A stretch of 64,000 nt of DNA from an uncultured Planctomycetales bacterium. GTDB lineage: Bacteria > Omnitrophota > Gorgyraeia > Gygaellales > Profunditerraquicolaceae. The translations under genes and the position numbers were made by a program. Under the pieces are notes generated by a model, which was given only the letters and a program-made list of their open reading frames with translations, did no database searches and had not been told where the DNA came from. The stretch spans positions 49,927 to 113,926 of the forward strand of contig CAZIUK010000002.1 in the NCBI GenBank assembly GCA_964542785.1, in the 5' to 3' direction. Of the stretch, positions 1 to 64,000 are shown one piece after another. Numbering within the stretch: position 1 is the stretch's first letter; each line of letters starts with the position of its first letter.

Positions 1-1
1 A

Positions 2-1045
2 ATACTTCAGGCGCTAAAAAAATTATCCGGTAAAAAAACAGTCATTATCCCTTCCTTTGTCTGCCCCCTTGTCCCCTTGGCGATAGAAAAAGCAGGATTA
101 AAAGTATCTGTCTGCGATATAACAAGCGAGGGTTTTGATTTTAACCTTGAAAGGCTAAATAATATCTGCCTTCAAAATAACGATATACTTGCGGTAATAG
201 TAGCCCACTTAGGCGGGATACCGGTTGACCTTGACCCGATTATGAATATAACTAAAGATAAAAAGATATTTGTAATTGAAGATTGCGCGCAAAGCCTAGG
301 GGCAAGTTATAAAAAGAGGCCTACCGGGACAATAGGCGACTTTGCTTTTTATAGCCTCTGCCGCGGCAAGGGTATAACAATATACGAAGGCGGAGCAATA
401 ACATGCAAGGATAATTTTTCCGACATAACCCAAGAGGTTTTTGAAGAGATATCAATAAATAATTACCTCTCAGAATCTTTAAAAATACTTGAGCTCTTTG
501 GCTATTGGGCATTTTACAGGCCGGAATTGTTCTGGTTTGCCTATAGACTCCCGCAGAAATTCTGGGAAGCGCAGAATAAGCAAGAGCGGGCGTCTATTGA
601 ATACTTTACTACTGACTTTCCACTACATAGGGTATCAACTTTAAGAAAATCGGTCGGACATACGCAATGGAGACGCATTAAAATAGAGATAGGCAAACAG
701 AGAGAAAAGGCAAAATATTACATAGAAGAAATTTCTGGCACTAGTGGCATAAAGCTTATCTTGGAAAAACCAGTAAGTTACTCAAATTACCCTTATCTAA
801 CCATTATATTTGAAGAAGAGGCAAAGCAAAAAAAAGCACTCGCACTTTTTAAAGAATCGGGTTTAGGGGTATCCAGAATATACCTTAGGGCAATCACAGA
901 TTACCGGTATTTAGATAAACTCTACTCTCCGCAGTCTTCCCCAAACGCCAAATCCATAGCCGCAAGGCATATTACTTTAAGCACAAACACATTCTTAAAT
1001 AAAGCCGAACAAAATAAAATAATAACAATATTAAAAAGGTTATAA
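2..1045 (+). CDS. DegT/DnrJ/EryC1/StrS-family PLP-dependent sugar aminotransferase (5'-truncated at window edge)
   Basis: The frame is open from nt 2 with no start codon in the window; the track start at 77 is an internal TTG. Translation ...VIIPSFVCPLVPLAIE..., IFVIEDCAQSLGASY and GDFAFYSL..GKGI..EGGAI match the conserved DegT-family blocks. Confidence 0.6.
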   Translation: MLQALKKLSGKKTVIIPSFVCPLVPLAIEKAGLKVSVCDITSEGFDFNLERLNNICLQNNDILAVIVAHLGGIPVDLDPIMNITKDKKIFVIEDCAQSLGASYKKRPTGTIGDFAFYSLCRGKGITIYEGGAITCKDNFSDITQEVFEEISINNYLSESLKILELFGYWAFYRPELFWFAYRLPQKFWEAQNKQERASIEYFTTDFPLHRVSTLRKSVGHTQWRRIKIEIGKQREKAKYYIEEISGTSGIKLILEKPVSYSNYPYLTIIFEEEAKQKKALALFKESGLGVSRIYLRAITDYRYLDKLYSPQSSPNAKSIAARHITLSTNTFLNKAEQNKIITILKRL

Positions 1046-1905
1046 TGATAATTTTTTCTCTTAAAGAAGACTTGCGCAATATAGACTCTATACCTGATTC
1101 CGGTTTTTTTATGGAAGGAGACAACAACCTTTGTTTTTTAATACATGGGTTAACCGGGACTGCAAGAGAAATGTACTCTATAGGAACGCGACTTAATAGA
1201 AACGGATTTTCAGTTGCAAGCCCTATGATGTATGGACATAACCGCTCATTATCTGTATTAAAGAGGTTACGGTGGCAAGATTTTTATGCGGGTATAAAAA
1301 AAGAGCTTTTAAAATATCTACCCTCCTTTGATAAGATATACGTAGCCGGGCTATCATTTGGTTCGCTTATAGGGCTTCTCTTGGCTTACGAATTCCCTAA
1401 AAAAGTCCGCGCGGTTAACTGCTTTTCTCCTACCCTTTTTTTTGATGGATGGAATACGCCTAAATCAAGGGTTCTTTTGCCACTTATATTCAAAACACCC
1501 CTTAAATACTATCTTTATCTTAAAGAAGAGCACCCTTATGGGATTAAAAATGAAAGGCTAAGGAAAAAGATAGCAGGATTCTATAAAAACGCAGGCTTAT
1601 TTGATTATAGCAAAGTACACCTCTATGGGTATCCAGTAATACCCGTCTCTAGTATGTATCAGAACCGGCTCTTAGCAAAGCATATAACAAGGTTGCTGCC
1701 AAAGATTAAAACACCGATTCAAATATTACAGGCAAAAGATGACGATACCACCAGCCCAAAGAACTCATTTTTTATATACGACCGTATAGGCTCAAGAGAC
1801 AAACGAGTTATATTATTGGAAAACTCATACCATATTATAATTGCTGATCAAGAAAGAAAAGTAGTGGCAAAGGAGGCACTCACTTTTTTTCAAAAATACA
1901 AATAA
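1045..1905 (+). CDS. alpha/beta-hydrolase fold esterase/lipase
   Basis: It has HGLTG, GLSFGS (GxSxG nucleophile elbow) and a late D/H region. A TAATG overlap with the upstream gene suggests coupling. Confidence 0.55.
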   Translation: MIIFSLKEDLRNIDSIPDSGFFMEGDNNLCFLIHGLTGTAREMYSIGTRLNRNGFSVASPMMYGHNRSLSVLKRLRWQDFYAGIKKELLKYLPSFDKIYVAGLSFGSLIGLLLAYEFPKKVRAVNCFSPTLFFDGWNTPKSRVLLPLIFKTPLKYYLYLKEEHPYGIKNERLRKKIAGFYKNAGLFDYSKVHLYGYPVIPVSSMYQNRLLAKHITRLLPKIKTPIQILQAKDDDTTSPKNSFFIYDRIGSRDKRVILLENSYHIIIADQERKVVAKEALTFFQKYK

Positions 1906-1907
1906 GG

Positions 1908-2825
1908 TTAGGGCTTTAAAACCGAGAGGATCTTAAGATTAGTAGCTTCATTTAGTTCTCCTATCCTCTCCTCTTGCAGGTTATCTGCCTTAACGTTAGA
2001 GGGATGGTCAAAACTAGAGGCAATACTTTTTAAAAAACTACGGTAGGCAGGCCTTGAGTAGTCCCCGGTTATATCAACTCCGACTATATCTAAATTATCT
2101 TTTATCAATTTTATCATCGTTAAAAGCTCATCTAAAGAAAAAAACCCTGACTCCCAATTAGTAAGGGCATAATCGTCTTTTAAACAATCTTTATCTATAG
2201 AAATGTAGGTTTTTTTTGTGGGGAGACTTAAGATAAGAGAGAGGAAAAAAGAGCTTAGGTTTTCTTCGGCAAGCTCATGCCAAAATACCTTTGTTGAAAT
2301 TACGCTTTTCTTTAGTTTAATTGATTTATTAAGAGGAACTCTTCTTAAAAAGACAAAAGAAGGTTTACTTTTATAAGGATAAATCTCTACCCTATTATTT
2401 TCTAATAATTTAAGGCTTCCGCTTTGAATAAAAGGAAACTGTATATCGGACGAAGAAACCCCGATTAAGATAGTTTTAATAATATTTTTATTTCTTAAGG
2501 CAAAACTGACCCATGAACCACACCCCATAGAAGGAGGAAGCTTATCCCAATCCGGGTGAAAATCAAAAACAATAAGTACGATAGGCTCATTAATTAGTCC
2601 GGTAAAAAGAGAGCTTATATGATGGAAGTCCCCTGAGCCTAAAAAATTAATCCCACCGCTTAGCTCTCTTATACGATCCTGGATAGCCCCTGCGGTATCC
2701 TTATTCATCCAAAGCCTAGCAGAGGAAGAAAAACTTTTAAGGTCTATTACCTTGGGAGAATATTTTGACAAGAGGCGCTTTTGACTGGTTAGGGTAGCAT
2801 CAAAATCCAGTATGCCGATATTCAT
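1908..2825 (-). CDS. ureohydrolase (arginase/agmatinase/formiminoglutamase)-fold protein
   Basis: GSGDFHHIS, FDFHPDWD and SIDKDCLKDD resemble the GGDHS / DAHxD / SxDxDxxDP metal-binding motifs of the arginase superfamily. The match is loose, so confidence is low. Confidence 0.35.
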   Translation of the reverse strand: MNIGILDFDATLTSQKRLLSKYSPKVIDLKSFSSSARLWMNKDTAGAIQDRIRELSGGINFLGSGDFHHISSLFTGLINEPIVLIVFDFHPDWDKLPPSMGCGSWVSFALRNKNIIKTILIGVSSSDIQFPFIQSGSLKLLENNRVEIYPYKSKPSFVFLRRVPLNKSIKLKKSVISTKVFWHELAEENLSSFFLSLILSLPTKKTYISIDKDCLKDDYALTNWESGFFSLDELLTMIKLIKDNLDIVGVDITGDYSRPAYRSFLKSIASSFDHPSNVKADNLQEERIGELNEATNLKILSVLKP

Positions 2826-2846
2826 AAAAAGATACGCAAGGCAAAA

Positions 2847-4265
2847 TTAACTCTTCTTTAAGGCCTTAGAGAGCGCTTCCTCAAATAAATCACAACCTAA
2901 ATCCATCTCTTTTTGGGTAATGTAGAAGGAAGGTGCTATGGTAAAGACATTTTTATAGTATCCTCCTACGTCTAATATTAATCCACGCCTTTTTCCCCCT
3001 GAGGTAAGCTTGCCGCTTAACCCGATATTAGTTATTCTATCCGTCAGCGCCTTATCCGGAGAATAACCGTCCTTGCCACACATCTCAACCCTTATTGCAA
3101 GGCCTAACCCATCAACATCTCCTATTTGGGGGTATTTTTTCTGTAAACTCTTAAAACGGTTTACTAAATACCTACCCTTCTTAGGGATATCTTCCTTAAA
3201 ATTAGATTCTTCTATCAGCTTCATAACCTCTAATCCTACTCTTGTTCCAAGAGGATTGGAAGAAAAAGTAGAATGAGTAGAACCCGGAGGGAATACCTTA
3301 GGAGAGATTAATTTTTCTTTAGCCCATACCCCGGATATAGGATTTAGGCCATTAGTCAAAGCCTTGCCAAAAACAATAATATCCGGTGTGATTCCGAAAT
3401 GCTCAATCGCCCACAATCTTCCTGTCCTAAAAAACCCCATCTGCACCTCATCATCAACTAAAAGAATACCGTAACGGTCCAGTATATCTTTTAATCCCGA
3501 AAAATAATCCTGCGGAGGGATTACATATCCTCCTGTCCCCTGAAGCGCCTCAACGTAAAAAGCGGCAAACTCGCATTTTTTTGTTTTGTTGTTAATTACT
3601 GAGTGATACTCAGTCTCAAAGAGCCGCTCAAATTGTTTTAAGCAATAAAGCCCGCAAGAATTCCTCTTCTTATCATAAGGACACCTAAAACAATATGGAT
3701 ACGGGATAAATAATGCCCTCTCTCCAAAATGCCCAAAACGCTCACGGTAACGAAAACTTGAGGTAATGGCGGTTGCGGCAAGCGTCCTTCCGTGATAACC
3801 TCCCATAAAAGCAAAGCAGAGGCTCCTGCCGGAATGATTCCTCACTAACTTAAGGGAATCCTCAAGAGCCGAAGAGCCTCCGACATTAAAATGCACTCTT
3901 CCTTTCTCTTTAAAGGTAGACTCATTTCTTTGAGCAATCTTAGCAGCTAACCTTATCTTCTCTGTATGCAGGTATTGACAGGCTAACTGCGGTAAAATAT
4001 CAATTTGTTTTTTAAGCGCGGTATTTAAGCGCTTATTTCTATAGCCAAAATTAACCGCAGAATACCACATCTGTAGGTCTAAATATTCAACTCCGTCAAT
4101 ATCATAAAGAAAACTCCCCTTAGCGGATTTAAAGACATTTAATTTATCCGTATAGTGGACAGTATCCCCCCAAGAACAATACTTAGCTTCTAAATTTAAT
4201 AAACCATCGGGCATGTTTGTCCTTTTACTATGCTTAATCTTTTTACCTATCAATTTTTTTGTCAT
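2847..4265 (-). CDS. class III pyridoxal-phosphate aminotransferase
   Basis: LDDEVQMGFFRTGRLWA and FGKALTNG (PLP-lysine block) are typical of the acetylornithine/GABA-type aminotransferase family. The start ATG overlaps the stop of the upstream HAD gene (ATGA). Confidence 0.7.
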   Translation of the reverse strand: MTKKLIGKKIKHSKRTNMPDGLLNLEAKYCSWGDTVHYTDKLNVFKSAKGSFLYDIDGVEYLDLQMWYSAVNFGYRNKRLNTALKKQIDILPQLACQYLHTEKIRLAAKIAQRNESTFKEKGRVHFNVGGSSALEDSLKLVRNHSGRSLCFAFMGGYHGRTLAATAITSSFRYRERFGHFGERALFIPYPYCFRCPYDKKRNSCGLYCLKQFERLFETEYHSVINNKTKKCEFAAFYVEALQGTGGYVIPPQDYFSGLKDILDRYGILLVDDEVQMGFFRTGRLWAIEHFGITPDIIVFGKALTNGLNPISGVWAKEKLISPKVFPPGSTHSTFSSNPLGTRVGLEVMKLIEESNFKEDIPKKGRYLVNRFKSLQKKYPQIGDVDGLGLAIRVEMCGKDGYSPDKALTDRITNIGLSGKLTSGGKRRGLILDVGGYYKNVFTIAPSFYITQKEMDLGCDLFEEALSKALKKS

Positions 4266-4924
4266 ACAAAGCTCCTTTTAAAATAATTATATACATCCTT
4301 TAGTGATCTATAAGCAAAACAAGCAAGTCTATTCTTCTTAAAATACTTCAATAAACTATCTTTGGCAAAGACGATATCGGCATACTTAGACGGGCAAATA
4401 TCCGAACGGCCGTCGCCTATATATATAATTATAGAATCGCGCGATATATTTGCCAAGAGATTTTTTGACTTACAGTGCGCGCAAATATCACATCTTCTAT
4501 TCCGATACGGGAAAAGAGGAATTAATTCGTTACCCTTAAAAACCAATTTATTTGAATAAATCTTTAGATTTTTTATCCCATTATTACGAAGGATCTGTTT
4601 TAAAATATAATCAAAGTTATCGCTTAATACAAAAGACTTAATTTTCTTTGAAGATAATAATTTTACCAACTTACTAAAATAAGGGTCAAGCTTTACTTCG
4701 GATAAATATTTATTTAAAGATACCCGGGTAATAGTCATCCCGCTTAACTGATCCTTTAAGCACTTCTGCGAACCTATCTTACCAGATTCCCATTCTTTTT
4801 CTAATTTTACCCAAAGGTTATCGCGCGAGAACATCGGCAACATGCTATCAAATACATCGCATGTAGCAATTGTATTATCAAAATCAAAAAAAACAATGCA
4901 TTTTTGAGGATTTATTATCTTCAT
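4262..4924 (-). CDS. HAD-superfamily subfamily IB phosphatase (MtnX/PSP-like)
   Basis: FFDFDNTIA (DxDxT motif I) and a late GDGRSD (motif IV) are present. The start is moved to the internal ATG (MKIINPQ...) at 4924; the track N-terminal extension would overlap the radical SAM gene. Confidence 0.55.
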   Translation of the reverse strand: MKIINPQKCIVFFDFDNTIATCDVFDSMLPMFSRDNLWVKLEKEWESGKIGSQKCLKDQLSGMTITRVSLNKYLSEVKLDPYFSKLVKLLSSKKIKSFVLSDNFDYILKQILRNNGIKNLKIYSNKLVFKGNELIPLFPYRNRRCDICAHCKSKNLLANISRDSIIIYIGDGRSDICPSKYADIVFAKDSLLKYFKKNRLACFAYRSLKDVYNYFKRSFV

Positions 4925-4935
4925 AATTATACTAC

Positions 4936-5946
4936 CTAAGAAAAAACTCCGGGGGTAACTTTCTGACAAAACTTGCAACTACCGGAAACTATATTATACT
5001 CCTCTATTCTAAATCCATCACGTTTAATTAATATCTTGCCACAATAGGGGCAAAGAGTATCTTCCCCCCAGCCATGGACATTCCCGGTATAAACAAACTT
5101 TACTCCCGCCTCTAACCCTATCCCTTGCGCCTCTTTTAATCTCTCTTCAAGAGTAATAGGATAACCAGCAAGCTGATAATTAGGATAAAAACGAGATATA
5201 TGCCAAGGAATATTAGGGTCTGTCCTAACTATGAAATCTGCTATTCCCCTTAACTCTTTTTTAGAGTCATTAACCCCTGGGATAACTAAGGTAGTTACCT
5301 CCACCCAAAGACATAAACTTTTAAATAACTCTATTGAACTTAAAACTGCCGACAAGGAAGCATTGCAAAATTTCTTATAGGAGTTTTCTTTAAAAAATTT
5401 TAAATCTATATTTACAGCATCTAAATAAGGCACTATTTTCCTAAGAGGCTCTTCTTTTATATACCCATTAGTCACAAAAATATTGCGCAGTTTATGTTTC
5501 TTAGCTATCTTTGCTACATCATAAGCATACTCAAAAAAAATAGTCGGTTCAGTATAGGTATAAGAAAGGCTACGGCAATCTTCCTTTAATGCTCCTTCAA
5601 CTAAATCCTCTGCAGACAGTATATTTTTTGAATAATTAATACCTAAGAAAAAAGGGTTTTGAGATATCTGCCAATTCTGACAAAAAGCACATTTAAAGTT
5701 ACACCCTGCGCAAGCAAAGGAAAAAGTTTTTGACCCGGGTAAAAAATGATACAAGGGTTTCTTTTCTACAGGATCAACGTTTACCGCGGCTATATTGCCG
5801 TAAGAATAAGTATAAAGCACGCCTCTCTTATTCTCCCGAACCCCGCATAAACCAAAACAACCTTCCTTTATACTACATTGATGAGAGCATAAATTACATT
5901 GAATTAAAGTATCGGATAATTTTTTATAAAAAGAGGCTTCCTTCAT
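4936..5946 (-). CDS. radical SAM enzyme, PflA-like, AmmeMemoRadiSam (AmrS) type
   Basis: An N-terminal CNLCSHQC...FGLCGVREN is followed by DPVEKKPLYHF, then CAGCNFKCAFCQNWQISQ (CxxxCxxC). This pattern is characteristic of the AmmeMemoRadiSam system radical SAM family. Confidence 0.6.
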   Translation of the reverse strand: MKEASFYKKLSDTLIQCNLCSHQCSIKEGCFGLCGVRENKRGVLYTYSYGNIAAVNVDPVEKKPLYHFLPGSKTFSFACAGCNFKCAFCQNWQISQNPFFLGINYSKNILSAEDLVEGALKEDCRSLSYTYTEPTIFFEYAYDVAKIAKKHKLRNIFVTNGYIKEEPLRKIVPYLDAVNIDLKFFKENSYKKFCNASLSAVLSSIELFKSLCLWVEVTTLVIPGVNDSKKELRGIADFIVRTDPNIPWHISRFYPNYQLAGYPITLEERLKEAQGIGLEAGVKFVYTGNVHGWGEDTLCPYCGKILIKRDGFRIEEYNIVSGSCKFCQKVTPGVFS

Positions 5947-5965
5947 CTATCATTTTATAAGAAAC

Positions 5966-6964
5966 CTACAACATCAATTCTTTTATCCGGGCATCTTCTA
6001 AGGGAGAAGAATTTATAAACACCCTCTCCTTCTCAGGGAAGCGCCTGAAAACTACTTTAGCCTCTTTTGAAGTTAAATCAAAATAACGACAGGCTATAGA
6101 GGCAGCAAAGGTTAATCTCTCTTTATTAAAATCTCCGATGCCTAAAGATACCGGGCCTGCAATATCTTCTTCGGGCATTAAAAGATAATCTCCGTCTTGG
6201 GTAGCCGCTTCTAAAAACTTATTTTCTTTTTCATTCCGCCCTACTATCAATTTTAAGTTCCTACCAATTCTAAAATGCCTGCCAAATTTCAATAATCTTA
6301 TACTTCTTAAACTTAACCCTTCATGAGAGATAAGGTCAACAAGTCTTCTTGAATATTGAGGGTCGGTTAAAAGACAGCCTCCTGAGGCATTAGGATAATC
6401 TTTAATTTTAAAATCTTTAGCAAGCGTAATTTGCTCCTTGCGGGAACGCCCAGATAACCCCAAGAGCTTATTACGATTAACCCAACCTTTATCTTCGGGG
6501 ACAGTAGGATCAAGAAGTCTTGCTGAGAGCGGCCTAAGCAAAAACCCTTTTAACGCACTCTTCTCTTCAATCAAACTAAGCGCGCGTTTATGTTGAGACA
6601 TGGGACGCTGGCCTAATACTTCACCGGTTATAATAAATTGCGCACCTAATTTAAGCATTAATTCCCGGGCCTTGCTTAACATAAGTATCTTACAATCAAT
6701 ACAAGGATTCATCTGTGAACCAAAACCATAAGTAGAATTTAAGATAAGATTAAGGTATTCTTCTTTTATATCAAAGACCGAAAGATTCTCATTTAAAGAA
6801 TCGTTAACAAGTTTAGGCAAACCTTCATCGGTATTTTTATTTAGGCTCTCCTGATAAAAAGGCATATTGAAATTCACGGGGATAATACCTATGCCCTGCT
6901 CTTTAATAATCCTTGCGGCAAGTAAGCTATCCAACCCACCAGAAATAAGGGCAAGTGCTTGCAT
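5966..6964 (-). CDS. PP-loop ATP pyrophosphatase, ThiI/TtuA-like sulfurtransferase family (no THUMP domain)
   Basis: It has the SGGLDS PP-loop near the N-terminus. CIDCK...ITGEVLGQRPMSQHKRAL resembles the ThiI ITGE(S/A)LGQ block. Confidence 0.45.
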   Translation of the reverse strand: MQALALISGGLDSLLAARIIKEQGIGIIPVNFNMPFYQESLNKNTDEGLPKLVNDSLNENLSVFDIKEEYLNLILNSTYGFGSQMNPCIDCKILMLSKARELMLKLGAQFIITGEVLGQRPMSQHKRALSLIEEKSALKGFLLRPLSARLLDPTVPEDKGWVNRNKLLGLSGRSRKEQITLAKDFKIKDYPNASGGCLLTDPQYSRRLVDLISHEGLSLRSIRLLKFGRHFRIGRNLKLIVGRNEKENKFLEAATQDGDYLLMPEEDIAGPVSLGIGDFNKERLTFAASIACRYFDLTSKEAKVVFRRFPEKERVFINSSPLEDARIKELML

Positions 6965-7067
6965 AAAGAATCGACTCTTACCTTACCCTAAGTTAGGTCT
7001 TCTTCCTTTATTAGCCTTTTTAGAACGCCAGTTAAGCTTTCCCCTGCGTTTGCGCTTCCCCATTTCT

Positions 7068-7745
7068 CTACCCTCCCTTATAGTATTCTAATGGAATCTT
7101 ATGAATAATCCTTTCTACAGCCTGAAAGATACACTTATTAATGGCTTCTCCCATAGAAGTCCCTGCATATATAGATAAACCACGCCCCATCTCCCTTTTC
7201 TTCAAGGGCTCTTCCTCAGGACTATAGTCTCCTGCTACTTGAGCACTTATACGCTCTGAAAACAAAACCTTAGAAGTAGCAGAATCCACTATGCGAATAT
7301 CTAATGATATATATGACCTATTTATACTTGGCCCAAAAAGACTAGGTAAAGACCCACTTGAAGCACTACCCCCTCCTCCAACCCCTGCCTTACCCCCTGA
7401 CCCGTATGGCTCAAAATCCAATAACCTTGTAGCAATAACTAATCCCAAAGGTTTTACATCTTCATCTTTTGGTATAGCGCTCAAATCAAAGCGCCCGCTC
7501 TTTAAAAGCCCTGCTATCAAAACTTCCTTTAAACCTAAGCTAATATCACTGGTAGCCTTTGCAGTTATAACCTCAAAGTCTGCTACTGTTATCTTTACCT
7601 TAGGCCCGGAATAAACAGGAAAAGAAGAATTATTTAAAAAACCATCCATAAGCCCTACCGACTTATTCACCAATACACATCCAGCAAAAAAAGGTACAAT
7701 ACAAATAAAAAATATTATATTTTTAAAACCTACCCCTACACTCAT
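7068..7745 (-). CDS. CsgG-like lipoprotein (probable)
   Basis: It has a signal peptide with lipobox FFAGC. ITVADFEV and GLKEVLIAGLLKSGRFDL resemble CsgG-family motifs. A Gly/Ser-rich segment is also present. Confidence 0.4.
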   Translation of the reverse strand: MSVGVGFKNIIFFICIVPFFAGCVLVNKSVGLMDGFLNNSSFPVYSGPKVKITVADFEVITAKATSDISLGLKEVLIAGLLKSGRFDLSAIPKDEDVKPLGLVIATRLLDFEPYGSGGKAGVGGGGSASSGSLPSLFGPSINRSYISLDIRIVDSATSKVLFSERISAQVAGDYSPEEEPLKKREMGRGLSIYAGTSMGEAINKCIFQAVERIIHKIPLEYYKGG

Positions 7746-7751
7746 CTTCTT

Positions 7752-9158
7752 TTATCTGTAGATAGGAACAAGGATAAGGATAACCCAAACAATACAAGTA
7801 GTTACCAATCCTACGCTTAACCCTATCCTAAACCAATTAAAAAATGTTATGCGTATATTTCTTTCTTTTTCTAATATACCCAAAGCAACGATATTTGCGG
7901 TAGAACCAATCAAGGTAATATTCCCCCCTAAACACCCGCCAAAAAGAAGCGCCCACCACAAAGAATGCGTCACAATGTTTAACGTCTGAAATCCCTGTAA
8001 AACAGGAATAAAAGTAACTACTAAGACTACATTATCAAGCATACTAGAACCTATCGTACTAATCCAAAGCACAAGGCTAGTCAAGAAACATAAATTATCC
8101 CCTGTTAAACGAATAAGTTTATCAGCGATAAAAACAGTGGTTCCTGTATACTTTAAGGTTCCGGCTTGAACGAATAATAGAATAAAAAAGAGCAGCGTCC
8201 ACCACTCTACATCCTTTTCTATATATTTCCTTGCTTTGCTTCTCTTCCAAATCATAATCAAACCACTAGATATAAGCGGAACAGCTAAAAGTACAGTATT
8301 AGGATCTAAGCCTAAAAATACTTCTATGCGGTGATGAAGGGCTATAAAAATAAGGGTTATAAAGAATATCGCTATGTTAATCTTTAATTTACGGTCTGCG
8401 GGAACAGATATAAGCTTAGTCAATATTTCATTAGCTCCCAACTCTTTTATATTCCTACTCAATGAGGCTATTGATTTTTTATACCAGAAGATACAAATCC
8501 CTACCGTAACCAAGAGACAAACAACAGCAACAGGCAAAGCTTTAACCATGAAATCTTCAAAGGTAAGTCCGGATTTACTAGCAATAAGAATACCTATCGG
8601 ATTACCTAATACGGTGGCCGCAGAACCGATATTTGTTGCTAAAACTGAAATTATCACAAATGGAACCGGATCAACCTCAAAATAATCACAGACCTCCAAG
8701 ACCGCCGCTGCCATAAATATTATAGAGGTTACTTCATTAATCAACCCTGCGAATATGCCTGAAAGAACCGCTACAATAAAAACAAACCTCCTCCCGGTTA
8801 AACTCGGGATCCTCAAAATAACACTAACTAACCAAGCAAAAACACCTGCTTCTTTCAATCTGCCTATAATTACCATCATACCAATAAGAAATAAAATCAC
8901 CTCTAAAGAGGAGAACTCTAAAACATGCGTTATATCTGTTGTCTTTGTTATTAGGAGTATGGCTGTGCCGATGAAGGCAAAACTTAAACGAAAATCCCAG
9001 AAGAATAAAGTCCCTAAAATAGACAGAGAGAATATTGCCGCAGAGAGAGCCTGCTGCTGGTTCATCCCTATTCTGTTAGAGAATAACCATATAAAAAAAG
9101 CTATAGATAAAAGAACTCCAAATTTTACTGTCTTGCCCTTCATTGATTTTATTACCAT
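7752..9158 (-). CDS. multi-pass anion/cation permease, ArsB/NhaD-like
   Basis: It is about 12 TM hydrophobic segments long. The internal duplication-like GSAATVLGNPIGILIA and GSTANIVALG segments are typical of the ArsB/NhaD/CitMHS superfamily. Confidence 0.4.
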   Translation of the reverse strand: MVIKSMKGKTVKFGVLLSIAFFIWLFSNRIGMNQQQALSAAIFSLSILGTLFFWDFRLSFAFIGTAILLITKTTDITHVLEFSSLEVILFLIGMMVIIGRLKEAGVFAWLVSVILRIPSLTGRRFVFIVAVLSGIFAGLINEVTSIIFMAAAVLEVCDYFEVDPVPFVIISVLATNIGSAATVLGNPIGILIASKSGLTFEDFMVKALPVAVVCLLVTVGICIFWYKKSIASLSRNIKELGANEILTKLISVPADRKLKINIAIFFITLIFIALHHRIEVFLGLDPNTVLLAVPLISSGLIMIWKRSKARKYIEKDVEWWTLLFFILLFVQAGTLKYTGTTVFIADKLIRLTGDNLCFLTSLVLWISTIGSSMLDNVVLVVTFIPVLQGFQTLNIVTHSLWWALLFGGCLGGNITLIGSTANIVALGILEKERNIRITFFNWFRIGLSVGLVTTCIVWVILILVPIYR

Positions 9159-9178
9159 AAATTAAATTCTAAGGCTAT

Positions 9179-9745
9179 TTATAGGATTTGGCCTACTCGC
9201 GGTTTTAACCGGCAAAATAAAAGAGAGGCTATAATTGATTTAACTAAATCCCCAGGGATAAAAGGGGCAAAACCTATAAGGAAAGAACTTGCCCAAGATA
9301 AACTTAGGGATATTTTTAACCAAATAACCCCGAATAAAAGAATCAAAATACTTGCTAAAGAGAATACCAATATTACTAAAAGAAAACTTGCCCTTAAGCG
9401 GTTTAAAAGGTTAGGAATAAATATTGTAGCAAAGATAAACCCCAATAAATACCCTGCAGTAGGCCCAAGTAAATAAAGTGCCCCTGAAAATTCCCCGGTA
9501 AAAACAGGGATGCCGATTAAACCTAGAAAAATATAAAAAAATTGGGTAAATAACCCAAGCTTAATTCCTAAAAAAGCAGAAGAAAGTAAAACAAAAAATG
9601 TCTGTAAGGTTAACGGCACGGGGGTAAAGGGAAGCGGAATGCGCACATATGCCCCTAAGGTTATCGTGGCTATAAAAAACATAACCGCAATTACCCTTAA
9701 AACAACCCTACTACAGTTTATCTCTTTTTTTAGTATCGACTCCAT
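9179..9745 (-). CDS. bioY: biotin transporter BioY (ECF S-component)
   Basis: PLTLQTFFVLLSSAFLG...IPVFTGEFSGALYLLGPTAGYLLGF matches the BioY signature. Confidence 0.7.
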   Translation of the reverse strand: MESILKKEINCSRVVLRVIAVMFFIATITLGAYVRIPLPFTPVPLTLQTFFVLLSSAFLGIKLGLFTQFFYIFLGLIGIPVFTGEFSGALYLLGPTAGYLLGFIFATIFIPNLLNRLRASFLLVILVFSLASILILLFGVIWLKISLSLSWASSFLIGFAPFIPGDLVKSIIASLLFCRLKPRVGQIL

Positions 9746-9800
9746 TCCTCTCTCCTTTTTTATTAATTGAGGAATAATTATACCCTAAAAATAACCAAAA

Positions 9801-9846
9801 GTAAATAAAAAGGAGCAAGCGTTGTTGCCTTGCCCCTCTTTTTTTG
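9801..9846. terminator. bidirectional rho-independent terminator-like hairpin
   Basis: The stem GGAGCAAG/CTTGCcCC (9812-9836, one mismatch, 9-nt loop) is flanked by an A-run on one side and TCTTTTTTT on the other. It sits downstream of the LpxL/small-membrane-protein genes on the minus strand. Confidence 0.4.
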
Positions 9847-9861
9847 AACTAAGACCCTGCT

Positions 9862-10080
9862 TTATTCTTTTGCTATAGCTAAAGTTATTACACCTGCTAA
9901 AATCAAGAACAGGCCGATACAACCTTTAACAATAATCAAAAGTAGTTTCCACCATCTTAAAATAGATATAGCTCCTAAAGCTAGAAAGACTATACCAAGA
10001 AGAACTTTTAAAATAGTAGAAAGGACTTTCTTGCCTTGAGCACAACAACTCTTCTCCTCTTTCTTAATCTCTTCTGCCAT
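9862..10080 (-). CDS. small two-TM membrane protein, unknown function
   Basis: MAEEIKKEEKSCCAQGKK is followed by two hydrophobic helices. The ATG at 10080 is preceded by a strong AGGAGG Shine-Dalgarno lying inside the last codons of the upstream LpxL-like gene. The track start at 10116 would overlap that gene. Confidence 0.4.
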   Translation of the reverse strand: MAEEIKKEEKSCCAQGKKVLSTILKVLLGIVFLALGAISILRWWKLLLIIVKGCIGLFLILAGVITLAIAKE

Positions 10081-10094
10081 TTCACACCTCCTCT

Positions 10095-11006
10095 TTAACT
10101 TGGTTGGCTCTTCCATCTACGGTGAATCCATCCCCACTCCGCAGGATAATTACATATGTATCTTTCTATTATATCGGTAAGCCTCTGTATGTTTATCAGG
10201 ATTGTATCTTCTGAGTTAGAAGATACCTGTAAATCAATAGCCGGTTCAAATATTATTTTATGCCGATCATCTTTTTGTCGTAAGATAAAACAAGGGACTA
10301 AAGCTGCTTTAGTGCGTTGAGCAAATACTATCGGCCCAGTTGCCGTAGCGGCTTTTTTGCCGAAAAAGTTTACAAATACCCCTCCAGTCCCAAAGTTCTG
10401 ATCAATGGGTATAAATACTATCTCATTGCTACGCAAGGCCTGTATTGTATTATTAACACAAGTATTTCTTGGTTGGCTATATATAGTTTTAACCCCAAAC
10501 TTATCGCGTTTCTTTAAAAAAATCTTCTCTACCCTAGGATCCCTCATGGGGCGCATAATCCCGCCAACTTTATAGCCCTTAACAGCAAGGGCACCTAACA
10601 ATAACGGGAAATTGCCAAAATGGGCGCTCACCAATATCACGCCTTTGCCTAAAGACAAAGCCTTATCTAAATTTTCTTTCCCTGCTATAAAAACCCTCTC
10701 CTTCAAAAGGTGTGGATTATCCATCAAAAACATAAGCTCTACCGCTGATTTAGCTATATAGTCAAAACACTCTCTTACTATACTACCTAATTCCTTATCA
10801 TTCTTCTTTTTGCCAAAGGCAATCCTTAAACTATCAAAAGCAATCTGTTTCTGCCTCCTTGCAAAGGTATAGGCTAAAAAACTTACTACCCGAGCAAACC
10901 CGTACAAAGACTTAGGCGGGATGATCTTAACTATCAAAGAACTTATATTTAACCCTATCCATCCTAAAAACCGGCTGAAGGTCTTTTTTATCTTTTTAAA
11001 ATCCAT
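10095..11006 (-). CDS. lipid A biosynthesis (Kdo2-lipid IVA) lauroyl/myristoyl acyltransferase, LpxL/HtrB family
   Basis: The N-terminal TM is followed by ILVSAHFGNFPL (HX4D-type acyltransferase block). The length is about 300 aa. Confidence 0.6.
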   Translation of the reverse strand: MDFKKIKKTFSRFLGWIGLNISSLIVKIIPPKSLYGFARVVSFLAYTFARRQKQIAFDSLRIAFGKKKNDKELGSIVRECFDYIAKSAVELMFLMDNPHLLKERVFIAGKENLDKALSLGKGVILVSAHFGNFPLLLGALAVKGYKVGGIMRPMRDPRVEKIFLKKRDKFGVKTIYSQPRNTCVNNTIQALRSNEIVFIPIDQNFGTGGVFVNFFGKKAATATGPIVFAQRTKAALVPCFILRQKDDRHKIIFEPAIDLQVSSNSEDTILINIQRLTDIIERYICNYPAEWGWIHRRWKSQPS

Positions 11007-11051
11007 TTATCTACGCATTATAACAAAAGAAACTTTTGCTTACAATATTAA

Positions 11052-11537
11052 TTATAACTTATAGCCTATTTTACGCAAGAAATTCTTTCGCCAAGATATA
11101 TCTGCCTCGCCTTCTATCTCTTTAGGCGACTGCCCATCTATAACTCCTATAACCCCACGGCCTAATTCCGATATAACTACAACCACTTCCACCATATTGG
11201 CAGTTGCGCAATATATAGAACATACCTCAGGGACAATCTTAATAGCATTAAGGACATTTATAGGGAAAGCATTCTTAAGCAAGATAATAAAAGAATGCCC
11301 TGCGCCTATATTAAGACAATTCTCTGCAGCAAGTTCTTTAAGAGCCCAACTGTTCCCTTCAACCCTTATCTTGCAAGCTCCGCTAGCTTCGGCAAAAGCA
11401 ACTCCAAACTCTATCCCCGGCAAACTATTAACTAACGCCTCATGAAGATCCTCCAGAGTCTTGATAAAATGGCTCTGTCCTATAATTATATTTACATCTT
11501 CAGGTTTATTAATCCTTATCAATTTTAATTCAAACAT
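11052..11537 (-). CDS. adenosine-specific kinase-like protein (COG1839/PF04008-type)
   Basis: IIGQSHFIKTLEDLHEAL...NIGAGHSFIILLKNAFPINVLNAIK...GVIDGQSP...WRKNFLRKIGYKL matches my recollection of this small archaeal/bacterial family. No search was possible to confirm it. Confidence 0.4.
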   Translation of the reverse strand: MFELKLIRINKPEDVNIIIGQSHFIKTLEDLHEALVNSLPGIEFGVAFAEASGACKIRVEGNSWALKELAAENCLNIGAGHSFIILLKNAFPINVLNAIKIVPEVCSIYCATANMVEVVVVISELGRGVIGVIDGQSPKEIEGEADISWRKNFLRKIGYKL

Positions 11538-11549
11538 GCCCCCTCCTTG

Positions 11550-12944
11550 TTAATTTATATCAATCCTCCTAAAACCCGTTGTATAAATAGAACTGCCATT
11601 CTCTTCTTCTTTCCCTATATATGCCCTTACCGAAACAAATATGAAATCGGGGGAGCCTAAGGAGGCAAGGGGTATCTTTAATTTCAATGCTGTCGGCTCT
11701 AATTCCAAAGAAGCGCCTTTTAAAGAAGTCTGTTTTTTACCATCAAAGGCTTTAAATCTGTTGTATTTTGTCAGGATACGTACCTTAGGCATAAGGCTAA
11801 ACTGGCTCTTATAATTATAACCGAATATGTAAAAAACCGTAGAAAATCTGCGGACTATATGTTTAGGTTTTTCAACCTTAATAACTAAACTTTTATCTAA
11901 AAGGGCGTAACTAACCCTTTCTCCTTCTTCAAAAAACTTACCCTCCCCTTTTTCTTTAAGCTCAAAACTTGTATCCAAAAACATTTTTAAAAACCCAAAA
12001 TAAGATACCTTCTTGTCTTTAGACTGATTATTCAAAAAAATAGGAGGATAATCACCAAATAATTCATTCTTGCGCGCAAAGGATAAAAGATAAAAAGCGC
12101 TCGACATCGTCTGGCTTTTATAAGTAAGTACCGCCTGCCTCTTTTTTTCAAGCTGTTCAGGAGATAAAACAAACTCAAGCCACCCTATCTGCGAATCCGA
12201 AAGCCCTTCCGGAGGAGTTAAAGATAATTTCGGATGATAATGCCTTGGCAGAGGCCAACCAACATGGTGTATTAAATACGGGTAGACTACCGGTTGCTGA
12301 ATTTTGCTTCTTAAGTCAGCAAGCGCTATCTGTAAAAAAAGATAAAAAGACTTGTGGTCAAGATTAACATCCGCAGGGTGAGAGACAAAAATTTTTTGCG
12401 GTTGATAATCTAATATTATTTTTTTTAAATCTGCGATAATACTCTCCCCCACATAAGGAGAGCCAAAAGAAAAACTACTCTTATAAGGCACATTAGCTAT
12501 CCTAGTCATAAGAGAATAATAAGGCTTATCCGTATCCCAATACCTTGCAAAGATGCTAAAGGTGCCAAAATCCGGATATCCTAAGAATATAAGATCATCT
12601 TTATCTACCCCTAGAAGACTCATCGCCTCAATAGCCTCTTGCCTACGAACCTCGCCTAAGGCTATAAACTCTTTTTGCTTAAAAACAATCCTCTTCTTAT
12701 ATACAATAAAGCCAAACTGGTTATGTTCGCCATTAGTCAGATAAACTATTTTGACCCTAGCCCCTGAAGCAAGAGCCTCTTGAATAACCCCTGCGCAGCC
12801 AATAACCTCATCATCCGGATGAGGAGCGAGTATAAGGACGCGTTCTCCTTCATTAAATTGGCCTAATTTTTCTGCTACTAAAGACTCTGCGGCAGATAAG
12901 GGGCTTAAAAAAAATAGAATAAATATAAGGATATAATAAAACAT
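11550..12944 (-). CDS. secreted PIG-L/LmbE-family N-deacetylase with C-terminal domain of unknown function
   Basis: It has a signal peptide, then LILAPHPDDEVIGCAG (HPDDE motif) and TNGEHN. A roughly 200-aa C-terminal extension follows. Confidence 0.55.
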   Translation of the reverse strand: MFYYILIFILFFLSPLSAAESLVAEKLGQFNEGERVLILAPHPDDEVIGCAGVIQEALASGARVKIVYLTNGEHNQFGFIVYKKRIVFKQKEFIALGEVRRQEAIEAMSLLGVDKDDLIFLGYPDFGTFSIFARYWDTDKPYYSLMTRIANVPYKSSFSFGSPYVGESIIADLKKIILDYQPQKIFVSHPADVNLDHKSFYLFLQIALADLRSKIQQPVVYPYLIHHVGWPLPRHYHPKLSLTPPEGLSDSQIGWLEFVLSPEQLEKKRQAVLTYKSQTMSSAFYLLSFARKNELFGDYPPIFLNNQSKDKKVSYFGFLKMFLDTSFELKEKGEGKFFEEGERVSYALLDKSLVIKVEKPKHIVRRFSTVFYIFGYNYKSQFSLMPKVRILTKYNRFKAFDGKKQTSLKGASLELEPTALKLKIPLASLGSPDFIFVSVRAYIGKEEENGSSIYTTGFRRIDIN

Positions 12945-13045
12945 TTTATTTATCTTATGGATGCCTCATTATATTAGCCTTCAAAATACTGTCAACAGCT
13001 TTATTCTTAGTTTACCTGTAGATGCATATAGAAAGTTAAAATAGC

Positions 13046-13073
13046 TTGCAAAGGCCAAGTTAAGCCTTACAAT
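13046..13073 (+). promoter_or_regulatory. candidate sigma70-like promoter (TTGCAA-16nt-TACAAT) giving a near-leaderless CDF transcript
   Basis: The -35 TTGCAA is at 13046-13051 and the -10 TACAAT at 13068-13073 with a 16-nt spacer. The ATG is at 13080, only 7 nt beyond the -10. Confidence 0.3.
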
Positions 13074-13079
13074 ATTAGC

Positions 13080-13952
13080 ATGCAAACAAAAAATAAAGAC
13101 TATGGACAGATAAAGCGGGTTTTAATCATTGTATTGGCTCTGAACTGGCTTGTAGCTTTAATAAAAGCTTTTTTTGGTATAATCTCACGCTCATCAAGCA
13201 TGACTGCAGACGGGTTACACTCTTTCTCTGATGGAACATCCAACATAATAGGACTTATCGGCATATATTTTGCCTTTAAGACAAGGGACGAGGATCATCC
13301 TTATGGACATAGAAAATACGAAACATTTTTCTCCTTAGGGATTGCCTTTCTTCTTTTTTTAGTAGCGCTGAGCATCATACAAGAGAGTCTAAGGCGCTTT
13401 TCAAATAACATTACCCCCCAAATCAATGTTTTAAGTTTTATTGTAATGGCCGCTACCATAATTATAAATTACCTAGTAATGCGCTATGAAAACAAAATGG
13501 GCCTCCAATTAAATAGCGATATACTTATCTCTGATGCCATGCATACACAAGCCGATATATTTACCTCTTTCTCAGTTATATTAGCACTTATCGCAGTAAA
13601 GCTTGGATTTCCTATCTTAGACCCTATCACCTCAATAATAATATCCTCTTATATTATCTATTCCGGTTATAAAATAGCGCGTAAGAGTTCAGCGATACTC
13701 TGCGATACTTCCCCTATATCGGACATAAAGCAAATCAAAGATATAGTCTTAAAAACCCCCGGAGTTAAATCTTGTCATAAAATACGCTCGCGCGGTAGGC
13801 CAAATGAGGTTTATCTTGATTTACATGTACAGGTGGATAAAAATATGGATATGGGTACTGCGCATAAAATAAGCTATATGGTCGAAAACTCCATAAAAAA
13901 ATACATGCCGCAGGTAACCGATATTATAATACATATGGAGCCGGACAATTAA
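13080..13952 (+). CDS. cation diffusion facilitator (CDF) family metal efflux transporter
   Basis: HSFSDGTSN in TM2 and the DEDHPYGHRKYE loop are classic CzcD/FieF-type features, and the hydrophobicity profile shows six TM segments. Confidence 0.75.
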   Translation: MQTKNKDYGQIKRVLIIVLALNWLVALIKAFFGIISRSSSMTADGLHSFSDGTSNIIGLIGIYFAFKTRDEDHPYGHRKYETFFSLGIAFLLFLVALSIIQESLRRFSNNITPQINVLSFIVMAATIIINYLVMRYENKMGLQLNSDILISDAMHTQADIFTSFSVILALIAVKLGFPILDPITSIIISSYIIYSGYKIARKSSAILCDTSPISDIKQIKDIVLKTPGVKSCHKIRSRGRPNEVYLDLHVQVDKNMDMGTAHKISYMVENSIKKYMPQVTDIIIHMEPDN

Positions 13953-15454
13953 CGGCCGAAAAATCTACCCCTAAAGATAACGGATAAAAGAATATACAAT
14001 AAACAAAAAACAGGCAAAAAATCTCCGTATAGGTTATAAAATGTCTTAGGTAGGTTTAAGATTTGTATAACGGCTGACTTATGCCCTGGAACAAATAAAG
14101 CCTCTTTATTGCTTGCTTTTACCGAATCAAAGATTTTACCCATCGGGGATATAAAAGCAGAGATGCCGGTATTAGCAGAACGAACAACATTCACCCTGTT
14201 CTCAATTGCCCTTAAGACAGAGGCAGAGAGATGTTGATAAGCTTCAGGAGTCTTGCCAAACCATGCATCATTAGTTATATTCACCAAGAATTTAGCTCCG
14301 TATCTTACAAAGTTTCTCGCTAACCCAGGAAAGACATCCTCAAAACAGATTAAAACTCCAAAATCTTCCAAAACGGTAAAGATGGTATAATCCTTGCCTT
14401 TAGATATATCCCCTATCGGGGCAATTTTATCCAAAACCTTTACAACCCTCCTAAACGGGACAAATTCACCAAAAGGGACTAAATGCAATTTATCATACTG
14501 ACTTATTAACTCTCCTTTCTCTGATAATAACAAAGCACTATTATAGTAAAGTCCTCTCCTCTGAGTAACCGCACCAAAAATAAGGTTTTTTTTGATTGTA
14601 TTTACATAACCCTTAAGACTTTGATAATATACCGGCTCTTCTTCTAAGACAACCGGGAGCGCAGCCTCAGGCCAGATAATTAACTCAGGATCTTTCAAAA
14701 CTGCCTCATCTGTAAGTTCAAAACATCTTTGCATTATAAAATTCCGTGCTGCCGGGTCCCATTTTAATCTTTGGGAGATGTTAGGTTGAATAACAGAAAT
14801 ATTTATCTTCTTAAGAGGCTCTATATTTTTTAAAAAAGATAGGCGGTAAAAACCATAGAATAAGACTAAAAAGACTACCGCGGTAATAACGGCTAAAGTT
14901 ATTTTCAAACTTAAAAACAAATTCTTTTTCTTAAACTGCAGTATCTCTGCTATCGCAACATTTGAAAAAATTAAAAAAAAGGAAACTCCCCAGATGCCAA
15001 AAATATCCGCAATCTGCACTAAGGGTAAATTAAGATACTGTGAATAGCCTAACAAAGCCCAAGGAAACCCCGTAAAAATATGGCTGCGTGCATATTCAAG
15101 CAAAACCCAAGCCGAAGGGGCAAAGATAAGCAACCCTGATTTAAAAGATTTAATATTATAATAAAGAAACAGGCCGAATAGAATAAAATATAAAGAGAGG
15201 TATAAGGATAATACTATTACCCCTAATAAGGTAACATTGGCAAGCCAATAAATAACAAGGCCCCAAAAAGTTATCCCGCTTACGAAAAATAACTTAACTA
15301 TTTGTTTTAATCTTTTGTTATTAGTTTTAAGAAGAATAGGAACAAGAGCAAACCACGAAAAAAACCATAAATTACCGTTATTAAAAGGCAGGGCTAAGAG
15401 AACCCCGGAAAAAATACCGGCAAAGATAGAAGAACCTATTATCTTCCGCAACAT
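13949..15454 (-). CDS. lnt: apolipoprotein N-acyltransferase
   Basis: An N-terminal multi-TM region is followed by a CN-hydrolase domain with LICFEDVFP and NITNDAWFG. Confidence 0.75.
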
Positions 15455-18369
15455 TTTTTATACTTCTTTCCGGAGCCGCAAGGGCACGGATCATTGCGGC
15501 CTGTCTTAGAGGAAGATGACTTTACGGTCAGATTTAAAGGAAGCCCCTTCTCATTATTAAAGCCCGCGCTTTCACCTTTAGAAAAGCCTTGGCGCTGCAA
15601 TTGAGCGTTTTCAAGGCGTATGAGTTTTTGGGAGAGAGAATTAAAAACTCCACTTAACCTCTCTGTCCCCTTAGCCTCTAATTTAAATATAAGCTCTACA
15701 GCTTGGCTCTCAATACCTGCGACCATCTCTTTAAACATGCTAAACGCTTCATTTTTATATTCTATAAGCGGGTCACGCTGGCCATAGGCCCTTAATCCTA
15801 TCCCCTCGCATAAACTATCCATGGCAAATAAATGGTCCTTCCACTTACTATCTATGATCTGTAAAAAGACCATGCGCTCTAAGTGACGCAATAAACCACT
15901 ACCCATAACCCTTTCTTTTTCTTCATAAATATTCAATACTCTATTATAGAGGTTATTTTTTAAAACCTCTTCTTTGGCTATAGATAACTGCGCAACATCC
16001 TCTTCAAGCAATTCAAGTCCAAACCTTAACTTTAACTCGGTTAATAATCCACTTAAGTTTATCTCCTTGTCTAAAGAAAGATTAAGGTCTATTAAACCTT
16101 CAACAGAACTCTTTAATATTTCTGTTATCTCTTCTTTTAAGGATATACCCTCGAGTATCTCTCTGCGCTGAGAATAAATTATCTCCCTTTGTTTATTCAT
16201 TACATTATCATACTCTAGGAGCTGTTTTCTTATCTCAAAATTATGCTGCTCTACGCGCCTCTGAGCGATTTCAATAGAGCGGCTTACCCAAGGGTGTTCA
16301 ATAACTTGTCCCTCTTCAAGCCCAAATTTATCCATCATCCCTATTAACCTCTCAGAGCCAAACAGCCGCATTAAATCATCTTTTAAAGAGACATAAAAGC
16401 GCGATGACCCCGGGTCTCCCTGCCTACCACTTCTTCCGCGTAGCTGATTATCAATCCTGCGCGCCTCATGCCTCTCCGTGCCTAAAATATGCAACCCCCC
16501 AAGCCCTACTATTTTTTCATGCTCCTGCCTTGTTGCTTCTTTATATCTCTCTAATATCTTTCTGTATTCTTCTTGGTAATTGCTATCCTCAAGGTCTAAT
16601 TTCTGACGGGCTAAACTCTTAGCCATAAACTCAGGATTGCCCCCTAACAATATATCTGTCCCGCGGCCAGCCATATTAGTTGCAATGGTAACCGCCTTAA
16701 ATCTTCCTGCCTGAGCAACTATCTGCGCTTCCAACTCATGATACTTGGCATTAAGCACCTGATGCGCTATCCCACGGACCTTGAGCATCTCTGAAAGCTT
16801 TTCAGATTTATCTATTGATATCGTTCCTACTAATACCGGCTTGCCTGAATCGTACAATTGGGCTATCTCTTCAACTACCGCAGAGAATTTCTCTTCTTCA
16901 GTCTTATAAATCCGATCAGGGTAGTTCTTGCGGATTAAAGGCTTATTTGTAGGGATAACTACCACATCTAACTGGTATATATTTTTAAACTCATTTGCCT
17001 CAGTAAAAGCCGTCCCGGTCATACCAGAGAGTTTTTCATACATCCTAAAATAATTCTGAAAAGTTACAGTTGCTAAGGTCTGATTTTCCCTCTCTATCTT
17101 AACCCCCTCTTTTGCCTCAACTGCCTGATGGAGGCCATCAGACCAACGCCTCCCCGGCATCATCCTTCCGGTAAACTCATCAACAATAATAACCTCTCCG
17201 TCTTTTAATACATAATCTACATCCCGAAAATAAAACTCCTTAGCCCTTAAAGCCGCTATGGTATGATGCCTATAATCTATCGTCTCAATGCTATGCAGGC
17301 TTTCAACGCCCCACAGTTTAGCTGCCCTTACCTCTCCTGACTCGGTAAGCGCTATTGTATGCGCTTTCTCATCAGCAATATAATCAAAACCCTCTCCTAA
17401 ATCTATCCCTTTGTACTTAGCATCTATCTCATCTCTTTCCGTAACTCTCTTACCTTTTAATTGCAAGGAGAATTGGTAAGCCTTATAGTATTTTTCAGTA
17501 GATTCCTCCGCCGGGCCTGAGATTATAAGCGGGGTGCGCGCTTCATCTATCAGAATAGAATCAACCTCATCTACAATAGCATAATAAAACGGCCTCTGGA
17601 CTAAATCTTCCAAAGAATACTTCATATTGTCGCGCAGATAATCAAAGCCAAACTCATTATTCGTCCCGTAGGTAATATCGCAAGCATAGGCAAGCCTTCT
17701 CTCCTCATCAGACATCTCATGCTGGATTGCTCCAACAGTAAGGCCTAAGAACTCATAAATAGGACCCATCCATTCGCGGTCCCTTTTAGCAAGATAATCG
17801 TTAACCGTAACTATATGCACCCCTTTACCCAGAAGCGCATTAAGATAAGCAGGCAGAGTAGCTACTAAAGTCTTTCCTTCACCTGTTGCCATCTCAGCTA
17901 TCTTACCTTCATGAAGTATAATCCCACCGGCAATCTGAGAATCAAAGTGCCTTAAGCCTATCCTCCTTAAAGATGCCTCCCTTACAACAGCAAAAGCCTC
18001 AGGAAGTACCCCTTCAAAAATCTTATTACGCACAAACTTGATTTTCTCCCTTATCTTCTCCTTCTCTTCGGGGATAGCTACTTCAGACATTAATACTCGC
18101 AATTCTTCTATCCGAGGGGCAAAAATTAAAGATTTACCTTTTATCTTCTCTTTAAAATACAAGGTCTTCTCTCTAAGCTGCGCATCGGTTAGGAGTTTAA
18201 TATCTTTTTCTAGGCTATTTATCTTATGGATTAAGCCCGCTACATCCGCCATCTTTGCCATAGAAGGCTGCGGCATGTCTGAATGAAGGAATATATTTAC
18301 TCCCGGAGCATTTTTATTTATCACTCTCTGCTTGCTATTTAAAATTAACTTCTTAATAAAACCAAACAT
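15439..18369 (-). CDS. secA: preprotein translocase ATPase SecA
   Basis: The DEAD-like motor ([28 protein letters not shown]), [23 protein letters not shown] and the C-terminal Zn finger [14 protein letters not shown] are all present. There is an N-terminal insertion of about 30 aa relative to E. coli. Confidence 0.95.
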
Positions 18370-18382
18370 GCTTTATCCTTTT

Positions 18383-19505
18383 TTATTTCTGCCTCTGGTT
18401 TAACTCAAATAATTTTTTATATCTTAGATACGCCTCAATAAACTTATCTATCTCTCCGTCCATAACCTTATCTACGTCTGCTGTTTGAAAATCCGTGCGG
18501 TGGTCTTTAACCATACTATAAGGGTGCATTACATAAGAGCGTATCTGGCTACCGAATTCAATCCTTTTTTTCCCACCGGCATATTCTTTTAACAATTCTT
18601 CTTCTTTTTTACTCCTCTCTAATTCATAGATGCGCGATTTTAAAATCTTAAAAGCCATCTCTTTATTCTGATGCTGGGAACGCTCATTCTGGCACTGAAC
18701 AACTATCCCTGTAGGTATATGCGTAATGCGGACTGCGGAGTCGGTAGTATTTACGCTTTGCCCCCCTGCTCCTTTTGAACGATAAACATCAATACGTAAA
18801 TCTTTTTCCCTTAACCCTATATCTGTATCTTCCTTTATCTGCGGGATAACATCAATAGAAGCAAAAGAGGTATGCCTGCGCTTATTAGTATCAAAAGGGG
18901 ATATCCTTACTAAACGGTGAACACCACTCTCGGGCTTCAGGTAACCATACGCATAGGGGCCTTCAATTAATAATGTAACGTTCTTTATCCCTGCTTCTTC
19001 TCCGTAAAGTATGTCCGTTGTTTCAATATTATACCCACGCCTTTCTGCAAAGCGTGTATATAACCTTAAAAGCATCCCTGCCCAATCACAGGACTCAGTC
19101 CCACCGGCTCCGGCATTAATGCTTAATATGGCATTTCCGGAATCAAACTCTCCCGAAAGAAGCGTCTTAAACTCAAGTCCTTCAAGTTCTGCTGCAAGCC
19201 TATTTGTCTCTTGTTCTAAGTTGTGTAATAAATCGCCGTCTTTGAGGGTAGTAACGAACAATAAATCCTTAAGCTCCTTATACTTCTTTGCCGCTAAATC
19301 CCACGGCTCAACGATACTTCTTAACTCTTTAAGCTCCCTTACTACCTTTGTGGACCCCTCGGAATCCTGCCAAAAACCCGCAGAAGACATCTTCTCGGAT
19401 AACCTTACGATAGAACCTTTCTTTTTATCAATGTCAAAGATAACCTCTTAGTTGAAGTAGAGTAGCTTCAATACCGGCAAGTTTTGAACTTAGATCTTCT
19501 ATCAT
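18383..19505 (-). CDS. prfB: peptide chain release factor 2, expressed via programmed +1 ribosomal frameshift
   Basis: The main ORF has SPF and GGQ motifs but lacks the N-terminus. An upstream short ORF (ATG at 19505, MIEDLSSKLAGIEATLLQLRGYL) ends at an in-frame TGA within CTT TGA C. The +1 frame continues DIDKKKGSIVRL..., colinear with the E. coli RF2 N-terminus. An AAGGAGA Shine-Dalgarno precedes the ATG. Confidence 0.9.
19433..19448 (-). promoter_or_regulatory. prfB: prfB autoregulatory +1 frameshift site (internal SD-like AGAGGT, spacer TAT, CTT TGA C)
   Basis: On the minus strand the sequence reads AGAGGT TAT CTT TGA C (CTT 19439-19437, TGA 19436-19434). The architecture matches E. coli AGGGGG UAU CUU UGA C. 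Confidence 0.8.
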
Positions 19506-19536
19506 AAACTAATTCTCCTTAGAACTTAATTATCTC

Positions 19537-20610
19537 TTAAGATTTCTTGATGCCTTTTAAAGAAAGAGAAAACTCTTCCTTATTATCCGAAAATTCCGCA
19601 GCAACATTTTCGCTTACCTTTCCCTCTTTTACCAGCTTGACTAAAGATTGATTGAAAGACTGCATGCCGAAGATATTCCCGTCTTCAATAAATTGGGGGA
19701 TCTCCCAAAACTTTCCTTCCCGAATAAGCCTGCTTATCGTAGGCGTAAGCAGCATAATTTCATAAGCAGGGACGCGCCCTCCTCCTTCTTTTAAAGGAAG
19801 CAACCTTAAAGATATTATGCCTTTAAGTATTGAAGATAGCTGATTACGGACTTCCTGATGTTGATAAGGCGGAAAAAAATTGATAATCCTCTCTACGCTC
19901 TGCGCGGCATTTATGGTATGAAGCGTGCTTAAAACCAACACCCCGGTTTCAGCGGCAGTCATAGCACTTGACATCGTCTCTAAATCCCTGATATTGCCTA
20001 TAAATAGGACATCCGGAGACTGCAATGTAAACGCGCGTAAGGCATTTTGGTAAGAACGGACATCCAACGAAACTTCGCGCTGATTAATCAACGACTCTTT
20101 ATCCTGAAAAACAAACTCTATCGGATTCTCAATGGTTAAAATGTGCTTTCTGCTGTTTGCATTAATATACTCTACCATGCTGGCTATAGTAGTAGATTTG
20201 CCACTGCCCATACTACCGGTTAAAAGCACCAGACCGCCTCTGTCCATAGAGAGTTTCTCCAATACTTCGGACGGCAGATTTAAATCCTTAAAACTCTGGG
20301 TAACTTTGTTTACCCTTCTTATAACCAAAGAAGGCCAGTTCCTCTGCAAGAATAAACTAACTCTAAAACGAGTATCAAGTTCTTTTATATAAATCGTAAA
20401 ATCAATATCAAGATTGTTATTAAAATCATCCCTCTGTTTTGAATTAGTCAACGCCTCAGTAGCCTCAGTTACATCATCTACAGTAAGCAATCTATCCCCT
20501 GCAATAACCAGTCTACCGTCTATGCGCAGGCGCGGGTAGCCCCCGGCACGAAAGAATAAATCAGAGGCCGCTTTCTCAACCATGTCTTTTAATAATAATT
20601 TAATATCCAT
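19537..20610 (-). CDS. pilT: type IV pilus retraction ATPase PilT (twitching motility)
   Basis: Walker A GSMGSGKSTT is present, and NPIEFVF, DVLFIGNIRD and the His box STLHTINAAQS are typical of the PilT/PilU family. Confidence 0.8.
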   Translation of the reverse strand: MDIKLLLKDMVEKAASDLFFRAGGYPRLRIDGRLVIAGDRLLTVDDVTEATEALTNSKQRDDFNNNLDIDFTIYIKELDTRFRVSLFLQRNWPSLVIRRVNKVTQSFKDLNLPSEVLEKLSMDRGGLVLLTGSMGSGKSTTIASMVEYINANSRKHILTIENPIEFVFQDKESLINQREVSLDVRSYQNALRAFTLQSPDVLFIGNIRDLETMSSAMTAAETGVLVLSTLHTINAAQSVERIINFFPPYQHQEVRNQLSSILKGIISLRLLPLKEGGGRVPAYEIMLLTPTISRLIREGKFWEIPQFIEDGNIFGMQSFNQSLVKLVKEGKVSENVAAEFSDNKEEFSLSLKGIKKS

Positions 20611-20630
20611 ATCCCCTCCGTTTAAACTGA

Positions 20631-20960
20631 TTATAGCATCTTCTTAGGTTTTAGAGTAGATAAAATGTTTTTGCTTTTTTTTAAATCTTTACTTTTTAAG
20701 CATTTTAAAATCTCTGCTTCAACTCTAAGTAGCCTTTTTTTAGCCCTCTTGCCAAAGGCATAGTTCCCAAGAATATTATTGCTTTTTATCACCCTATGAC
20801 AAGGTATGATAAACGGCCAAGGGTTCTTTTTTAATAATGTCCCTACGGCCCTATAAGCGCCCGGAGATCCTGCCTTATTCGCCACCCACCCGTATGTGCG
20901 GACTTGGCCTAAAGGTATCCTAGATACTACCCTGTAAACTCTCCTGGCAAAAGGAGTCAT
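20631..20960 (-). CDS. MGMT-family DNA-binding domain protein (methylated-DNA--protein-cysteine methyltransferase C-domain only)
   Basis: YGWVA..AGSPGAYRAVG...IPCHRVI (PCHR active-site cysteine retained) fits the family. The gene is 109 aa and has an ATGA overlap with the upstream uvrC-like gene. Confidence 0.65.
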   Translation of the reverse strand: MTPFARRVYRVVSRIPLGQVRTYGWVANKAGSPGAYRAVGTLLKKNPWPFIIPCHRVIKSNNILGNYAFGKRAKKRLLRVEAEILKCLKSKDLKKSKNILSTLKPKKML

Positions 20961-22189
20961 CTCTTTATAACTGCCTTTCTACGCAATAAATGGTGATAGG
21001 CTATGGCAAACCTATGCGCCTCATCCCTTATTCTGCGAATCAAATTTAACGCAAAAGGATACCGGTTTAACCTTATATATCTTCTTCTGCCTTTAATATA
21101 CACATTTTCTCTTTCTTTGGCAATACTAAGCATAGGGATATCTAAACCTAAAAGCTCAAGCTCTCTTTGTGCAGACTGAAGATGCCCCTTACCCCCATCA
21201 ATAATAATTAAATCAGGCAAGGGAATACTATATTTTAATAACCGTAAATACCTTCTTCTTACAACCTCCCTTAGCATAAGGTAATCATTAACTCCACTTA
21301 CGCCCTTAATACGAAACCTGCGGTAATTCGTTTTATCTGGACGGCCGGAATAAAAACTCACCATAGACCCACTTGCTTCTTTGCCTGATATATTAGAGAC
21401 ATCAAATGCTTCTATGCGTAAAGGAAGCCTCTTTAATTTTAATATCCTCTTAAGCGCTTCCAGGCCTTTAAAGCGAAAATCAACACCCGTAACATTATTA
21501 GAGTTAATTACCCTAAGAGCAGCTATCTGGTCGCGTAACTTTGCTGCTTCCTCAAAATCCATTTTATCCGACCTTTTCTGCATCTCTTTTGATATCTTTT
21601 TTAATAAATCCTCTAACCTTCCCTGCAGTATCAAGGATATAATATTTATCCTTCTTAAATACTCTCTTCTCGGCATATCCTTAGAAGGAGCTAAACCTAT
21701 ACTTTGATCAAAACGCGCCTCTTTAGAATTATGATTAGAGGCAAAATAGGGAAAATTCTTCCGTATTGTTTTCATCGCCTCTTTTAATAGCTTTGAATTT
21801 GTGTAAGGACCAAAGTAAAGAGAACCGTCATTTACCCTTTTTCTAGTAATCTGCACCGAAGGAAAGCATTCGTTAGTAATTCTAACCACCGGAAAACTCT
21901 TGTCGTCACGAAGAGCTATATTATATTTAGGCTTGTATTTATGCACAAGGCCTGCCTCTAAAAGAAGAGCCATACTTTCATTGGCGCATAATTTAAAATC
22001 AACTTTACAAACCTTAGAAAGCATCGCCTGCGTTTTAAGAGAAAGGTCTCTACCAAGGTAGGTTAAGAGCCTCTTTTTTAAGGATTTGGCTTTCCCGATA
22101 TAGATAACTTTGCCAAAGGAATCCCTCATAAGATAAACACCCGTCTTATCCGGAGCCGTAGAAAAAATAAATTTTAGTTTATTATCCAT
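20957..22189 (-). CDS. uvrC: UvrC-like excinuclease (GIY-YIG + UvrBC + RNase H-like endonuclease domains; no C-terminal HhH)
   Basis: The N-terminal GVYLMRDSFGKVIYIGKAKSLKKR (GIY-YIG) is followed by IEAFDVSNISG...DLIIIDGGKGHL, as in the UvrC endonuclease domain. The ORF ends where the (HhH)2 domain would start, at 410 aa against about 600. Confidence 0.6.
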   Translation of the reverse strand: MDNKLKFIFSTAPDKTGVYLMRDSFGKVIYIGKAKSLKKRLLTYLGRDLSLKTQAMLSKVCKVDFKLCANESMALLLEAGLVHKYKPKYNIALRDDKSFPVVRITNECFPSVQITRKRVNDGSLYFGPYTNSKLLKEAMKTIRKNFPYFASNHNSKEARFDQSIGLAPSKDMPRREYLRRINIISLILQGRLEDLLKKISKEMQKRSDKMDFEEAAKLRDQIAALRVINSNNVTGVDFRFKGLEALKRILKLKRLPLRIEAFDVSNISGKEASGSMVSFYSGRPDKTNYRRFRIKGVSGVNDYLMLREVVRRRYLRLLKYSIPLPDLIIIDGGKGHLQSAQRELELLGLDIPMLSIAKERENVYIKGRRRYIRLNRYPFALNLIRRIRDEAHRFAIAYHHLLRRKAVIKR

Positions 22190-23729
22190 ACCCTCTGGCT
22201 AAATTAAATAACTGGCGCAGTTCTTTAACCTTAAAAATCAAGCAAAACCCTACATAAGAAAAAAATCCGGCTATTAATGAAATCATTATTCCTAAAAACC
22301 TATTTGATGATAAATATACCGATAAATAACAGATAACACCCATCCCCGCCCCGGAAACGAAAATACGCAAAAAGGAGCTCCCAATCTCTCCAACTCCAAA
22401 ATCTCCTATCTTTCTTTTTGCTAATATAAACAGGGTTAGAAAAACAATAATGCCGGAAATTGAAGTAGCTAAGGCAATCCCGGATATCTTAAAAGGAAAC
22501 ATAAATATAGAGTTAAGAATTATATTCAAAAGTAGGCCCAAACCAGAAACTTTTGCCGGGGTTAGGGTATCTTTAAGGCTAAAAAAACACGACTGAAGAA
22601 CCTTATTTGCGCCATAAGCGCATAAACCAATACTATAGAAAAAAAGCGCCTGGGCAGTAAGATGTGCAGCATAACTATCAAACTTGTCCCTACAAAAGAA
22701 AAATTCAATTAAAGGCAACGCTAAAACCATAAAGAATACACCCGCAGGAACCATCACAAAAAAAACTGAACGTATCCCAAAAGAGAGCGTGCGCTTAAGC
22801 CCCGAATCATCGCTTGTAGCTACTTGCCTGGAAAAAGTCGGCAGTATCGCCTGTGATACTGCATTACTAAATACTCCTAAAGGAAATTGAACCAACCGAT
22901 AAGAAAAATATAAGACAGCAACCCCTCCTTCACCCACAATCCAAGATAAAGATCCGAATATAGAGTCCACAAAATTATTCAACTGATAAATAGAAGAACT
23001 TAACAACCGCGGCAACATCAACCTGCCAATATCCTTTGCCCCAGGATGATTAAATGTCCGGGGAATTTTAAGCCTAAAGCCTTTTTTATAAAGAACCGGT
23101 ATCTGTATTGCTAATTGCAGTATGCCTCCTACTAATATCCCGCAAGAAAGTCCTCGTACCCCCTCCCCGAACAATGAGGCAAAGACAATTATGGATATAT
23201 TAAGTAGACAAGGAGCAAACGCCGGAAGAGAAAAATGTTTAAGAGAATTTAAGATAGCCGTAGAGTATGCCGCGAGGCTAATTAAAATTATATAGGGAAA
23301 TATAATCCGATTTAACCTGACAGTTAAAGCAAACTTCTCTATAGAAGCTAAAAATCCCGGAGCAACAACCCGCACAATAAGCGGAGAAAATATTATCCCT
23401 ATAATAGTAATAGCCGTAAGTACTACCAGTAGCATATTAAGCACAACATTAGCCAACTCCCAAAACTCTCCCCTGGAACGTTTAAGGCTATATTCGCTAA
23501 ATACAGGAACAAAGGCTGCATTAGTCGCGCCCTCTCCTACAAAATCCCTAAAAAGATTAGGTATCTTAAACGCAATTACAAACGCCTGCGCATAAAGATA
23601 AACCCCAAAGAGCTTGGCGATTACAATATCACGCAACAACCCTAAAACTCTGGATAAAAAAGTAGCAAAACTTATTATCCCGGCAGACTTTATTAAGGAA
23701 ATATTAGATTGGTCTTTATCTATTGACAT
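22182..23729 (-). CDS. murJ: lipid II flippase MurJ (MviN)
   Basis: SRVLGLLRDIVIAKLFG...FKIPNLFRDFVGEGATNAAFVPVF is the MurJ N-terminal signature. There are about 14 TM segments. Confidence 0.8.
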   Translation of the reverse strand: MSIDKDQSNISLIKSAGIISFATFLSRVLGLLRDIVIAKLFGVYLYAQAFVIAFKIPNLFRDFVGEGATNAAFVPVFSEYSLKRSRGEFWELANVVLNMLLVVLTAITIIGIIFSPLIVRVVAPGFLASIEKFALTVRLNRIIFPYIILISLAAYSTAILNSLKHFSLPAFAPCLLNISIIVFASLFGEGVRGLSCGILVGGILQLAIQIPVLYKKGFRLKIPRTFNHPGAKDIGRLMLPRLLSSSIYQLNNFVDSIFGSLSWIVGEGGVAVLYFSYRLVQFPLGVFSNAVSQAILPTFSRQVATSDDSGLKRTLSFGIRSVFFVMVPAGVFFMVLALPLIEFFFCRDKFDSYAAHLTAQALFFYSIGLCAYGANKVLQSCFFSLKDTLTPAKVSGLGLLLNIILNSIFMFPFKISGIALATSISGIIVFLTLFILAKRKIGDFGVGEIGSSFLRIFVSGAGMGVICYLSVYLSSNRFLGIMISLIAGFFSYVGFCLIFKVKELRQLFNLARGYG

Positions 23730-23779
23730 GCGGTTTTTATTATGTTAATATTATCGCAATATAAAAATAGGAGAATAAG

Positions 23780-24043
23780 ATGCCTAGAAGAAAAACTTCC
23801 ATAAAGAAAACACGCTCTGACAGAAAAAAACGCCTACAAAACGTAAAAATCAAGCAAGGGCTTAAAAAAACAATCAAAAAATTTCAGGGCCTAATCTCTG
23901 CAAAAAATCCGGAAGAGGCAAAAAAAATACTCGCCAGTGTTTTCTCTCAATTGGATAAAGCGGCAAAGAAACGTACCATTCATCCTGCTACAGCCAATAG
24001 AAAAAAATCCCGCCTGATGAAGAAATTAAACAAGGGCGCATAA
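23780..24043 (+). CDS. rpsT: 30S ribosomal protein S20
   Basis: It is 87 aa and basic, and KRxxxNxxxKS-like blocks align with S20. Confidence 0.85.
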   Translation: MPRRKTSIKKTRSDRKKRLQNVKIKQGLKKTIKKFQGLISAKNPEEAKKILASVFSQLDKAAKKRTIHPATANRKKSRLMKKLNKGA

Positions 24044-24664
24044 ATTAACTACTAATTTTTCCAGAGCAAAAACGGGCTTAAATCTACCCGTTTTTATTTC
24101 TATATCGCAATTTAACAAGAGTTTGATTCTACGCCGTAATAACAAAGGGTTTAAAGTGTTTAACTGCAAAGAATAACGCAACGCCCCTAAAATCATCTCC
24201 GGTTTCTCCCCCTCCTTTATAAGATTTTTCAGTATTTTAAGAGCCCCCTCTGTATACCTATATTCTATTTGACGGCTTAGGTTAAAAGCATTTAAAGGAA
24301 TGCTCTCTTTAAAACGCATAACCTGTGCATTCTTATTTAAAGCATTTATAAATTTAGCACTTTCTTTCTGCCGGGGGAAATCCAATATCAAAAGAAGATT
24401 TTTATTTCCTTTAAGAACCCAACGTAATATAAAGTTTTTTTGCTCCTCTTCTAAATCCTGAGCATTTCTTATTAAGACTACCCTCTTCGGCGCGCCAACA
24501 GGCAAAAAGAGAAGCTTCTCCTGCAGAGTTTCAAGAGAAATCTCATCGGTATATAATATATCAAAATTAAAATCTATTAACTTTGGGGGGAGGAACTTTT
24601 CCTTGATGCGCTTTAACGCCGCATCTTTAGCGGGGATATCCTGTCCGACAAAAAGATAAACCAT
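24026..24664 (-). CDS. holA: DNA polymerase III delta subunit (short)
   Basis: MVYLFVGQD..., the AAA-lid-like LIRNAQDL and the leuS-lptE-holA-type neighbourhood support the call. The start is moved to the ATG at 24664; the track start at 24700 is TTG and overlaps the lptE-like gene. Confidence 0.5.
   Translation of the reverse strand: MVYLFVGQDIPAKDAALKRIKEKFLPPKLIDFNFDILYTDEISLETLQEKLLFLPVGAPKRVVLIRNAQDLEEEQKNFILRWVLKGNKNLLLILDFPRQKESAKFINALNKNAQVMRFKESIPLNAFNLSRQIEYRYTEGALKILKNLIKEGEKPEMILGALRYSLQLNTLNPLLLRRRIKLLLNCDIEIKTGRFKPVFALEKLVVNLCALV
24068..24099 (+). terminator. rho-independent terminator of rpsT
   Basis: AACGGG (24071-24076), loop CTTAAATCTA and CCCGTT (24087-24092) are followed by TTTTTATTT, 25 nt after the rpsT stop. 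It lies inside the convergent holA 3' end. Confidence 0.55.
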
Positions 24665-24671
24665 CTTCTCT

Positions 24672-25229
24672 TTACCATTCTTCAACTGTCCGCTCAACAA
24701 TCCTTCGGGCTAAATCTTCAAGGGCATCATTAACTGCTATGCTTTCAGGCTTAGCCTGGGCCCCGGAGACAAAAAAAGTAGTATCTCCGGTAAAACCTTT
24801 CTCCTGCCAAAGAAGCTTATCCTCTTTTGCATCCCAAAGGCTTATATTTACCGTAAGGTTTATGCGGTATTCGCTTACCTCGTCATTATCCAAATACCTC
24901 AACGGTTCCTTACGAAACTCCACAACCTCGCCTTTTAAGATTAAATCCGCTAATTCCTTACCTACAAGCTTAAGATTACCATCAAATAGATACCGGTTGT
25001 TCACAGTTTTGGTAATATCAGTCTCAATCATCGGGCGGTAAATCCTATATTTATTGGCAGCATCTGCTTCATTTGTAATATCCACTTTATTAATAAACGG
25101 GGTTATATATATAGTCTGAAACTTATCTGAAATCATAGAGCGAGTAGCATATCCGCACCCGGAAAGCATAGCCGATGCTAAAAGTACCACTAAAATTAAA
25201 AACCCTAAAGAAATCCTAAATCCCTTCAT
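24672..25229 (-). CDS. lptE: LptE-like LPS-assembly lipoprotein
   Basis: The ATG at 25229 overlaps the stop of the BamD-like gene (ATGA). The signal peptide has lipobox LSGC, the size is about 185 aa, and it sits between bamD-like and holA as rlpB/lptE does in Proteobacteria. Confidence 0.45.
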   Translation of the reverse strand: MKGFRISLGFLILVVLLASAMLSGCGYATRSMISDKFQTIYITPFINKVDITNEADAANKYRIYRPMIETDITKTVNNRYLFDGNLKLVGKELADLILKGEVVEFRKEPLRYLDNDEVSEYRINLTVNISLWDAKEDKLLWQEKGFTGDTTFFVSGAQAKPESIAVNDALEDLARRIVERTVEEW

Positions 25230-26167
25230 CTTTTCTTCTCCATCCCTTGTAATGCGCTTAAAGATTTTGCAGCCCAAACGCTTTCTGGATAATTATTTAT
25301 AACGCTTTCATAGTATATCTTTGCCGCTTTAGAAGCTTTTTGCTTTTCATAAAACCTAGCGGTATTAAAATATGCCTCAGCCTCCTTCTCATTGAGGCTA
25401 GCAATATTAGCCTCTGCCTCTTGAGAAAGCACAGCATCCGGATGCTCTCTTACAAAATCTTCAAATTTCTGTTTTGCCTCCCCGGCTGCCCCCTGGTCAT
25501 ACTCAGGACTACGCGACATCGCCGCGCGGCAGGAAGCAATTTGAAACTTTGCCGGCTCTGCCCATTCACTATCAGGATAATTGGCTATAACCTTATCAAA
25601 GGCATCCTCTGCTTCAAAATAACGCTGCAACCCTTTTAGAACCAATCCAAGCTTATATTGCGCCTTTGGCGCAAACGGACCATAAGTAGAGTTTTCAATT
25701 ACTTTATTGTATATCTCAATTGCGGGGTTTTCAACTGGCAGGGAAATCCCCAAAGCCTTACGTTTATACCCGGACATAAATTTACCCGCAATATCATACT
25801 GTCTTTCAATAACATCTTTAATGCGCTCAGAGAAAGGGTATTTATCAATTAATTTTTGGTATGCCAGATAAGCCTCGTAGTAGTTTTGACGGGATTCTTC
25901 AATCAAACCTAAGCAATACTGGGATTCCGAAGCCTCAAAAGACTTAGGGTATTCTTTAAGAAGCTTTTTAAATTCGCGCAAGGCTTCTTCATACTTTTTT
26001 TCATTATAAAACCCTAACGCATAATCTAATTGCTCCTTAGGGCTTTCCTTGGCGACATTCTTAGGATTAACCCACTTACCGCTCTTAGGTGTCCAAATCC
26101 AAAAAGAGTAGGCAGGGCTAGCCGTAGCTATAAAGAAGCCCAAAAGAAAAGCTAATACCCGTCGCAT
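25226..26167 (-). CDS. bamD: BamD/YfiO-like TPR outer-membrane assembly protein
   Basis: A signal peptide is followed by multiple TPR-like repeats (YALGFYNEKKYEEALREFKKL..., YKLGLVLKGLQRYFEAEDAFDKVIANYPDS...). Confidence 0.55.
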   Translation of the reverse strand: MRRVLAFLLGFFIATASPAYSFWIWTPKSGKWVNPKNVAKESPKEQLDYALGFYNEKKYEEALREFKKLLKEYPKSFEASESQYCLGLIEESRQNYYEAYLAYQKLIDKYPFSERIKDVIERQYDIAGKFMSGYKRKALGISLPVENPAIEIYNKVIENSTYGPFAPKAQYKLGLVLKGLQRYFEAEDAFDKVIANYPDSEWAEPAKFQIASCRAAMSRSPEYDQGAAGEAKQKFEDFVREHPDAVLSQEAEANIASLNEKEAEAYFNTARFYEKQKASKAAKIYYESVINNYPESVWAAKSLSALQGMEKKR

Positions 26168-26214
26168 AGTAATAAGACTTTAACATACTAAAAAGCTTTT
26201 GTCAAAAGAAAAGG

Positions 26215-27597
26215 TTAGAGTCTAAAATAGGCTAAAGGCAGGTAAGAAAAGAACGCGCTTAATTTAACGAGTAGAAAGACTATTAATTCATTAAACGCCG
26301 CAAACGCTCCAGATAAGGAAGGAGAAACAAAAGCAAAAATAACTAGAATCAAACCTGATATGATGACTAAAGAGGCTACCGGTATAATAAAGATATTGGC
26401 TAATGTGGCTACAAGGGTAATAAGCTTAAAATAATAGGCTATAAGCCCAGCTGTCCCAAGCCACGCGGAAAAAGAAATAAATAAACTCTCAATAATTTTT
26501 CTCAAGAATATTATTTTTATCCCTTCTACCTTAAATAACCTTCTAATACGAGGGTATAAATAAACTATACTAATAACGCTAACAAAAGAAAGCTGAAAAC
26601 TTATTGAAAAGAGGCTCTTCGGAGCCGTTGCTAATATGATTAACGCTGATAAAGATAAGGCCTTTTCTATACTCTGCTCTCTTTCAAAAAATACTCCTAT
26701 ACTCAAAAATATACCCATGATTGTTGCCCGCACAACCGGTATGGCTGAGCCTGTAAGAAGGCAATAAATAACCATACAAAATACTATCCCTAAAAGCTTC
26801 AATCTACGGTTTATGCGAAAAGCCTTAAACGCTAATCCTGAGATAAATGCAATTACTCCGACATGAAATCCGCTTACCACCATAATATGTATTGCTCCTA
26901 TTTTAATCATGGAATCATAAACGCCCGGGAGAATGATATTTTTATCCCCTAAAACCATAGCAGAGGTTATACTTGAAGCTAAGGGGGAAAGATATCTTTT
27001 AAATATGTAACCAACTCTTCCCCTTAAATAAAACGCAAGCTTTTTTAAAAACCTGCCTCTATTTACATTTAATTTTATTAATTCGGTATTGCTCTTAATT
27101 GAGATTGTCATAAGGGCATTATTCTTTCTTAAGTAATAACTCCTTTTAGGCTTCCCGATTAAGATAAGTTCGTCTCCATAAGATAATCTCTTGTTGGGCT
27201 TAGAAGAGACAAATATATCACCGCAAACTATAAAGGATTTTTCTTGCTCCTGTAAAGTTGTAACTCTAAATATAAAATAGACGCGTCCATCTCTCTTAAA
27301 AGGAAAACTATTGACAAAACCTTTTATGGCGCAAACCTTATCCTTATTATAAAAACTATACCGGGATATATCGGATTTAGGAATTATATATGCGTTTTTA
27401 AGGCTAAGCGAACCTAAGATAAAGGCTAAGGCAAGAAGAGAAAAATCAAAGGCATTCTTTTTATTTAAAAGAAAAAAAGAAACACAGATAAAAAATAAAA
27501 CAATAAGGCACAAGAACCAAAAATAAACCCTAAAAATATAGGTATAGATTATCCCTAAAGAGAAAAAAATAGCAATAAAGTCTAATACGCCCTTCAT
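26215..27597 (-). CDS. comEC: ComEC/Rec2-family DNA internalisation channel (DUF4131 + competence domain, no metallo-beta-lactamase domain)
   Basis: It has an N-terminal TM/OB region and a competence domain with HIMVVSGFHVGVIAF. It is 460 aa. Confidence 0.7.
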   Translation of the reverse strand: MKGVLDFIAIFFSLGIIYTYIFRVYFWFLCLIVLFFICVSFFLLNKKNAFDFSLLALAFILGSLSLKNAYIIPKSDISRYSFYNKDKVCAIKGFVNSFPFKRDGRVYFIFRVTTLQEQEKSFIVCGDIFVSSKPNKRLSYGDELILIGKPKRSYYLRKNNALMTISIKSNTELIKLNVNRGRFLKKLAFYLRGRVGYIFKRYLSPLASSITSAMVLGDKNIILPGVYDSMIKIGAIHIMVVSGFHVGVIAFISGLAFKAFRINRRLKLLGIVFCMVIYCLLTGSAIPVVRATIMGIFLSIGVFFEREQSIEKALSLSALIILATAPKSLFSISFQLSFVSVISIVYLYPRIRRLFKVEGIKIIFLRKIIESLFISFSAWLGTAGLIAYYFKLITLVATLANIFIIPVASLVIISGLILVIFAFVSPSLSGAFAAFNELIVFLLVKLSAFFSYLPLAYFRL

Positions 27598-27927
27598 TTA
27601 TTTAATAGTAAGATGCTCTTTAATTTTATTAAACTTATTGACGCTGATACCCTTTATCCCTTTAAGCTCTTCTAAACTACTAAATTCTCCTAACTTGCGG
27701 CGTGAGGCGATTATCCTCTCTGATAGTTTTTCCCCAATCCCGGGGATACGCATTAGAATCTCCTTATCCGCGGTATTTAAATCTATTTTTTCTAAATCTT
27801 CGTTAAAAAAGACTGCCACCTTTTTAGGCTCTATTTGCTTGGATAAAAAACTTACGCTTAACCCGATAAAATAAATAAGTGCCAAAAATAAAAATGCCTT
27901 GCGCTCACTCTTAGTTAAATTAAACAC
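27598..27927 (-). CDS. comEA: ComEA-type helix-hairpin-helix DNA receptor
   Basis: A TM anchor is followed by DLNTADKEILMRIPGIGEKLSERII...FSSLEELKGIKGI (tandem HhH). It lies immediately upstream of comEC. Confidence 0.75.
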   Translation of the reverse strand: MFNLTKSERKAFLFLALIYFIGLSVSFLSKQIEPKKVAVFFNEDLEKIDLNTADKEILMRIPGIGEKLSERIIASRRKLGEFSSLEELKGIKGISVNKFNKIKEHLTIK

Positions 27928-28090
27928 TCTACGCCCCCCTTCCTAATAACAATAGACGTAAAGAATAGGTTAATCTAACGTATTTTTATAGTTTATTTTA
28001 ATTAAAAAGCAGGCTACAAGGCAGTTTAAATCTTATAAGTTTTAAGAGGATTTTAAAATTAAGGAGAGATTACTTTGGTTTAATATTGCA

Positions 28091-30490
28091 TTACAAGACG
28101 ATATTAACAAGCTTATTTGGGACAATAATTATATTTTTGACGGGCTTATCTTTAATCCAAAGCTTAATTTTATCTTCAACCAATACCAATTCTTTTAACT
28201 TATCTTCCGGGATGTTTAAAGGAACGCTTACCTTAGAACGTAATTTTCCATTAACCTGTATAATAACAGTAACGCTATCTTCAATTAGCATTGCTTCGTC
28301 AAAAGAAGGCCAAGAGGACTTAAAAATACTCTTATTATTCCCCAAAGCCTCCCACATCTCCTCGGAGAAATGTGGGGCAATAGGACTAATCATAATTACT
28401 AACTTAGATAAAACCTCTTTATCCGCACCTAACTGGTATATCGCGTTTGTTAACTCCATCAGGCTTGCTAAGGCGGTGTTAAACTTAAAGTTTTGATAAT
28501 CTTCGGTTACCTTCTTTATAGTCTTATGCAAAGCTCTCTTCATCTCTAAAGAAGCTTCGTTGCGCAAGCTCTCCTTAATCCTCCATATCCGGTTTAAAAA
28601 CTTATTTGCTCCTTCAAGCCCCTGATCAGCCCACTCCAACTCTGTTTCAGGAGGCGCTGCAAATAATATAAAAAGACGCAATGAATCCGCTCCATACTTT
28701 TTAATCATTGAATCCGGGTCAACAATATTTCCTTTGGATTTTGACATTACTACGCCGTCTTTTAAAACCATACCCTGTGTTAAAAGCCTATCAAATGGCT
28801 CGATAAAGGAAAGCAAATTTAAATCCTTAAAGAACTTAGTAAAGAAACGCGAGTACAGCAAATGTAATATCGCATGCTCAATCCCGCCTATATACTGATC
28901 AACCGGCATCCAATAAGCTACTTCATTTTTATCAAAAGGTGCATCATTGAAATTAGGGGAACAAAACCTTAAAAAATACCACGACGAATCAAAAAATGTC
29001 GCCATTGTATCAGTTTCACGCCTTGCATTACCGGCGCATTTAGGGCATTTAACCTCTACAAACTCTTTTACCTTAGCTAGAGGACTCCCCCCCTCTCCGG
29101 TAAAAGGCGCATCTTCAGGAAGCTCTACGGGTAGGTCTTTATAAGGAACAGCTACTATTCCGCACTTATCGCAATAAATAACCGGGATAGGAGTTCCCCA
29201 ATAGCGTTGACGAGAGATAAGCCAATCGCGTAACCGCCAGTTAGTCTTAATAAAACCCATCCCCTCTCTCTCCATCCACTCTGCTATTCTTCCTTTTGCC
29301 TCTAAGTTACCTAATCCGTTAAAATCCCCGGAATTAACCTGCACCCCATCTCCTTCATATGCCTCTTCTAGGTTGTCTATGGATGTTAACCCCTTATCTT
29401 CAGGCTGGATAACTATGCGCATAGGCAAATTATGCTCTTTGGCAAAAAGAAAATCGCGTTGGTCATGAGCAGGCACAGCCATTATTGCTCCGGTTCCATA
29501 CTCCATTAAGACATAATCTGCAATCCATATCGGAATTGCTTCATTATTTACCGGATTAACCGCATAACTCCCGGTAAAAATACCCTCTTTTTTTTCTACT
29601 GACGAAGCACGCTCAACCTTGCTCTGACGCGATACTCTATCTATAAACTCTAAAATCTCTTTTTTCTTAAAATACCCTTGTATAAGATTTTTTATTATCG
29701 GGTGCTCAACTGCTAAGACAATATAAGTAGCGCCAAAGATTGTATCAGGCCGGGTGGTAAAAACAGGGATTATATCTTCAGAGTCTTTTAACTTAAAATA
29801 TATCTCTATACCTTTGCTCTTTCCTATCCAATTATCCTGCATGCTTAAGACCCGTTCCGGCCAGTTCTTAAGAAGTTTTAAGTCTTCTAGGAGACGTTCT
29901 TTATACTCTGCAATCTTTAAGTACCACTGCTCAAGGTCTCTCTGCTCTACCTTCTCATGACACCTCCAGCAACTCCCCTCAATTACCTCTTCGTTAGCTA
30001 AGGTAGTAAGACAAGAGGGACACCAATTTACTGCTGATGCCTTTCTATAAGCTAAGCCCTTTTCAAGCATCTTTAAAAATATCCACTGGTTCCATTTATA
30101 ATAACTGCTATCGCAAGTAGAAATCTCCCTTGCCCAATCATAGGAAAAACCCATCTTCTTTAATTCAGACTCCATCTCTTTAATGCACCTATGCGTCCAG
30201 ATATCCGGCTTAGTCTTATTTTTAATCGCAGCATTCTCTGCCGGTTGACCAAAGGCATCAAAACCCATCGGGTGCATAACATTATATCCTTCTAAAATCT
30301 TAAAACGTGCAGCTACGTCTCCTATAGTATAATTACGCACATGCCCCATGTGAATCTTGCCTGAAGGATAAGGGAACATCTCTAAAAGGTAATATTTCTT
30401 TTTAGTAGAGGTCGGCTCTACCTTAAAAAGATTTTCTTCCTCCCATCTCTTCTGCCACTTGCTTTCTATCGCCTTAAAATCATAATACAT
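28091..30490 (-). CDS. leuS: leucyl-tRNA synthetase
   Basis: [15 protein letters not shown] (HIGH), the CP1 editing domain and KMSKSKGN are present. The length is 799 aa. Confidence 0.95.
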
Positions 30491-30492
30491 AA

Positions 30493-31341
30493 CTAACCTG
30501 CCTTAGCTAAACTTCTTACCAAATTTAAATTTATCCTATCGCTCTTAGAGGTATCTTTAGGGGTCTCTAATACCATCGGGATATTCTTTAATTTAGGATG
30601 GTTGATTATCCTCCTCATCCCTTCTAAGCCGATATTGCCTTTACCAATATGATTATGCCGGTCAACACGCGAACCTAAAGTACCAAGAGCGTCGTTTAAG
30701 TGAATAAGTTTTACTGATTCTATGCCTATATTATCTTCAATCTCTTTTAAAGTTTCTGCTAAGCCTTCTTTTTCGCTTAAATCATAGCCTGCAAGATAGG
30801 CATGCGCAGTATCGAAACAAATCCCAATACGCGATTTATCTTCTAACCCGGCAATAATCTCCCTATGGTGGACGAATTTATACCCTAACCATGAGCCACT
30901 CCCAGAGGTATTCTCTAAGAGTATGCCAACCTTGCTACCTTTAGTCTTTTCTAAAATATCATTTAAGGCGTCAATAAGCCTTTTTATCCCCTCTTCTTCA
31001 GAAGTCTCCTTGTGGCTGCCCATATGCGTTACTATATAATCAGCTCCAAGGATTTCAGCTTGACGAATATCATCAATATAGGCACGAATCGAACCTTTGT
31101 AAAGCCGCTTAACCGGTGAAGCTAAATTAATTAAGTAGGATATGTGAATAAATACCGGGTTAATTTTAAACCTCTTGCGAAGCTTCTTAAACTCTTCAAT
31201 ATCTTTCTCATCTAAAGGACTACTCTTCCATTGTTGAGGATTCCTGGCAAAAATCTGCATAGTTGAACAACCCAACTCATAAGCCCGATTAAGGGATTCA
31301 TATATCTTTCCCGAAGCTGAAACATGCACGCCTAAGTTCAT
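30493..31341 (-). CDS. nfo: endonuclease IV (AP endonuclease family 2)
   Basis: [14 protein letters not shown]..., HxxYLINLAS and the metal-binding H/D/E blocks are present in a TIM-barrel-length protein of 282 aa. Confidence 0.85.
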
Positions 31342-31422
31342 AGTTCATAAATTATACTGCGGATTAAGGTGGGCGTCAATATAAGAGAAACGACGATCCA
31401 GACATCCGTCGTTTATTGCTTT

Positions 31423-31498
31423 TGGTGGAGCTGAGGGGGATCGAACCCCTGACCCCTTGCATGCCATGCAAGTGCTCTCCCAGCTGAGCTACAGCCCC
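31423..31498 (-). tRNA. tRNA-Ala (anticodon GGC), CCA encoded
   Basis: The reverse complement GGGGCTGTAGCTCAGCTGGGAGAGCACTTGCATGGCATGCAAGGGGTCAGGGGTTCGATCCCCCTCAGCTCCACCA folds into a cloverleaf. It has the G3:U70 alanine identity pair and anticodon loop AT-GGC-AT. Confidence 0.85.
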
Positions 31499-31562
31499 AA
31501 ATATTAATCATTGACCTTTGTTATTTTAGAATATAAAATGATTTCCGTCAAATCAAATTACA

Positions 31563-31645
31563 GCCGAAGTGGTGGAATGGCATACACGTCGGTCTCAAAA
31601 ACCGATGGGCTTACGCCCGTAAGGGTTCAACTCCCTTCTTCGGCA
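31563..31645 (+). tRNA. tRNA-Leu (anticodon CAA), type II long variable arm, no encoded CCA
   Basis: GCCGAAGTGGTGGAATGGCATACACGTCGGTCTCAAAAACCGATGGGCTTACGCCCGTAAGGGTTCAACTCCCTTCTTCGGCA has acceptor GCCGAAG/CTTCGGC and anticodon loop CT-CAA-AA. The variable-arm stem is GGGC/GCCC and the T-loop is TTCAACT. Confidence 0.85.
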
Positions 31646-31786
31646 TTAAATTAAACTCTAAATCAAAATGCCTCTTTATAGCCAAAACGTTTGATAAAAA
31701 ATAAAAGAGGCGCTTTTTTAAAGTAGGGACCTTAAAGAGCCGGTTAGCTTTTAAAGGCAAGACGCCTCTTTCTACGCAATATCAAT

Positions 31787-34700
31787 TTATCTCTTACCTA
31801 GAAATACCTCCCTTAATTCTTCAATAGACCTATTTATCTGAAGCACAACGAGTATATCTTTAAGGGTTAATTCAGTCTGCTGGCAATGTTCTTCTTCTTC
31901 CCGTAAAATTCCTGAAATACAGCTTATGACTTTGTCTGCGTCTTCAACTACCTGCCCTTTAATACAAGAGGCTTGTATATACTCTTTAATCCTCTGTGAA
32001 GAAGGGATAATACCGGCATTAACCATACGCTCAATCTCTTGCCACTCTTGATTTAGGTTTATACTTGAGAGGTTATTTAAAGAAGAGTGGCTGATATTAG
32101 CGCTTAGATTACTGATAGCCTGAACAACTACAGGCAGGGCAGTAAAGTCAATACCACCCATATTATTTTGGCCTACGCCTAAAGTAAGACCTTCTTGAGG
32201 CGCTTTAGCTTGCGGTAAGTCGAAAGATCCCTGCTTTATCCTCAATATGTCTTCCATATCTTTAGCTAGATCATGGGTATCTTTGTTTAATCCAGGGTAT
32301 TTTTGAGCTACCCGCCCTGCCATAACCTCATGACTAAGCCCTGCGATTATAGAACGTAAATCATTGTTGTGCTGGAAAAAATACGAATCCCCTATAAATA
32401 CCTTATCTCCTAATCTTACAGGACCGTTAATCTTATCCAGAAATCTTGTAACCATAAATGCCTCTGGTACAACTATTATCTCATTTAAGTCTATCCTTCC
32501 AAATCCAAATTTTTGCTCAAGGGTAGAAATTATATCTTTAGGTATAACAATACGCCTTGCTCCAATTAAGGCTGCTATTTCAGCAATAGCTTCTACATCC
32601 TCTTTGGCAACCCGACCATTTAAGGTATAATCTTCTTTAAGGGTACTCCTTGGCCTTGGCCTATCTATATCAAACATGACGAACTTACCATCCTCTATAC
32701 TGTTATGCGTATCTTTCCCAAAAATGCGAGTAAAATAATCCCAGCTCTTTTCATGTAAAGGCTTCAAAGATACACGGAGCCCTTCCTTATAGATATCCAT
32801 AAGAGATATTGTTTCCTTATTGCCAAAATTAAAAGAAGGCCCCAAATATCCAGGCAAAGCAATACCACTACACCCCAACCCTATAGCTAAGTCATACAAT
32901 ACCTTAAATAGGCTCATCAAGAGCTCTTCTCCATCCAAAGAAGGAGAATTAATAGTATCTATAGTAAGGACCTTGTCGCCTGCATAGTCCTTGGCAACCA
33001 TAAGGCCTATATAGCCTTTTAAAGCTTTTCCTTTGTAGACAAAGAAATACTTAGTATCTTCATGCATAGCCCTTGTATAAGGATTTCCTTTATCATCAGT
33101 ATCAAAAGAACAATCTATAATACCTGCCCTGCCGCGAAATACGCCTAAAAACCCCTGCTCAATTAGGCGGTAAGACTCAACCCCTTCTTGCTTGATTACC
33201 CTTACTTTAGATATTTCTTTATATACTTTAGAGGTTAGGCTTTGAAAAACCCCTGCTAACCCTTTGATACTTTCCATATTTAAGCTTAGGGAATTAGGCA
33301 GATGGTGCTTGTAATCCTCATAGAAATTCTTAAAGGCAGTTACCATAACCTCCTGGTCATGTGAGAACATCTGTGCCAACAACCCTTCTTCAAGCATGAT
33401 ATCGCTTATAATCAGGTCGCGCATCAGAAAAAGGCATCTTCTGCCTATATCTTGCTCTCCTAACCTATCCTTTACCAAAGAGAAAATTATCTTATAAAAC
33501 TTTCTTCTATTAGATAGAAGCTCTTGTTTAATAACTTCTTCCTGTGGATATTCAACCCTGAAACGCTCTCCTTCTTTTATCAAACCTTTATCTATCGCTT
33601 CTTGTCGCTTAAGAAGATAATAAAGGTTCTGAATATTAAAAACCTTACTCTGTGGAAAATCCTCATTTATCCAAGATAAACTATCTATCCTCTGACGTAT
33701 CCTTATTAATTCATCTAAATTCTGGTTAAATACGTTTAAATCAATACTAGATGTATCTATTATGCGCACTCCCTGGCTATTCAACTCTATAATTATTGGC
33801 TTAGCTGCCTTGGTAAAAAGGTTTTTAAAGTATCCAGGGTACTCTTTATCAAATTGAATAAGTTTATTTATCCTCTCTTTAAACTCTTCATAGGTTACAT
33901 CTATACCATTGATCTCTAAACCTAAATAAGCAAGCCATACTTCTTCTTCATTATTATAATCAAATCCAGAATTAATCATGTTCTCTGCCTTAAGCTTAAG
34001 CTTTAAGATAAAAGCCCTGGAGTCAGAAGCAGAAAAATAATCCTTAACCAACTCTTCACGAAAAGGCAGGTTATTCTCTTGCCATAGTTTGTATTTTTCG
34101 CAATCTTTGCTTAAGACCCCTCCTTTTTCTATTAGCTTAGCGTAAAGTGGGGCTAAAGCCTCTACAGCTACTTGGCAGACATAGAAATCCTCATCTTTAA
34201 GCCTATCCTCTAATAAAGATAAGGAAACTTTCTCTCCTCTTTCTATTAACTTAGCGTAAAGTGGAGCTAAAGCCTCTATTGCTGTTTGACGGACACGAGG
34301 ATCCTGATCTTTGAGTTTATCCTCTAATAAAGATAAAGTCATCTCTCCTTTTTCTATTAGCTTAGTGTAAAGTGGAGCTAAAGACTTAATTACTGTTTGG
34401 CGGGCATAGGAATCAAAAACTTTGAGTTTATCCTCCAATGAAGATAAAGAGACTTTTTCTCCTCTTTCTATTAGCTTAGCGTAGAGGAAAGCTAAAGATT
34501 TTATTGCTGTTTGGCGAACACGAGGATCCGGATCTTTGAGTTTATCCTCTAATAAAGATAAAGAGATTTTTTCTCCTTTTTCTATTAATTTAGCGTAGAG
34601 GAGAGCTAAAGATTTTATTGCTGTTTGGCGGATATGGAAATATTGATCTTTAAGCTTGCCCTCTAATAAAAGAATATTAAATATTATCTGTTGTGATGTT

Positions 34701-36232
34701 GCTTCGACAAAAGACAACTTAACCACTTTCTCTCTTTCTATAGCTCCACGCTCTGACCCAACTCCTAACGCTCCTTCTGCTTGCCGGCTTAAAGCCTCAG
34801 TTATTTCTTGTATTACTAATTCCCGGTCATTTTCATTTCCTTTAAGTATACAGGCTATGGCTTGCTCGCTAGGCTTATCGTAATAACCAAAACCCTTGCC
34901 CGGATTAAATATACCAAAAAGGCTAGCCCTTGTTAAAAATTCCTGCTGGCCTAAGACTTCTATCTTAACTTCATACTTTTCTTCTAATTCTTCTAAGGAT
35001 AGCTTTAAATCTCTTTCAGAAATATTACTTACCGCTTTATCCTCCATTATACGGACTATATCATCTCTTAACCCAGGCTGGATATACACCTCTTCATTAA
35101 AGGCTAATTGAGGGAGTTGACCTTGCGCAGGCATACAAATACTCTTCCCTCCCCCAAGGGTAGTTATCTCTACGCCAATCTGCTGAGAAACAAGACTGCC
35201 AACCTGGATCCCTCCCGAGAAGTAACTTCTGACTACCTGTCTAAAGGGGGTGGATACAAGAGTAGTAAAACTATATTCTCCGTCTTTGAATGATTTCTGA
35301 TATGCCTTAAAATAGGTATCTTTGGAGTAGGATTCTTTTAAAGCAAGGTTAGTTAAATCCTTACAGTCAATTATAAAAGAATAAGGGTTAGCCCTCTTGT
35401 TTTTATTACGGGCCTTAAACCACTGGGCTAAAATTAAGGAATAATAGACCTGCCTCAAGGGAGCGTATTTCTTAGCTGTATTTATATCCTTGGTAAGTTT
35501 AGGAATGATTAACTCCCTTATTAGCTGGCTTGAGTACTCATTAAGCTTCTTTAGGCGTTCGTCTTTGAAGTCATAAAGGACATTATCCTTTAGATGATCC
35601 TGCTCAAGCATCACCTTTAAGGTTGCCTTGTAGATGTAGGCAGAATTAGAGGTCTCTCTTATGATAATCTCATCAGGGACTATCCAAGGTCTAGTTAAGG
35701 TAGGAATAGTTATATCTTGAGAACCAAAGAGCTCCTCGGCTTTTTGGTAAAGCTTGTCCCAATACTTCTTACCTTCGGGATTTACAGGGGAGGTAAAACA
35801 AGCAGCATCTTTCTTAAGCTCTAAGTCTGCCTCAAGGAAAATTCTTCCTACATCGGTCTGGGCAAGAAGAGGATTTATAATATTATCAGGCGAGTCAGGA
35901 CGTAAGTTTACCCAGAAGAAGTCATCTGGTAAGGTCAAGCCAATAAAAAAGTATTTAAGCAGATTTTTTGAGGTATTCTCAAGGCCAACCCTTGAGGGAT
36001 TCTTTATAGCGCCCTTATCAATTAAAAGCCTAAAATTATCTTCTTTTGGGTTGTATTCTAAGTAGCGCAGATGCAAAGGCCTAAACCTATCTACGATTAA
36101 GGCATTACGCATTACACTCAGATGATTTGCAATGTCAAGCTGGGCGGCTACTTGAGGGAAACCTGAGTACTGAAGGAAAAGGATAAAGATAATAATAAAA
36201 CAGACTAATTTAAATGGTTTGTTTATTCTCAT
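31787..36232 (-). CDS. giant (~1480 aa) secreted/membrane-anchored protein with central HEAT/PBS-lyase-like repeats, function unknown
   Basis: The start is set at the ATG at 36232 (MRINKPFKLVCFIIIFILFLQY..., hydrophobic signal/anchor); the track start at 36310 is TTG. The central region has five 37-38-aa repeats, (D)P(D)PRVRQTAIKSLAxLYAKLIExGEKVSLSLLEDKLK. No recognisable catalytic motif was found. Confidence 0.5.
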   Translation of the reverse strand: MRINKPFKLVCFIIIFILFLQYSGFPQVAAQLDIANHLSVMRNALIVDRFRPLHLRYLEYNPKEDNFRLLIDKGAIKNPSRVGLENTSKNLLKYFFIGLTLPDDFFWVNLRPDSPDNIINPLLAQTDVGRIFLEADLELKKDAACFTSPVNPEGKKYWDKLYQKAEELFGSQDITIPTLTRPWIVPDEIIIRETSNSAYIYKATLKVMLEQDHLKDNVLYDFKDERLKKLNEYSSQLIRELIIPKLTKDINTAKKYAPLRQVYYSLILAQWFKARNKNKRANPYSFIIDCKDLTNLALKESYSKDTYFKAYQKSFKDGEYSFTTLVSTPFRQVVRSYFSGGIQVGSLVSQQIGVEITTLGGGKSICMPAQGQLPQLAFNEEVYIQPGLRDDIVRIMEDKAVSNISERDLKLSLEELEEKYEVKIEVLGQQEFLTRASLFGIFNPGKGFGYYDKPSEQAIACILKGNENDRELVIQEITEALSRQAEGALGVGSERGAIEREKVVKLSFVEATSQQIIFNILLLEGKLKDQYFHIRQTAIKSLALLYAKLIEKGEKISLSLLEDKLKDPDPRVRQTAIKSLAFLYAKLIERGEKVSLSSLEDKLKVFDSYARQTVIKSLAPLYTKLIEKGEMTLSLLEDKLKDQDPRVRQTAIEALAPLYAKLIERGEKVSLSLLEDRLKDEDFYVCQVAVEALAPLYAKLIEKGGVLSKDCEKYKLWQENNLPFREELVKDYFSASDSRAFILKLKLKAENMINSGFDYNNEEEVWLAYLGLEINGIDVTYEEFKERINKLIQFDKEYPGYFKNLFTKAAKPIIIELNSQGVRIIDTSSIDLNVFNQNLDELIRIRQRIDSLSWINEDFPQSKVFNIQNLYYLLKRQEAIDKGLIKEGERFRVEYPQEEVIKQELLSNRRKFYKIIFSLVKDRLGEQDIGRRCLFLMRDLIISDIMLEEGLLAQMFSHDQEVMVTAFKNFYEDYKHHLPNSLSLNMESIKGLAGVFQSLTSKVYKEISKVRVIKQEGVESYRLIEQGFLGVFRGRAGIIDCSFDTDDKGNPYTRAMHEDTKYFFVYKGKALKGYIGLMVAKDYAGDKVLTIDTINSPSLDGEELLMSLFKVLYDLAIGLGCSGIALPGYLGPSFNFGNKETISLMDIYKEGLRVSLKPLHEKSWDYFTRIFGKDTHNSIEDGKFVMFDIDRPRPRSTLKEDYTLNGRVAKEDVEAIAEIAALIGARRIVIPKDIISTLEQKFGFGRIDLNEIIVVPEAFMVTRFLDKINGPVRLGDKVFIGDSYFFQHNNDLRSIIAGLSHEVMAGRVAQKYPGLNKDTHDLAKDMEDILRIKQGSFDLPQAKAPQEGLTLGVGQNNMGGIDFTALPVVVQAISNLSANISHSSLNNLSSINLNQEWQEIERMVNAGIIPSSQRIKEYIQASCIKGQVVEDADKVISCISGILREEEEHCQQTELTLKDILVVLQINRSIEELREVFLGKR
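34120..34650. repeat. five tandem copies of a ~114-nt near-identical repeat inside the giant gene
   Basis: Plus-strand units begin roughly at 34124, 34238, 34349, 34463 and 34577 (TCTATTAGCTTAGCGTAAAGTGGAGCTAAAG...TTTATCCTCTAATAAAGATAAAG). They encode the HEAT-like protein repeats. Confidence 0.8.
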
Positions 36233-36370
36233 TACAAGCTTAATTTTAGGTAACTTTAAATTTAACCGGCTACTTAAGATAAAGTTTACAACATAGACAA
36301 GTAAAAACAAGGGTAATTCGGGAATACTTTGAAAAGGGTTTCTTTAGCATTCTTCTTGCTGAATATACGA

Positions 36371-37396
36371 TTATAAAAAGTAATTTAGCCTTAATTGTCC
36401 ACAGGCAGCACTTATATCAACCCCCCGCTCCTTGCGAAAGGTTGCATGGATACCGCGCTTAAGAAAATAGTTCTTAAAAAATAGGGCTTTATCTTTTTCA
36501 GGGGGTATTAACTTAAACTCAGGGATATAATTTGAAGGAATTAGGTTTACCTTAAAGAGATTAAAACCTTTTAACAATAAACATAACTCCTCTGCCTCTT
36601 TTAAAGAAGAGTTTACATCCTTTATCAGGATATATTCAAAGGTAACCTGACGCTTTGTATCTTGACAATACTTCTTGCAAGCTTTAATAAGTTTTTCCAA
36701 GGGGTATTTTTTATTGACCGGCATAAGGCGCGACCTTAAGCTATTGGTTGGCGCATGCAAAGAAACTGATAATTCTACTTGCAAACCTTCCTTACTTAAC
36801 CTCTCTATGCCGGGTATTATCCCGCAGGTAGATATCGTAATCTTACGCGCTCCTATATTCAACCCATAATTTGAGTTTATAATCCTTATCGCCTTTATCA
36901 CGTTCTCATAATTATCTAATGGCTCTCCGATACCCATAAATACTATATGCGTAAGCTTATTTTCAAAGGCATTCTCTTTTAGGTAAAGTACTTCTTCAAT
37001 TATCTCTCCTGCGGTTAAATTTCTCTTTAAACCAAATAGCCCACTTGCGCAAAAACTGCATCTAAACTTACACCCTACCTGAGAAGATACACACCCTGTA
37101 ACTCTATCTAAAGAAGGTATCAATACAGCCTCAATTAAATCAGTCCCTTTTTTAAAGAGTAATTTTAAAGTTCCGTCTTTTGATTTTACGGATTTATAGA
37201 GACTAAAGCCCAAAATATAAAAGTTATCTAAAAGCCTGCTTCTTAGCTCCTTCGGAATATCACTCATGCAATTAAAATCCAATACCCCTCTTTTATAAAT
37301 CCAGGAAAAAATCTGCTTGGCATGGTAAGGTTTATCAACAAAAGAAAAAAGCTTTTTTTCTAACTCTTTTAAACCGTAGTCTTTGATATCCTGCAT
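36371..37396 (-). CDS. rlmN: 23S rRNA/tRNA adenine-C2 methyltransferase RlmN (radical SAM)
   Basis: CVSSQVGCKFRCSFCASG (CxxxCxxC), GIGEPLDN and the C-terminal AACGQL form the RlmN/Cfr family signature. Confidence 0.85.
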   Translation of the reverse strand: MQDIKDYGLKELEKKLFSFVDKPYHAKQIFSWIYKRGVLDFNCMSDIPKELRSRLLDNFYILGFSLYKSVKSKDGTLKLLFKKGTDLIEAVLIPSLDRVTGCVSSQVGCKFRCSFCASGLFGLKRNLTAGEIIEEVLYLKENAFENKLTHIVFMGIGEPLDNYENVIKAIRIINSNYGLNIGARKITISTCGIIPGIERLSKEGLQVELSVSLHAPTNSLRSRLMPVNKKYPLEKLIKACKKYCQDTKRQVTFEYILIKDVNSSLKEAEELCLLLKGFNLFKVNLIPSNYIPEFKLIPPEKDKALFFKNYFLKRGIHATFRKERGVDISAACGQLRLNYFL

Positions 37397-37406
37397 AGGG
37401 AATTAG

Positions 37407-38918
37407 TTAAAAACGGAGCTTTTCTTTATCTATCTTTCCTGCGCGGTTTTTAGGAAGGCTATCCTTAAAGACAAAATAATGCGGAATCTTAAAATTAGCT
37501 AAGCGCTCTCTTAAATAGTAACGCAAATCCTTTTCATCTAAGCTCTTGCCTTCTTTTAAGACTACAAAGGCCTTTGGAACCTCTCCTCTTAAATCATCTC
37601 TAGCGCCTACTACTGCTGCCTCGGCTATATCTTCATGTTTTTGTATTGCTGCTTCTACCTCCGGCTCAAAAACTATCTCTCCGCCTACTTTGATCATCTC
37701 TTTTTTTCTACCTACTATATAAAGGTTCCCATCCTCATCAAGCCTACCTAAATCTCCGGTATAAAACCACCCATTGCTCTTTGACTCTTTAGTAAGGATA
37801 GGGTCTTTATAGTAACCACTAGTTACAACCCAACTCTTAACTACTATCTCACCTATCTTTCCGGTTTGGACCACCCTTCCTTCATCATCAAATATTTTTA
37901 TCTCTATCCACGGAGCAGGCCTACCTACACTCTCTATCTTTCCTGACCCCATCGGTAAAACAGCAGTAGGGGCATTGGTCTCAGTCATCCCCCAACCATT
38001 TAAAAGATGCGCATTAGGGCAAAACTTATGGAACCTACGCAAGGCATCAGGAGAACTGGATGCGCCAAAAGTAACTATCCAACGTAAAGATGAAAGATCA
38101 AATGTCTCAAATTCTTTTAACTGTAAAAACGCATAATACATTGAAGGGACTATCCAAAAAAAACTAACCTTATATTTTATAATATTCCTTAAAAACTCAA
38201 GCGGGATAAAGCGCTCCATCAGTATAAGCCTTAAAGAAAAACAAATAGTATTCTGGATATAGATAAGCCCTCCTAAGTGAGAAAAAGGCAAAGCAGAGAG
38301 TGTTGTATCTTTATCGCTTAAATCACTATTTACAAAAAACTCCATTGACTTAGGAGGCGCTAAAAGTTGTTTATAGCTTATCAATACCCCTTTAGGCTTT
38401 CCGGTAGTACCTGAAGTATAAAAGATTATCGCCGGTTCATCTTCAGCTATATTAACATTAAGCGCATTGACATTACTATCTTCAATACAATCATTAAAAA
38501 ACCTACAGCCTTCTAATCTATCCTGGCAAGTAATAAAAACCTTTAAAAACGGTGTCTTTTCTTTTAAAGTGGCTATACGAAGATTGGCTTTAGGCTTAAA
38601 GATAAAAACCTTTGCCTCGCAATGCCTAAGGCAGGATAATAACTCATCCGTAGTAAGCATAAAATCTAATGGCACAGCTATGGCTCCCAATACCCATACT
38701 GCAAGATAACTATATATATACTCAGGCCAATTAGGCAGATACAAAGCAACCCTGTCACCTTTCTTAACTCCTTGATTTTTAAGGCTATTGGCTAAGCGTA
38801 TAGACCTCTCCTGTAACTTATCCCAAGATATCGCCTCTTCTCTAAAGATAACCGCATCCTTTTCAGGGTGCAATCTTGCTTTCTCTTCTAATATTTTGAT
38901 TAACCCCATCTTAACCAA
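37407..38918 (-). CDS. AMP-dependent synthetase/ligase (acyl-CoA or acyl-ACP synthetase-like adenylating enzyme)
   Basis: IFYTSGTTGKPKGV (AMP-binding motif I), YGMTET-like GWGMTET and the GRKKEMIKVGGE C-terminal block are present. Confidence 0.75.
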   Translation of the reverse strand: MVKMGLIKILEEKARLHPEKDAVIFREEAISWDKLQERSIRLANSLKNQGVKKGDRVALYLPNWPEYIYSYLAVWVLGAIAVPLDFMLTTDELLSCLRHCEAKVFIFKPKANLRIATLKEKTPFLKVFITCQDRLEGCRFFNDCIEDSNVNALNVNIAEDEPAIIFYTSGTTGKPKGVLISYKQLLAPPKSMEFFVNSDLSDKDTTLSALPFSHLGGLIYIQNTICFSLRLILMERFIPLEFLRNIIKYKVSFFWIVPSMYYAFLQLKEFETFDLSSLRWIVTFGASSSPDALRRFHKFCPNAHLLNGWGMTETNAPTAVLPMGSGKIESVGRPAPWIEIKIFDDEGRVVQTGKIGEIVVKSWVVTSGYYKDPILTKESKSNGWFYTGDLGRLDEDGNLYIVGRKKEMIKVGGEIVFEPEVEAAIQKHEDIAEAAVVGARDDLRGEVPKAFVVLKEGKSLDEKDLRYYLRERLANFKIPHYFVFKDSLPKNRAGKIDKEKLRF

Positions 38919-39564
38919 TCTCTGATTCTACTTTATCTATAAGCTCTTCTGTCTCTTTAATTAAATTAGCCGGCAATAATTTTAACGTCTGCACTTCTTG
39001 CTTTAATCCTTTTAAACTCCCTAAAAACCTCTTTAATATAGCAACACGTCTCTTCTGATAAGCCTCTTGCGGATTAAGCTCTTGTCTTTCTCTAATTAAA
39101 AAGGTCAGGTCTTTTTTTAGATCCTTAGTATCCTTACCATTTTCAAAGATATCCTTTCTTATCCTATGGTAATCTTCTGCGTTAAGCGACTTCTTGTTCT
39201 TAGCCTTACGCAACAGATCCACCGCCTCATAACCAGGGAACTTAGCAGTATCAGTCCTTTCAAGATAACCTTTACTTAAATAATCCGGCTCTTCTTTCTC
39301 AAGAAAAAAATACGAACGCAATAACTTCATAGCCGTATGTTTTCTAATGCCTATCTCTTTAGCAGCATAAACTTCAAAAGTGTTAAAGCCCCACTCTTTA
39401 TACATCTTGTCTTTATATACGGAATAAAACAGGCGCCCTAACTCTATCCACGAAGACTTAAAGTTCTTAGCGCTCTTTAATACGCAATGCCTTAAAGACC
39501 CTTCTTCTAAAGAGGCTAATTTATTCTCAATATTTTGAAGCGACTTAGGTTTATGAGTATGCAT
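38911..39564 (-). CDS. hypothetical protein
   Basis: It is an intact 217-aa ORF, co-directional and overlapping the neighbouring genes by 8 and 1 nt. It is Lys/Glu-rich and no motif was recognised. Confidence 0.3.
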   Translation of the reverse strand: MHTHKPKSLQNIENKLASLEEGSLRHCVLKSAKNFKSSWIELGRLFYSVYKDKMYKEWGFNTFEVYAAKEIGIRKHTAMKLLRSYFFLEKEEPDYLSKGYLERTDTAKFPGYEAVDLLRKAKNKKSLNAEDYHRIRKDIFENGKDTKDLKKDLTFLIRERQELNPQEAYQKRRVAILKRFLGSLKGLKQEVQTLKLLPANLIKETEELIDKVESEIG

Positions 39565-40640
39565 TATTCTTTACCTTTAAATACTTTTTGCATCTCCTTG
39601 CCGAAATCTTTAAACTGCCGGATATTTTCGTTTACCTTTTTTATCAGATTTTCCGGCTCTTGGCTGGCTATATTCTTTGCCGCAGCTTTTAAAATAATCT
39701 TTTTAATTTCTTCTTGCGAAATATTTGGCTTGTCAAGTTTAATCTTGATATAAAAATCTAGAATAATATTTCCATCCTCATCTGTAAAAAAATCCAACGC
39801 CTTTTTAGCAAAATCTAAACGCAAAGCATCGGAAGAGCCCTCTTTATCCTCCTCATAAACTAAATCCGAGAGTCTTAAATTAGTAGAGATATTTAAATCA
39901 TTGTCCTCCCCTTCTGCCTTAACTTTTAAGTTAAGTTTCGCGAAAGTTACCTTCCTTTCAGAGAGAAAATTTCCATAATAGGGGTAAAAATAAGAAGCGT
40001 CTAAGTCTTTTAAGGTCAAAGTTGCGTCCATATCTTTAGACCCGAAATCAACCCAGCCTAAGAGAGAAACTTCCCCTATCTTACCCGCTAAACCCTTAAG
40101 CACATCCGCAGTAATTTTAAAGTTTGCTTTTAAGGAAGTAATCGGAAGCATAACCTTGGATATATCCATATTTACCCTACTTAAGGTAACCTTAAATCCT
40201 TTAGGGTCGGTTTTCTTATCAATAAAGACAAACCGGCCATCCTTTACTAATAACCTCATTATATATAGAGCCGGTGGATTTTTATCTTCTAAGACTTCGG
40301 GGACATTAAACTTGCCTATGCGCGATTGCTCAAGGGTAATAACCGGATTTATCAAGGTTATTGAATTTAAAACAACCCTTCCAGACATTAATCCTAATAT
40401 GTTAGGGGAGACTGAAACACGTTCGGATGAAAATAAATCCCCTATCTTAAGGCCATCTAAATTAATTAACAAAGGAAGGGCAATGCTTGCTCTTTTCAGG
40501 CTTATGGGTACATTTAAACTTTTTTCTAATTGCCCAACTACCAATTTATTTATAAATAAAGATAGAATCAGATTTAAGATAAACAGTATCAATATTGCTG
40601 TAATTATAATAAAAAATATAAACTTAATTATCCTCTTCAT
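39564..40640 (-). CDS. N-terminally anchored AsmA-like/DUF748-like envelope protein (tentative)
   Basis: A single N-terminal TM helix is followed by a beta-rich region (LNLKVKAEGEDNDLNISTNLRLSDL). The resemblance to AsmA-family lipid-transfer-type proteins is weak. Confidence 0.3.
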   Translation of the reverse strand: MKRIIKFIFFIIITAILILFILNLILSLFINKLVVGQLEKSLNVPISLKRASIALPLLINLDGLKIGDLFSSERVSVSPNILGLMSGRVVLNSITLINPVITLEQSRIGKFNVPEVLEDKNPPALYIMRLLVKDGRFVFIDKKTDPKGFKVTLSRVNMDISKVMLPITSLKANFKITADVLKGLAGKIGEVSLLGWVDFGSKDMDATLTLKDLDASYFYPYYGNFLSERKVTFAKLNLKVKAEGEDNDLNISTNLRLSDLVYEEDKEGSSDALRLDFAKKALDFFTDEDGNIILDFYIKIKLDKPNISQEEIKKIILKAAAKNIASQEPENLIKKVNENIRQFKDFGKEMQKVFKGKE

Positions 40641-41482
40641 TAAAATATTACGGTTTTATCTTTAAACCTTATTACCCTATGCTCAATATATGCACGCAAT
40701 GCATCCGAGAGAGCGCGCTTCTCTAAGTTTCTCCCTTTTAAGACAAGGGATTTTAAATCATCTTTGTGAGATACCCTTTCTACCTCTTGAGAGATTATAG
40801 GCCCTGCGTCAAGCTTGTCATTGACAAAATGGCTGGTTGCACCGATTACCTTAACCCCCTTATTTAAGGCCTGTTGGTACGGGTCCCTACCTTTAAAAGA
40901 AGGCAAGAAACCATGGTGGATATTAATGATATCTTTTGCATAGACTTTAATAAACACCGGGGATAAAACGAGCATATAACGGGCTAAAACTAAAAAATCA
41001 GTAGAGATCCCGGCAATACGCAGTATCTCTTTTTCTTTTCTATCTTTTGAGTTTGAGGAGACAAAATAAAACGGTACCTTATACTGCGAGACTAACTCTT
41101 TGTGTTTAGAGAAGTTACTCACTACAAAGGGTATTTCTACTTTTAATTCCTGCCTCTTATAAAGGTAAAGAATATCTGCTAAACAATGATCTGGCTTAGA
41201 TACAAGTATACCCATTCTTAAAGGTATATTTTTATCGTAAAGCGCTATCTTAGCACGGAAAATCCCGGCGACTGGGATAAATCTTCTCTCTAAATTATTT
41301 TTACTAAGAGCCACTCCCTTAAGGGTAAACTCTACCCTCATAAAAAAATACCCCCCTTCGGGATTAGAGGAGTATTGATCTAGGGTCACAATATTCCCCC
41401 CGGACTTAAAGATAAACTCGGTTACCTTCGCCACTATCCCCTTTCTATCCTTACATTGCAAAAGCAAAACATAAGTCTTCAT
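40640..41482 (-). CDS. purU: formyltetrahydrofolate deformylase
   Basis: An N-terminal ACT domain (YVLLLQCKDRKGIVAKVTEFI) is joined to a formyl-transferase domain with HHGFLPSFKG. The start is moved to the ATG at 41482, directly after the plsC stop. Confidence 0.7.
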   Translation of the reverse strand: MKTYVLLLQCKDRKGIVAKVTEFIFKSGGNIVTLDQYSSNPEGGYFFMRVEFTLKGVALSKNNLERRFIPVAGIFRAKIALYDKNIPLRMGILVSKPDHCLADILYLYKRQELKVEIPFVVSNFSKHKELVSQYKVPFYFVSSNSKDRKEKEILRIAGISTDFLVLARYMLVLSPVFIKVYAKDIINIHHGFLPSFKGRDPYQQALNKGVKVIGATSHFVNDKLDAGPIISQEVERVSHKDDLKSLVLKGRNLEKRALSDALRAYIEHRVIRFKDKTVIF

Positions 41483-41483
41483 C

Positions 41484-42206
41484 TTATTTCCTCTCGCTTG
41501 TAATCTGCTCAAATACCTTATCCCTTAATTTGGCAAAATCTTGCGGGGCAAAAGAAGTTGTCTCTACTGCTGGGAGAATAGTAAGGCTTGCGTTTACCTT
41601 AGACTTAAATATCCAACTCCCCTTAGGTATAGCATCCCTTGTCCCTTTGATGCAAATGGGGAGAATCGGCTTACGCTCCTTTATCGCCAGTTTAAAAGCC
41701 CCATTTTGAAAAACATTCATCTGGTTAGTACCGCTACGCGTCCCTTCAGGGAAAAACAAAACCGACATCCCACTCCTTAACCACTCTGCTGCCTCGCGGT
41801 AAACTTTTTTAATACTAGAGTATTCTCCGCGGGCAAGCTTTATATGGCGGGTTAAACTAAGACACCAACCAATAAAAGGTACCTGGAAGAGACTCTCCTT
41901 TGAAACCCACTTAAACTGCATCCTTGTCTTATAAAGGACGACTATATCGGCGATACTTTCATGGTTGGCGATTACAACATAGGCCCTCTTATGGTCAATA
42001 TTCTCTAAGCCCGCTACCTTTAACTTCCAAAAAGGATTCATCCCGATAACCGCATCTGCCCACCAAAAACACTGACTATGCGCAACCTTTCTTTTCTTGT
42101 CAAAGGGAAAAAGAATAAACCAAAAGAATAATACCGCAAAAAAGAGTATTATTGTAACTATATTATCGTAAAGCCATATTCCTATGGATAAAAAAGTCTT
42201 AAACAT
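41484..42206 (-). CDS. plsC: 1-acyl-sn-glycerol-3-phosphate acyltransferase
   Basis: An N-terminal TM is followed by VIANHESIADIVVL (HxxxxD) and FFPEGTRS, the acyltransferase motifs. Confidence 0.75.
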   Translation of the reverse strand: MFKTFLSIGIWLYDNIVTIILFFAVLFFWFILFPFDKKRKVAHSQCFWWADAVIGMNPFWKLKVAGLENIDHKRAYVVIANHESIADIVVLYKTRMQFKWVSKESLFQVPFIGWCLSLTRHIKLARGEYSSIKKVYREAAEWLRSGMSVLFFPEGTRSGTNQMNVFQNGAFKLAIKERKPILPICIKGTRDAIPKGSWIFKSKVNASLTILPAVETTSFAPQDFAKLRDKVFEQITSERK

Positions 42207-42213
42207 ATAAAGA

Positions 42214-43698
42214 TTAAAATCCGTACCAGTAACTTACCAATGGTTTAGATTCAAGGGAGGTATCTTTTATTATATTCTTCATACGCGTATATTCCAAGAA
42301 CCCTTCACGGCCAAGCTCCTTGCCAAAACCGCTTTGTTTAAATCCTCCATAAGGAAATTGATTATAAAACATCCCATAAGTATTTATCCATACTATTCCG
42401 GCATTGATTTTTTTAGCTGCCTCTTCAGCAATCTTCATATCACGGGTAAAGATAGCGGAGGCAAGAGCAAAATCAGAGTTATTCGCTAAAGATACTGCTT
42501 CCTCAAAACTACTGAAACGCTCAACCAAAGCCACAGGGCCAAATGCCTCTTCTTTAAATGTGCGCATATTAGGCTTAACCCCTTCTAAAATAGTAGGCTC
42601 AAAAAAATACCCATTTTTTAAAGCCGGATCCTGCGGAATTTTGCCTCCGCATAAAACCTTAGCGCCTTCTATCTTAGCCTTTTCAATATAAGCAATAATT
42701 TTTTTCCGTTGGCTATCGCTGATTAAAGGGCCCATTTGAGTCTCATGATTATCAGCCAAGCCTAATTTTATCGCCTTAGCTTTATCTACGAAACTATTTA
42801 TAAATTTATCATATATAGGATTTTGCACAAAGATACGCGACATCGCCGTACACATCTGTCCTTGATTTAAAAATACAGAGCAAAGCACACTATTAACCGC
42901 TGTATCAATATCAACATCATCAAAAATTAAACTTGCGGATTTCCCACCTAATTCCATTAGCAACTTTTTAATATTGGCAGAAGAGTACCGCAATATCTCT
43001 TTACCGACTTCAAGGCTACCGGTAAAAGAGAGCATATCTATTCTTTTATCAGAAGAAAGTAACTCGCCTATACGCGCCCCCGGGGCATTGATAATATTTA
43101 AAGCTCCTTTTGGCAAACCTGCCTCATGGGCAATACTACCTAACTCAAAGGCGGATAATGGCGTTAAGCTTGAAGGTTTTAGAATAACGGTATTGCCAGA
43201 GGCTAAGGCAGAAGCTAATTTCCAAGAAGCAATCAAAAGCGGATAATTCCAAGGGATAATTAAAACTGTTAATCCTAAAGGCTCACGTAATAAATACCCT
43301 TCAGCCTCTTCTGCCGGTACAATAGCCTCCGAAGATAGATATTTTTCAAAATTATTAGCAATATGCTCAAAGGTTTTGGCAGAAGAAGGGACATCCATAA
43401 AAGTAGTCTCTTTAATAGGCTTACCTGTATTTTCAGTTTCAATAGCTGCCAAATCTCCTGCCTTGTCAAGGATACCCTCGGCAATCCTTAAAAGAAGACT
43501 CTTACGCTCTTTAAAAGACATATTAGGCCAACTACCGCTATCAAAGGCATTACGCCCGCTTTCAATAGCTGATTCTATCTCCTTAGAAGAAGCAATTGAG
43601 GCTAAAGCAATAACCTTCCCAGTTGAAGGATTAAGCACATTCTGCTTCTCCTTAGTCTCTATAAACTCTCCGTTTATATAAAGCGGAATCTCTTTCAT
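42214..43698 (-). CDS. NAD(P)-dependent aldehyde dehydrogenase
   Basis: LMELGGKSASLI (catalytic Glu block) and FLNQGQMCTAMSRIFV (catalytic Cys) are present, as is the Rossmann GxGxxG-like FTGSLEVGKEI. Confidence 0.8.
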   Translation of the reverse strand: MKEIPLYINGEFIETKEKQNVLNPSTGKVIALASIASSKEIESAIESGRNAFDSGSWPNMSFKERKSLLLRIAEGILDKAGDLAAIETENTGKPIKETTFMDVPSSAKTFEHIANNFEKYLSSEAIVPAEEAEGYLLREPLGLTVLIIPWNYPLLIASWKLASALASGNTVILKPSSLTPLSAFELGSIAHEAGLPKGALNIINAPGARIGELLSSDKRIDMLSFTGSLEVGKEILRYSSANIKKLLMELGGKSASLIFDDVDIDTAVNSVLCSVFLNQGQMCTAMSRIFVQNPIYDKFINSFVDKAKAIKLGLADNHETQMGPLISDSQRKKIIAYIEKAKIEGAKVLCGGKIPQDPALKNGYFFEPTILEGVKPNMRTFKEEAFGPVALVERFSSFEEAVSLANNSDFALASAIFTRDMKIAEEAAKKINAGIVWINTYGMFYNQFPYGGFKQSGFGKELGREGFLEYTRMKNIIKDTSLESKPLVSYWYGF

Positions 43699-44696
43699 AT
43701 AATCCTTACTTCCTTAAACAACGCAAAAAGCCGGGTAAAAGGAACATACCACTTTGAAAGCTGGCCTAACTGCCCGGATAACTTCATCTTACCCTGAGTT
43801 ACCGCAACAAAGGAATCAAGCTTCCCTAAGAACACCTGCCTCCATACCTCCGGCACAGCAGAGATTACAAAAGGAGCATCGCTATCAAAATCTAATTTCA
43901 CTATTCTACCTTTTTCAAAATTAAACCTGTAGGCATCCTCTTTCCCATCCATTTTAATCGCAAGTTTTACTGTCAAATCAAGCTCTCTTCCTTTTTGCCC
44001 GATAAACTCATCCTTATTTACTAAATCTACGATTGCCTGAATATGCTCTTTAGAGAACATCGGCAAAGCCACATTTTTATTTAAATCCCTCTTTATCTCC
44101 TTATCTAAATCATCAAACAGGCTCTTCTCAAAAATCCTAGCTACCGCAGCAGTCCTTACTGCCTCTTCCAGCGCTTGAATAAGGCTTAAAGAATCTAAAA
44201 AATTATCTCCTATTGCAACAACCCCATGACTCTTTAAAACTACAAGGTTGCTACTCTTTAACGCCTCAATCACCTCTATCGGCTTGGTAACCGTAGGAGT
44301 CTCCTGCTTAATCACAGGGACATCCCCCAAATAAAACTTTGTCTCAAAAGTTAAGGCTTTTAAACTTGAAGTAACAGCAAAATAACCATTAATCAAAGGA
44401 GGATGACAATGGAGCACCTTAGTTGCTTTTAAATTTTTATAGACTAAGCTATGCAAAGGCAGCTCTGAACTTGGCTTAATATCCCCCTTATATCGATTTG
44501 AATTTAATTCTACCCTTACAATATCCTTATACTTTAAATCCCCCAAGGATACGCCAGAGGCAGTAATTAAAATATACCGCCTATCAAGCTTAGCGCTTAT
44601 ATTCCCGGATTTTGCTACTGCTAAACCTGTTTGATATATCCTTCTTCCTACCTCTATAATTTCTCTCTTTAAGTTTTTCTCTCTGCTAAAAAACAT
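43695..44696 (-). CDS. class II (FucA/Ald2-type) aldolase fused to a C-terminal SCP2 sterol-carrier-like domain
   Basis: In the N-terminal ~190 aa, AKSGNISAK, PSSELPLH (catalytic Glu), VLHCHPP and KSHGVVAIG (Zn His ligands) align with L-fuculose-1-P aldolase. The C-terminal ~140 aa has an SCP2-like pattern (GKEDAYRFNFEKGRI...KMKLSGQLGQL). Confidence 0.6.
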   Translation of the reverse strand: MFFSREKNLKREIIEVGRRIYQTGLAVAKSGNISAKLDRRYILITASGVSLGDLKYKDIVRVELNSNRYKGDIKPSSELPLHSLVYKNLKATKVLHCHPPLINGYFAVTSSLKALTFETKFYLGDVPVIKQETPTVTKPIEVIEALKSSNLVVLKSHGVVAIGDNFLDSLSLIQALEEAVRTAAVARIFEKSLFDDLDKEIKRDLNKNVALPMFSKEHIQAIVDLVNKDEFIGQKGRELDLTVKLAIKMDGKEDAYRFNFEKGRIVKLDFDSDAPFVISAVPEVWRQVFLGKLDSFVAVTQGKMKLSGQLGQLSKWYVPFTRLFALFKEVRII

Positions 44697-44708
44697 CTCT
44701 CTTCCCCT

Positions 44709-45641
44709 TTAAAGACTACCGCTAATTTTAAAGTGTATATGCCTTGTAATAAAGTTATTGGGGGTAATATCAAATGCCGGGTAATAACCCTTAGCTCCTT
44801 TTGGCGCAAGCCTTAAACCCCTATACTCTAACATCTCTTTATCCGGCCTAACCTCTATTTTTATATCACTACCACTCTTTACTCCTGATGGCGGCGGGCA
44901 GATAACATAAAAAGGGATATTAAAATGCTTTGCGGCTACGGCAATCTGGTATGTTCCGATTTTATTAGCAATATCCCCGTTTAAAGCTAAGTGGTCAGCT
45001 CCGACAATAACCTTATCAATCAACCCCTTTTGCATAACGTAAGCTACCATATTATCTGTAATCAAGGTAACGTCAAACCCGCCCCTCTTTAATTCCCAGG
45101 CAGTAAGGCGCGACCCCTGCAAATAAGGCCTGGTCTCTGTAGCAAAAAATCTTAAGGTTTTCCCCTGCTTAAGGGCGAGCTTTGCGATTAAAGGCATAAG
45201 CCCACTTATATTACAATGGGTTAAAATTGCCTCTTTATTCTTTAATAACTTTACTACATCTTCTGCCTGTTTTATACGGCTATATTTTAGCCCTTGAAGA
45301 AACTTGAATATATTTTCTTCTAAAGATTCACTGCGCTTCTGCCAGCCTAAAACCATATCGGTTAAATATTTGAAAGAAAGGGTAGGCCTCGTATTATTAA
45401 TAGCTGCGGCAACCTTAAAAAGGTCTCTTGTACCTTTCTTTTTAAGCAATTGAAGGAATATATACATTACCAAAAGAACCTGCCCTACTGCGCGCGTCTT
45501 CATATTCTTAATCGCCTTGCAAGCCTCTTTGTAATTACGCGCTTTTATATAGGCAAGCCTCTGCGGCAGTTTAGTCTCATCAAGAATATAAATAGTACTA
45601 CCCTTTAATTGAACCGGCCAGAATAAAGGAGAAAACTTCAT
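44709..45641 (-). CDS. mtnA: S-methyl-5-thioribose-1-phosphate (5-deoxyribose-1-P) isomerase, eIF-2B alpha/beta/delta family
   Basis: FATETRPYLQGSRLTAWEL and VIVGADHLALNGDIANKIGTYQIAVAAKHFNIPFYV are MtnA signatures. Confidence 0.8.
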   Translation of the reverse strand: MKFSPLFWPVQLKGSTIYILDETKLPQRLAYIKARNYKEACKAIKNMKTRAVGQVLLVMYIFLQLLKKKGTRDLFKVAAAINNTRPTLSFKYLTDMVLGWQKRSESLEENIFKFLQGLKYSRIKQAEDVVKLLKNKEAILTHCNISGLMPLIAKLALKQGKTLRFFATETRPYLQGSRLTAWELKRGGFDVTLITDNMVAYVMQKGLIDKVIVGADHLALNGDIANKIGTYQIAVAAKHFNIPFYVICPPPSGVKSGSDIKIEVRPDKEMLEYRGLRLAPKGAKGYYPAFDITPNNFITRHIHFKISGSL

Positions 45642-45648
45642 AGTATCT

Positions 45649-46422
45649 CTATTTTTCCTCTAATTTTTTAACTGCAGTTAAAGCAATAGTAAGCAAATTA
45701 GCCTCTGCCATATAATAAGCAGGATTCATAAAGCCCATCTCACCGGTAATAACATTATCGCTTACCGCTAAAATTGAACCGGCCTTAATATTATAAGTTT
45801 GCGCAATCGTAAGCAAAGCCGAAGAGACCATATCTACTGCCCTTGCCCCCTCTTTGCGCTTAGCCTCAACTATATGGCGTGTTTCGCGTAATAACGCATC
45901 CGTTGTCCAAGCTACCCCGCGGTGGATATTTAAATCCATCTCTTTAGCTACATTATATAAAGTATCGGCTATTCTTTTGTCGGATAAAGTCTTAAAACTC
46001 TCTTCAACATAATAAGGAGTGACTCCGTCCCCACGGATAACTTCATCTACAACAAAAAGATCCCCTACCTTAATATCTTCATCCAAAGACCCGGCAGTAC
46101 CAATACGGATAATATTCTCTATCCGGGCATTGCACATAACCTCCGTAGTAATAGAGGTATCCGTTGAGAATCTTCCTCCGTTTATCGCCGTAACCCTAAC
46201 CCCTTGATAATTACCGGTAAACATAGAGTATTCCATAAAGGTAAAATTCTTTATCGGATTTTCTAACTTTTTTAATAGCGTCTCAAGTCTGTCTTTTGGT
46301 CCGGGGACTATCGCATATTTGCCTACATCCTGCGGCCTTAACTGCACCATATCCGTCAAATCCTTGCCTGTTAAATGCACCTCTTTTTGCATACGCATAA
46401 GCCTAATCTCCTTATTATACAA
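45649..46422 (-). CDS. PNP/UDP-family nucleoside phosphorylase (DeoD-like; candidate MTA/5'-deoxyadenosine phosphorylase)
   Basis: IVPGPKDR, IIRIGTAGSL and AVDMVSSAL...LAVSDNVITGE align with hexameric DeoD-type phosphorylases. It is adjacent to mtnA. Confidence 0.65.
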   Translation of the reverse strand: MYNKEIRLMRMQKEVHLTGKDLTDMVQLRPQDVGKYAIVPGPKDRLETLLKKLENPIKNFTFMEYSMFTGNYQGVRVTAINGGRFSTDTSITTEVMCNARIENIIRIGTAGSLDEDIKVGDLFVVDEVIRGDGVTPYYVEESFKTLSDKRIADTLYNVAKEMDLNIHRGVAWTTDALLRETRHIVEAKRKEGARAVDMVSSALLTIAQTYNIKAGSILAVSDNVITGEMGFMNPAYYMAEANLLTIALTAVKKLEEK

Positions 46423-47332
46423 ATACCCCTTTCAATACCTCTTCTAAATTATCCCCTAAGATACACTGCTTATCTTCTTTAGGTATATCTAAACTATTAA
46501 TTGCCTGAATACTTAAGGCAAAATCTTTTTTTGCTGGATAATCACTCCCCCATAAAATACGCCTAGCCCCAAAGAGCGATAATGCCGATTGGAAATTAGC
46601 CCGCGTAGTATCTCCTGAAGTATCCACATAGATATTCTTTAAAAAATCTGTTGGGACTCCTTTTAAGTCCTTAACAAAATTAATTGAACGCAGCATCTGA
46701 TAAGTCGTATCAAACCTCCTGGCTAAAAAAGGTAACACTCCGCCAAAATAAGCAAAGATAAACTTTACTTTATATTCGCGTAGAATATCCGCCATTAAAA
46801 GTTTGCCGATACAAATTGTAGTATCAAATACATACTCAACTACCGGCGTAAGCAAAGGGTCCTCCACACGCTCGCTTCCTATGGGTTTTACAATCTGCGA
46901 ATGGACAAAGATAGGAATACCCTTCTTTTGCACTAACTTATAAATACAAAGGAATTGCTCATCATCAAGATAAACCCCGTTATAACTGGTAGCTAAAGAT
47001 ACGGCCTTAAACCCGAGCTCTTCGGTTGCGCGCTTAACTTCAGAGAGCATATCCTCTTTACAGCCAACCGGTAAAATTGCCGCACCAATAAACCTATCCG
47101 AGTATCTTTTAATTATCCTACCTACATTATCATTGAATATACGCGCAACCTCTGATAAACTTTTAAGTTTTAGGTGAGCATCGGATGTAGGATAAGATAA
47201 TACCGCTCTATCAATACCCGCCTCATCCATCATTTTAAGATGAGACTCGATATCCCCCCACCCCTTATGGTAAAAGTGGGCGTTGGTAATTATCTCTTCC
47301 GGTAGCCAATGGCTATGCGCATCAAATAACAT
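46415..47332 (-). CDS. amidohydrolase-2 (ACMSD-like TIM-barrel metal hydrolase)
   Basis: MLFDAHSHW (HxH metal site at the N-terminus), an internal His and ILWGSDYP (C-terminal Asp) follow the PF04909-type pattern. Confidence 0.6.
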   Translation of the reverse strand: MLFDAHSHWLPEEIITNAHFYHKGWGDIESHLKMMDEAGIDRAVLSYPTSDAHLKLKSLSEVARIFNDNVGRIIKRYSDRFIGAAILPVGCKEDMLSEVKRATEELGFKAVSLATSYNGVYLDDEQFLCIYKLVQKKGIPIFVHSQIVKPIGSERVEDPLLTPVVEYVFDTTICIGKLLMADILREYKVKFIFAYFGGVLPFLARRFDTTYQMLRSINFVKDLKGVPTDFLKNIYVDTSGDTTRANFQSALSLFGARRILWGSDYPAKKDFALSIQAINSLDIPKEDKQCILGDNLEEVLKGVFV

Positions 47333-47355
47333 TTCCCTGCTCCTACATATTGCCT

Positions 47356-47748
47356 TTAATGCTCTCTACTCTCTAATATTCGCTGAGTCATCTCCTTTTC
47401 ATAAAGGAGTTTTATCTCTTTTAGCCCCTTGACTCCTAATTCCTTTATAATTGCCTTTTCAAGCGCGCGAAATTTAGCGGTTAAAAAAACATAATCAGGT
47501 CTTACCTTCTTATCCTTAAATTTAAGACTTACTCCCAAAGCCTCCTTCTTAGCAACATACCTCTCGAACTCTTTTATAAAGGAAGATAGATCTTTTATGC
47601 CCTGCGTGCTTTTAAGCTCTTTTAGTATAACCCAGTCAATCTCTACTTGCGTAAACTTACGCTCAATCTTATCTACCTTTTCTTTTAAAGTTTTATAAAA
47701 CCAGATAAGGTAACGTTTTTTTAGGTTTTTAATATCTTCTTTATTCAT
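47356..47748 (-). CDS. hypothetical protein
   Basis: It is an intact 130-aa ORF in an operon context and is Lys/Glu-rich. No motif was recognised. Confidence 0.3.
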   Translation of the reverse strand: MNKEDIKNLKKRYLIWFYKTLKEKVDKIERKFTQVEIDWVILKELKSTQGIKDLSSFIKEFERYVAKKEALGVSLKFKDKKVRPDYVFLTAKFRALEKAIIKELGVKGLKEIKLLYEKEMTQRILESREH

Positions 47749-47775
47749 TCCCTCCCCCTTACATGCTATATACTA

Positions 47776-48552
47776 TCACTCACCCGGATGCTCCTGTTTA
47801 AATGGTATAACCGGCGCAGTCCAGGGGGTCTGCTGATTTATTATGGATATCTCCAATGGGCAAACATTTGCCGGAACAGTTAAAGCAAACTTAAGCGCAT
47901 CTTCTATTGCCTTAGTACTCATCAACCTAGAGGTATCTACGGTTATTTCTTTTAATTTCCCGGTTAAATCAGTATCTGTTACCCCGGGCAAAAGCGAAGT
48001 TACCTTAATACCGTAATCGCGCATCTCCCAAAATAAGCCTTTAAGAAAAGCGCGCAAGCCTACCTTTAAAGAGCTATAAACAATAAAGTTTCTCGGTAAG
48101 GGGTCACAGAGCGTTGACCCTGAAACCATATTTATAATCGCTCCTGACTTGTGCTTCAACATATCATTAATCACTAAACGTATTAAACGCACATAACCTA
48201 AATAATTAGTATAGGCCAAGCGCTCGAAATCTTCTATTGGCTGCTTTGAAAATGGGTATTGACTAGAGACCCCAGCATTATTAATCAAGATATCAATTCT
48301 ACCGAATTTATCTTTAGTTTTATTAACAAGGTTTTCTAAATCCTTAAGGCTTGTTACATCACAAGGTACGGCTAAGGCCTCAATCTTGTGTTTTAAAGAA
48401 ATCTCGTCTGCAGCCTCTTTAAGGGGCCCCTCTTGGCGGGCGGCTATAGCAATGTTTATGCCTAAACTTGCGCAGGTCTCAGCAAGGGCCTTACCTATCC
48501 CCCGACTTGCCCCAGTAATAATAGCTGTCTTTCCTTTTAAATTAACTTCCAT
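47776..48552 (-). CDS. short-chain dehydrogenase/reductase (candidate ketoreductase)
   Basis: TAIITGASRGIGKALAE (TGxxxGxG), NNAG and YSSLKVGLRAF (YxxxK) are present. Confidence 0.8.
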   Translation of the reverse strand: MEVNLKGKTAIITGASRGIGKALAETCASLGINIAIAARQEGPLKEAADEISLKHKIEALAVPCDVTSLKDLENLVNKTKDKFGRIDILINNAGVSSQYPFSKQPIEDFERLAYTNYLGYVRLIRLVINDMLKHKSGAIINMVSGSTLCDPLPRNFIVYSSLKVGLRAFLKGLFWEMRDYGIKVTSLLPGVTDTDLTGKLKEITVDTSRLMSTKAIEDALKFALTVPANVCPLEISIINQQTPWTAPVIPFKQEHPGE

Positions 48553-48564
48553 GTATCCCCCTTT

Positions 48565-49689
48565 TTATAATATTTTAGGTTTTTTGAATTTATCTAAGAA
48601 TAATAAAGATAAAAGCCCTAAACCAAAAAGAATAAACCCTAAGCTAAAACTGCGCGACATAACCAGCCCTCCAAACACCATGCCTATGCCGCCTGAGATA
48701 AAACGGATTCCACTATTTAAGCTTGCTGCTTCATTTAAAAATTCATCCGGTAAATCGGTAAGCATAGTAGCTAACCCTGCGTGGTTAAAGGTCCACCCCA
48801 ACCCCCAAACGCCCATGGTTAAGATAAGCAGGGCTAAAGGGACCTTAAATATTAATAGAATGATACTGATTATCATCAGTAATAATCCTAAATCAACGGT
48901 CTTACTTCGACCTATAGAGTCTGCAAGCGCACCCCCCCACAACTCACCGAATATACCGCTTAAAGAGGTCAAGGTTATCAACATGCTAATAGTAAATTGA
49001 TTAAGCCCAAACTCAGTAGAAAAATATACTCCCAACCACTGCTGTACGGCATGATAGATAAGGCTAATTAAGAAGATGTAGGTTAGTATCCTTAAAACTA
49101 CCCTATCCTTAAAAGCCTTAAAATAATTAAATTTCAATCCTGTTATATCATCTTTAAAACTAGGAAGCTTATAATACATAACTCCCCAGAGGACAAAACC
49201 AAAGAACGCCGGGATAATAAATATCCAACGCCAATAAATTACCCCACTTAAAAAAAGCCCCAAAAGGGAGGCGATAAAAGTAGCGCTAAAAAAAATCCCG
49301 ATATACTTCCCCTTCTTTTCTCTCTCCTGATGCTTACCGATTAGTATAAGCCCAAGGGGTATTACTGAAGCGCCGAACAACCCCATAAAAAACCTCCCTA
49401 AAAAAAGAGAGTATATATTCCAAGATAGAGCTACTAATAAATTAGCAAAAGAAAAAAAGAAGATGCAGGTTAATTCTATCCTACGCGCATCAAACCTACG
49501 CACCAGGGGGCCGTAAAAAAATGCCGCTACTCCGTAGGTAAGCATATAAACCCAGATAATCCTACCGACTAAAAACTGAGAAAGAGCAAACTCGCCCGCT
49601 ATAGAAGGTATGAGCGCTGCGGAGGCTGCGACATTAAAGGAGAGGAGCGCTCCTTCAAGACAGAAGATAAAAAAGGTTGATTTCTTCAA
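48565..49689 (-). CDS. MFS transporter
   Basis: It has 12 predicted TM helices. A GRxxDRxGRR-like loop (RRFDARRIE) follows TM2, and the size is about 370 aa. Confidence 0.7.
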   Translation of the reverse strand: MKKSTFFIFCLEGALLSFNVAASAALIPSIAGEFALSQFLVGRIIWVYMLTYGVAAFFYGPLVRRFDARRIELTCIFFFSFANLLVALSWNIYSLFLGRFFMGLFGASVIPLGLILIGKHQEREKKGKYIGIFFSATFIASLLGLFLSGVIYWRWIFIIPAFFGFVLWGVMYYKLPSFKDDITGLKFNYFKAFKDRVVLRILTYIFLISLIYHAVQQWLGVYFSTEFGLNQFTISMLITLTSLSGIFGELWGGALADSIGRSKTVDLGLLLMIISIILLIFKVPLALLILTMGVWGLGWTFNHAGLATMLTDLPDEFLNEAASLNSGIRFISGGIGMVFGGLVMSRSFSLGFILFGLGLLSLLFLDKFKKPKIL

Positions 49690-50126
49690 GAATTAGCTTC
49701 CTTTTCAATAACTCTTTTAAAAATCTGCAAATTCTCCTTGGAATGCTTATTTATAAACCCCTCTACCTCTTCATCGCTAAACTTTGCTTTGCTATCCATC
49801 TCAAAATGCTGTATCCAGGTAAGCTCTACCCCTTCGGGCCTTAAAGTATAAAGCCAGATAATCTTCATATACTTAAAAGGGAACTTAGGCTCCAGTCTCT
49901 CGGCATAAGCTAAGTGATTATCTTTAAGCAAAAGCCTCCAAGAGACCCAGGTCTTATCCTCATCGTCAGTTAAACGGAAGGTAATCTTATCCCCTTCCTT
50001 GCTTATTATCTCTGCTTTTTTATATTCCGTGCCAAACAACTCTGTCCAACGGAGAATATCATTGGATATATCAAAAACTTTTTCATAAGGCGCATTTATG
50101 ATAATAGAATTGCAAGTATGTCCCAT
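49686..50126 (-). CDS. SRPBCC (Bet v1-like) protein, polyketide cyclase/aromatase-like
   Basis: At 146 aa with the pattern INAPYEKVFDISNDILRWTELF...W..W, it is the size and type of the TcmN/ZhuI-family ARO/CYC enzymes. The call is tentative. Confidence 0.45.
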   Translation of the reverse strand: MGHTCNSIIINAPYEKVFDISNDILRWTELFGTEYKKAEIISKEGDKITFRLTDDEDKTWVSWRLLLKDNHLAYAERLEPKFPFKYMKIIWLYTLRPEGVELTWIQHFEMDSKAKFSDEEVEGFINKHSKENLQIFKRVIEKEANS

Positions 50127-50158
50127 AAGGCTCTCCTTTCTAAATTTTATTTAAAATA

Positions 50159-50959
50159 TTAAATTATCGCAACTACCCTAGACCAGGCAGCCCCGGTTTT
50201 ACGTATCCTTACCGGAAAACAGATAATTTTAAAATTAGTCGCCAACGGTAAAGCTCCTAAGTTGCTTAACCTCTCTATATGAATAAACTCTCTTTTTCTA
50301 CCGTAAAAATGCGCTGGGTAAAATTTATCCGGGTCTTTAGATTCCAAAAATTCCTTTAACATAAACCTATAAGGCCTATCTATGCCCATAGTATCCACGC
50401 CAAAAACCTTAATCCCGTTATCAATAAGAAAGTCTATCGCTGAGGTATCAATCCCGGGATAATCGGTAAAATATTTAGGGCTACCATAAAACCTATCTGC
50501 CCCTGTCCAGATAAGGACAATATCCAAGGGTTTTAAAGTATAACTAATCTTACCTAATGCTTCTTCTAAATCTCCTTTAGTTATCACCTCTGCCGGCTTC
50601 TTATGACGCAAATCTAAGCGTAAGGCATCCCAATAGCAATATTCAAGGGGTATCTCATCGGCTGTTTTAGAAGGCCTGCCTTCGGATTTAGTCCCATAAT
50701 GAAAGGAGTAATCTAAATGCGTCCCCACGTGTACCGGAGAGTGGACTATCTCTAAAGAGAGAAACTCTCCATCAGGAACATCCGAAGTTTTAAGTATTCT
50801 TTTGCCTAAAAGATAGCGAATCTTCCCCTTTAAAGTCTTCCCCATAATTACGCGGTTAAACTTTTTTACCCCCGCCTTATGGGTTATACGTTCAATATCC
50901 ACCTTGTGCACTTCAAAGGCGGTCTCATCAATGGGAAGACTTAAGTCAATTATCTTCAT
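50159..50959 (-). CDS. cyclase-family protein (PF04199 'putative cyclase'/kynurenine-formamidase fold)
   Basis: HSPVHVGTHLDYSFHYG is the HxGTHxDxxxH metal motif of this family. Confidence 0.65.
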   Translation of the reverse strand: MKIIDLSLPIDETAFEVHKVDIERITHKAGVKKFNRVIMGKTLKGKIRYLLGKRILKTSDVPDGEFLSLEIVHSPVHVGTHLDYSFHYGTKSEGRPSKTADEIPLEYCYWDALRLDLRHKKPAEVITKGDLEEALGKISYTLKPLDIVLIWTGADRFYGSPKYFTDYPGIDTSAIDFLIDNGIKVFGVDTMGIDRPYRFMLKEFLESKDPDKFYPAHFYGRKREFIHIERLSNLGALPLATNFKIICFPVRIRKTGAAWSRVVAII

Positions 50960-50962
50960 TAC

Positions 50963-51196
50963 TTAGGATTGTTTAGAGAGTATAACCTTCTCAATATCAT
51001 CAATAGTGGAAAACTTAGTAATCTCTTTTGGAGATAGTTTGATACCAAAGGCCTTCTCCAAGGAAATTATTGACTCTACCATCTCAGTTGAATCAACTCC
51101 AACTGAGTCTTGCAAAGATAAGCCATCTTTGAGCTCTTCGGGTTTTACCTTTAAGAGGTTAATCAAAACTTCTCTAATTTTAGTTTTTGTATCCAT
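50963..51196 (-). CDS. acyl carrier protein
   Basis: The 77-aa protein has SVGVDSTEMVE (phosphopantetheine-attachment DS motif, here DST in place of the canonical DSL) and an acidic helix-II. Confidence 0.7.
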   Translation of the reverse strand: MDTKTKIREVLINLLKVKPEELKDGLSLQDSVGVDSTEMVESIISLEKAFGIKLSPKEITKFSTIDDIEKVILSKQS

Positions 51197-51231
51197 AATG
51201 CGCCTCCATATATTTTAATTTCTAATTAAAA

Positions 51232-52698
51232 TTATATCTGTATTTCTCCCTTAGTAGCCGCAGCCTCCCACTTATTAATCCCATCCATAACATCCTTAAA
51301 ACAAAGCTTTGCTAAAGGGTCAAAATTACTCTCCATAATGCGGTTTATGCGCCCGGGTTTAGAGAAGAACTCACGCATACACCAAGCACCTAGGCGCCCT
51401 AGGTCTTCTATAGTTAAGTGGTCTGTAGGAATAACCGGATGCAAGAAGTCCCAAGTAGAAAAGTCAACCTTTCTAGGGTCAACCCAACCTTTCTTTAAGG
51501 CGATCCTCCACATCGGAGAATTAGGAGCCGGAGTAACGTAACCAACCCACATTATATCCGGGTCAACGCTATCGGTAAATTCAAAACGCTGTTTTATAAT
51601 CTCTTCAGTATCATAATCAAAACCCATCATGATATCGGCGACAATAGCAATATCATTTTTACGCAAAATATCTATGGTCTTTTGAATCTGCTCTAAGGTT
51701 ATCCCTTTTGCAATCTTTTTTAACTCTGACTGAGTTGTTACCTCAATCCCAAAAACTCCCATAAACAAACCGTTCTCTTTCATAATCGGGACTATTGATT
51801 CGCAATTAACCCAATCAATCGCTCTACCCAAAGAGACCCATTTAATCGGATTGCCTGATGCTTTTTTTAATTCGCAGAACTTTTTAACCCGCTCAGGGTC
51901 GACATTAAAATTATCATCCTGTATAACTACGACTTTTACCCCGTATTTCTTATGCAACAACTCTAATTCCTCCATCACTCTCTCTGGAGATTTGGCCCGC
52001 CACTTAAGGAAATCCGACGGTGAACGCGGATCAAATTGATCCCACTCATAACAAAACGTGCACGCCGAAGGACAGCCCCGGGAAGTCACCATATCCACAA
52101 AAGGCTTCCAATAAGTATGCCCGACATATTTATCCATAGGAAATAAATCATAGGCGGGTAAGGGCAATTTGTCTAAATCCTCCATCAAAGGCTTATGCGG
52201 GCCCATAACAATATTGCCATCAACGCGCGAGGTAACCCCGGCTACATCTTTTAAAGGTTTATTCTTATCAATCGCCTCAATTAAATCCCCAAATGACTCT
52301 TCCTCTGCCATAACTACAAAGTCAACCTCGGGGTTATCTTCTAAAGTAGGCACAGGCATCGCTGAATACCATAAACCTCCTAATATTATCTTTGTTTTCG
52401 GTAAAACCTTTTTAATCCCTACAGCCGCATCTTTAAAGTGGCGTAAAACGCCATATCCACCATAACCATGCAACTGCTCCCCCATAACAACAATATCCGG
52501 GTTTTTTTGCTTTACAATCTCAATAAGCTGCTCCATAGGAATCTGCTCAGCCTTGCCGTCTAAGACCTCAACATCCGAATACCCGCGCGTCTCTCTTATA
52601 TATGCTGCCCAATGCGCATAAAGTTGATTTGGCGACCTATGAATACCGTGCGTTGCCCACGCGCCTACCTTGGGCATAACAAATAGTATCTTCATCAC
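51232..52698 (-). CDS. B12-binding (class B) radical SAM enzyme
   Basis: An N-terminal Rossmann-like cobalamin-binding domain is followed by TSRGCPSACTFC (CxxxCxxC). The length is 488 aa. Confidence 0.8.
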   Translation of the reverse strand: MMKILFVMPKVGAWATHGIHRSPNQLYAHWAAYIRETRGYSDVEVLDGKAEQIPMEQLIEIVKQKNPDIVVMGEQLHGYGGYGVLRHFKDAAVGIKKVLPKTKIILGGLWYSAMPVPTLEDNPEVDFVVMAEEESFGDLIEAIDKNKPLKDVAGVTSRVDGNIVMGPHKPLMEDLDKLPLPAYDLFPMDKYVGHTYWKPFVDMVTSRGCPSACTFCYEWDQFDPRSPSDFLKWRAKSPERVMEELELLHKKYGVKVVVIQDDNFNVDPERVKKFCELKKASGNPIKWVSLGRAIDWVNCESIVPIMKENGLFMGVFGIEVTTQSELKKIAKGITLEQIQKTIDILRKNDIAIVADIMMGFDYDTEEIIKQRFEFTDSVDPDIMWVGYVTPAPNSPMWRIALKKGWVDPRKVDFSTWDFLHPVIPTDHLTIEDLGRLGAWCMREFFSKPGRINRIMESNFDPLAKLCFKDVMDGINKWEAAATKGEIQI

Positions 52699-52743
52699 TC
52701 CTCCTTCTTGGGGACACCCGTAGCTTTAATAGGTTGGATGTTC

Positions 52744-53976
52744 CTAATTAAACTTTTCTACTACTAATACTGCGTTAATTCCGCCTCTGCCGCGCGAGAT
52801 TACTAAAGCCCTATTAATCTTATATTCTTTAGCCTCTCTACTAATATAATTAAGTCCATTTAAAGCAGGTGAATCTAAATTAACTGTTGGCGGAACTAAA
52901 CCATTCTCCATCGCTAAGGTAGTAGCGATTAAATCAACTACGCCGGAGGCGCCTAACAAATTACCGAACATTGATTTAGGACAACTAACCGGAATATCTT
53001 TGGCCCTCTCTCCAAAAACATCCTTTATTGCCTCCACCTCAGAATTATCCCATAAATCAACTGCCAAGCCATCTAAGCTAATATAATCTATGTCTGAAGG
53101 GACTACTTTAGCATCTAAGAGTGCCTCCTTTATCGCCCGGGCAAGCTCTTTCCCGTCGCTTGCGCAATTTATCCGGTCAACTCCGTCACAAGTAGTCGCA
53201 TACCCTGAAATCAAAGCGAATATATTGGCTTTGCGGGATTTTGCCCTCTTTATACTCTCCATAACCACAACCCCTGAGCCTTCACCTATAACGCAACCAC
53301 TACGGCTCTTATTAAAAGGCCTGTAGGCTTGCTGGGGCTTTGAATTATCTTTGGAGAGCGCGCCATAAGTATTACAACATAAAAGCGCATAAGGAGTAAC
53401 CGGCGCTTCCATCCCCCCGGCAAGGATAAAATTCAATTTATTCTTTAATAATACTTTTTTAGCATAACCTAAGGCCATCAAAGAGCTAGCGCGATCGGCA
53501 ACGACTGTCTTTGAGAACCCCTTAATCCCATAGTAAATTGACACCTGTCCTTGCGGAGCCGCTGGAAACCACGCAGACGCCATATAAGGAGAGACCCCCT
53601 CTCTTCCTTCAATATACATATCCCTAAGCTCAGTCTCGGCGTAAAGCCACCCTCCAATAGCATTGCCTAAAAATATGCCTACTAAATTCGGATCTTCGCT
53701 TTTAATATCAATACCGGAATCTTGCAAGCTCATCTCTGCAGCAACTAAGGCCATGTGTGAAAAGACATCGATTTTCTTTAAGAGCCGCTCTGAGATATGA
53801 CTATATTTTTCTAAATCGTCAATCTGCCCGGCAATACGCGAAGGGTATTTAGAGGCGTCAAATCGAGTAATCTCTTTTATAAAAGACCTACCGCTTTTTA
53901 TATTCGCCCAAAACTGCCTCTTACCTATCCCAGAAGGAGTTACAACCCCTAAACCTGTTATTGCAATCTTATCCAC
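52744..53976 (-). CDS. ketosynthase-like chain-length-factor (KS-beta/CLF-type) protein lacking the Cys-His-His triad
   Basis: The fold is full-length KAS I/II, but the active-site position reads VVADRASS (Arg where FabF has ATACTSG Cys). The first His is absent (LDGLAVD) and the second is replaced (KSMFGNLLG, His to Asn). It has a GTG start with an AAGGAGA Shine-Dalgarno and overlaps the KS gene by 8 nt. Confidence 0.7.
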   Translation of the reverse strand: MDKIAITGLGVVTPSGIGKRQFWANIKSGRSFIKEITRFDASKYPSRIAGQIDDLEKYSHISERLLKKIDVFSHMALVAAEMSLQDSGIDIKSEDPNLVGIFLGNAIGGWLYAETELRDMYIEGREGVSPYMASAWFPAAPQGQVSIYYGIKGFSKTVVADRASSLMALGYAKKVLLKNKLNFILAGGMEAPVTPYALLCCNTYGALSKDNSKPQQAYRPFNKSRSGCVIGEGSGVVVMESIKRAKSRKANIFALISGYATTCDGVDRINCASDGKELARAIKEALLDAKVVPSDIDYISLDGLAVDLWDNSEVEAIKDVFGERAKDIPVSCPKSMFGNLLGASGVVDLIATTLAMENGLVPPTVNLDSPALNGLNYISREAKEYKINRALVISRGRGGINAVLVVEKFN

Positions 53977-55231
53977 TATATCTCCTTAATATCAATGAAG
54001 AGTGTATCCCGGAAAAACCACTACTAGTTTTTAAAATAGTATTTACTTTTTTTTCTATCGCTTGATTCGGTATATAATACAAATCACACTGCGGGTCCTT
54101 CTCCTCCTGATTGATTGTAGGAGGCAAAAGGTTTTTTTCAAAAATCATTGAGGCAATAGTCATCTCAATTGCGTTTGCCGCTGCCAAAGGATGCCCAATC
54201 ATAGACTTAAAAGAACTAATGGGTAAGCTATAAGCATACTCTCCGAAAATCTCCTTATAAGCGCTTGTCTCAAATATATCATTCATCCGGGTTGATGAGC
54301 CATGCGCGTTTATATAATCAATCTCTTTTGACTTAATCCCTGCGTCTTTAAGGGCTAAAGATATACAAGTCTCCATCGCCTGCCCATCGGAAGGAAGGTC
54401 GGTCATATGAAAGGCATTGCAGCTTGTACCAAATCCTAAAACCTCGCAATATATAGGCGCGTTACGCTTTAAGGCATGGCCTAATTCTTCTAATATCAAA
54501 ATACCTGCTCCTTCTGAGAGAACAAATCCGTCACGCTTATTATCAAACGGACGAGATGCCTTTTGCGGATCATCATTATGCACGGATAAAACATTTACTA
54601 CGTCAAAAGCACCAAAGGTTATCGGTGTAATCGGCGCCTCCGCTGCGCCACAAATCATAATATCACACTCTCCATCTTGAATAGACTCTAAACCAAACCC
54701 CAAAGAGTCTGTCCCAGCAGTACATCCTGTTGAAAGGGTGCTACAACTTCCTCTTAACTTATATTTAGAGGATAACTCTATAGAAGGAGTATTAAACATC
54801 GCAGCGTCATAAAGATCAGGACGTACCTTTGAAGGATCTATGGGATTCTTCCCATCATCTGTAACAAGCGCAAACTCCTCCTCCATATACTTTGTCCCGC
54901 AGATAGCATTAGCCAAACAAACCCCAATACGCCTAGGGTCTTCTTTATTAAAATCCAAACCGCTATCCTTTACTGCCATATCTGCAGCAACTACCCCGAA
55001 TTGCACATACCTATCCATGCGCATAGCCTCTTTATGAGTTAAACCCAATTTAAAAGGGTCAAAATCACGTACCTCTGCGGCAATCTTGGTATTAAATATA
55101 GAGACGTCAAACCCATCAACGCGCTCTACCCCAGACTTACCTGATACAAACCCCTCCCAAGCAGATTTCTTCCCTATGCCGTTAGGAGATATAACCCCTA
55201 TGCCTGTAATAACTACTCTGCGTTTATTCAT
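53969..55231 (-). CDS. beta-ketoacyl-ACP synthase (active KS-alpha/FabF-like)
   Basis: STGCTAGTDS (active Cys), NAHGSST and KSMIGHPLAAA (both His) are present. The start is moved to the ATG at 55231 (MNKRRVVITGIGVIS); the track start is TTG and overlaps the upstream gene. Confidence 0.8.
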   Translation of the reverse strand: MNKRRVVITGIGVISPNGIGKKSAWEGFVSGKSGVERVDGFDVSIFNTKIAAEVRDFDPFKLGLTHKEAMRMDRYVQFGVVAADMAVKDSGLDFNKEDPRRIGVCLANAICGTKYMEEEFALVTDDGKNPIDPSKVRPDLYDAAMFNTPSIELSSKYKLRGSCSTLSTGCTAGTDSLGFGLESIQDGECDIMICGAAEAPITPITFGAFDVVNVLSVHNDDPQKASRPFDNKRDGFVLSEGAGILILEELGHALKRNAPIYCEVLGFGTSCNAFHMTDLPSDGQAMETCISLALKDAGIKSKEIDYINAHGSSTRMNDIFETSAYKEIFGEYAYSLPISSFKSMIGHPLAAANAIEMTIASMIFEKNLLPPTINQEEKDPQCDLYYIPNQAIEKKVNTILKTSSGFSGIHSSLILRRYSG

Positions 55232-55235
55232 AAGA

Positions 55236-55835
55236 TTATCTTTTCTCCTCGTCAATCCTCGTTACCTTAAAGACTATATTCCCTCCATCAGGACAAGTGA
55301 CTGTATCTATTGAATTAGGGTCTTGCATGAAGAAAAATTTTGCCCCGAAGTTTAATGCAAAGAGCGCCGGAAAAGCGCAATGAAAAGCAGCCCCGCAAAA
55401 ATTTGGGATAGTCTTTAACCCTTGCGTCTCCCACCTATCCCCTACTTTATACCCATAAGAACATTTGCCCTTAGCCTTAACTACTTCAATAATCATCTTT
55501 TTAGGGTTTGGGCCCTTATGCCTTAAGTCCTTAGCGACAAACTCTACATTCCCCTGCTTGTCAAGTATCTCTGCTTGAAACTCCAACTTACCTCCGTCAG
55601 GGCAGGTAACCAAAAGTGACCTCTGGTTTTCTCTAAACCCGAATTTTGCCCCAAAACTTAAAGCATAGATAACCGGGAATAAAGCATGCGCTAAACCTAA
55701 ACAAAAATGCTTTGGAGGATGGGTAAAATCTTCTAAGATAATCTCATCCCCCTTTTTATAGCCATGGTAGCATTCGCCAAATACATTAGTTACGGTTAAC
55801 TTTAATTTAGGAAAGGGCGTCTTAACTTCTCTCAT
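55236..55835 (-). CDS. tandem-duplicated Cys/His-rich domain protein (two TIGR04076-like ~95-aa repeats), probable metal-binding, function unknown
   Basis: Repeat 1 is GECYHGYKKGDEI...HFCLGLAHALFPVIYALSFGAKFGF...VTCPDGGKLEF. Repeat 2 is GKCSYGYKVGDRW...NFCGAAFHCAFPALFALNFGAKFFF...VTCPDGGNIVF. Confidence 0.4.
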   Translation of the reverse strand: MREVKTPFPKLKLTVTNVFGECYHGYKKGDEIILEDFTHPPKHFCLGLAHALFPVIYALSFGAKFGFRENQRSLLVTCPDGGKLEFQAEILDKQGNVEFVAKDLRHKGPNPKKMIIEVVKAKGKCSYGYKVGDRWETQGLKTIPNFCGAAFHCAFPALFALNFGAKFFFMQDPNSIDTVTCPDGGNIVFKVTRIDEEKR

Positions 55836-55836
55836 T

Positions 55837-56844
55837 TTAATTTAAATACTCCTTTACGTTTTCTAAAAACTCGTCCTTATTTAAAAACCTTCTACTCGTC
55901 TCAACCTGATGAACCATACTGACTAATCTACTATTAAGCCCAGCGGATAAATTACTCTCTTTGGCTAAAGAGACAAACTCTCCGTTTATGAAATCTACCT
56001 CTGAAAGCCTATTGCGCTTTATACTCTGCAGGATAGACCCGTATAAAGCCTCTTTACTTAACTTTATCATCATCCCTGAATATATCCTTGCTGCCTCTTC
56101 TAAGGGGATAGAGATAAGTTTAGTTATATTCTCTAAAGGAAACCCCGGAAGAGAAGTAAGCCTGATACCTGATTTTGATATAATATCAAAACCTTCCCGC
56201 AAAATGTTAATACTTACCCTGCTTACCATTATATCAGAAAAAGCCTCCTGCATACTTATCCCCAGTATAGCAGGGATACAATTATTGGCATTTACAAAAA
56301 TCTTTAAGTATTTCATCCCTATTATATCTTCGCTTATAACGACAGGAAAGGCCTTATCTAAAGCTTTACTTAACGCAACTATTTTTTCATCTATACTACT
56401 ATTTGAAAGCTTACCTAAAATCCAACTCCCTTCAAAATTATGCACCACCTCTGCGGGCTTAAGATAAGTAGAACCAAACATAACAATGCTTGGAATAATA
56501 TTCTCTACAGGAAGATATTTAGATACAATCTTTTCCGCCTGAACTCCGTTTTGAGTAGTAATGATAATAGCGTTTTTAAACAACTCTAAATTACTCTCTA
56601 AGGCTCCCTGAATATCCTGCGTCTTAGTCGCTAAGACTACCACCTCTGCAAAAAAATCTACCTTCTCCTCTATAGGAATATCTACCTTAAAATTACCCCT
56701 TACCCCGGATATACTTATCCCTTTTTTGCGTATAGCAGTAATTGAATCACCCCGGCCGATTAATAATACATCTTCCCCTTTTAACTTAAGATACCCTGCG
56801 ACCAAAGCGCCGATTGCACCTGAACCAATGACTGTTATTCTCAT
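55837..56844 (-). CDS. 2-dehydropantoate 2-reductase (ApbA/PanE) family NAD(P)H oxidoreductase
   Basis: ITVIGSGAIG (Rossmann), VVLATKTQD and the C-terminal SILQSIKRNRLSEVDFINGEFV block are the PanE signature. Confidence 0.65.
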   Translation of the reverse strand: MRITVIGSGAIGALVAGYLKLKGEDVLLIGRGDSITAIRKKGISISGVRGNFKVDIPIEEKVDFFAEVVVLATKTQDIQGALESNLELFKNAIIITTQNGVQAEKIVSKYLPVENIIPSIVMFGSTYLKPAEVVHNFEGSWILGKLSNSSIDEKIVALSKALDKAFPVVISEDIIGMKYLKIFVNANNCIPAILGISMQEAFSDIMVSRVSINILREGFDIISKSGIRLTSLPGFPLENITKLISIPLEEAARIYSGMMIKLSKEALYGSILQSIKRNRLSEVDFINGEFVSLAKESNLSAGLNSRLVSMVHQVETSRRFLNKDEFLENVKEYLN

Positions 56845-56847
56845 GAT

Positions 56848-57108
56848 TTAAGACTTAGGGAAGCCGTATTTCTTATAATCAAACCCGGTTTGCTCTAGGA
56901 GCCTTACCATTAAGCTATAAAATGGTGAAGGGACCCCGGAGAAAAAAGCAGATACTACATCCTGCTCCTCCACGTAAACAGACTCTCTCTTCCTTGCGCT
57001 CTCTTCAGCTGTCCTAACTACTACCTCTTCGGTAATACGACGGTGAAATAAGGGCATTTTTGAGATAAATAACTGAAACTTCTTCTTTGTGTTTTGGTCC
57101 CAATTCAT
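56848..57108 (-). CDS. small PCP_red-like (ChlB C-terminal-domain-like) protein, tentative
   Basis: MPLFHRRITEEVVVRTAEESARKRESVYVEEQDVVSAFF resembles the P-F-F-V-R...E..AR.RG...I..E.....A.F pattern of the protochlorophyllide-reductase 57-kDa C-terminal domain. The ribosome-binding site is weak. Confidence 0.3.
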   Translation of the reverse strand: MNWDQNTKKKFQLFISKMPLFHRRITEEVVVRTAEESARKRESVYVEEQDVVSAFFSGVPSPFYSLMVRLLEQTGFDYKKYGFPKS

Positions 57109-57124
57109 AATTCAATAACTAAAC

Positions 57125-57190
57125 TTAGTTAACCTAATATAGTAAAATTTTACTATATTAATGACAAGATTATTTTATAGTCATTGATAC
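57125..57190 (-). promoter_or_regulatory. sigma70-like promoter (-35 TTGACA, 17-nt spacer, -10 TAAAAT) followed by a 26-bp perfect palindromic operator
   Basis: Minus-strand reading gives TTGACA at 57190-57185 and TAAAAT at 57167-57162. The palindrome TAATATAGTAAAATTTTACTATATTA (57125-57150) lies between the -10 and the first start codon at 57108. Confidence 0.4.
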
Positions 57191-57305
57191 TGTCTGTCAA
57201 GGAATTTTGGGATTCTTAAAACTTAAAGAGAGGTAAATCCTATAACCAAAACTTTTCCAAGAAAACAGATATATTTAAGTAGGTAACCTATTAATGGTTT
57301 GATCT

Positions 57306-57596
57306 TTAAGCTACCTCTTCTAGAGGCAAGACAAAGGCCTTTATCCCTTCATGACTACTCTTACCCTTTAATTCCTTTATCTTAACAAGCATCTCTTTTA
57401 ATTGGCTATCCTGACAGGCTATATAAAGAATATTATTTAGCCCCGGCCAAATATCCGTTCCAAGATGCGTTCCGCTTGTCTCTCCGCAGCCAAAGACTCC
57501 AGAGGTCTTAGTGTAACCTTTTACCTTTGCTTCATCTAGTATCTCCATTACTTCGTCATCCAAAACTTCATTATATACGACCATCAGCATTTTCAT
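57306..57596 (-). CDS. PII-like (GlnB-fold) small protein coupled to the RND pump
   Basis: It is 96 aa. The predicted beta-alpha-beta-beta-alpha-beta pattern and the GxxG loop (GVFGCGETSG) resemble PII-like proteins. It overlaps the RND stop by 4 nt. Confidence 0.4.
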   Translation of the reverse strand: MKMLMVVYNEVLDDEVMEILDEAKVKGYTKTSGVFGCGETSGTHLGTDIWPGLNNILYIACQDSQLKEMLVKIKELKGKSSHEGIKAFVLPLEEVA

Positions 57597-60500
57597 GATA
57601 CCCCCTCTTTTCTAAACGCCTTTTTACGGTGAAATACCGCATAAAGAGTAGGGACTAGAAGCATAGTAACAAAGGTAGATACCGAAAGCCCGCTTATCAT
57701 AGTAATCCCTAAAGGCTGCCAAGTCTCAGAGCCTGAGCCGCGCGATAAGGCCAAAGGCAGAAGCCCTACTAACGTAGTTATCGTCGTCATAAGCACAGGC
57801 CTTAACCTATCCTTTCCTGCGGAAGTTACTGCCTCATACATAGAAAAACCTCGGGCGCGCAATATATTTATATAACTTATCAAGACAATCGCATTATTCA
57901 CAACTATACCCATAAGCATGACTATGCCTAAAAAGGTATTAATACTTAAATATGTCCGAGTAAGAACAAACCCGAGTATTACCCCTACAAAGGTAAATGG
58001 TATAGAAAACATTACAATAAAAGGGTCAAGCAAAGACTCAAACTGCCCAGCCATAACCATATAGACTAAGACTATGCCTAATATAAGTAGCAGGGTTAAA
58101 TCCTTAAACGCCTTCTGCTGCTCCTCTACCTCCCCGCCAAAACTAACAATAATATCAGGAGGAATTACGATTTTACTTAATTCTTTTTTTAAATCCTCTA
58201 CAATCTTGCCCGGAGAACGCATATAAGTATTACATTCAACGCTTACTACTCTCTCTCTATTTTGACGCTCTATTGTCTCAGGCCCGCTTGTTTCATAAAT
58301 CTTTGCTACGTTACTTAATCTAACTAACTTTCTAAGGTTGTTTTTTACATTATAAGTAGCTGCCTCCACCCGGGCAAAAGGGACATTCTCTTCAGGCAAA
58401 GGAGGTATAATAAAAAGGTTGTCTAAATCTTCTAATTTTGAGCGTGAGGATTCTTCAAGCCTTACATATATATCATAGGTCTTGCCTTTCTCTCTATACT
58501 TTGTAGCAGTTGCTCCCTGGATATAGGCCTTTAATGTCTCTGAAACTGTATGCATATCAAGCCCAAGGCTAGATGCCTTCTCCCTATCCACATCAATCCT
58601 TAATTCCGGACGATTTGCCTCACGGGATACGCTTACATCAACTGCCCCGGGAATCTTCTCTAAAATTAACCTTATTTTTTCAGCTAAGGCATCCGTCTCT
58701 TCAAAAGAGTACCCTACAATATCTAATTGCACCCTTTTCCCCCCGGTACCGGCAATCATCTTACCTAAAGGGCTTCCTGTGGTTATGTCCGTCTTTAGAA
58801 CTCCAGGAATAACCTTAATTTTTTCCCTGACTATCTGGCCAATCTCTTTAGAAGAGCGCTTCCTCTCTTCCTTTGGTATCAACCTAGCGCCCGCAGAGAT
58901 AATATGTGTCCCGGAAGCTCCTCCCATAAGCCTTCCTACTCCGGTCATTGTCCCACTTCTAGAATAATAAAATTTTGCTTCTGGGATATCTACTTCTAAT
59001 ATCTCCTCTATCCTCCGAGCTACCTTATCCGTCTCCTCAACCCTAGTCCCTATGGGTAAATACACCGTAAGCCTAATATCCCCGGAATCTTCCTCAGGGA
59101 CAAACTCACTTCCTACCAAGGGCAAAAGCATCAAACTAAAAATAAACGCTCCGATAAATCCTATAAGAATAAGTTTTTTATGGTTTAAGCAAAAACCTAA
59201 AGTCTTGCCGTATAAGTTCTCCCAGTTAACAAACCATTTTTCAGAGACCTGATATAATTTAGACAAAAAACCGGCTTTTCTTTCTTTAATACGCAAGAAT
59301 TTTGAACAGAGCATAGGAGTAAAAGTAAGGGAGGTAAATAAAGAGGCAATTAAAGTTACTGAGACTACCATCGCCAAAACCCCAAACATAATCCCTATTA
59401 CCCCAGGGATAAAGAGCATCGGTAGGAAGACTACTAATGTAGTTAAAGTAGAGGCACCTATCGCTAGAAAAAGCTCTGAGGTCCCAAATATCGCTGCTTC
59501 AGATGGACGATTACCGCGTTCAATCTTACGATAAACATTATCTACAACTACAATAGCATTATCTACAATCATCCCAGTAGCAATAGCCAAGGATGATAAA
59601 CTTATAACATTAATCGTCCCCTTACTTAAAAATAGGTATATAAATGCGGCTAAAAGAGAAAAGGGAAGTGTCAATGCAATTATCAAGCTTGGGGTAAACG
59701 CCCTTAAGAAAAACCAGACGACCAAAATAACTAATACTATGCCTACCCAAACCGAAGATTTAAGAGAATCAAGCGATTCAATAATATTCTGTGAGGTATC
59801 AAATATAATATTTAATTTTACATCGGCAGGGAGAACTTTTTCTACTTCCTTAAGCTTATCTTTAACGCGCCCGGCTACCTCAACTGTATTGGTCCCGGTT
59901 TGCTTTTGAACCATAAGCATAATCCCGCGTTTTTTATTAATACGAACGTATCCTGTCTCTTCCTTAAAGCTATCTTCAACCCTTGCCACATCTTTTAAAT
60001 AAATTAGCCTATTGTTGCGCTTACCGAGAATTAATAAATTAATCTCTTCAGGCTTGGCAAATTCACCGGGGAGTCTAATAAGATAATCTGTTAACCCGGT
60101 CTTTAAATTCCCCACCGGCTGGGTTATGTTTTCATACTTTAGCTTGTTTTTAATATCAAGTATAGAGAAACCATAACTCTCTAAGCGTTGTCTATCTATC
60201 CAGATATTTATCTGCCGCTCCAACCCTCCTCCTTGAATCTGCACTGTCCCTACACCAGGAATCTGCTTTAATACGTCGCCTATTCTCTTATCTACGATAT
60301 CATAAAGGTCAGGGTAACTCTGGTCGGCAGTTACTCCGATATAAATAATGGGGATATTGGCAGTATTAAACTTAAATATCATCGGGTTATCCATCTCTTC
60401 GGGAATATCCGGTAAAAATCTCTTTGCCCTATCTATCCTATCGCGGATATCATTTGAAGCCTCATCAAGATTTGTCCCCCAAATAAACTTTAATCTTATA

Positions 60501-60769
60501 ATAGATGTCCCTTCAGAAGAAGTGGAGGTTATCTTTTCTAATCCCGGGGTTGTCCCGAGTTGATTCTCTAACTCCTCTGTTACCTTTATCTCTACATCCG
60601 CGGGACTTGCCCCAGGATAGCTAGAAACTACACTTATAGAGGGAGGCTCAATTTCAGGCATCATATCAACGCCCAAACGACTTAAAGAATAAACGGCAAG
60701 AATAACCATCGCTAGAAAAATCATTAAGTTCGTAATCGGCTTTTTAACTCCGAATTGCGGCAAACTCAT
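57593..60769 (-). CDS. RND-family efflux transporter permease (AcrB/CzcA superfamily)
   Basis: It is 1058 aa with 12 TM segments and two large periplasmic loops. The AcrB-type N-terminus (KPITNLMIFLAMVILAVYSL) and conserved TM4 acidic/TM10 regions are present. Confidence 0.85.
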   Translation of the reverse strand: MSLPQFGVKKPITNLMIFLAMVILAVYSLSRLGVDMMPEIEPPSISVVSSYPGASPADVEIKVTEELENQLGTTPGLEKITSTSSEGTSIIRLKFIWGTNLDEASNDIRDRIDRAKRFLPDIPEEMDNPMIFKFNTANIPIIYIGVTADQSYPDLYDIVDKRIGDVLKQIPGVGTVQIQGGGLERQINIWIDRQRLESYGFSILDIKNKLKYENITQPVGNLKTGLTDYLIRLPGEFAKPEEINLLILGKRNNRLIYLKDVARVEDSFKEETGYVRINKKRGIMLMVQKQTGTNTVEVAGRVKDKLKEVEKVLPADVKLNIIFDTSQNIIESLDSLKSSVWVGIVLVILVVWFFLRAFTPSLIIALTLPFSLLAAFIYLFLSKGTINVISLSSLAIATGMIVDNAIVVVDNVYRKIERGNRPSEAAIFGTSELFLAIGASTLTTLVVFLPMLFIPGVIGIMFGVLAMVVSVTLIASLFTSLTFTPMLCSKFLRIKERKAGFLSKLYQVSEKWFVNWENLYGKTLGFCLNHKKLILIGFIGAFIFSLMLLPLVGSEFVPEEDSGDIRLTVYLPIGTRVEETDKVARRIEEILEVDIPEAKFYYSRSGTMTGVGRLMGGASGTHIISAGARLIPKEERKRSSKEIGQIVREKIKVIPGVLKTDITTGSPLGKMIAGTGGKRVQLDIVGYSFEETDALAEKIRLILEKIPGAVDVSVSREANRPELRIDVDREKASSLGLDMHTVSETLKAYIQGATATKYREKGKTYDIYVRLEESSRSKLEDLDNLFIIPPLPEENVPFARVEAATYNVKNNLRKLVRLSNVAKIYETSGPETIERQNRERVVSVECNTYMRSPGKIVEDLKKELSKIVIPPDIIVSFGGEVEEQQKAFKDLTLLLILGIVLVYMVMAGQFESLLDPFIVMFSIPFTFVGVILGFVLTRTYLSINTFLGIVMLMGIVVNNAIVLISYINILRARGFSMYEAVTSAGKDRLRPVLMTTITTLVGLLPLALSRGSGSETWQPLGITMISGLSVSTFVTMLLVPTLYAVFHRKKAFRKEGVS

Positions 60770-61644
60770 AACTCTTCTACCTCAACTTCTACTAAAGCTC
60801 CCTCAAAGAGCTTCTGCTGCCCCATAATAACAACTATATCCCCCTTACTAACTCCGCTGTTTACTTCATAATAAAATCCATCCTTTATCCCTAAAGATAC
60901 CTGCCTAAGCTTGGCTTTATTACCCTCAACTACAAAAAGATAAGAGTTAGAATCCCTACCCATTATCGCCTCTTTAATTACCGCCGGAACAGACTGCCTT
61001 TTATCTAAAATAATACTTGCCCGGGCAAACATTCCTGACCTTAATTTTCTATCAGAGTTATCCGCGGTTATCTCTATGGGAGAAGAACGCGTCGCTAAAT
61101 TTATCACTGGGCTAATTTTAGACACTACCCCTAAAAATTCTTCATCCGGCCAAGCATCCACCCTAAAGCGCGCCTCTTGGCCTAAAAACAATTTAGGCAA
61201 ATATTTCTCCGGTATATCTAAAATAATTTTTACCCTACTGTCATTTACTACAAAGGCTACTGGGGTCTGCGCAGTTACATTCTCCCCTATATCTACAAGA
61301 AACCTCCCCACTACCCCATTTAGGGTACTTTCAACAGGAGCCTTCTTAAAATTAAGGCCTACCTCATCCCGGTCTATATAACATAGGTAATCTCCCTTGT
61401 TAACTATACTCCCATCTTCTTTAAGTTTCTCTATAATTTTACCACTTACCTTTGGATAAATATAAGCTTCATCTTCAGCTTTTATATCTCCTGCATATTC
61501 TAATATATAATTTAAATCTTTAAGCTCCACCTTCATAACCTTTACCGGGATAGTATCCTGCTCCTGGCTATTCTTTACCTTTGTCTGACATCCGGAAACA
61601 ATAAATAACGATAAAAATAATACTAAAGAAATTATACGCGCCAT
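60766..61644 (-). CDS. RND periplasmic adaptor (membrane fusion protein), lipoprotein
   Basis: The lipobox IVSGC is followed by a biotinyl-lipoyl-like hairpin (KVSGKIIEKL...YLCYID) and beta-barrel/MP domains. It overlaps the RND start by 4 nt. Confidence 0.75.
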   Translation of the reverse strand: MARIISLVLFLSLFIVSGCQTKVKNSQEQDTIPVKVMKVELKDLNYILEYAGDIKAEDEAYIYPKVSGKIIEKLKEDGSIVNKGDYLCYIDRDEVGLNFKKAPVESTLNGVVGRFLVDIGENVTAQTPVAFVVNDSRVKIILDIPEKYLPKLFLGQEARFRVDAWPDEEFLGVVSKISPVINLATRSSPIEITADNSDRKLRSGMFARASIILDKRQSVPAVIKEAIMGRDSNSYLFVVEGNKAKLRQVSLGIKDGFYYEVNSGVSKGDIVVIMGQQKLFEGALVEVEVEEL

Positions 61645-62924
61645 TACAATCCTCCTGTTGCCTTATCAAATTTCGCTTTAGCTAATATATAGTCGTAAGA
61701 GGCCTGCTTGTAATTAAACATAGCCACAGCATACTTAACCTCCGCGTCGCTCTTATCAAGCAGGCTTAACTGACCTTTATCATATTTTTCAGTAGATACC
61801 TTTAGGTTATCTGTGTACACCTTAATCTCTGTTTGGTTAGATTTAATCTTGGCTATTGCATCTTTAAGGCCAAGATAAGCGTCTTTAAGCTCTAAGATAA
61901 TATCTTTTATAACTTTATCTTTTAATAGCTGTGTTTTTTTCAATTCAAATACCGCCCCTTCTACCTTAGCCTTTGCCTTCCAGCCGTCAAATACCGGCCA
62001 AGAAACATTAACTCCGATAACATTATGATCATTCCAACCTCGGGTATTAGCTAAAGCCGTAGCTGTATGCGAACGGCTATAGTAATCCCATGAGGCATAA
62101 ATATCAGGCCTACCAGATGCCTTGGCTATCTCGATTGCGCTCTTGTCTGCCTGCAACTGGGCAGCATACTGCTTAATCTCAGGCCTTTCTTCAAGCGCCT
62201 TTAGTAAGCCTAAATCTAAGGCAACCTCGGCTTCTTCATAGCCTATATCCCCCAAAGCCGATATGTCAACATCTTGCTCTAAATATAAAAGATTGATCAA
62301 CGATTCTTTGGCTGAAATTACCTGATTTAAGGAAGATACATATACCTCCTCTAAATTACTCAAAGAAGATTGAGCTTGTAATACCGCTGATTCAGAAATC
62401 TCACCGAATTTTTGCCTCTCAAGTTGATATTGAAAATGCTCCTGCCCGTTTTCTAACAATAGTTTATTAAGATTTACAAATTCTTGTGCAAGGATTAAAG
62501 TATAAAAAGTATCCTTTATTTTTAAAGCGGTCTCTATCTTCTCTTTGTCTAATAAGGCCTTGGCAATTTCAAAATTATAGCCGTTAAATTTTATGGTATT
62601 GAATATTCTCCCGCCCGCATAAAGATACTGCCTTAAACTAACCTGAGTATTGGATTGGCTTAAATCTTTGGAATAATAATTTCTCGTGCGCGCCCAGCCT
62701 CCAGATAAAGTAAAAAGAGGAAAAAGGTCTGTATGGCTTTCAGCAATCTTTACCTTAGCTCTCTTTACATCCTCCTCTTTTAACAGTATGCCCCTATTAT
62801 CCCTCAAGCCCACAAGCATAGCCTCTTCCAAAGTAAAAGAAACGCCTTCTGCTAAAGCAAAAAAATAAGGCCAAATAATAAATAAAAAAGCCACTCCCCC
62901 TAATCTTAAATATCCCCTGAACAT
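61644..62924 (-). CDS. TolC-family outer-membrane efflux channel
   Basis: A signal peptide is followed by two-fold internal repeat architecture with long coiled-coil segments; the length is 426 aa. Confidence 0.7.
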   Translation of the reverse strand: MFRGYLRLGGVAFLFIIWPYFFALAEGVSFTLEEAMLVGLRDNRGILLKEEDVKRAKVKIAESHTDLFPLFTLSGGWARTRNYYSKDLSQSNTQVSLRQYLYAGGRIFNTIKFNGYNFEIAKALLDKEKIETALKIKDTFYTLILAQEFVNLNKLLLENGQEHFQYQLERQKFGEISESAVLQAQSSLSNLEEVYVSSLNQVISAKESLINLLYLEQDVDISALGDIGYEEAEVALDLGLLKALEERPEIKQYAAQLQADKSAIEIAKASGRPDIYASWDYYSRSHTATALANTRGWNDHNVIGVNVSWPVFDGWKAKAKVEGAVFELKKTQLLKDKVIKDIILELKDAYLGLKDAIAKIKSNQTEIKVYTDNLKVSTEKYDKGQLSLLDKSDAEVKYAVAMFNYKQASYDYILAKAKFDKATGGL

Positions 62925-63355
62925 AATATATCTCTTATATGCGTAAGAATCCTAAGATAATTCTCCCTATCACTTTTAGAAATTCGCTGAAATATCTTTA
63001 TCGTTAAATTACGTTTTTCTTCTTTTATTCTTCTTAATAAAGAAGAACCCTTAGGAGTAATCAATATTTTTATAATACGCCTGTCTTGTTTATCATAGTC
63101 CCTCAAGACATACCCAGATTTAACCAGCCTATCTACTATGCCCGTAGCAGCAGGCGTAGTTATCTTCATAAAAGTAGCGATATCTTTCATTTTAATTTTA
63201 TCTTTGGAACTTAGAAAATCAAGGATTAAAATCTGGGGGAGAGTTATCTTTCCTTTATAAATCTCATCCGGCTGTAGCCGCGAAAACTCCCTTATAAGCA
63301 TCGGCATAACTTGATTAAGCTTATCGGCAAAATCCGATAAAGAACTAAAAGGCAT
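62906..63355 (-). CDS. MarR-family transcriptional regulator
   Basis: It has a winged helix with TLPQILILDFL...MKDIATFMKITTPAATGIVDRLVKSGYVLRDYDKQDRRI. It is the first gene of the efflux operon. Confidence 0.75.
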   Translation of the reverse strand: MPFSSLSDFADKLNQVMPMLIREFSRLQPDEIYKGKITLPQILILDFLSSKDKIKMKDIATFMKITTPAATGIVDRLVKSGYVLRDYDKQDRRIIKILITPKGSSLLRRIKEEKRNLTIKIFQRISKSDRENYLRILTHIRDILCSGDI

Positions 63356-63457
63356 TATAAATCTCCTTCATAATTAACTTACATAATTATTAACTATGTT
63401 AACAATATACCACAAAATTATCCTCCTGTCAAGTAAAGGTTCTTAAGGAAAAGCAAG

Positions 63458-63970
63458 CTAAAAATCTTTAATTAATTCGGAAAGGAAATTAGACTCTGCC
63501 TCAAGCATTCTAAAATTGTGCTTGATTATCCTGGAAGATGGACTACGGCCTTCTATTCTACCACGGAACATCTTGACCATCCCCGAAGATACCTTATTTA
63601 AAATATGTAGCCTAGCCAGCAGTCTTCTGCGCGCAGAGGCCGGATTTAAATAATCCAAAAAATACAAACTTAAATCCAAGCTAAATTGGGGGCGCTTAAG
63701 CTCTAAAATACTTTTATTTAATAATTCCTCAAATCTCTTTTTACCTTTATAAGTCAAAGCATAAACTATCCTTTTAGGACGATTACCTACTTTACGTATC
63801 TTCTTGCCTATCAATCTTTTTTGTTCCAGGATTCTTAAAGGATAATAAATAGACTTGAGATGAACACCAGCTAAAAGAGAAAGAATCTCTTTAACTTGGA
63901 CTTTTATCTCATATCCATGTTTTGGTCCTTGCCTTAATAAACCTAATAATAAAAGCTCCTGTTCAATCAT
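63458..63970 (-). CDS. PadR-family transcriptional regulator
   Basis: LLLGLLRQGPKHGYEIKVQVKE...IYYPLRILEQKRLI is the PadR winged-helix signature. Confidence 0.7.
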   Translation of the reverse strand: MIEQELLLLGLLRQGPKHGYEIKVQVKEILSLLAGVHLKSIYYPLRILEQKRLIGKKIRKVGNRPKRIVYALTYKGKKRFEELLNKSILELKRPQFSLDLSLYFLDYLNPASARRRLLARLHILNKVSSGMVKMFRGRIEGRSPSSRIIKHNFRMLEAESNFLSELIKDF

Positions 63971-64000
63971 CCGGTAATCCCCATATTACGAAATTTTTTA

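Follow-up and report, generated by a model that had tools for sequence, protein, structure and literature searches.

The PP-loop gene of the locus described here has its nearest described counterpart in the ThiI+DUF814 family of Burroughs and Aravind (2014), for which an alternative route to tRNA 4-thiouridine is predicted and in which a ThiI-like PP-loop domain is followed by an NFACT-R_2 (DUF814) domain, the listed signatures are SGGxDS, CxxC and GRxRxxQ, THUMP and rhodanese domains are missing, and the sole conserved neighbor is TusA (PMC4075521). The radical SAM enzyme (rSAM) recalls the AmmeMemoRadiSam system, composed of an rSAM, an AMMECR1-type protein A and a Memo-type protein B. A gene-neighborhood link of the rSAM with AMMECR1-type partners was reported in 2007 (PMC2034487), and a role in RNA base modification is predicted for AMMECR1, its usual partner (PMC2034487; PMC4075521). 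Other genes of the locus resemble the Arn system of Enterobacteria, which is responsible for 4-amino-4-deoxy-L-arabinose on lipid A, and the ureohydrolase superfamily, with agmatinase (SpeB), proclavaminate amidinohydrolase, guanidinopropionase and arginase among its members.

Families of the encoded proteins

The window, by which we mean the whole 64-kb stretch of DNA that was analyzed, carries all five ORFs on its minus strand at 1908-6964, and the family names given to them in the initial annotation proved correct in ORF and Pfam/NCBIfam profile searches, complemented by AlphaFold and Foldseek for the ureohydrolase fold. The PP-loop protein (5966..6964, minus strand, 332 aa) is a ThiI-type ATPase fused to a C-terminal NFACT-R_2 RNA-binding domain (Pfam NFACT-R_2, 71.3 bits; ThiI, 40.8 bits). 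It shares with the ThiI+DUF814 family the order of domains, the lack of THUMP and rhodanese domains and the signatures, here SGGLDS (PP-loop), NPCIDCK (CxxC) and GRSRKEQ (GRxRxxQ), and its close homologs are named "tRNA 4-thiouridine(8) synthase ThiI" by NCBI. However, TusA was not seen beside this PP-loop gene, whose constant neighbor is instead the TIGR04337 rSAM, an association not described in PMC4075521.

The rSAM (4936..5946, minus strand, 336 aa) scores 339.1 bits against NCBIfam TIGR04337 (cutoff 220), in agreement with its annotation as an AmmeMemoRadiSam-type enzyme, and has the cluster motif CNFKCAFC (Cx3Cx2C), a Cys-rich N-terminal stretch and a CxxC...CxxC arrangement at its C-terminus. 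Its second-best NCBIfam model is a glycyl-radical activase at 62 bits, and we rejected a PflA/NrdG-type activase with a nearby partner, a finding that would have counted against the initial annotation. Neither a Pfam scan of window ORFs of at least 120 aa, which covered AMMECR1, Memo and glycyl-radical enzymes, nor a phmmer search of the six-frame window translation with Pfam-validated Memo and AMMECR1 probes gave a match. The absence of both partners from the locus had thus been noted rightly, but the premise that such an rSAM normally travels with them, and with it the neighborhood link of 2007 (PMC2034487), fails for this rSAM clade: in GTDB genomes, neither AMMECR1 nor Memo lies within 10 kb of any of its 80 closest relatives, so that a locus lacking both is no anomaly.

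The third protein is an HAD-IB phosphatase of the MtnX-like/PHOSPHO type (4262..4924, minus strand, 220 aa; TIGR01489, 105.9 bits against a cutoff of 81.55). It has the DxD motif (FFDFDNT), scores just 60-71 bits against about 300 for the MtnX equivalog, and matches Pfam Put_Phosphatase at 58.6 bits. An upstream TTG start for this gene, taken from the ORF listing, was rejected in favor of the ATG at 4924. The class III PLP-dependent enzyme (2847..4265, minus strand, 472 aa; Pfam PF00202, 265 bits) reaches no equivalog cutoff, its best NCBIfam models standing at about half of theirs, and retains the lysine of FGKALTNG and a DDEVQ motif. Since its closest solved relatives, at about 190-200 bits, are Pyrococcus Ala/Ser and broad-spectrum racemases and GABA-aminotransferase-like proteins, it is predicted to be either an aminotransferase or a racemase, with no specific equivalog.

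The last of the five (1908..2825, minus strand, 305 aa) is an arginase/agmatinase-fold protein that matches PF00491 at a borderline 22.9 bits (threshold 22). Its AlphaFold model (pLDDT 87) has E. coli agmatinase, proclavaminate amidinohydrolase and guanidinopropionase as top Foldseek matches (TM 0.55-0.60, probability 1.0), although at only about 12% identity. Three motifs, GSGDFH, DxHPD and SxDKD, are invariant across 28 family sequences and align with GGDH, DAHxD and SxDxD of agmatinase/arginase, leaving the binuclear-metal motifs intact. The family differs from the characterized enzymes in a Phe inserted into GGDH, and in an invariant glycine, that of GxDITG(D/E)YS, which in the alignment takes the place of the guanidinium-binding Glu of the substrate-binding DxxE. 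This highly divergent protein defines a family of its own, and all source-named members among its 861 homologs are from Omnitrophota.

Two genes on the plus strand converge on the trio formed by the HAD, class III and ureohydrolase-fold genes: a lysophospholipase-like alpha/beta hydrolase (1045..1905; Pfam Hydrolase_4, 70.8 bits) and a DegT/DnrJ/EryC1-type sugar aminotransferase (1..1045; Pfam DegT, 114 bits), whose ORF is truncated, its 5' end being lost at the window edge.

Gene spacing and neighborhoods in related genomes

To the initial annotation the five genes suggested the tailoring of small molecules, cofactors or modified nucleosides. In a single pathway of this kind the PP-loop protein would adenylate or thiolate the substrate, the rSAM would contribute radical chemistry, and the last steps would fall to the phosphatase, aminotransferase and ureohydrolase. 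In favor of such a scheme, the genes are co-oriented and closely spaced, as had been described, with junctions of 19, 11, -4 and 21 nt; the -4 junction is an ATGA overlap at 4262-4265 from the HAD gene into the class III gene, indicative of translational coupling. The window also offers no other obvious partner for the rSAM. The tight coupling, however, is nothing distinctive. The window has 51 same-strand junctions, with a median gap of 11 nt, and 35 of them are of 25 nt or less; farther upstream, a 26-aa ORF, a CsgG-like gene, a CitMHS transporter and BioY continue the series of close junctions, and the window is an unbroken one-strand series of functionally unrelated housekeeping genes. Short spacing is therefore the norm throughout this genome, that of a streamlined, tightly packed Candidatus Omnitrophota with a long, single-strand collinear block.

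Synteny, the second observation in favor of one pathway, was compared over about 170 related loci. The five genes do occur together, in the same order and at about 50% protein identity, in at least 10 of them (L009, L015, L171, L089, L096, L099, L104, L113, L115 and L123), but this order is embedded in a collinear block of some 15 functionally unrelated genes, which includes Lnt, PIG-L, adenosine kinase, LpxL-like, BioY and CsgG-like genes and continues to DegT. As about 10 of these unrelated flanking genes are equally conserved, conservation of the five reflects collinearity.

What happens where the collinearity ends? In more distant genomes the string splits between the rSAM and HAD genes (L011, L014, L169, L170, L173), and L006 has an insertion of three genes at this junction. 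The trio instead stays with the alpha/beta hydrolase, DegT, a FemAB-like gene and an EamA pair. Our ureohydrolase-anchored set consisted of 80 metagenome loci (37-57% identity; the phylogenetic sampling is not unbiased), 13 of which were fully flanked, having 6 kb or more of sequence to either side of the ureohydrolase gene. In these 13 the HAD gene and the EamA pair were always present, followed by the class III (11), FemAB-like (11), DegT (10) and alpha/beta hydrolase (10, in several positions and orientations) genes, whereas the rSAM was found in three and the PP-loop gene in two. Likewise, of the 27 loci that extend 6 kb or more upstream, 22 had the HAD gene and 19 the class III gene, against seven with the rSAM and six with the PP-loop gene. 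Most loci have the trio without the rSAM. Wherever the rSAM and PP-loop genes did occur in ureohydrolase-anchored loci, the CsgG-like gene that belongs to the collinear block was present too, and they are confined to that one arrangement, whereas six or more different orders and orientations were seen for the trio and its partners. Approached from the other end, three of six PP-loop-anchored loci extend into the HAD-aminotransferase genes and one into the ureohydrolase gene, and among rSAM-anchored loci from 80 GTDB species only L009 and L015 have the full trio directly 3'. The rSAM/HAD adjacency is kept in 3/6 PP-loop-anchored and 7/19 trio-containing loci, while the HAD/aminotransferase overlap is conserved in L001, L006, L007, L171, L172 and L174.

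These observations lead us to conclude that the five genes are probably a juxtaposition, within a collinear block, of two evolutionarily separable units, the PP-loop and rSAM genes (Unit A) and the trio with its partners (Unit B). The initial annotation is thus partly supported, its gene-by-gene content having held, but the observations speak against one pathway that uses all five enzymes.

The wider cluster around the trio

A contig of the same organism, L001, whose genes in common with the window are 100% identical, shows Unit B beyond the window edge: it carries the full 404-aa DegT gene and, next to it, genes for a FemAB-like acyltransferase, a pair of small EamA proteins resembling ArnE/F, and PagL. 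The trio is the left arm of an eight-gene cluster, completed by the alpha/beta hydrolase, DegT, the FemAB-like acyltransferase and the EamA pair, often with PagL as well, whose named members are all Omnitrophota. In L007 and L008 Unit B is present without rSAM or PP-loop genes and adjoins genes for ACP, KAS, an ArnT-like PMT_2 transferase, a polysaccharide deacetylase, an epimerase and a formyltransferase.

Several of these features resemble Arn: a DegT-family aminotransferase, the family to which ArnB belongs; two small 4-TM EamA proteins for which ArnE and ArnF are the best NCBIfam models, below threshold; lipid A remodeling genes (PagL, LpxL-like) nearby; and, in L007, the PMT_2 transferase, formyltransferase, epimerase/dehydratase and deacetylase just mentioned. 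The scores, however, are far under the equivalog cutoffs (73 against 631 for ArnB, 33-39 against 92-99 for ArnE/F), ArnA, ArnC, ArnD and ArnT are missing from the window locus, and Arn has no counterparts of the HAD phosphatase, class III enzyme, ureohydrolase, alpha/beta hydrolase or FemAB-like acyltransferase. From the sub-threshold ArnE/F similarity and family-level annotation we infer that Unit B is part of a cell-envelope modification cluster. DegT would make an NDP-amino sugar, which the FemAB-like enzyme would N-acylate; the EamA pair would flip the sugar, linked to polyprenyl phosphate, to the other side of the inner membrane, where it would be passed on to lipid A or to some other acceptor in the envelope; and the phosphatase, PLP enzyme and metallohydrolase might make or trim an amine or guanidino substituent.

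Alternative readings and possible roles

For Unit A, the PP-loop protein would bind tRNA through its NFACT-R_2 domain and use ATP to adenylate U8, which would then be thiolated to s4U. It is possible, though on the unlikely side, that this protein and the rSAM are a functional pair, an Omnitrophota-specific tRNA/RNA modification module separate from Unit B, in which the rSAM would have as its target either the ThiI+NFACT-R enzyme or the RNA on which this enzyme acts. The rSAM lies directly 3' of the PP-loop gene in all six PP-loop-anchored Omnitrophota loci, with 4-nt, ATGA-type overlaps in four, despite turnover of neighbors both upstream (FeoB, CsgG-like, Zip) and downstream (small genes of unknown function, isochorismatase, ThiE, HAD-aminotransferase), and the adjacency recurs in L006, L009-L011, L014, L015 and seven ureohydrolase-anchored loci. 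The predicted role of AMMECR1 in RNA base modification also fits, and in other phyla the rSAM clade adjoins RNA-repair genes: archease and RtcB in Aminicenantes and, in another order, in Desulfobacterales and in L087 (labelled Deltaproteobacteria), and RtcB alone in one Nitrospirae locus. Yet the pairing is limited to part of one phylum. Among the rSAM-anchored loci it is missing from 6 of the 11 informative Omnitrophota species loci and was not found in the other 68 of the 80, named for other taxa; in the complete genome from which L028 comes, 8.6 kb separate the two genes, which lie on opposite strands, L108 keeps the rSAM and has lost the PP-loop neighbor, and in the 2014 survey TusA was the only conserved partner (PMC4075521). 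Moreover, the pair was never found rearranged, so inherited adjacency explains the pairing equally well.

In Bacillus, RocF and RocD convert arginine to ornithine and then to glutamate semialdehyde. That the ureohydrolase and class III enzyme are such an arginase-pathway pair, which would make the left arm of the cluster catabolic or polyamine-related and not part of an envelope system, seems to us improbable. The RocD/RocF logic is established, the ureohydrolase fold and metal motifs are intact, the best NCBIfam match of the class III enzyme is the acetylornithine aminotransferase family, and its PDB relatives include ornithine, GABA and putrescine aminotransferases. Against this, neither enzyme reaches an equivalog, the ureohydrolase has 12% identity to characterized enzymes with glycine in place of the guanidinium-binding Glu, and the RocF/RocD pathway has no step for the product of the HAD gene, which is translationally coupled to its class III neighbor. 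Nor are the constant partners amino-acid permeases or proline/glutamate genes; they are DegT, FemAB-like, ArnE/F-like and alpha/beta hydrolase genes, plus PagL or ACP/KAS. Least probable of all, given the equally conserved flanking genes, the breaks between rSAM and HAD and the ordinary spacing, is the single five-enzyme pathway, which we consider very unlikely.

Two separable units may nevertheless be linked in the organism that carries them. From the five genes to a few genes upstream there is no recognizable terminator and no large intervening gap, which makes co-transcription, and therefore co-regulation, of the five genes possible. A common substrate, such as a modified nucleoside with an amino-acid-derived side chain, is conceivable as well, but in their host the two units may well sit on a shared transcript and yet probably do not form one pathway.

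Gene packing and the break in the five-gene string

The initial annotation had read the sequence itself correctly: five ORFs follow one another on the minus strand, with junctions of 19, 11, -4 (ATGA) and 21 nt in that order. They encode a PP-loop protein (6964..5966, 332 aa; Pfam ThiI 40.8 bits, NFACT-R_2 71.3 bits), a radical SAM enzyme (rSAM; 5946..4936, 336 aa), a HAD-IB phosphatase (4924..4262, 220 aa; TIGR01489 105.9 bits against a cutoff of 81.55), a class III PLP enzyme (4265..2847, 472 aa; PF00202 265 bits, with no equivalog cutoff reached) and an arginase-fold protein (2825..1908, 305 aa; Pfam Arginase 22.9 bits against 22, a borderline score). The HAD gene starts at an ATG at 4924, 11 nt past the rSAM stop, and the same start is called on L001, the identical contig of the window's own organism.

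The tight coupling of these genes had been taken as the mark of a dedicated operon, a reading that the surrounding sequence does not bear out, because the median same-strand gap in the window (n=51) is also 11 nt, with 35 gaps of 25 nt or less, and upstream the tight junctions carry on across four further genes (a 26-aa ORF, a CsgG-like lipoprotein, a CitMHS/ArsB-type transporter and BioY). By the names of its homologues the window belongs to Candidatus Omnitrophota. The minus strand carries almost all genes of the 64 kb (~52/55), and GC skew is negative throughout (-0.01 to -0.30), from which it follows that the entire 64 kb belongs to one replichore and that co-orientation is unusually strong. 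A Pfam scan of the window ORFs of at least 120 aa returned a string of unrelated housekeeping genes, with functions in the envelope or secretion (LpxL-like acyltransferase, PIG-L deacetylase, Lnt, SecA, MurJ, LptE, BamD-like), in nucleic acids or translation (RF2, UvrC, ComEC, LeuRS, endonuclease IV, RlmN) and elsewhere (adenosine kinase, RND efflux system). We conclude that close packing and co-orientation are a genome-wide property and no sign of a dedicated operon. Promoter and terminator counts equalled the shuffle expectation and were thus of no help in placing transcript ends.

The assumption that the five genes form one system fared no better, since neighbourhood analysis splits the string at the rSAM/HAD junction, which is its breaking point. 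In one of the related loci fetched for comparison (L006) three genes intervene between the rSAM and HAD genes, and in two others (L007 and L008) the HAD, class III and arginase-fold trio stands without an rSAM or PP-loop gene, in the company of ACP, KAS, DegT, two small EamA proteins, a FemAB-like protein, an ArnT-like PMT_2 protein, a polysaccharide deacetylase, an epimerase and a formyltransferase. Among 80 loci anchored on the rSAM, the complete trio lies downstream of it only in L009 and L015. The most stable junction of the region is that of the PP-loop and rSAM genes, followed by that of the HAD and class III genes, the overlap of which is kept in six loci. The five-gene set is not a system, and every one of its proteins comes from a known superfamily.

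The PP-loop gene and its radical SAM neighbour

The assignment of the rSAM to TIGR04337 was confirmed at 339.1 bits against a cutoff of 220, in an alignment that spans positions 2-333 of the 349 in the model, and the translation carries the Cx3Cx2C [4Fe-4S] motif CNFKCAFC (Pfam Radical_SAM 68.2 bits). The rival reading, an ordinary PflA/NrdG-type activase with its glycyl-radical partner encoded nearby, was rejected: activase models scored 35-62 bits against cutoffs of 131-500, the best of them being the runner-up family at 62 bits, so that the TIGR04337 score is at least five times that of every activase model, and the scanned ORFs of at least 120 aa include no glycyl-radical enzyme, the large ones being SecA, LeuRS, a HEAT-repeat protein and AcrB.

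In the AmmeMemoRadiSam system the rSAM shares its genome, and often its neighbourhood, with AMMECR1 (protein A) and Memo (protein B); the window enzyme belongs to the family by its HMM score, but genes for the two partners are not found nearby. Their absence, first reported from the sequence alone, was upheld in the window by Pfam, motif and phmmer searches. Neither PF01871 nor PF01875 matched any scanned ORF of at least 120 aa, and a search for RGChG, a motif nearly invariant in AMMECR1 (PMC2034487), gave only chance matches in a small membrane peptide. Phmmer probes for human MEMO1 and the AMMECR1 domain, the families of which Pfam confirms (261.6 and 159.5 bits), found nothing at E <=10 in the six-frame translated window and 174 related loci (an estimated ~2 Mb); the DNA searched contained no positive control. 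The 80 rSAM loci are the closest relatives in one-genome-per-species GTDB data (48-88% identity) and cover Omnitrophota, Aminicenantes, Bathyarchaeia, Desulfobacterota and other groups, with taxon labels taken from the records; AMMECR1 and Memo neighbours are absent within 10 kb of the rSAM in all 80. Because the neighbourless state is the rule in the enzyme's own clade, the anomaly that had motivated interest in this locus is no anomaly. Literature retrieved with "AmmeMemoRadiSam" held only incidental mentions in annotation tables, and a sequence search of the PDB matched neither the rSAM nor the PP-loop protein, nor the FemAB-like protein discussed below.

The PP-loop protein has the signatures SGGLDS, CxxC (CIDC) and GRSRKEQ, and its NFACT-R_2 match covers the C-terminal 100 residues. 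This is the ThiI+DUF814 (NFACT-R) architecture of Burroughs and Aravind, defined by a PP-loop SGGxDS, a CxxC and an internal Cys, a GRxRxxQ loop motif and a fused NFACT-R_2 domain, and predicted by them to take the place of THUMP-ThiI in making s4U8 in tRNA, with NFACT-R proposed as the tRNA binder (PMC4075521). Since the sole conserved neighbour of ThiI+DUF814 genes in that study is TusA, the arrangement in Omnitrophota, where the gene lies instead beside the rSAM, is an association that the paper does not describe (PMC4075521). In six loci anchored on PP-loop homologues, selected by the length of their contigs alone, the rSAM gene is immediately 3' of the PP-loop gene in every case, with a 4-nt overlap in four. 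No TusA domain was found in the gene calls surrounding the PP-loop gene in L002, L006 and L169-L174 or among the window ORFs of at least 120 aa, TusA itself being about 80 aa long.

The flanks of the pair in these six loci vary, upstream with FeoAB, a CsgG-like gene or a Zip transporter, and downstream with unrelated small genes, an isochorismatase-family gene, ThiE, or the HAD and class III genes with or without the arginase-fold gene. The small genes 3' of the rSAM in L169, L170 and L006 do not form a single family, and they have no counterpart in the window. Viewed from the rSAM side, the PP-loop gene is directly upstream in only five of the 80 loci (L009, L010, L011, L014 and L015), three of which (L009, L014 and L015) keep the upstream housekeeping genes in the same order, which points to collinearity. 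It is missing from this position in six other Omnitrophota loci, with one more that ends at a contig edge and is uninformative; in L028, one of the six and taken from a complete chromosome, 8.6 kb separate the two genes, which lie on opposite strands, and the 68 loci named for other taxa have none of the four partners.

Outside Omnitrophota the rSAM keeps other company. Archease and RtcB, an RNA ligase, lie 1-5 kb downstream of it in most Aminicenantes-type loci (>30), where endonuclease III is directly upstream; two Desulfobacterales loci and L087, which carries the label Deltaproteobacteria, have the reverse order (RtcB before archease), and RtcB adjoins the rSAM in a Nitrospirae locus. These observations draw on loci L013-L071 (Aminicenantes and unclassified), L019, L053, L087 and L059. 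[quoted passage not shown]

An isochorismatase/nicotinamidase-family gene is directly 3' of the rSAM in two Omnitrophota and two Syntrophales loci (L012 1020-1580; L024 11038-11592; L072 7098-7691; L074 9531-10124) and is separated from it by one small gene in two Omnitrophota loci (L006 6509-7108; L170 9498-10091). Genes identified by eye as NadA and nicotinate phosphoribosyltransferase-like also recur near the rSAM, mainly in Aminicenantes-type loci.

What might the paired enzymes do? The PP-loop enzyme would bind tRNA through its NFACT-R_2 domain, adenylate U8 and then thiolate it. That the rSAM acts on the same RNA as the PP-loop enzyme, or on that enzyme, is a suggestion we regard as rather doubtful. 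The wider proposal, that the translationally coupled pair is a real functional module, that the substrate class of the rSAM is tRNA, another RNA or an RNA-modifying enzyme, that in Omnitrophota the rSAM acts with, or after, the thiolase, and that the RtcB/archease linkage reflects the same role, seems to us unlikely. The pairing of the PP-loop and rSAM genes in Omnitrophota is, at the level of association, new.

A gene cluster around a divergent ureohydrolase

The motifs GSGDFH, DxHPD and SxDKD of the arginase-fold protein are invariant in an alignment of 28 homologues, and in a profile search they align to the metal motifs known from agmatinase and arginase, GGDH, DAHxD and SxDxD. Its AlphaFold model (pLDDT 87.3, pTM 0.89) matched E. 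coli agmatinase, proclavaminate amidinohydrolase and guanidinopropionase in Foldseek at probability 1.0, with TM 0.55-0.60 and 12% identity (7lox, 1gq6, 4dz4 and 3nip, E ~1e-8 to 1e-9). On motifs and model, the protein is a binuclear metallohydrolase, very divergent though probably active. It shares the fold and metal motifs of the ureohydrolase superfamily but appears to differ at the substrate-binding residue: in the sequence alignment the guanidinium-binding Glu of D-x-x-E falls on an invariant Gly in G-x-D-I-T-G-(D/E)-Y-S, with an acidic residue one position on, and for this reason a guanidino substrate is not assured. Its homologues number 861, and all of those with a source name are from Omnitrophota.

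Among proteins of known structure, those closest to the class III enzyme are archaeal amino-acid racemases and GABA-aminotransferase-like proteins, and the enzyme may be a transaminase or a racemase. Those closest to the HAD protein are MtnX and phosphoserine phosphatases, at low scores. A role for the HAD protein as MtnX in methionine salvage was rejected, because it falls within the broad subfamily TIGR01489 only and reaches about one fifth of the cutoffs of the MtnX equivalogs (TIGR03333 60.4 bits against 303.2; NF007103 70.9 against 292), and because the MtnA-like, aldolase and phosphorylase genes of the window lie 38 kb off in an apparently separate DHAP-shunt set.

Which genes, then, accompany the ureohydrolase? 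In 80 metagenome loci anchored on it (37-57% identity; a phylogenetically unbalanced sample), scored by tblastn searches with every candidate partner and by clustering the flanking ORFs de novo, 13 had at least 6 kb on both sides and 27 had at least 6 kb upstream. The HAD gene was present in 13/13 and 22/27 of these, respectively, the class III gene in 11/13 and 19/27, and the gene of an alpha/beta hydrolase in 10/13 and 6/27. Three partners that are mostly downstream genes, and were left uncounted in the upstream subset, occurred in 13/13 (an EamA pair), 11/13 (FemAB-like) and 10/13 (DegT) of the both-flank loci. The corresponding counts were 3/13 and 7/27 for the rSAM and 2/13 and 6/27 for the PP-loop gene, and wherever these two genes were found the CsgG-like gene of the collinear block, a run of ~15 genes, was present too. 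They occurred in one collinear arrangement only; the DegT, FemAB-like, EamA and hydrolase genes took at least six orders or orientations around the trio. Such retention of partners despite rearrangement is what marks a functional cluster.

Beyond the window's left edge, L001, which is 100% identical in the shared genes, carries full-length DegT, FemAB-like and two EamA genes, and PagL. ACP and KAS genes are found near the cluster in ~7 loci; the clustering of flanking ORFs gave no further conserved members, returning only genes of the collinear block or sporadic Zip, Rrf2, permease and sensor kinase genes. This eight-gene cluster around an orphan ureohydrolase clade is also new at the level of association. 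A literature search on PF04339 / DUF482 gave nothing on function, and one on "Omnitrophota" with "lipid A" gave nothing bearing on the cluster, as judged from titles and abstracts.

Of all NCBIfam models the EamA pair matches ArnE and ArnF best, both below threshold. The cluster resembles the Arn pathway in its logic but is not a member of it, as it fails every Arn equivalog cutoff (ArnB model 72.8 bits against 631; ArnE 33.6-36.1 against 92; ArnF 33.8-39.2 against 99). No ArnA, ArnC, ArnD or ArnT was found in the window or L001, and Arn-analogous genes occur only in L007 and L127. The chemistry of both gene groups is what we infer from the observed family assignments, motifs and co-occurrence counts and by analogy. 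In the cluster, an NDP-keto-sugar would be aminated by DegT, as family logic and the Arn analogy suggest, and the amine would be acylated by the FemAB-like GNAT; the polyprenyl-phosphate-linked sugar would then be flipped by the ArnE/F-like pair and transferred to lipid A or another envelope acceptor by a GT-C transferase encoded elsewhere (adjacent in L007 and L127). We propose that the alpha/beta hydrolase and PagL remodel acyl chains, and that the HAD, class III and ureohydrolase enzymes may supply or trim an amine- or guanidino-bearing substituent. With ACP and KAS genes in ~7 loci, a beta-amino-acyl lipid product is conceivable.

Other features of the window and implications

The 26-aa ORF MGKRKRRGKLNWRSKKANKGRRPNLG (6983-7063, minus) lies between the CsgG-like and PP-loop genes and is always 3' of the former. 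Its identity of 85-100% in ~24 distinct Omnitrophota loci, against ~50% for other proteins there, indicates a real and very strongly constrained basic micro-protein. Its sole family match falls short of significance (mycobacterial 50S ribosomal protein bL37, 7.8 bits, E 3.9). Its C-terminal SKKANxGRxPN resembles bL37, and it may be an unannotated ribosomal micro-protein. A small hydrophobic protein at 9862-10116 (minus), with the C-terminus ...KGCIGLFLILAGVITLAIAKE and no Pfam family, matches the AMMECR1 motif by chance only; many Omnitrophota loci conserve it in the space between BioY and the LpxL-like gene, with genes of 66-71 aa in L170-L174.

Consecutive genes at 42214-46422 (minus) encode an aldehyde dehydrogenase, a class II aldolase-like protein (333 aa), an IF-2B/MtnA-type isomerase and a PNP_UDP_1 phosphorylase. 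The row has the look of a DHAP-shunt type set that salvages 5'-deoxyadenosine or methylthioadenosine, a capacity that would be of use in a genome with many radical SAM enzymes. A lipid- or polyketide-like cluster at 47356-56844 (minus) comprises an SDR, an MFS transporter, Polyketide_cyc2, a putative cyclase, a B12-binding radical SAM protein, two tandem ketoacyl synthases, a family-less 199-aa protein and an ApbA/PanE-type reductase. The gene at 31787-36310 (minus) encodes a 1507-aa protein with HEAT/PDS5/condensin-like repeats at residues ~540-730 as its only recognisable content, one of the giant proteins typical for Omnitrophota; divergent genes for tRNA-Ala(GGC) and tRNA-Leu(CAA), at 31423-31645, flank it.

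Our findings are chiefly a caution for streamlined genomes of strong strand bias, in which no pathway is defined by co-orientation, by 4-nt overlaps or by synteny in close relatives; equal criteria would add BioY, the CsgG-like lipoprotein and the transporter to the "operon". The PP-loop/rSAM pairing and the eight-gene cluster are each of modest value. The former, together with the RtcB/archease linkage in other phyla, is a hint of an RNA-directed rSAM, and, if true, the AmmeMemoRadiSam-type rSAM, an orphan, would gain its first concrete substrate class. The Omnitrophota are largely uncultured, ultra-small bacteria, possibly predatory or epibiotic, and the eight-gene cluster, widespread among them, with a putative role in envelope modification and a very divergent ureohydrolase in which the metal site is intact, could account for unusual surface chemistry in these bacteria.

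Follow-up and report, generated by a model that had tools for sequence, protein, structure and literature searches.

Omnitrophota are widespread, ultra-small bacteria which are suspected to live as epibionts or predators. To our knowledge, next to nothing has been learned of the ways in which they affect their partner cells, and the focus has so far been on giant proteins of 10–147 kaa (thousand amino acids). Constant ends around a variable interior are known from the MARTX toxins (RtxA of Vibrio), in which conserved N- and C-terminal arms deliver strain-variable central effector domains. The MARTX arms carry glycine-rich repeats, the toxins have no Sec signal and leave the cell through type I secretion, and the effectors are freed by a cysteine protease domain (CPD). 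Constant trafficking domains are also found in the Rhs, CdiA, MuF and PE/PPE polymorphic families (Zhang et al. 2012, PMC3482391).

The Omnitrophota giants, named 'Archaeovorins', are 10,000–147,000 aa long and have tens to hundreds of membrane helices (10.1101/2023.11.21.568195; catalogue 10.64898/2026.06.07.730766). HEAT is their most frequent domain, accompanied by PPDK_N, NUDIX, GGDEF, radical SAM and methyltransferase domains; a mostly extracellular location is predicted for them, and an action on prey has been proposed (10.1101/2023.11.21.568195). The screening cut-off in that study was a gene of >90 kb, that is about 30,000 aa or more (West-Roberts et al., 10.1101/2023.11.21.568195).

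The gene analysed here was found in a window of 64,000 nt, the whole stretch of DNA that was investigated. It belongs to a very large set of paralogs that is specific to Candidatus Omnitrophota and whose proteins have two constant terminal modules and a variable middle. This family is not described in the literature searched, in which the relevant papers deal exclusively with proteins from 10 kaa upwards. In a term search of 10.1101/2023.11.21.568195 and 10.64898/2026.06.07.730766, neither common N-/C-terminal modules nor a family of 0.6–6.4 kaa were mentioned.

Two constant modules enclose a variable middle

The features of the gene and its neighbourhood are compiled in Table 1. On the minus strand a single long open frame (31787..36310) has two possible starts, an upstream TTG at 36310 and an ATG at 36232. 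Since the protein beginning with MRINKPFK lines up with the N-termini of 45 homologues, the ATG was taken as the start, and the protein of about 1480 aa announced in an earlier note on this DNA is real. A scan for promoters and terminators gave no excess over shuffled sequences.

Table 1. Features of the gene and the adjoining tRNAs (positions within the window)
Feature	Residues	Position (nt)	Strand	Evidence or remark
CDS, complete	1,481 aa + stop	31787..36232	(-)	ORF list, translation, 45 homologue N-termini
Signal-peptide-like N-terminus	1–26	36155..36232	(-)	Kyte-Doolittle profile, motif conserved in homologues
N-module	~27–342	35207..36154	(-)	defines family; ends in near-invariant IRSYFSGG
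Extension	343–513	34694..35206	(-)	present in a subset of the family
HEAT-repeat array	514–715	34088..34693	(-)	TRF, Pfam HEAT_2 and HEAT, unit boundaries, unit HMM counts
Domain A, helical N-terminal subdomain	~716–1005	33218..34087	(-)	homologues, AF2
Domain A, GNAT-fold subdomain	~1006–1190	32663..33217	(-)	predicted fold
Domain B	~1195–1348	32189..32650	(-)	alpha/beta; motifs INGPVRLG, (G/S)HE(A/V)MA
C-module	1359–1481	31790..32158	(-)	near-invariant start GGIDFRxLP (here GGIDFTALP)
tRNA-Leu (CAA)		31563..31645	(+)	ARAGORN; convergent with gene 3' end; outside gene
tRNA-Ala (GGC)		31423..31498	(-)	ARAGORN; neighbour, outside gene

The N-terminus has the layout of a signal peptide. A hydrophobic segment at aa 7–25 is the sole Kyte-Doolittle peak >1.6 apart from an internal helix of domain A, and no second membrane segment was found by hydropathy anywhere in the 1,481 aa. 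A basic n-region (MRINKPFK) precedes the hydrophobic core, and the c-region, (E/Q)Q(S/T)GFA↓Q(V/I)A, is conserved across the family and satisfies the -3/-1 rule. From these features we infer cleavage at GFA↓Q and an extracytoplasmic localisation of the protein. The export assumed in the earlier note is thus also what the N-terminus predicts.

The same note had found nothing recognisable in the two flanks of the repeat array, yet both match thousands of proteins. Residues 1–342 could be aligned to all 120 top matches at 50–73% identity, and the C-module (query positions ~1359–1480) is covered by all 120 at 32–66%. For the N-module, modelling suggests an alpha/beta fold, at moderate confidence only (mean pLDDT 67.8 over aa 1–520). 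The C-module is predicted by AF2 as an all-helical bundle of seven helices (pLDDT 80–97), and its consensus contains two well-conserved Cys. Neither module had a match, by sequence or by fold, in Pfam, NCBIfam, PADLOC or the PDB. When the whole protein and its sub-regions were compared with Pfam, NCBIfam, PADLOC and PHROGs, only HEAT-type matches were returned, and sequence and profile searches of the PDB gave nothing significant. One chain of a viral 'Penton protein' (7rd1_M) appeared as a borderline match of the N-module, but with E 0.009 and 17 bits over 70 aa it was taken as a chance match. A relationship of the flanks to surface-layer or adhesin families was not found either; the family is missing from the curated libraries searched.

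We operationally define the family by its two ends, as 'bookends': an N-module following a signal-like N-terminus, a C-module at the extreme C-terminus and a cassette-like middle. With phmmer against 50%-identity representatives, 7,429 sequences were found at E<=1e-3, and 5,402 were left when the threshold was set to E<=1e-30; among the 150 matches listed, nearly all consist of a single stretch that lies close to the N-terminus or directly at it. All members for which a source name is given belong to Candidatus Omnitrophota, except for five MAGs labelled Planctomycetales: of 33 genome records, 28 are assigned to Candidatus Omnitrophota/Omnitrophica and these five are labelled 'uncultured Planctomycetales'. 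Both modules lie at the extreme ends in 173 of the 213 members fetched, with the C-module ending <=38 aa from the C-terminus, at total lengths from 609 to 6,439 aa. Members are multi-copy and often adjacent. A search of the window for paralogs of the gene gave none.

Between the modules almost nothing is shared. Only query positions 1–342 and 1359–1480 are common to all 120 best homologues; P0001 alone shares the whole middle, too. While the N-modules of members are on average 69% and the C-modules 48% identical, similarity of any kind in the middle is seen in only 1.9% of member pairs. Even among the 23 pairs with N-modules >=90% identical, only 10 have a common middle. Between the tandem paralogs L016 and L017 the DNA identity is 97.3% along 1,190 nt, through the N-module, and beyond this the two are unrelated. 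The edges of the modules are recombination-like boundaries. According to precomputed Pfam assignments and source names, the middles include GNAT, PEP/pyruvate-binding (PPDK), FHA with metallophosphoesterase, methyltransferase and NAD-GDH domains. Further ones are protein kinase, GGDEF, radical SAM/B12, DnaJ, Nudix, HD and HEAT domains, glycosyltransferases and peptidases including M23 and M48.

The cargo of this member and its genomic surroundings

The HEAT array consists of five clear units of 38/38/37/38/38 aa at aa 527–715 (nt 34654–34088), with a period of 114 nt (TRF: 34120–34670, 4.9 copies, 79% matches). Number and period of the units agree with the earlier note, which had also called them near-identical; here the data differ, as any two units have 65–85% nucleotide and 46–84% amino-acid identity and share no exact DNA match longer than 27 nt. 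A recently expanded, slippage-prone locus, as suggested there, does not fit units that are 15–35% apart in their DNA. The assignment to HEAT is sound (Pfam HEAT_2, PF13646, E=9.6e-18, 64.7 bits vs a cut-off of 27.7; HEAT, PF02985, E=2.8e-12, 46.1 bits vs 23.5), but its proposed extension to PBS-lyase was dropped: NblB scored 22.5 bits vs 300 and HEAT_EZ 19.9 vs 27. As in other HEAT repeat proteins, the units are helical hairpins of 37–38 aa with a D-x-x-x-R-x-x-A...L signature; the differences are that no more than 13% of the protein is repeat sequence and that it is not an NblB/PBS-lyase equivalog. Counted with an HMM of the unit, there are five copies here and about 11 in the distant ortholog P0001. 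This is variation at the scale of lineages and not a contingency locus. A collapse or expansion of the array during assembly is unlikely, because the units have diverged enough to be placed uniquely. An exact-sequence look-up of the 1,481-aa protein in public assemblies returned no record.

In the extension in front of the array, a disordered linker is combined with a small alpha/beta domain (aa ~405–485). The motif of this extension reads HEITEAL in relatives and QEITEAL here. Behind the array, domain A (query positions ~716–1190) is covered by P0001 and P0214–P0222 at 41–60% identity, and the cassette of HEAT plus domain A is found again in P0001, P0214, P0216, P0220 and P0222. Its N-terminal subdomain is predicted to be nearly all helix with one short beta-hairpin (AF2, pLDDT mostly 85–97). 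For the C-terminal subdomain the predicted fold resembles many GNAT structures, with a mixed beta-sheet and a beta4-alpha3-beta5 core. FRGRxGIxDCSF, YTRAMHED, KGYxG, IDTxxSxSLDG and FNFxN are invariant in it. None of the Acetyltransf_* HMMs matched at E<=1, neither with the whole protein nor with aa 715–1192. At the position of motif A, the loop that binds the CoA pyrophosphate in GNATs, the sequence is SPSLDGEE (SxSLDG being invariant in the group) and the canonical (Q/R)-x-x-G-x-(G/A) is absent. Catalysis as an acyltransferase is therefore only putative. P0223 and P0225 carry domain A directly before a canonical GNAT, an arrangement like that of tandem or regulatory GNATs, for which the C-terminal domain of M. 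tuberculosis ICL2 is an example; the fusion of the GNAT fold to a helical subdomain of 290 aa is, in contrast, unique to this group.

Domain B is found in a few family members; BLAST detected it in P0002, P0004, P0005 and P0008 at 46–57% identity, and its predicted structure has a pLDDT of about 70–92 (AF2). Like the C-module it has no Pfam match. In the final homologue alignment (A4), made from natural substrings, the row of P0008 is partly misaligned. Homology between the extension domain with its HEITEAL motif and domain B with GHEAMA, as protease-like flanks of the cargo, was considered and given up at an hhalign probability of 5%.

With regard to its location, the gene indeed lies beside a divergent pair of tRNA genes, tRNA-Ala and tRNA-Leu, 142 nt past its stop codon. 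Further neighbours are the genes for LeuRS, an AP-endonuclease-2/xylose-isomerase-like TIM-barrel protein, RlmN and an AMP-binding enzyme. The horizontal origin that the earlier note had considered possible from the tRNAs found no support: there is no integrase among the neighbours, and a search for att-like direct repeats of the tRNA 3' ends around the gene found none, the best flanking repeat being 26 nt at 73% identity. The GC content of the gene (0.37–0.385) is inside the range of the window (0.34–0.43). Horizontal origin is also unsupported because the phylum-wide paralog family sits in unrelated housekeeping contexts. All four contexts examined (this one and those of P0001, P0036 and P0010) are of the housekeeping type, and none has a conserved partner, secretion-system or immunity gene beside the family member. 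The neighbourhood is not syntenic with that of P0001, the closest ortholog.

Possible role of the constant ends

The architecture reads as a predicted Sec-type signal peptide, an N-module of ~315 aa, a variable cargo and a helical C-module of ~120 aa. We tentatively propose that the two modules are common handling devices, which may direct the protein to the envelope, fix or assemble it there, or deliver it outside the producer, that the middle is an interchangeable payload, and that the action takes place outside the producer cytoplasm. In the present protein this payload would be the five-unit HEAT solenoid as a protein-binding scaffold, domain A, whose C-terminal half has a predicted GNAT acyltransferase fold with invariant polar residues, and a domain of 150 aa. 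Action outside the cytoplasm is suggested because the N-terminus predicts export and the cargos use acetyl-CoA, SAM, ATP, NAD and GTP. The site could be the surface or the interior of another cell, be it a partner, a host or prey. By extrapolation from the lifestyle that has been proposed for the phylum, a role directed at a host or prey appears most likely, and the family as a whole might then constitute a polymorphic, effector-like repertoire. In a narrower and, as we judge it, unlikely form, the module pair would be the two halves of an undescribed, Omnitrophota-specific device for delivery or self-translocation, passing Sec-exported, cofactor-dependent enzymes and scaffolds into host or prey cells or displaying them there. 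The conserved Gly-Gly motifs at the borders of the modules, FSGG↓ and ↓GGIDF, would in this case be hinge or processing sites for release of the cargo, and the thousands of members would serve the phylum as its polymorphic effectors.

Another possibility, somewhat doubtful in our eyes, is that the proteins are exported but stay in the periplasm or on the surface of the producer, where the modules would anchor or polymerise them into a coat or lattice and the cargos, here the HEAT scaffold and the GNAT-fold domain, would act on the producer's envelope polymers or organise complexes of envelope enzymes. A predicted signal peptide without a further membrane segment fits this scaffold, as do HEAT repeats, which are classic scaffolds. 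Both modules are also very strongly conserved, which is what a structural contact common to all members should lead to. Housekeeping and envelope genes are present in the window (BamD-like, ComEC, MurJ, Lnt, SecA), and some cargos are of an envelope type (M23 and M48 peptidases, glycosyltransferases). But many others (kinase, GDH, PPDK, radical SAM, GGDEF, DnaJ) require ATP, NAD, SAM, GTP or acetyl-CoA, and we know of no source of these in the periplasm. Moreover, neither a lattice or anchoring motif nor a C-terminal membrane helix or sortase-type signal was found with Pfam and hydropathy. The cofactor requirement would be relieved if the N-terminal segment were an uncleaved anchor, the bulk of the protein remained in the cytoplasm and the modules mediated assembly on the cytoplasmic side of the membrane; the cargo set is indeed typical of cytoplasmic enzymes, and for the Omnitrophota giants topology predictions are, as West-Roberts et al. 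caution, unreliable (10.1101/2023.11.21.568195). Against such tethering, the small-x-small GFA↓Q present family-wide resembles a signal peptidase I site. Furthermore, the basic residues lie in front of the hydrophobic core, and the ~20 residues behind it are neutral or acidic; since by the established positive-inside rule a basic n-region stays inside, the rest of the protein should be outside. We regard tethering in the cytoplasm as improbable.

The explanation in the earlier note, a giant surface protein acquired horizontally at a tRNA pair, with a recently expanded HEAT array as a copy-variable contingency locus, has the tandem 114-nt array and the adjoining tRNAs in its favour, together with a DNA identity of the units slightly above that of the protein and the different unit numbers of distant orthologs. 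The divergence of the units, their short exact matches, the lack of an integrase, an att-like repeat or a compositional anomaly, and the place of the gene in a phylum-wide, vertically expanded family speak against it. It is already largely refuted, and we give it hardly any credence.

Compared with the giants, the bookend proteins are a more tractable class: 0.6–6 kaa in length, with two constant terminal modules, swappable enzyme cargo and at least 7,400 clusters at 50% identity. If, as we prefer, the modules are tags for export, anchoring or delivery, they would provide a simple sequence handle by which the whole set of exported enzymes could be listed for any genome of the phylum, and a co-occurrence search for the recognising machinery as well as experiments with small constructs would become possible. 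The family also raises the question why domains depending on ATP, NAD, SAM and acetyl-CoA should be placed behind a signal peptide. Should the modules be a structural anchor only, they would still represent a very large and so far uncharacterised pair of domains for which Pfam and NCBIfam have no entry.

Comparison with known systems

Known C-terminal sorting signals offer little resemblance. Different from the T9SS CTD and the sortase, exosortase and rhombosortase signals, the C-module is all-helical, lacks a C-terminal hydrophobic segment and has no Pfam or NCBIfam match. In MARTX the constant ends around a swappable middle provide an analogy that may extend to delivery. However, sequence and fold are unrelated, the N-terminus here is of the Sec type, and neither glycine-rich A/B/C or RTX repeats nor a CPD were detected with Pfam. 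With the polymorphic toxins the bookend family has in common a large paralogous repertoire, a presumed trafficking domain and a cassette-like recombination with sharp boundaries of identity. Yet those toxins carry their variable domain at the C-terminus, and an immunity gene comes after it, whereas here the variable part is internal and closed by the C-module. No immunity-like neighbour is seen at this locus, where tRNAs and housekeeping genes lie downstream, or at P0001, P0036 and P0010, and the cargos are mostly metabolic and signalling enzymes rather than recognised toxin domains.

The Archaeovorins differ in size and topology, as the protein described here, with 1,481 aa and one hydrophobic segment, falls outside the giant proteins. 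What they have in common is the origin from Omnitrophota, the HEAT domain, a predicted signal peptide or membrane targeting and a mixed vocabulary of cytoplasmic-type enzymes, which also includes GNAT, glycosyltransferases and peptidases. Both therefore pose the same paradox of such enzymes being predicted to reside outside the cell.

Gene, repeats and surroundings

The minus-strand reading frame was listed with a TTG start that is probably too far upstream, because the N-termini of 45 homologs align at the ATG at 36232 (MRINKPFKLV...), from which a protein of 1,481 aa is read (query protein, Table). The earlier note had described five near-identical 114-nt repeats in this gene and concluded on a locus prone to slippage. 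The repeats are real, but they are not near-identical: Tandem Repeats Finder yields a period of 114 nt and 4.9 copies with only 79% matches, and the five protein-level units of 38, 38, 37, 38 and 38 aa share 65–85% identity in pairwise comparison of their DNA and 46–84% at the protein level. Exact identity between two units extends over 27 nt at most, and an array of this kind offers little to slippage. The HEAT/PBS-lyase-like character holds for its first half, with HEAT_2 (E 9.6e-18) and HEAT (E 2.8e-12) as the only Pfam domains found in the query protein, whereas the NblB and HEAT_EZ models stay far under their cut-offs.

Table. Features of the query gene, its product and their surroundings (window positions)
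Feature	Residues (aa)	Nucleotides	Remarks
Single ORF as listed		36310–31787 (−)	
Signal-peptide-like N-terminus	1–26		basic n-region, hydrophobic core, family-conserved (E/Q)Q(S/T)GFA↓Q site
N-module	27–342		96 invariant columns in 32 sequences
Motif IRSYFSGG	335–342	35207–35230	end of N-module
Extension	343–513		common to a subset of homologs (P0002, P0003, P0007, P0010, P0027)
HEAT array	~514–715		Pfam, unit comparison
Tandem Repeats Finder hit		34120–34670	
Five repeat units	527–715	34654–34088 (−)	
Domain A	716–1190		from homologs; predicted GNAT fold at ~1006–1190
Domain B	1195–1348		common to homologs P0002, P0004, P0005, P0008
C-module	1359–1481		
Motif GGIDFRxLP	1359–1367	32132–32158	family consensus start of C-module; GGIDFTALP in query protein
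tRNA-Ala(GGC), tRNA-Leu(CAA)		31423–31645	divergent
tRNA spacer		31499–31562	64 nt
217-aa ORF		38911–39564	without Pfam match
DUF748 protein		39564–40640	
B12-binding radical-SAM protein, two beta-ketoacyl synthases		51232–55255 (−)	cluster

The divergent tRNA pair does lie beside the gene. For the horizontal origin proposed from it we found no sign: an integrase is absent around the gene and the adjoining tRNAs, att-like repeats of the tRNA 3' ends are absent from the flanks of the gene, and its GC content (0.37–0.385) is within the range of the window. The neighbours are housekeeping genes, coding for LeuRS, an AP-endonuclease-2/xylose-isomerase-like TIM-barrel protein, RlmN and an AMP-binding enzyme, with SecA, MurJ, Lnt and AcrB farther away. 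The initial observation was borne out in part, and only part of its interpretation has support. What deserves interest here is something else, a family of modular proteins with predicted export and constant ends (the 'bookend' family).

Some further observations concern the window. The spacer between the tRNAs holds back-to-back sigma-70-like hexamer pairs, one per tRNA (TTGACC-17-TAAAAT on the plus, TTGACG-17-TAAAAT on the minus strand). The minus strand of 1–64000 carries almost every substantial ORF, and all 2-kb bins have a negative GC skew, consistent with one replichore and a very strong gene-strand bias. The 217-aa ORF and the adjoining DUF748 gene are directly upstream of those for the AMP-binding enzyme and RlmN, and the radical-SAM/ketoacyl synthase cluster could belong to an unusual lipid or polyketide-type pathway.

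The bookend family

Judged by its sequence, the query protein is a member, with a predicted Sec signal and no further membrane-spanning segment, of a huge phylum-restricted family with constant termini. A homolog search gave at least 827 significant matches, of which the named ones all come from Candidatus Omnitrophota/Omnitrophica. The flanks of the repeats, in which the earlier note recognised nothing, are what unites them: aa ~1–342 (50–73% identity) and ~1359–1480 (32–66%) are the only parts common to all 120 best matches, and in between coverage by these drops to one or two proteins. In an exhaustive phmmer search with aa 1–345 against 1.84 billion representatives, 7,429 proteins matched at E<=1e-3, of which 5,402 reached E<=1e-30. 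Among the 150 matches listed, nearly all consist of one stretch, always at or near the N-terminus, in proteins of ~400 to 6,439 aa. Of 213 fetched members, 173 have both modules; all of these start with the N-module, and no more than 38 aa follow the C-module. The other 40, mostly short, lack a C-module and may be truncated at contig ends. A genome scan located 33 loci, 28 in Omnitrophota/Omnitrophica records and five in MAGs labelled 'uncultured Planctomycetales'. Neither module has a match in Pfam (2025 copy), NCBIfam (2026), PADLOC or the PDB. The family is large, Omnitrophota-specific and apparently undescribed so far.

Aa 1–26 form the strongest hydrophobic segment of the query protein, the sole other peak (aa 1108–1126) being inside the folded GNAT-fold domain. 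The extension contains a small, well-predicted alpha/beta domain with a HEITEAL motif (here QEITEAL). A dedicated search for domain A gave 12 relatives, which are stand-alone (P0218, P0221), preceded by HEAT repeats or placed ahead of canonical GNAT domains; in P0223 and P0225 a homolog of aa 825–1190 is followed by one or two of these, in a tandem-GNAT-like order. AlphaFold2 was run on aa 715–1481 with an alignment of natural substrings (A4, one row partly misaligned). The model (mean pLDDT 83.3) consists of a long helical subdomain, a beta-alpha-beta domain, a disordered linker, the alpha/beta domain B, a second disordered linker (aa ~1333–1361) and a seven-helix C-module (pLDDT 80–97), whose fold matches are non-specific helical bundles only. 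According to this model, aa ~1006–1190 adopt a GNAT fold, which sequence HMMs missed. Its invariant polar motifs (FRGRxGIxDCSF, YTRAMHED, IDTxxSxSLDG) point to a functional site; motif A, for CoA binding, is not preserved in its canonical form. The near-invariant Gly-Gly motifs bracketing the cargo could serve as hinges or be processed in the manner of double-glycine sites. Giant Omnitrophota proteins are reported to contain C39 double-glycine peptidase domains (10.1101/2023.11.21.568195).

Exchange of the middle

The cargos of the top matches were compiled from recorded Pfam accessions and source names, where for some accessions the family is the one we take them to denote. They include GNAT, PPDK_N/PEP-utilising, FHA with metallophosphoesterase, several SAM methyltransferase families, NAD-glutamate dehydrogenase, protein kinase, GGDEF, radical SAM with B12-binding, DnaJ, CheR, Nudix, HD, CN-hydrolase, M20, M23 and M48 peptidases, glycosyltransferase, TPR and HEAT. 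Among 143 members with complete modules, mean pairwise identity is 69% for the N- and 48% for the C-modules, and the two are correlated (r=0.50). The middles, 147–5,965 aa long, show any similarity in only 1.9% of pairs, and a common middle is found in only 10 of the 23 pairs with an N-module identity of 90% or more. The tandem paralogs L016 and L017 (JBAZJY010000001.1, 295134–309486) are 97.3% identical over 1,190 nt of DNA (~codons 10–405) and have no detectable similarity beyond, a sharp gene-conversion or cassette-swap boundary ~60 codons past the N-module. From such comparisons the middles appear interchangeable, with recombination-like exchange at the module borders.

The family is multi-copy (at least four members in MAG GCA_016208765.1) and 5 of the 33 loci adjoin another member. 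In each of the four genomic contexts examined the neighbours are housekeeping genes, and no partner gene is common to them. At locus L035 (JBAZLM010000001.1, 16130–18209) a serine recombinase (Resolvase/Recombinase/Zn_ribbon_recom) and then small unannotated ORFs follow the paralog P0010, possibly an integrated element. A family gene region of 4 kb is present at 100% identity on two contigs of MAG CAZYCL01 (L019, L023), probably through assembly or binning redundancy and not by true duplication.

Possible function and known systems

For modules kept at 50–70% identity across thousands of paralogs while the middles are replaced, the simplest explanation is a common partner and shared handling. 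Both modules would contact this partner, and the handling may be targeting, anchoring, assembly or delivery. Export via the N-terminus is predicted because it fits the established positive-inside and −3/−1 rules; yet many cargos need cytoplasmic cofactors, and therefore it would be most economical if the payloads worked in or on another cell. In the query protein the payload would combine a HEAT scaffold for protein binding with a GNAT-fold domain for modification or ligand binding. That the constant modules handle exported payloads acting in or on another cell is a possible reading, which we prefer tentatively. It would agree with the epibiotic or predatory way of life proposed for Omnitrophota and with how their giant proteins have been interpreted (10.1101/2023.11.21.568195).

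A scaffold or coat of the cell's own envelope appears rather unlikely. A cytoplasmic enzyme tethered to the membrane by an uncleaved anchor is quite improbable, with the charge distribution as well as the conserved cleavage-like site speaking against it, and the contingency locus on an island suggested by the earlier note is very improbable in view of the diverged repeats and the ordinary surroundings. As for the preferred handling of payloads by the constant modules, it is unlikely that the family represents a new delivery system.

The closest described proteins are the 'Archaeovorin' giants, which have the phylum, the dominance of HEAT and the enzyme vocabulary in common with the query protein, but whose defining size and multi-helix organization it lacks. 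Shared terminal modules are not mentioned in the searchable 'Archaeovorin' and long-protein papers (10.1101/2023.11.21.568195; 10.64898/2026.06.07.730766). Constant arms with variable central effectors make MARTX toxins functionally similar to the bookend architecture, and polymorphic toxin or PE/PPE-type families likewise join a constant trafficking domain to exchanged cassettes; the defining features of the MARTX and polymorphic toxin families were not found in the query protein. The bookend family is classed with polymorphic modular secreted proteins or with Omnitrophota multi-enzyme envelope proteins.

Follow-up and report, generated by a model that had tools for sequence, protein, structure and literature searches.

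A candidate DHAP-shunt-type gene block within a conserved, uncharacterised lipid-type cluster of uncultured bacteria

We analyzed a 64,000-nt window of an Omnitrophota genome (GTDB; assembly GCA_964542785.1, contig CAZIUK010000002.1, positions 49,927-113,926, forward strand) and found that a block of four adjacent genes at 42214-46422, encoding a phosphorylase, an isomerase, an aldolase and an aldehyde dehydrogenase (ALDH), travels as a constant component of an uncharacterised lipid-type cluster in more than 100 uncultured bacteria. We tentatively interpret the four genes as a DHAP-shunt-type module built into this conserved lipid/polyketide-type cluster, with 5'-deoxyadenosine as the proposed substrate. 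In this reading the module is not a general housekeeping operon; its location within a lipid-type cluster and the lipid-binding domain on its aldolase may indicate a role beyond housekeeping. The block had been noticed in a preliminary description of this DNA, and we confirmed it with the following features:

42214..43698, minus strand: NAD(P)-dependent, hydrolytic (non-acylating) ALDH, 494 aa (Aldedh, E 2e-161)
43698..44060, minus strand: SCP2 (sterol carrier protein 2) domain of the aldolase fusion, about aa 213-333
44127..44696, minus strand: class II (metal-dependent, FucA/DrdA-like) aldolase domain of the fusion, about aa 1-190
44709..45641, minus strand: MtnA-type aldose-1-phosphate/ketose-1-phosphate isomerase, 310 aa (IF-2B, E 2e-57)
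45649..46398, minus strand: NP-I family (PNP_UDP_1) nucleoside phosphorylase-like protein, 249 aa (Pfam, E 5e-36)

As previously proposed, the enzyme types and their order fit the phosphorylase, isomerase and aldolase logic, with aldehyde oxidation, of 5-deoxyribose disposal or the DHAP shunt (PMC6079011). Catalytic residues are intact in the isomerase, the aldolase and the ALDH. The isomerase passes TIGR00524 (210.8 versus a cut-off of 185.85), stays below the mtnA equivalog cut-off (225 versus 279) and scores only 115 with the R15P isomerase model; among PDB structures it matches 1t9k best (TM0911, E 3e-57), and the THCN Cys and GAD Asp motifs align there. The ALDH translation contains both the ELGGK Glu and the motif of the catalytic Cys, and its gene, directly downstream in 96 of 116 loci, is translationally coupled to the aldolase by an ATGA overlap that can be read directly (stop codon of the fusion protein, 43695-43697). 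The structures nearest to the ALDH are BADH, ALDH2 and ALDH1A, so that its specificity is not assignable.

The earlier description of the aldolase as FucA-type is supported: the catalytic domain, like the closest relatives that lack the fusion, obtains its highest scores with short FucA-type models and not with MtnB models. The latter gave only partial matches (72.7 and 64.6 bits) and the Ru1P aldolase model NF053831 a weak one (64.9 bits). The fused SCP2 domain is likewise genuine, and it is ancient, invariant and as conserved as the catalytic domain. Judging from the alignment and from FucA mutant structures, it would sit at the point where, in FucA, the C-terminal tail (F206/Y209) closes over the aldehyde pocket; of the FucA pocket residues, Y113 corresponds here to F117 and F131 to P134. 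A literature search found no report of an aldolase-SCP2 fusion, and to our knowledge no SCP2 fusion to a sugar-phosphate aldolase has been described before; known SCP2-fused enzymes include peroxisomal MFE-2/SCPx, the alkylsulfatases SdsA1/YjcS, and UbiJ/UbiT.

In contrast, the phosphorylase, previously called DeoD-type, belongs to neither the DeoD nor the MtnP type, and three residues that canonically bind ribose or phosphate in NP-I enzymes are missing from it. JGI names it uridine phosphorylase. Its ORF reaches 46422, and its orthologs, which share at least 80% identity, start at an internal Met. No NCBIfam cut-off was reached, the top scores being for uridine phosphorylase (102.7, cut-off 280) and DeoD (87.5, cut-off 230); the HpnG model gave 46.6 (cut-off 187), and an MtnP identity was rejected (TIGR01694, 18.6 versus 274.85). 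Invariant M17 aligns with DeoD His4, M55-E56-Y57 (also invariant) replaces the region of Arg43, a phosphate ligand that becomes Met or Phe, and an invariant D189-M190-V191-S192 occupies the place of the expected E-M-E, with Val for the canonical Glu that binds the ribose 2'/3'-OH. Invariant S213-D214-N215 corresponds to the DeoD S-D-H. The protein combines a purine-type acid with a hydrophobic Met17 where normal nucleoside phosphorylases bind the 5'-OH.

The block had been placed merely beside radical SAM (rSAM) genes. We found instead that it belongs integrally to a KS/CLF - ACP - B12-rSAM - AMP-ligase cluster, with which it is inherited through several gene orders. In the window, this cluster comprises:

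37407..38918, minus strand: AMP-forming acyl ligase, long-chain fatty-acid-CoA ligase type (PRK06187, 434 bits versus a cut-off of 476)
46415..47332, minus strand: Amidohydro_2 protein, directly upstream of the phosphorylase (Pfam, E 4e-22)
49686-50126, minus strand: SRPBCC/Polyketide_cyc2 protein (Pfam)
50159-50959, minus strand: PF04199 cyclase (Pfam)
50963-51196, minus strand: dedicated ACP (Pfam)
51232..52698, minus strand: B12-binding rSAM enzyme (BchE/HpnJ-like), the constant partner of the block (NCBIfam)
52744..55255, minus strand: KS/inactive-KS (chain-length-factor-like) pair, both FabF-like (KSa 53969-55255, KSb 52744-53976)
55236-55835, minus strand: TIGR04076-family protein, in every layout (synteny)
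55837-56844, minus strand: ApbA/PanE-type reductase, in every layout (synteny)
56848-57108, minus strand: conserved 86-aa ORF, in every layout (synteny)

A PadR gene also belongs to the partner set. KSa retains the Cys-His-His triad, and KSb has Arg, Asp and Asn at these positions. The B12-rSAM gave sub-cut-off scores with the BchE (196 bits) and HpnJ (160 bits) models and only 63.9, again below the cut-off, with the ladderane-type model TIGR04072. Among 50 loci with long flanks, the block co-occurred with the B12-rSAM in 46, the ACP in 48, the PF04199 cyclase in 47 and the SRPBCC protein in 45. Block and B12-rSAM are strictly co-inherited, and the linkage to this particular rSAM holds down to 37% fusion identity. 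The same partner set recurs in at least four distinct gene orders, including lineages at 37-47% fusion identity and a Syntrophaceae MAG. The rSAM gene adjoins that of the ALDH in the deep-branching layout and is inserted within the block in loci L170 and L173. The long-chain-type AMP-ligase adjoins the ALDH, phosphorylase or aldolase gene in every layout, as it does the closest unfused aldolase. In many Omnitrophota its gene immediately follows that of the ALDH; in the deep-branching layout it immediately precedes the phosphorylase gene; and in L093, in the reduced variants L135 and L145 and, by the ORF and synteny maps, also in L132, it immediately precedes the aldolase gene. The Amidohydro_2 gene is lineage-restricted, being present in Omnitrophota layouts and missing from the deep-branching one (synteny). 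RlmN, earlier named with the B12-rSAM as a source of 5'-deoxyadenosine, is only a lineage-specific neighbor; like PurU and DUF748, it is unrelated and comes and goes among loci.

In the route that we tentatively favor, the B12-rSAM would free 5'-deoxyadenosine at each turnover, and the phosphorylase would strip the adenine to leave 5-deoxyribose-1-phosphate, which the MtnA-type isomerase would convert to 5-deoxyribulose-1-phosphate. The metal-dependent aldolase would cut the C3-C4 bond to give DHAP and acetaldehyde, and the ALDH would irreversibly oxidize the aldehyde to the acid; MTA might be handled in the same way. The general chemistry, from 5'-X-5'-deoxyadenosine to adenine, DHAP and X-CH2-COOH, is likely, and X = H is its possible special case. 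The nucleoside, and with it the aldehyde, is inferred, as are the flux direction and why the block and the rSAM are linked; co-inheritance with the rSAM may reflect a need for local removal of the stoichiometric, inhibitory by-product of a high-flux lipid-modifying enzyme. Several observations count against this route. Splitting a five-carbon sugar phosphate to yield acetaldehyde would leave the ancient SCP2 domain without a role; the phosphorylase, which is not of the MtnP type, lacks the 2'/3'-OH Glu and Arg43; and the ever-present AMP-ligase is of the long-chain type, not an acetyl-CoA synthetase. Furthermore, one Omnitrophota subclade has the cluster without the phosphorylase, and a reduced variant (aldolase-SCP2, AMP-ligase, SRPBCC-like ORF, ApbA and MFS) retains the fusion without phosphorylase, isomerase, ALDH or rSAM. 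We also know of no published DHAP-shunt cluster that is tied to a particular rSAM. The preliminary interpretation, partly supported overall, left the SCP2 domain, the persistent ligase and the phosphorylase-less variants without explanation; these features suggest that a substrate other than plain 5'-deoxyadenosine or MTA is possible.

Such a substrate could be an adenosine whose 5'-substituent, X, is a hydrophobic intermediate of the pathway, the block then serving biosynthetic trimming with SAM as net two-carbon (carboxymethyl) donor, which we consider rather unlikely. The rSAM would join X to the 5'-deoxyadenosyl radical, as HpnH and MqnE do, or X would arise by B12-dependent alkylation of the 5'-methyl group; after adenine removal, isomerase and aldolase would shed C1-C3 as DHAP while SCP2 held the hydrophobic tail of X-CH2-CHO, and the long-chain-type ligase would re-activate X-CH2-COOH, made by the ALDH, for the KS/CLF-ACP machinery or a PlsC-like acyltransferase. 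The conserved SCP2 fold and its presumed site over the aldehyde pocket, the ubiquitous ligase, the rSAM inserted within the block and its persistent linkage, and the unusually hydrophobic phosphorylase pocket (Met in place of His and of Arg, Val in place of Glu) argue for this route, as does the irreversible hydrolytic ALDH type, which fixes the flow as aldehyde to acid to thioester. HpnH/HpnG and MqnE offer a precedent in which an rSAM forms an adenosyl adduct and a PNP-family enzyme then removes the base (PMC13459092). In HpnH/HpnG (adenosylhopane to ribosylhopane) and MqnE/MqnB (aminofutalosine), a PNP_UDP_1-family enzyme is likewise genetically tied to an rSAM in a lipid or quinone pathway, and the ribose carbons stay on a hydrophobic acceptor. 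Nothing in those pathways corresponds to the isomerase, aldolase and ALDH steps. The sole conserved rSAM here is B12-binding and BchE/HpnJ-like, a type to which, as far as we know, no adenosyl-adding rSAM enzyme (HpnH, MqnE) belongs. No HpnH or MqnE homolog was found within the window, the HpnG score is far below cut-off, the ALDH looks like generic ALDH1/2/9 enzymes rather than like dedicated fatty-aldehyde dehydrogenases, and a literature search found no such route described.

Ordinary ribonucleoside catabolism, via ribose-1-P and ribulose-1-P to DHAP and glycolaldehyde and on to glycolate, with last steps like those of the haloarchaeal non-carboxylating pentose bisphosphate pathway, would agree with the uridine phosphorylase scores and name and the weak NF053831 match. 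It is improbable: an invariant Met stands in for the His that binds the ribose 5'-OH and a Val for the 2'/3'-OH Glu, the isomerase scores as MtnA-type (225-251 bits) rather than as an R15P isomerase, the Pfam and NCBIfam searches show no kinase or phosphatase for ribose-1-P, and the link to the B12-rSAM/KS/ACP cluster gets no reason. We give equally little credence to a free-standing operon for housekeeping salvage, its neighbors merely reflecting conserved synteny of compact Omnitrophota genomes, the implicit earlier model. In its favor, the whole window is one tightly packed single-strand gene string, so gene spacing is uninformative, promoter and terminator scans showed no excess over shuffled sequence, and RlmN, PurU and DUF748 do vary; conservation of the partner set through rearrangements and the rSAM inside the block speak against it. 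That the aldolase-like protein is an MtnB-type dehydratase starting methionine salvage from MTA is very improbable. In favor of it are the partial MtnB matches, an invariant E118 one residue beyond the FucA Tyr113 position, near which MtnB enzymes presumably carry a catalytic Glu (APIP literature), and the presence, in one subclade, of a class IV aminotransferase instead of the phosphorylase. Least probable is a halo-adenosine route, in which 5'-fluoro- or 5'-chloro-5'-deoxyadenosine would yield a haloacetate starter unit. The identical four-step logic (FlB phosphorylase, isomerase, aldolase, fluoroacetaldehyde dehydrogenase) gives fluoroacetate in Streptomyces cattleya (PMC6079011), and a crcB-DUF190 fluoride-exporter pair lies directly upstream of the phosphorylase in ∼20 loci. 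However, that insertion is limited to closely related loci (CrcB 73-86% identical) and missing from the window, no DUF62 fluorinase/chlorinase occurs in the window or the examined layouts, and a search for a fluoride riboswitch found none. The block also differs from the S. cattleya pathway in lying within a type II FAS/PKS-like cluster.

The cluster resembles the "ladderane-type" BGCs called by antiSMASH in Omnitrophota and anammox Cluster I (PMC9902471; bioRxiv 10.64898/2026.05.19.726425) in its dedicated ACP, B12-binding rSAM and active plus catalytically dead FabF, KSa/KSb paralleling amxFabF2/amxFabFmut (bioRxiv 10.64898/2026.05.19.726425). It differs in its rSAM below the TIGR04072 cut-off, in having no amxFabZ or phytoene-desaturase-like gene, and in its PF04199 cyclase, SRPBCC, ApbA and PadR genes and its four-gene block; on this block the sources consulted are silent for the anammox cluster. 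Compared with 5-deoxyribose disposal by DrdK/DrdI/DrdA and its phosphorylase-initiated variants (Beaudoin et al. 2018, PMC6079011) and with the DHAP shunt (MtnP/MtnK-MtnA-Ald2; PMC10986504, PMC12632272), the predicted products, DHAP and an aldehyde, are alike, whereas here the phosphorylase is a divergent NP-I protein and not MtnP, the aldolase carries SCP2 and is coupled to a hydrolytic ALDH, and the module is co-inherited inside the B12-rSAM/KS-CLF/ACP/AMP-ligase cluster. Deep-branching lineages also add a second, half-length IF-2B-like gene.

Four consecutive ORFs on the minus strand (42214-46422) encode a PNP_UDP_1 phosphorylase, an IF-2B/MtnA-type isomerase, a class II aldolase extended at its C terminus, and an aldehyde dehydrogenase (ALDH). 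This block lies in a compact, nearly all minus-strand gene string with a G+C content of ∼38%. Homologs of the encoded proteins place the organism in Omnitrophota.

Genes of the block and its surroundings in the window
57306-63970: PadR, MarR, RND efflux set (TolC-like OEP, HlyD, AcrB), and P-II-like protein, directly upstream of the cluster
Next after the efflux genes, upstream of the block: 86-aa ORF, ApbA-type reductase, TIGR04076 protein
52744-55255, upstream of the block: tandem FabF-like pair (KS and dead KS)
Upstream of the block: B12-binding radical SAM enzyme (BchE/HpnJ-like), then ACP
Upstream of the block, after the ACP: PF04199 cyclase, SRPBCC protein, MFS transporter, FabG-like SDR
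47356-47748, between the SDR and Amidohydro_2 genes: conserved 130-aa ORF without family match
Upstream of the block, after the 130-aa ORF: Amidohydro_2 protein
42214-46422, minus strand, first ORF: phosphorylase, PNP_UDP_1 protein, 257 aa
42214-46422, minus strand, second ORF: isomerase, IF-2B/MtnA type, 310 aa
42214-46422, minus strand, third ORF: aldolase-SCP2, class II aldolase with C-terminal extension, 333 aa
42214-46422, minus strand, fourth ORF: ALDH, 494 aa
Downstream of the block: PlsC-like acyltransferase, PurU, DUF748 protein, long-chain-type AMP-ligase, RlmN

Because the orthologs of the phosphorylase are 249 aa long, not 257, we place its start at an internal Met (46398). An ATGA overlap joins the stop of the aldolase gene to the start of the ALDH gene. 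Promoter and terminator scans were no richer than those of shuffled sequence. Neither the window nor the related loci L003, L007, and L018 gave a riboswitch match in Rfam; the sole matches were two divergent tRNA genes of the window (31426-31498, minus strand; 31563-31645, plus strand).

The fusion of the aldolase to an SCP2 domain, announced in the preliminary description, is real and old. The window protein scores just short of the Pfam gathering threshold for SCP2 (20.7 vs 21.3); of 26 fusion proteins with 25 to 56% identity to it, 21 match SCP2 independently and two more match the SCP2-like Alkyl_sulf_C family. The C-terminal domain has the alpha/beta SCP2 fold, and its conservation equals that of the catalytic domain. 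When 1.84 billion representative proteins were searched exhaustively, the full-length architecture turned up in ∼25 further 50%-identity clusters, down to 27% identity, one of them including a protein from a Syntrophaceae MAG. None of the papers searched mentions SCP2 and a class II aldolase together; the preliminary description had noted that the domain is not a feature of known Ald2/FucA enzymes.

The catalytic set of the fusion protein is invariant, with E78 (in the PSSE motif), H96, H98, and H157 plus the phosphate-site residues N32, S76, and S77, that is, the three metal-binding His, the catalytic Glu, and the DHAP phosphate site of a class II aldolase. In an alignment with a FucA sequence whose numbering agrees with the literature, these residues match E73, H92, H94, H155, N29, S71, and S72 of FucA. 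In the same alignment, Tyr113-Met114 of FucA are replaced by the invariant F117-E118, Phe131 by Pro134, and the C-terminal tail that closes over the aldehyde pocket (Phe206, Tyr209) by the linker and SCP2. Since the chain runs on from where the FucA tail covers this pocket, the SCP2 domain may be placed on the aldehyde side of the active site; the mutual orientation of the two domains is uncertain in the predicted model (pTM 0.55). The aldolase domain fold matches those of FucA and DrdA, and the equivalent catalytic Glu of DrdA is Glu76 (PMC6079011).

The aldolase domain and its closest unfused relatives scored best with PRK08660 and FucA_Meth, models of short archaeal-type aldolases. MtnB models ranked lower (TIGR03328, 64.6 vs a cut-off of 137; NF006672, 72.7 vs 226, aligning residues 5-100 only), and the FucA equivalog was also far off (TIGR01086, 39.3 vs 400). 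An ALDH, putatively hydrolytic, directly follows the fusion in 96 of 116 informative loci, which argues for an aldehyde as the aldolase product; in six more, DeoC and zinc alcohol dehydrogenase genes lie between the two. Given the model ranking and the ALDH neighbor, we therefore treat the fusion protein as an aldolase. An MtnB dehydratase as member of the block is a weak alternative, and we set it aside on the scores, the fold ranking, and the coupled ALDH. The 64-kb window encodes no MtnC, MtnW, MtnX, or MtnD. Both the proposed FucA/Ald2-type aldolase with its catalytic Glu and, within the window, the reported absence of a canonical methionine-salvage continuation are supported.

None of the four block proteins reached an NCBIfam equivalog cut-off. 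The isomerase alone passed a subfamily model (TIGR00524, 210.8 vs 185.85), and its THCN and GAD motifs, containing the catalytic Cys and Asp, align with 1t9k; its earlier assignment to the MtnA type is upheld, its score of 225 lying below the strict mtnA cut-off of 279. The ALDH carries the ELGGK Glu and the catalytic Cys in its translation and is predicted to be of the irreversible, hydrolytic type; the structures nearest to it span betaine aldehyde, acetaldehyde, and retinal enzymes, a range from which substrate preference is not inferable.

The phosphorylase had been described as DeoD type, and this assignment did not survive. All equivalog scores for DeoD-type purine and uridine phosphorylases lie far under their cut-offs, and the MTAP model gave 18.6 vs 274.85. 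Orthologs at least 80% identical are found across Omnitrophota and are labeled by NCBI as hypothetical only. We aligned the protein with 3qpb (Streptococcus uridine phosphorylase), 4tym (DeoD-type PNP), 1odi (Thermus PNP), and 3of3 (Vibrio DeoD). The phosphate site is mostly retained (Gly33, Arg37, Arg98, and Thr101), and S213-D214-N215 aligns with the S-D-H of DeoD, which carries the acid protonating purine N7. Met17 occupies the position of DeoD His4, a ligand of the ribose 5'-OH, M55-E56-Y57 that of Arg43, and D189-M190-V191-S192 that of the E-M-E-[AS] motif of NP-I enzymes, the second Glu of which binds the ribose 2'/3'-OH in DeoD, UP, and MTAN. The DeoD ligands His4, Arg43, and Glu181 are replaced by Met, Met/Phe, and Val, respectively, and the substitutions are invariant, extending to a deep-branching ortholog of 56% identity. 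Judging from these residues, the hydrophobic 5' position would fit a purine nucleoside that is 5'-deoxy or 5'-substituted and speaks against ordinary ribonucleosides; ribonucleoside catabolism is a weak alternative. No kinase of the MtnK or DrdK type is present in the window beside the PNP_UDP_1 protein. A ribose-1,5-bisphosphate route was set aside, the isomerase being of another type and a kinase lacking.

Together, the four enzymes probably convert a 5'-X-5'-deoxy-purine nucleoside, X being the group at the 5' position, into the base, DHAP, and X-CH2-CHO, which would be oxidized to X-CH2-COOH. X is not readable from the sequence. The block would work like a DHAP shunt or 5-deoxyribose disposal cluster, with an added ALDH, and would share its four enzyme steps with fluoroacetate biosynthesis in Streptomyces cattleya, the fluorinase gene of which was not found here. 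Its proteins fall outside strict membership in MtnP, DeoD, FucA, and MtnB.

Matches occurred in 171 species-representative genomes, and we took 80 loci from these, along with 80 metagenome loci that carry deep-branching fusions and ∼12 individual look-ups, giving 162 unique loci of up to ∼21 kb onto which the cluster genes were mapped by tblastn. Genomes were searched with a close alignment and metagenomes with one of five deep-branching fusion sequences, a 26-sequence alignment being too variable; several distant fusions lie on contigs of 1 to 4 kb with little context. In 102 of 113 informative loci, the gene directly upstream of the fusion is MtnA or a half-length IF-2B-like gene. Fifty loci extend at least 8 kb to each side; in these we found MtnA in 49, ALDH in 49, ACP in 48, the cyclase in 47, the B12-binding radical SAM enzyme in 46, the SRPBCC protein in 45, the phosphorylase in 44, and the AMP-ligase in 41. 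The gene set stays while the gene order varies among lineages.

Layouts of the cluster
(a) Window type: KS, CLF (chain-length-factor-like inactive KS), radical SAM, ACP ... Amidohydro_2, phosphorylase, MtnA, aldolase, ALDH ... AMP-ligase
(b) Subclade including Ca. Susulua stagnicola: radical SAM adjoins Amidohydro_2; phosphorylase absent or class IV aminotransferase in its place
(c) Deep-branching: PadR, AMP-ligase, phosphorylase, MtnA, half-MtnA, aldolase-SCP2, ALDH, radical SAM, u86 (conserved 86-aa ORF), SRPBCC, ApbA, u199, KS, CLF, ACP, cyclase, SRPBCC
(d) L170 and L173: radical SAM between MtnA and aldolase
(e) Reduced (L132 3586-9427, L135, L145, L169): PadR, AMP-ligase, aldolase-SCP2, 204-aa SRPBCC-like ORF, ApbA, and MFS only

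Layout (c) is very stable and also occurs on a 3.36-Mb contig. In the Omnitrophota subclade with layout (b), L037, L048, L059, L060, L061, L065, L068, L069, and L154 have no phosphorylase in the cluster; its slot is empty in L037 and holds the class IV aminotransferase in the others examined. Since the genes upstream in L132 match the full cluster of L174, the reduced L132 variant looks like a deletion derivative that keeps the fusion without its sugar-phosphate partners. L092 has an isolated aldolase-SCP2 copy. The closest unfused aldolase homolog comes right after an AMP-ligase ortholog. Coincidental synteny is hard to reconcile with the same gene set persisting through several orders and with the ligase beside the unfused homolog, and a free-standing operon is a weak alternative. 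The block had also been linked to the radical SAM enzymes of its gene string: the B12-binding enzyme indeed persists with it through the gene orders, whereas RlmN, bona fide in the window, is its neighbor in one lineage only.

Of the two FabF-like proteins encoded in tandem, the downstream one shows Arg, Asp, and Asn at the positions of the Cys-His-His triad. This protein is chain-length-factor-like, and the pair a putative KS/CLF-like heterodimer, as recently described for anammox bacteria. The KS/dead-KS/ACP/B12-binding radical SAM core resembles the anammox "ladderane" Cluster I (bioRxiv 10.64898/2026.05.19.726425). A KS/dead-KS pair and an ACP are present here; the radical SAM enzyme scores 63.9 vs 360 for TIGR04072, and the window contains no FabZ. 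The host cluster is only loosely ladderane-like. "Ladderane-type" clusters of similar kind have been reported in Omnitrophota MAGs (PMC9902471), and our literature search found no published description of a cluster bearing the block. Solved relatives of the radical SAM enzyme are remote only (AprD4, CysS, and TokK), and its chemistry is not assignable from them. PadR may regulate the cluster, since a PadR ortholog heads it in the deep-branching layout, and the RND pump may be its exporter.

The most economical answer for X, to which we give somewhat less than an even chance, is H: the block would remove the 5'-deoxyadenosine made by the cluster's own B12-binding radical SAM enzyme. 5'-Deoxyadenosine would yield DHAP and acetaldehyde, and MTA is predicted to yield DHAP and (methylthio)acetaldehyde. 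This answer takes known reactions only (PMC6079011), and it would explain the radical SAM linkage if that enzyme runs at lipid-scale flux. It gives no reason for the SCP2 domain, for the persistence of an AMP-ligase of the long-chain type, for the changed ribose site of the phosphorylase, or for the reduced variants and those without a phosphorylase. Two of these, SCP2 and the ligase, are accounted for by the main rival explanation, which we consider rather unlikely, namely that X is a hydrophobic pathway intermediate joined at C5' by the radical SAM enzyme. This enzyme would form a C-C bond at the adenosyl C5' of SAM, either with a hydrophobic acyl or polyketide intermediate as acceptor of the 5'-deoxyadenosyl radical or by 5'-methyl alkylation. 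The phosphorylase, isomerase, SCP2-aldolase, and ALDH would then trim the nucleoside to a carboxymethyl group, with departure of adenine and DHAP, and the AMP-ligase would re-activate X-CH2-COOH for the KS/CLF-ACP system. HpnH/HpnG and MqnE offer precedents (PMC13459092), but the chemistry needed is not known for B12-type radical SAM enzymes. Unlike the HpnH/HpnG and MqnE/MqnB systems, the enzyme here is B12 binding and BchE/HpnJ-like, and the phosphorylase scores far below the cut-offs for HpnG (46.6 vs 187.1) and futalosine hydrolase (28.9 vs 124.7).

A halo-adenosine route, a weak alternative, is suggested by a crcB-DUF190 fluoride-exporter pair directly upstream of the phosphorylase in ∼20 loci (L003 5596-6313, L018, L025, L028, L034, L035, L038, L044, L045, L050, L053, L057, L058, L066, L071, L073, L075, L087, and L168); the window is without it. 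No fluorinase or chlorinase domain (DUF62) occurs in the window or the variant loci scanned, and a fluorinase-linked pathway was set aside on that ground. Rfam detected no fluoride riboswitch in L003 or L018.

There is a realistic, clearly minority chance that the block is categorically new. We know of no earlier case of 5'-deoxyadenosine disposal hard-wired to one particular radical SAM enzyme. If X is H, the block would be, as far as known, the first such route, the by-product load of a lipid-modifying radical SAM enzyme would be large enough to shape operon structure, and there would be a way to approach what "ladderane-like" clusters do, a group that is reported from many anaerobic phyla and has no known product. 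If X is instead a hydrophobic intermediate, SAM would be a C2 donor in lipid or polyketide assembly, a logic to our knowledge not described before, which would be common across Omnitrophota and occur in further uncultured anaerobes, and SCP2 would have a new role in sugar-phosphate chemistry. Carried by at least 171 genomes at species level, the aldolase-SCP2 fusion is a marker that is precise and easy to search for, and a tractable way into lipid and secondary metabolism in Omnitrophota, which is almost unknown.

In deep-branching lineages, a half-length MtnA-like gene always lies directly upstream of aldolase-SCP2, beside full-length MtnA (L007 9306-9785, L170 4068-4589, L174 9583-10008, L008, L009, and most of L094-L148). 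Its product (140-206 aa) is related to the MtnA C-terminal half only (23-33% identity) and may associate with the aldolase as a partner subunit; the gene is lost in the window's lineage. Between aldolase-SCP2 and ALDH, L003 (9013-10843), L064, L083, L153, L164, L167, and L171 carry genes for a class I aldolase of the DeoC family and a zinc alcohol dehydrogenase, both of which typically deal with products of the acetaldehyde type. At the position of the 130-aa ORF, most relatives (L001, L003, L005, and ∼35 other loci) also encode a ∼200-aa CBM_11-like protein that the window lacks. Downstream of RlmN, the window encodes a 1507-aa protein with central HEAT repeats and no other recognizable domain (31787-36310). 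A separate, uncharacterized gene group (2847-6964) comprises a second, unrelated small radical SAM enzyme (4936-5946), a class III aminotransferase, a HAD-type phosphatase, and a ThiI/NFACT-R_2 protein.
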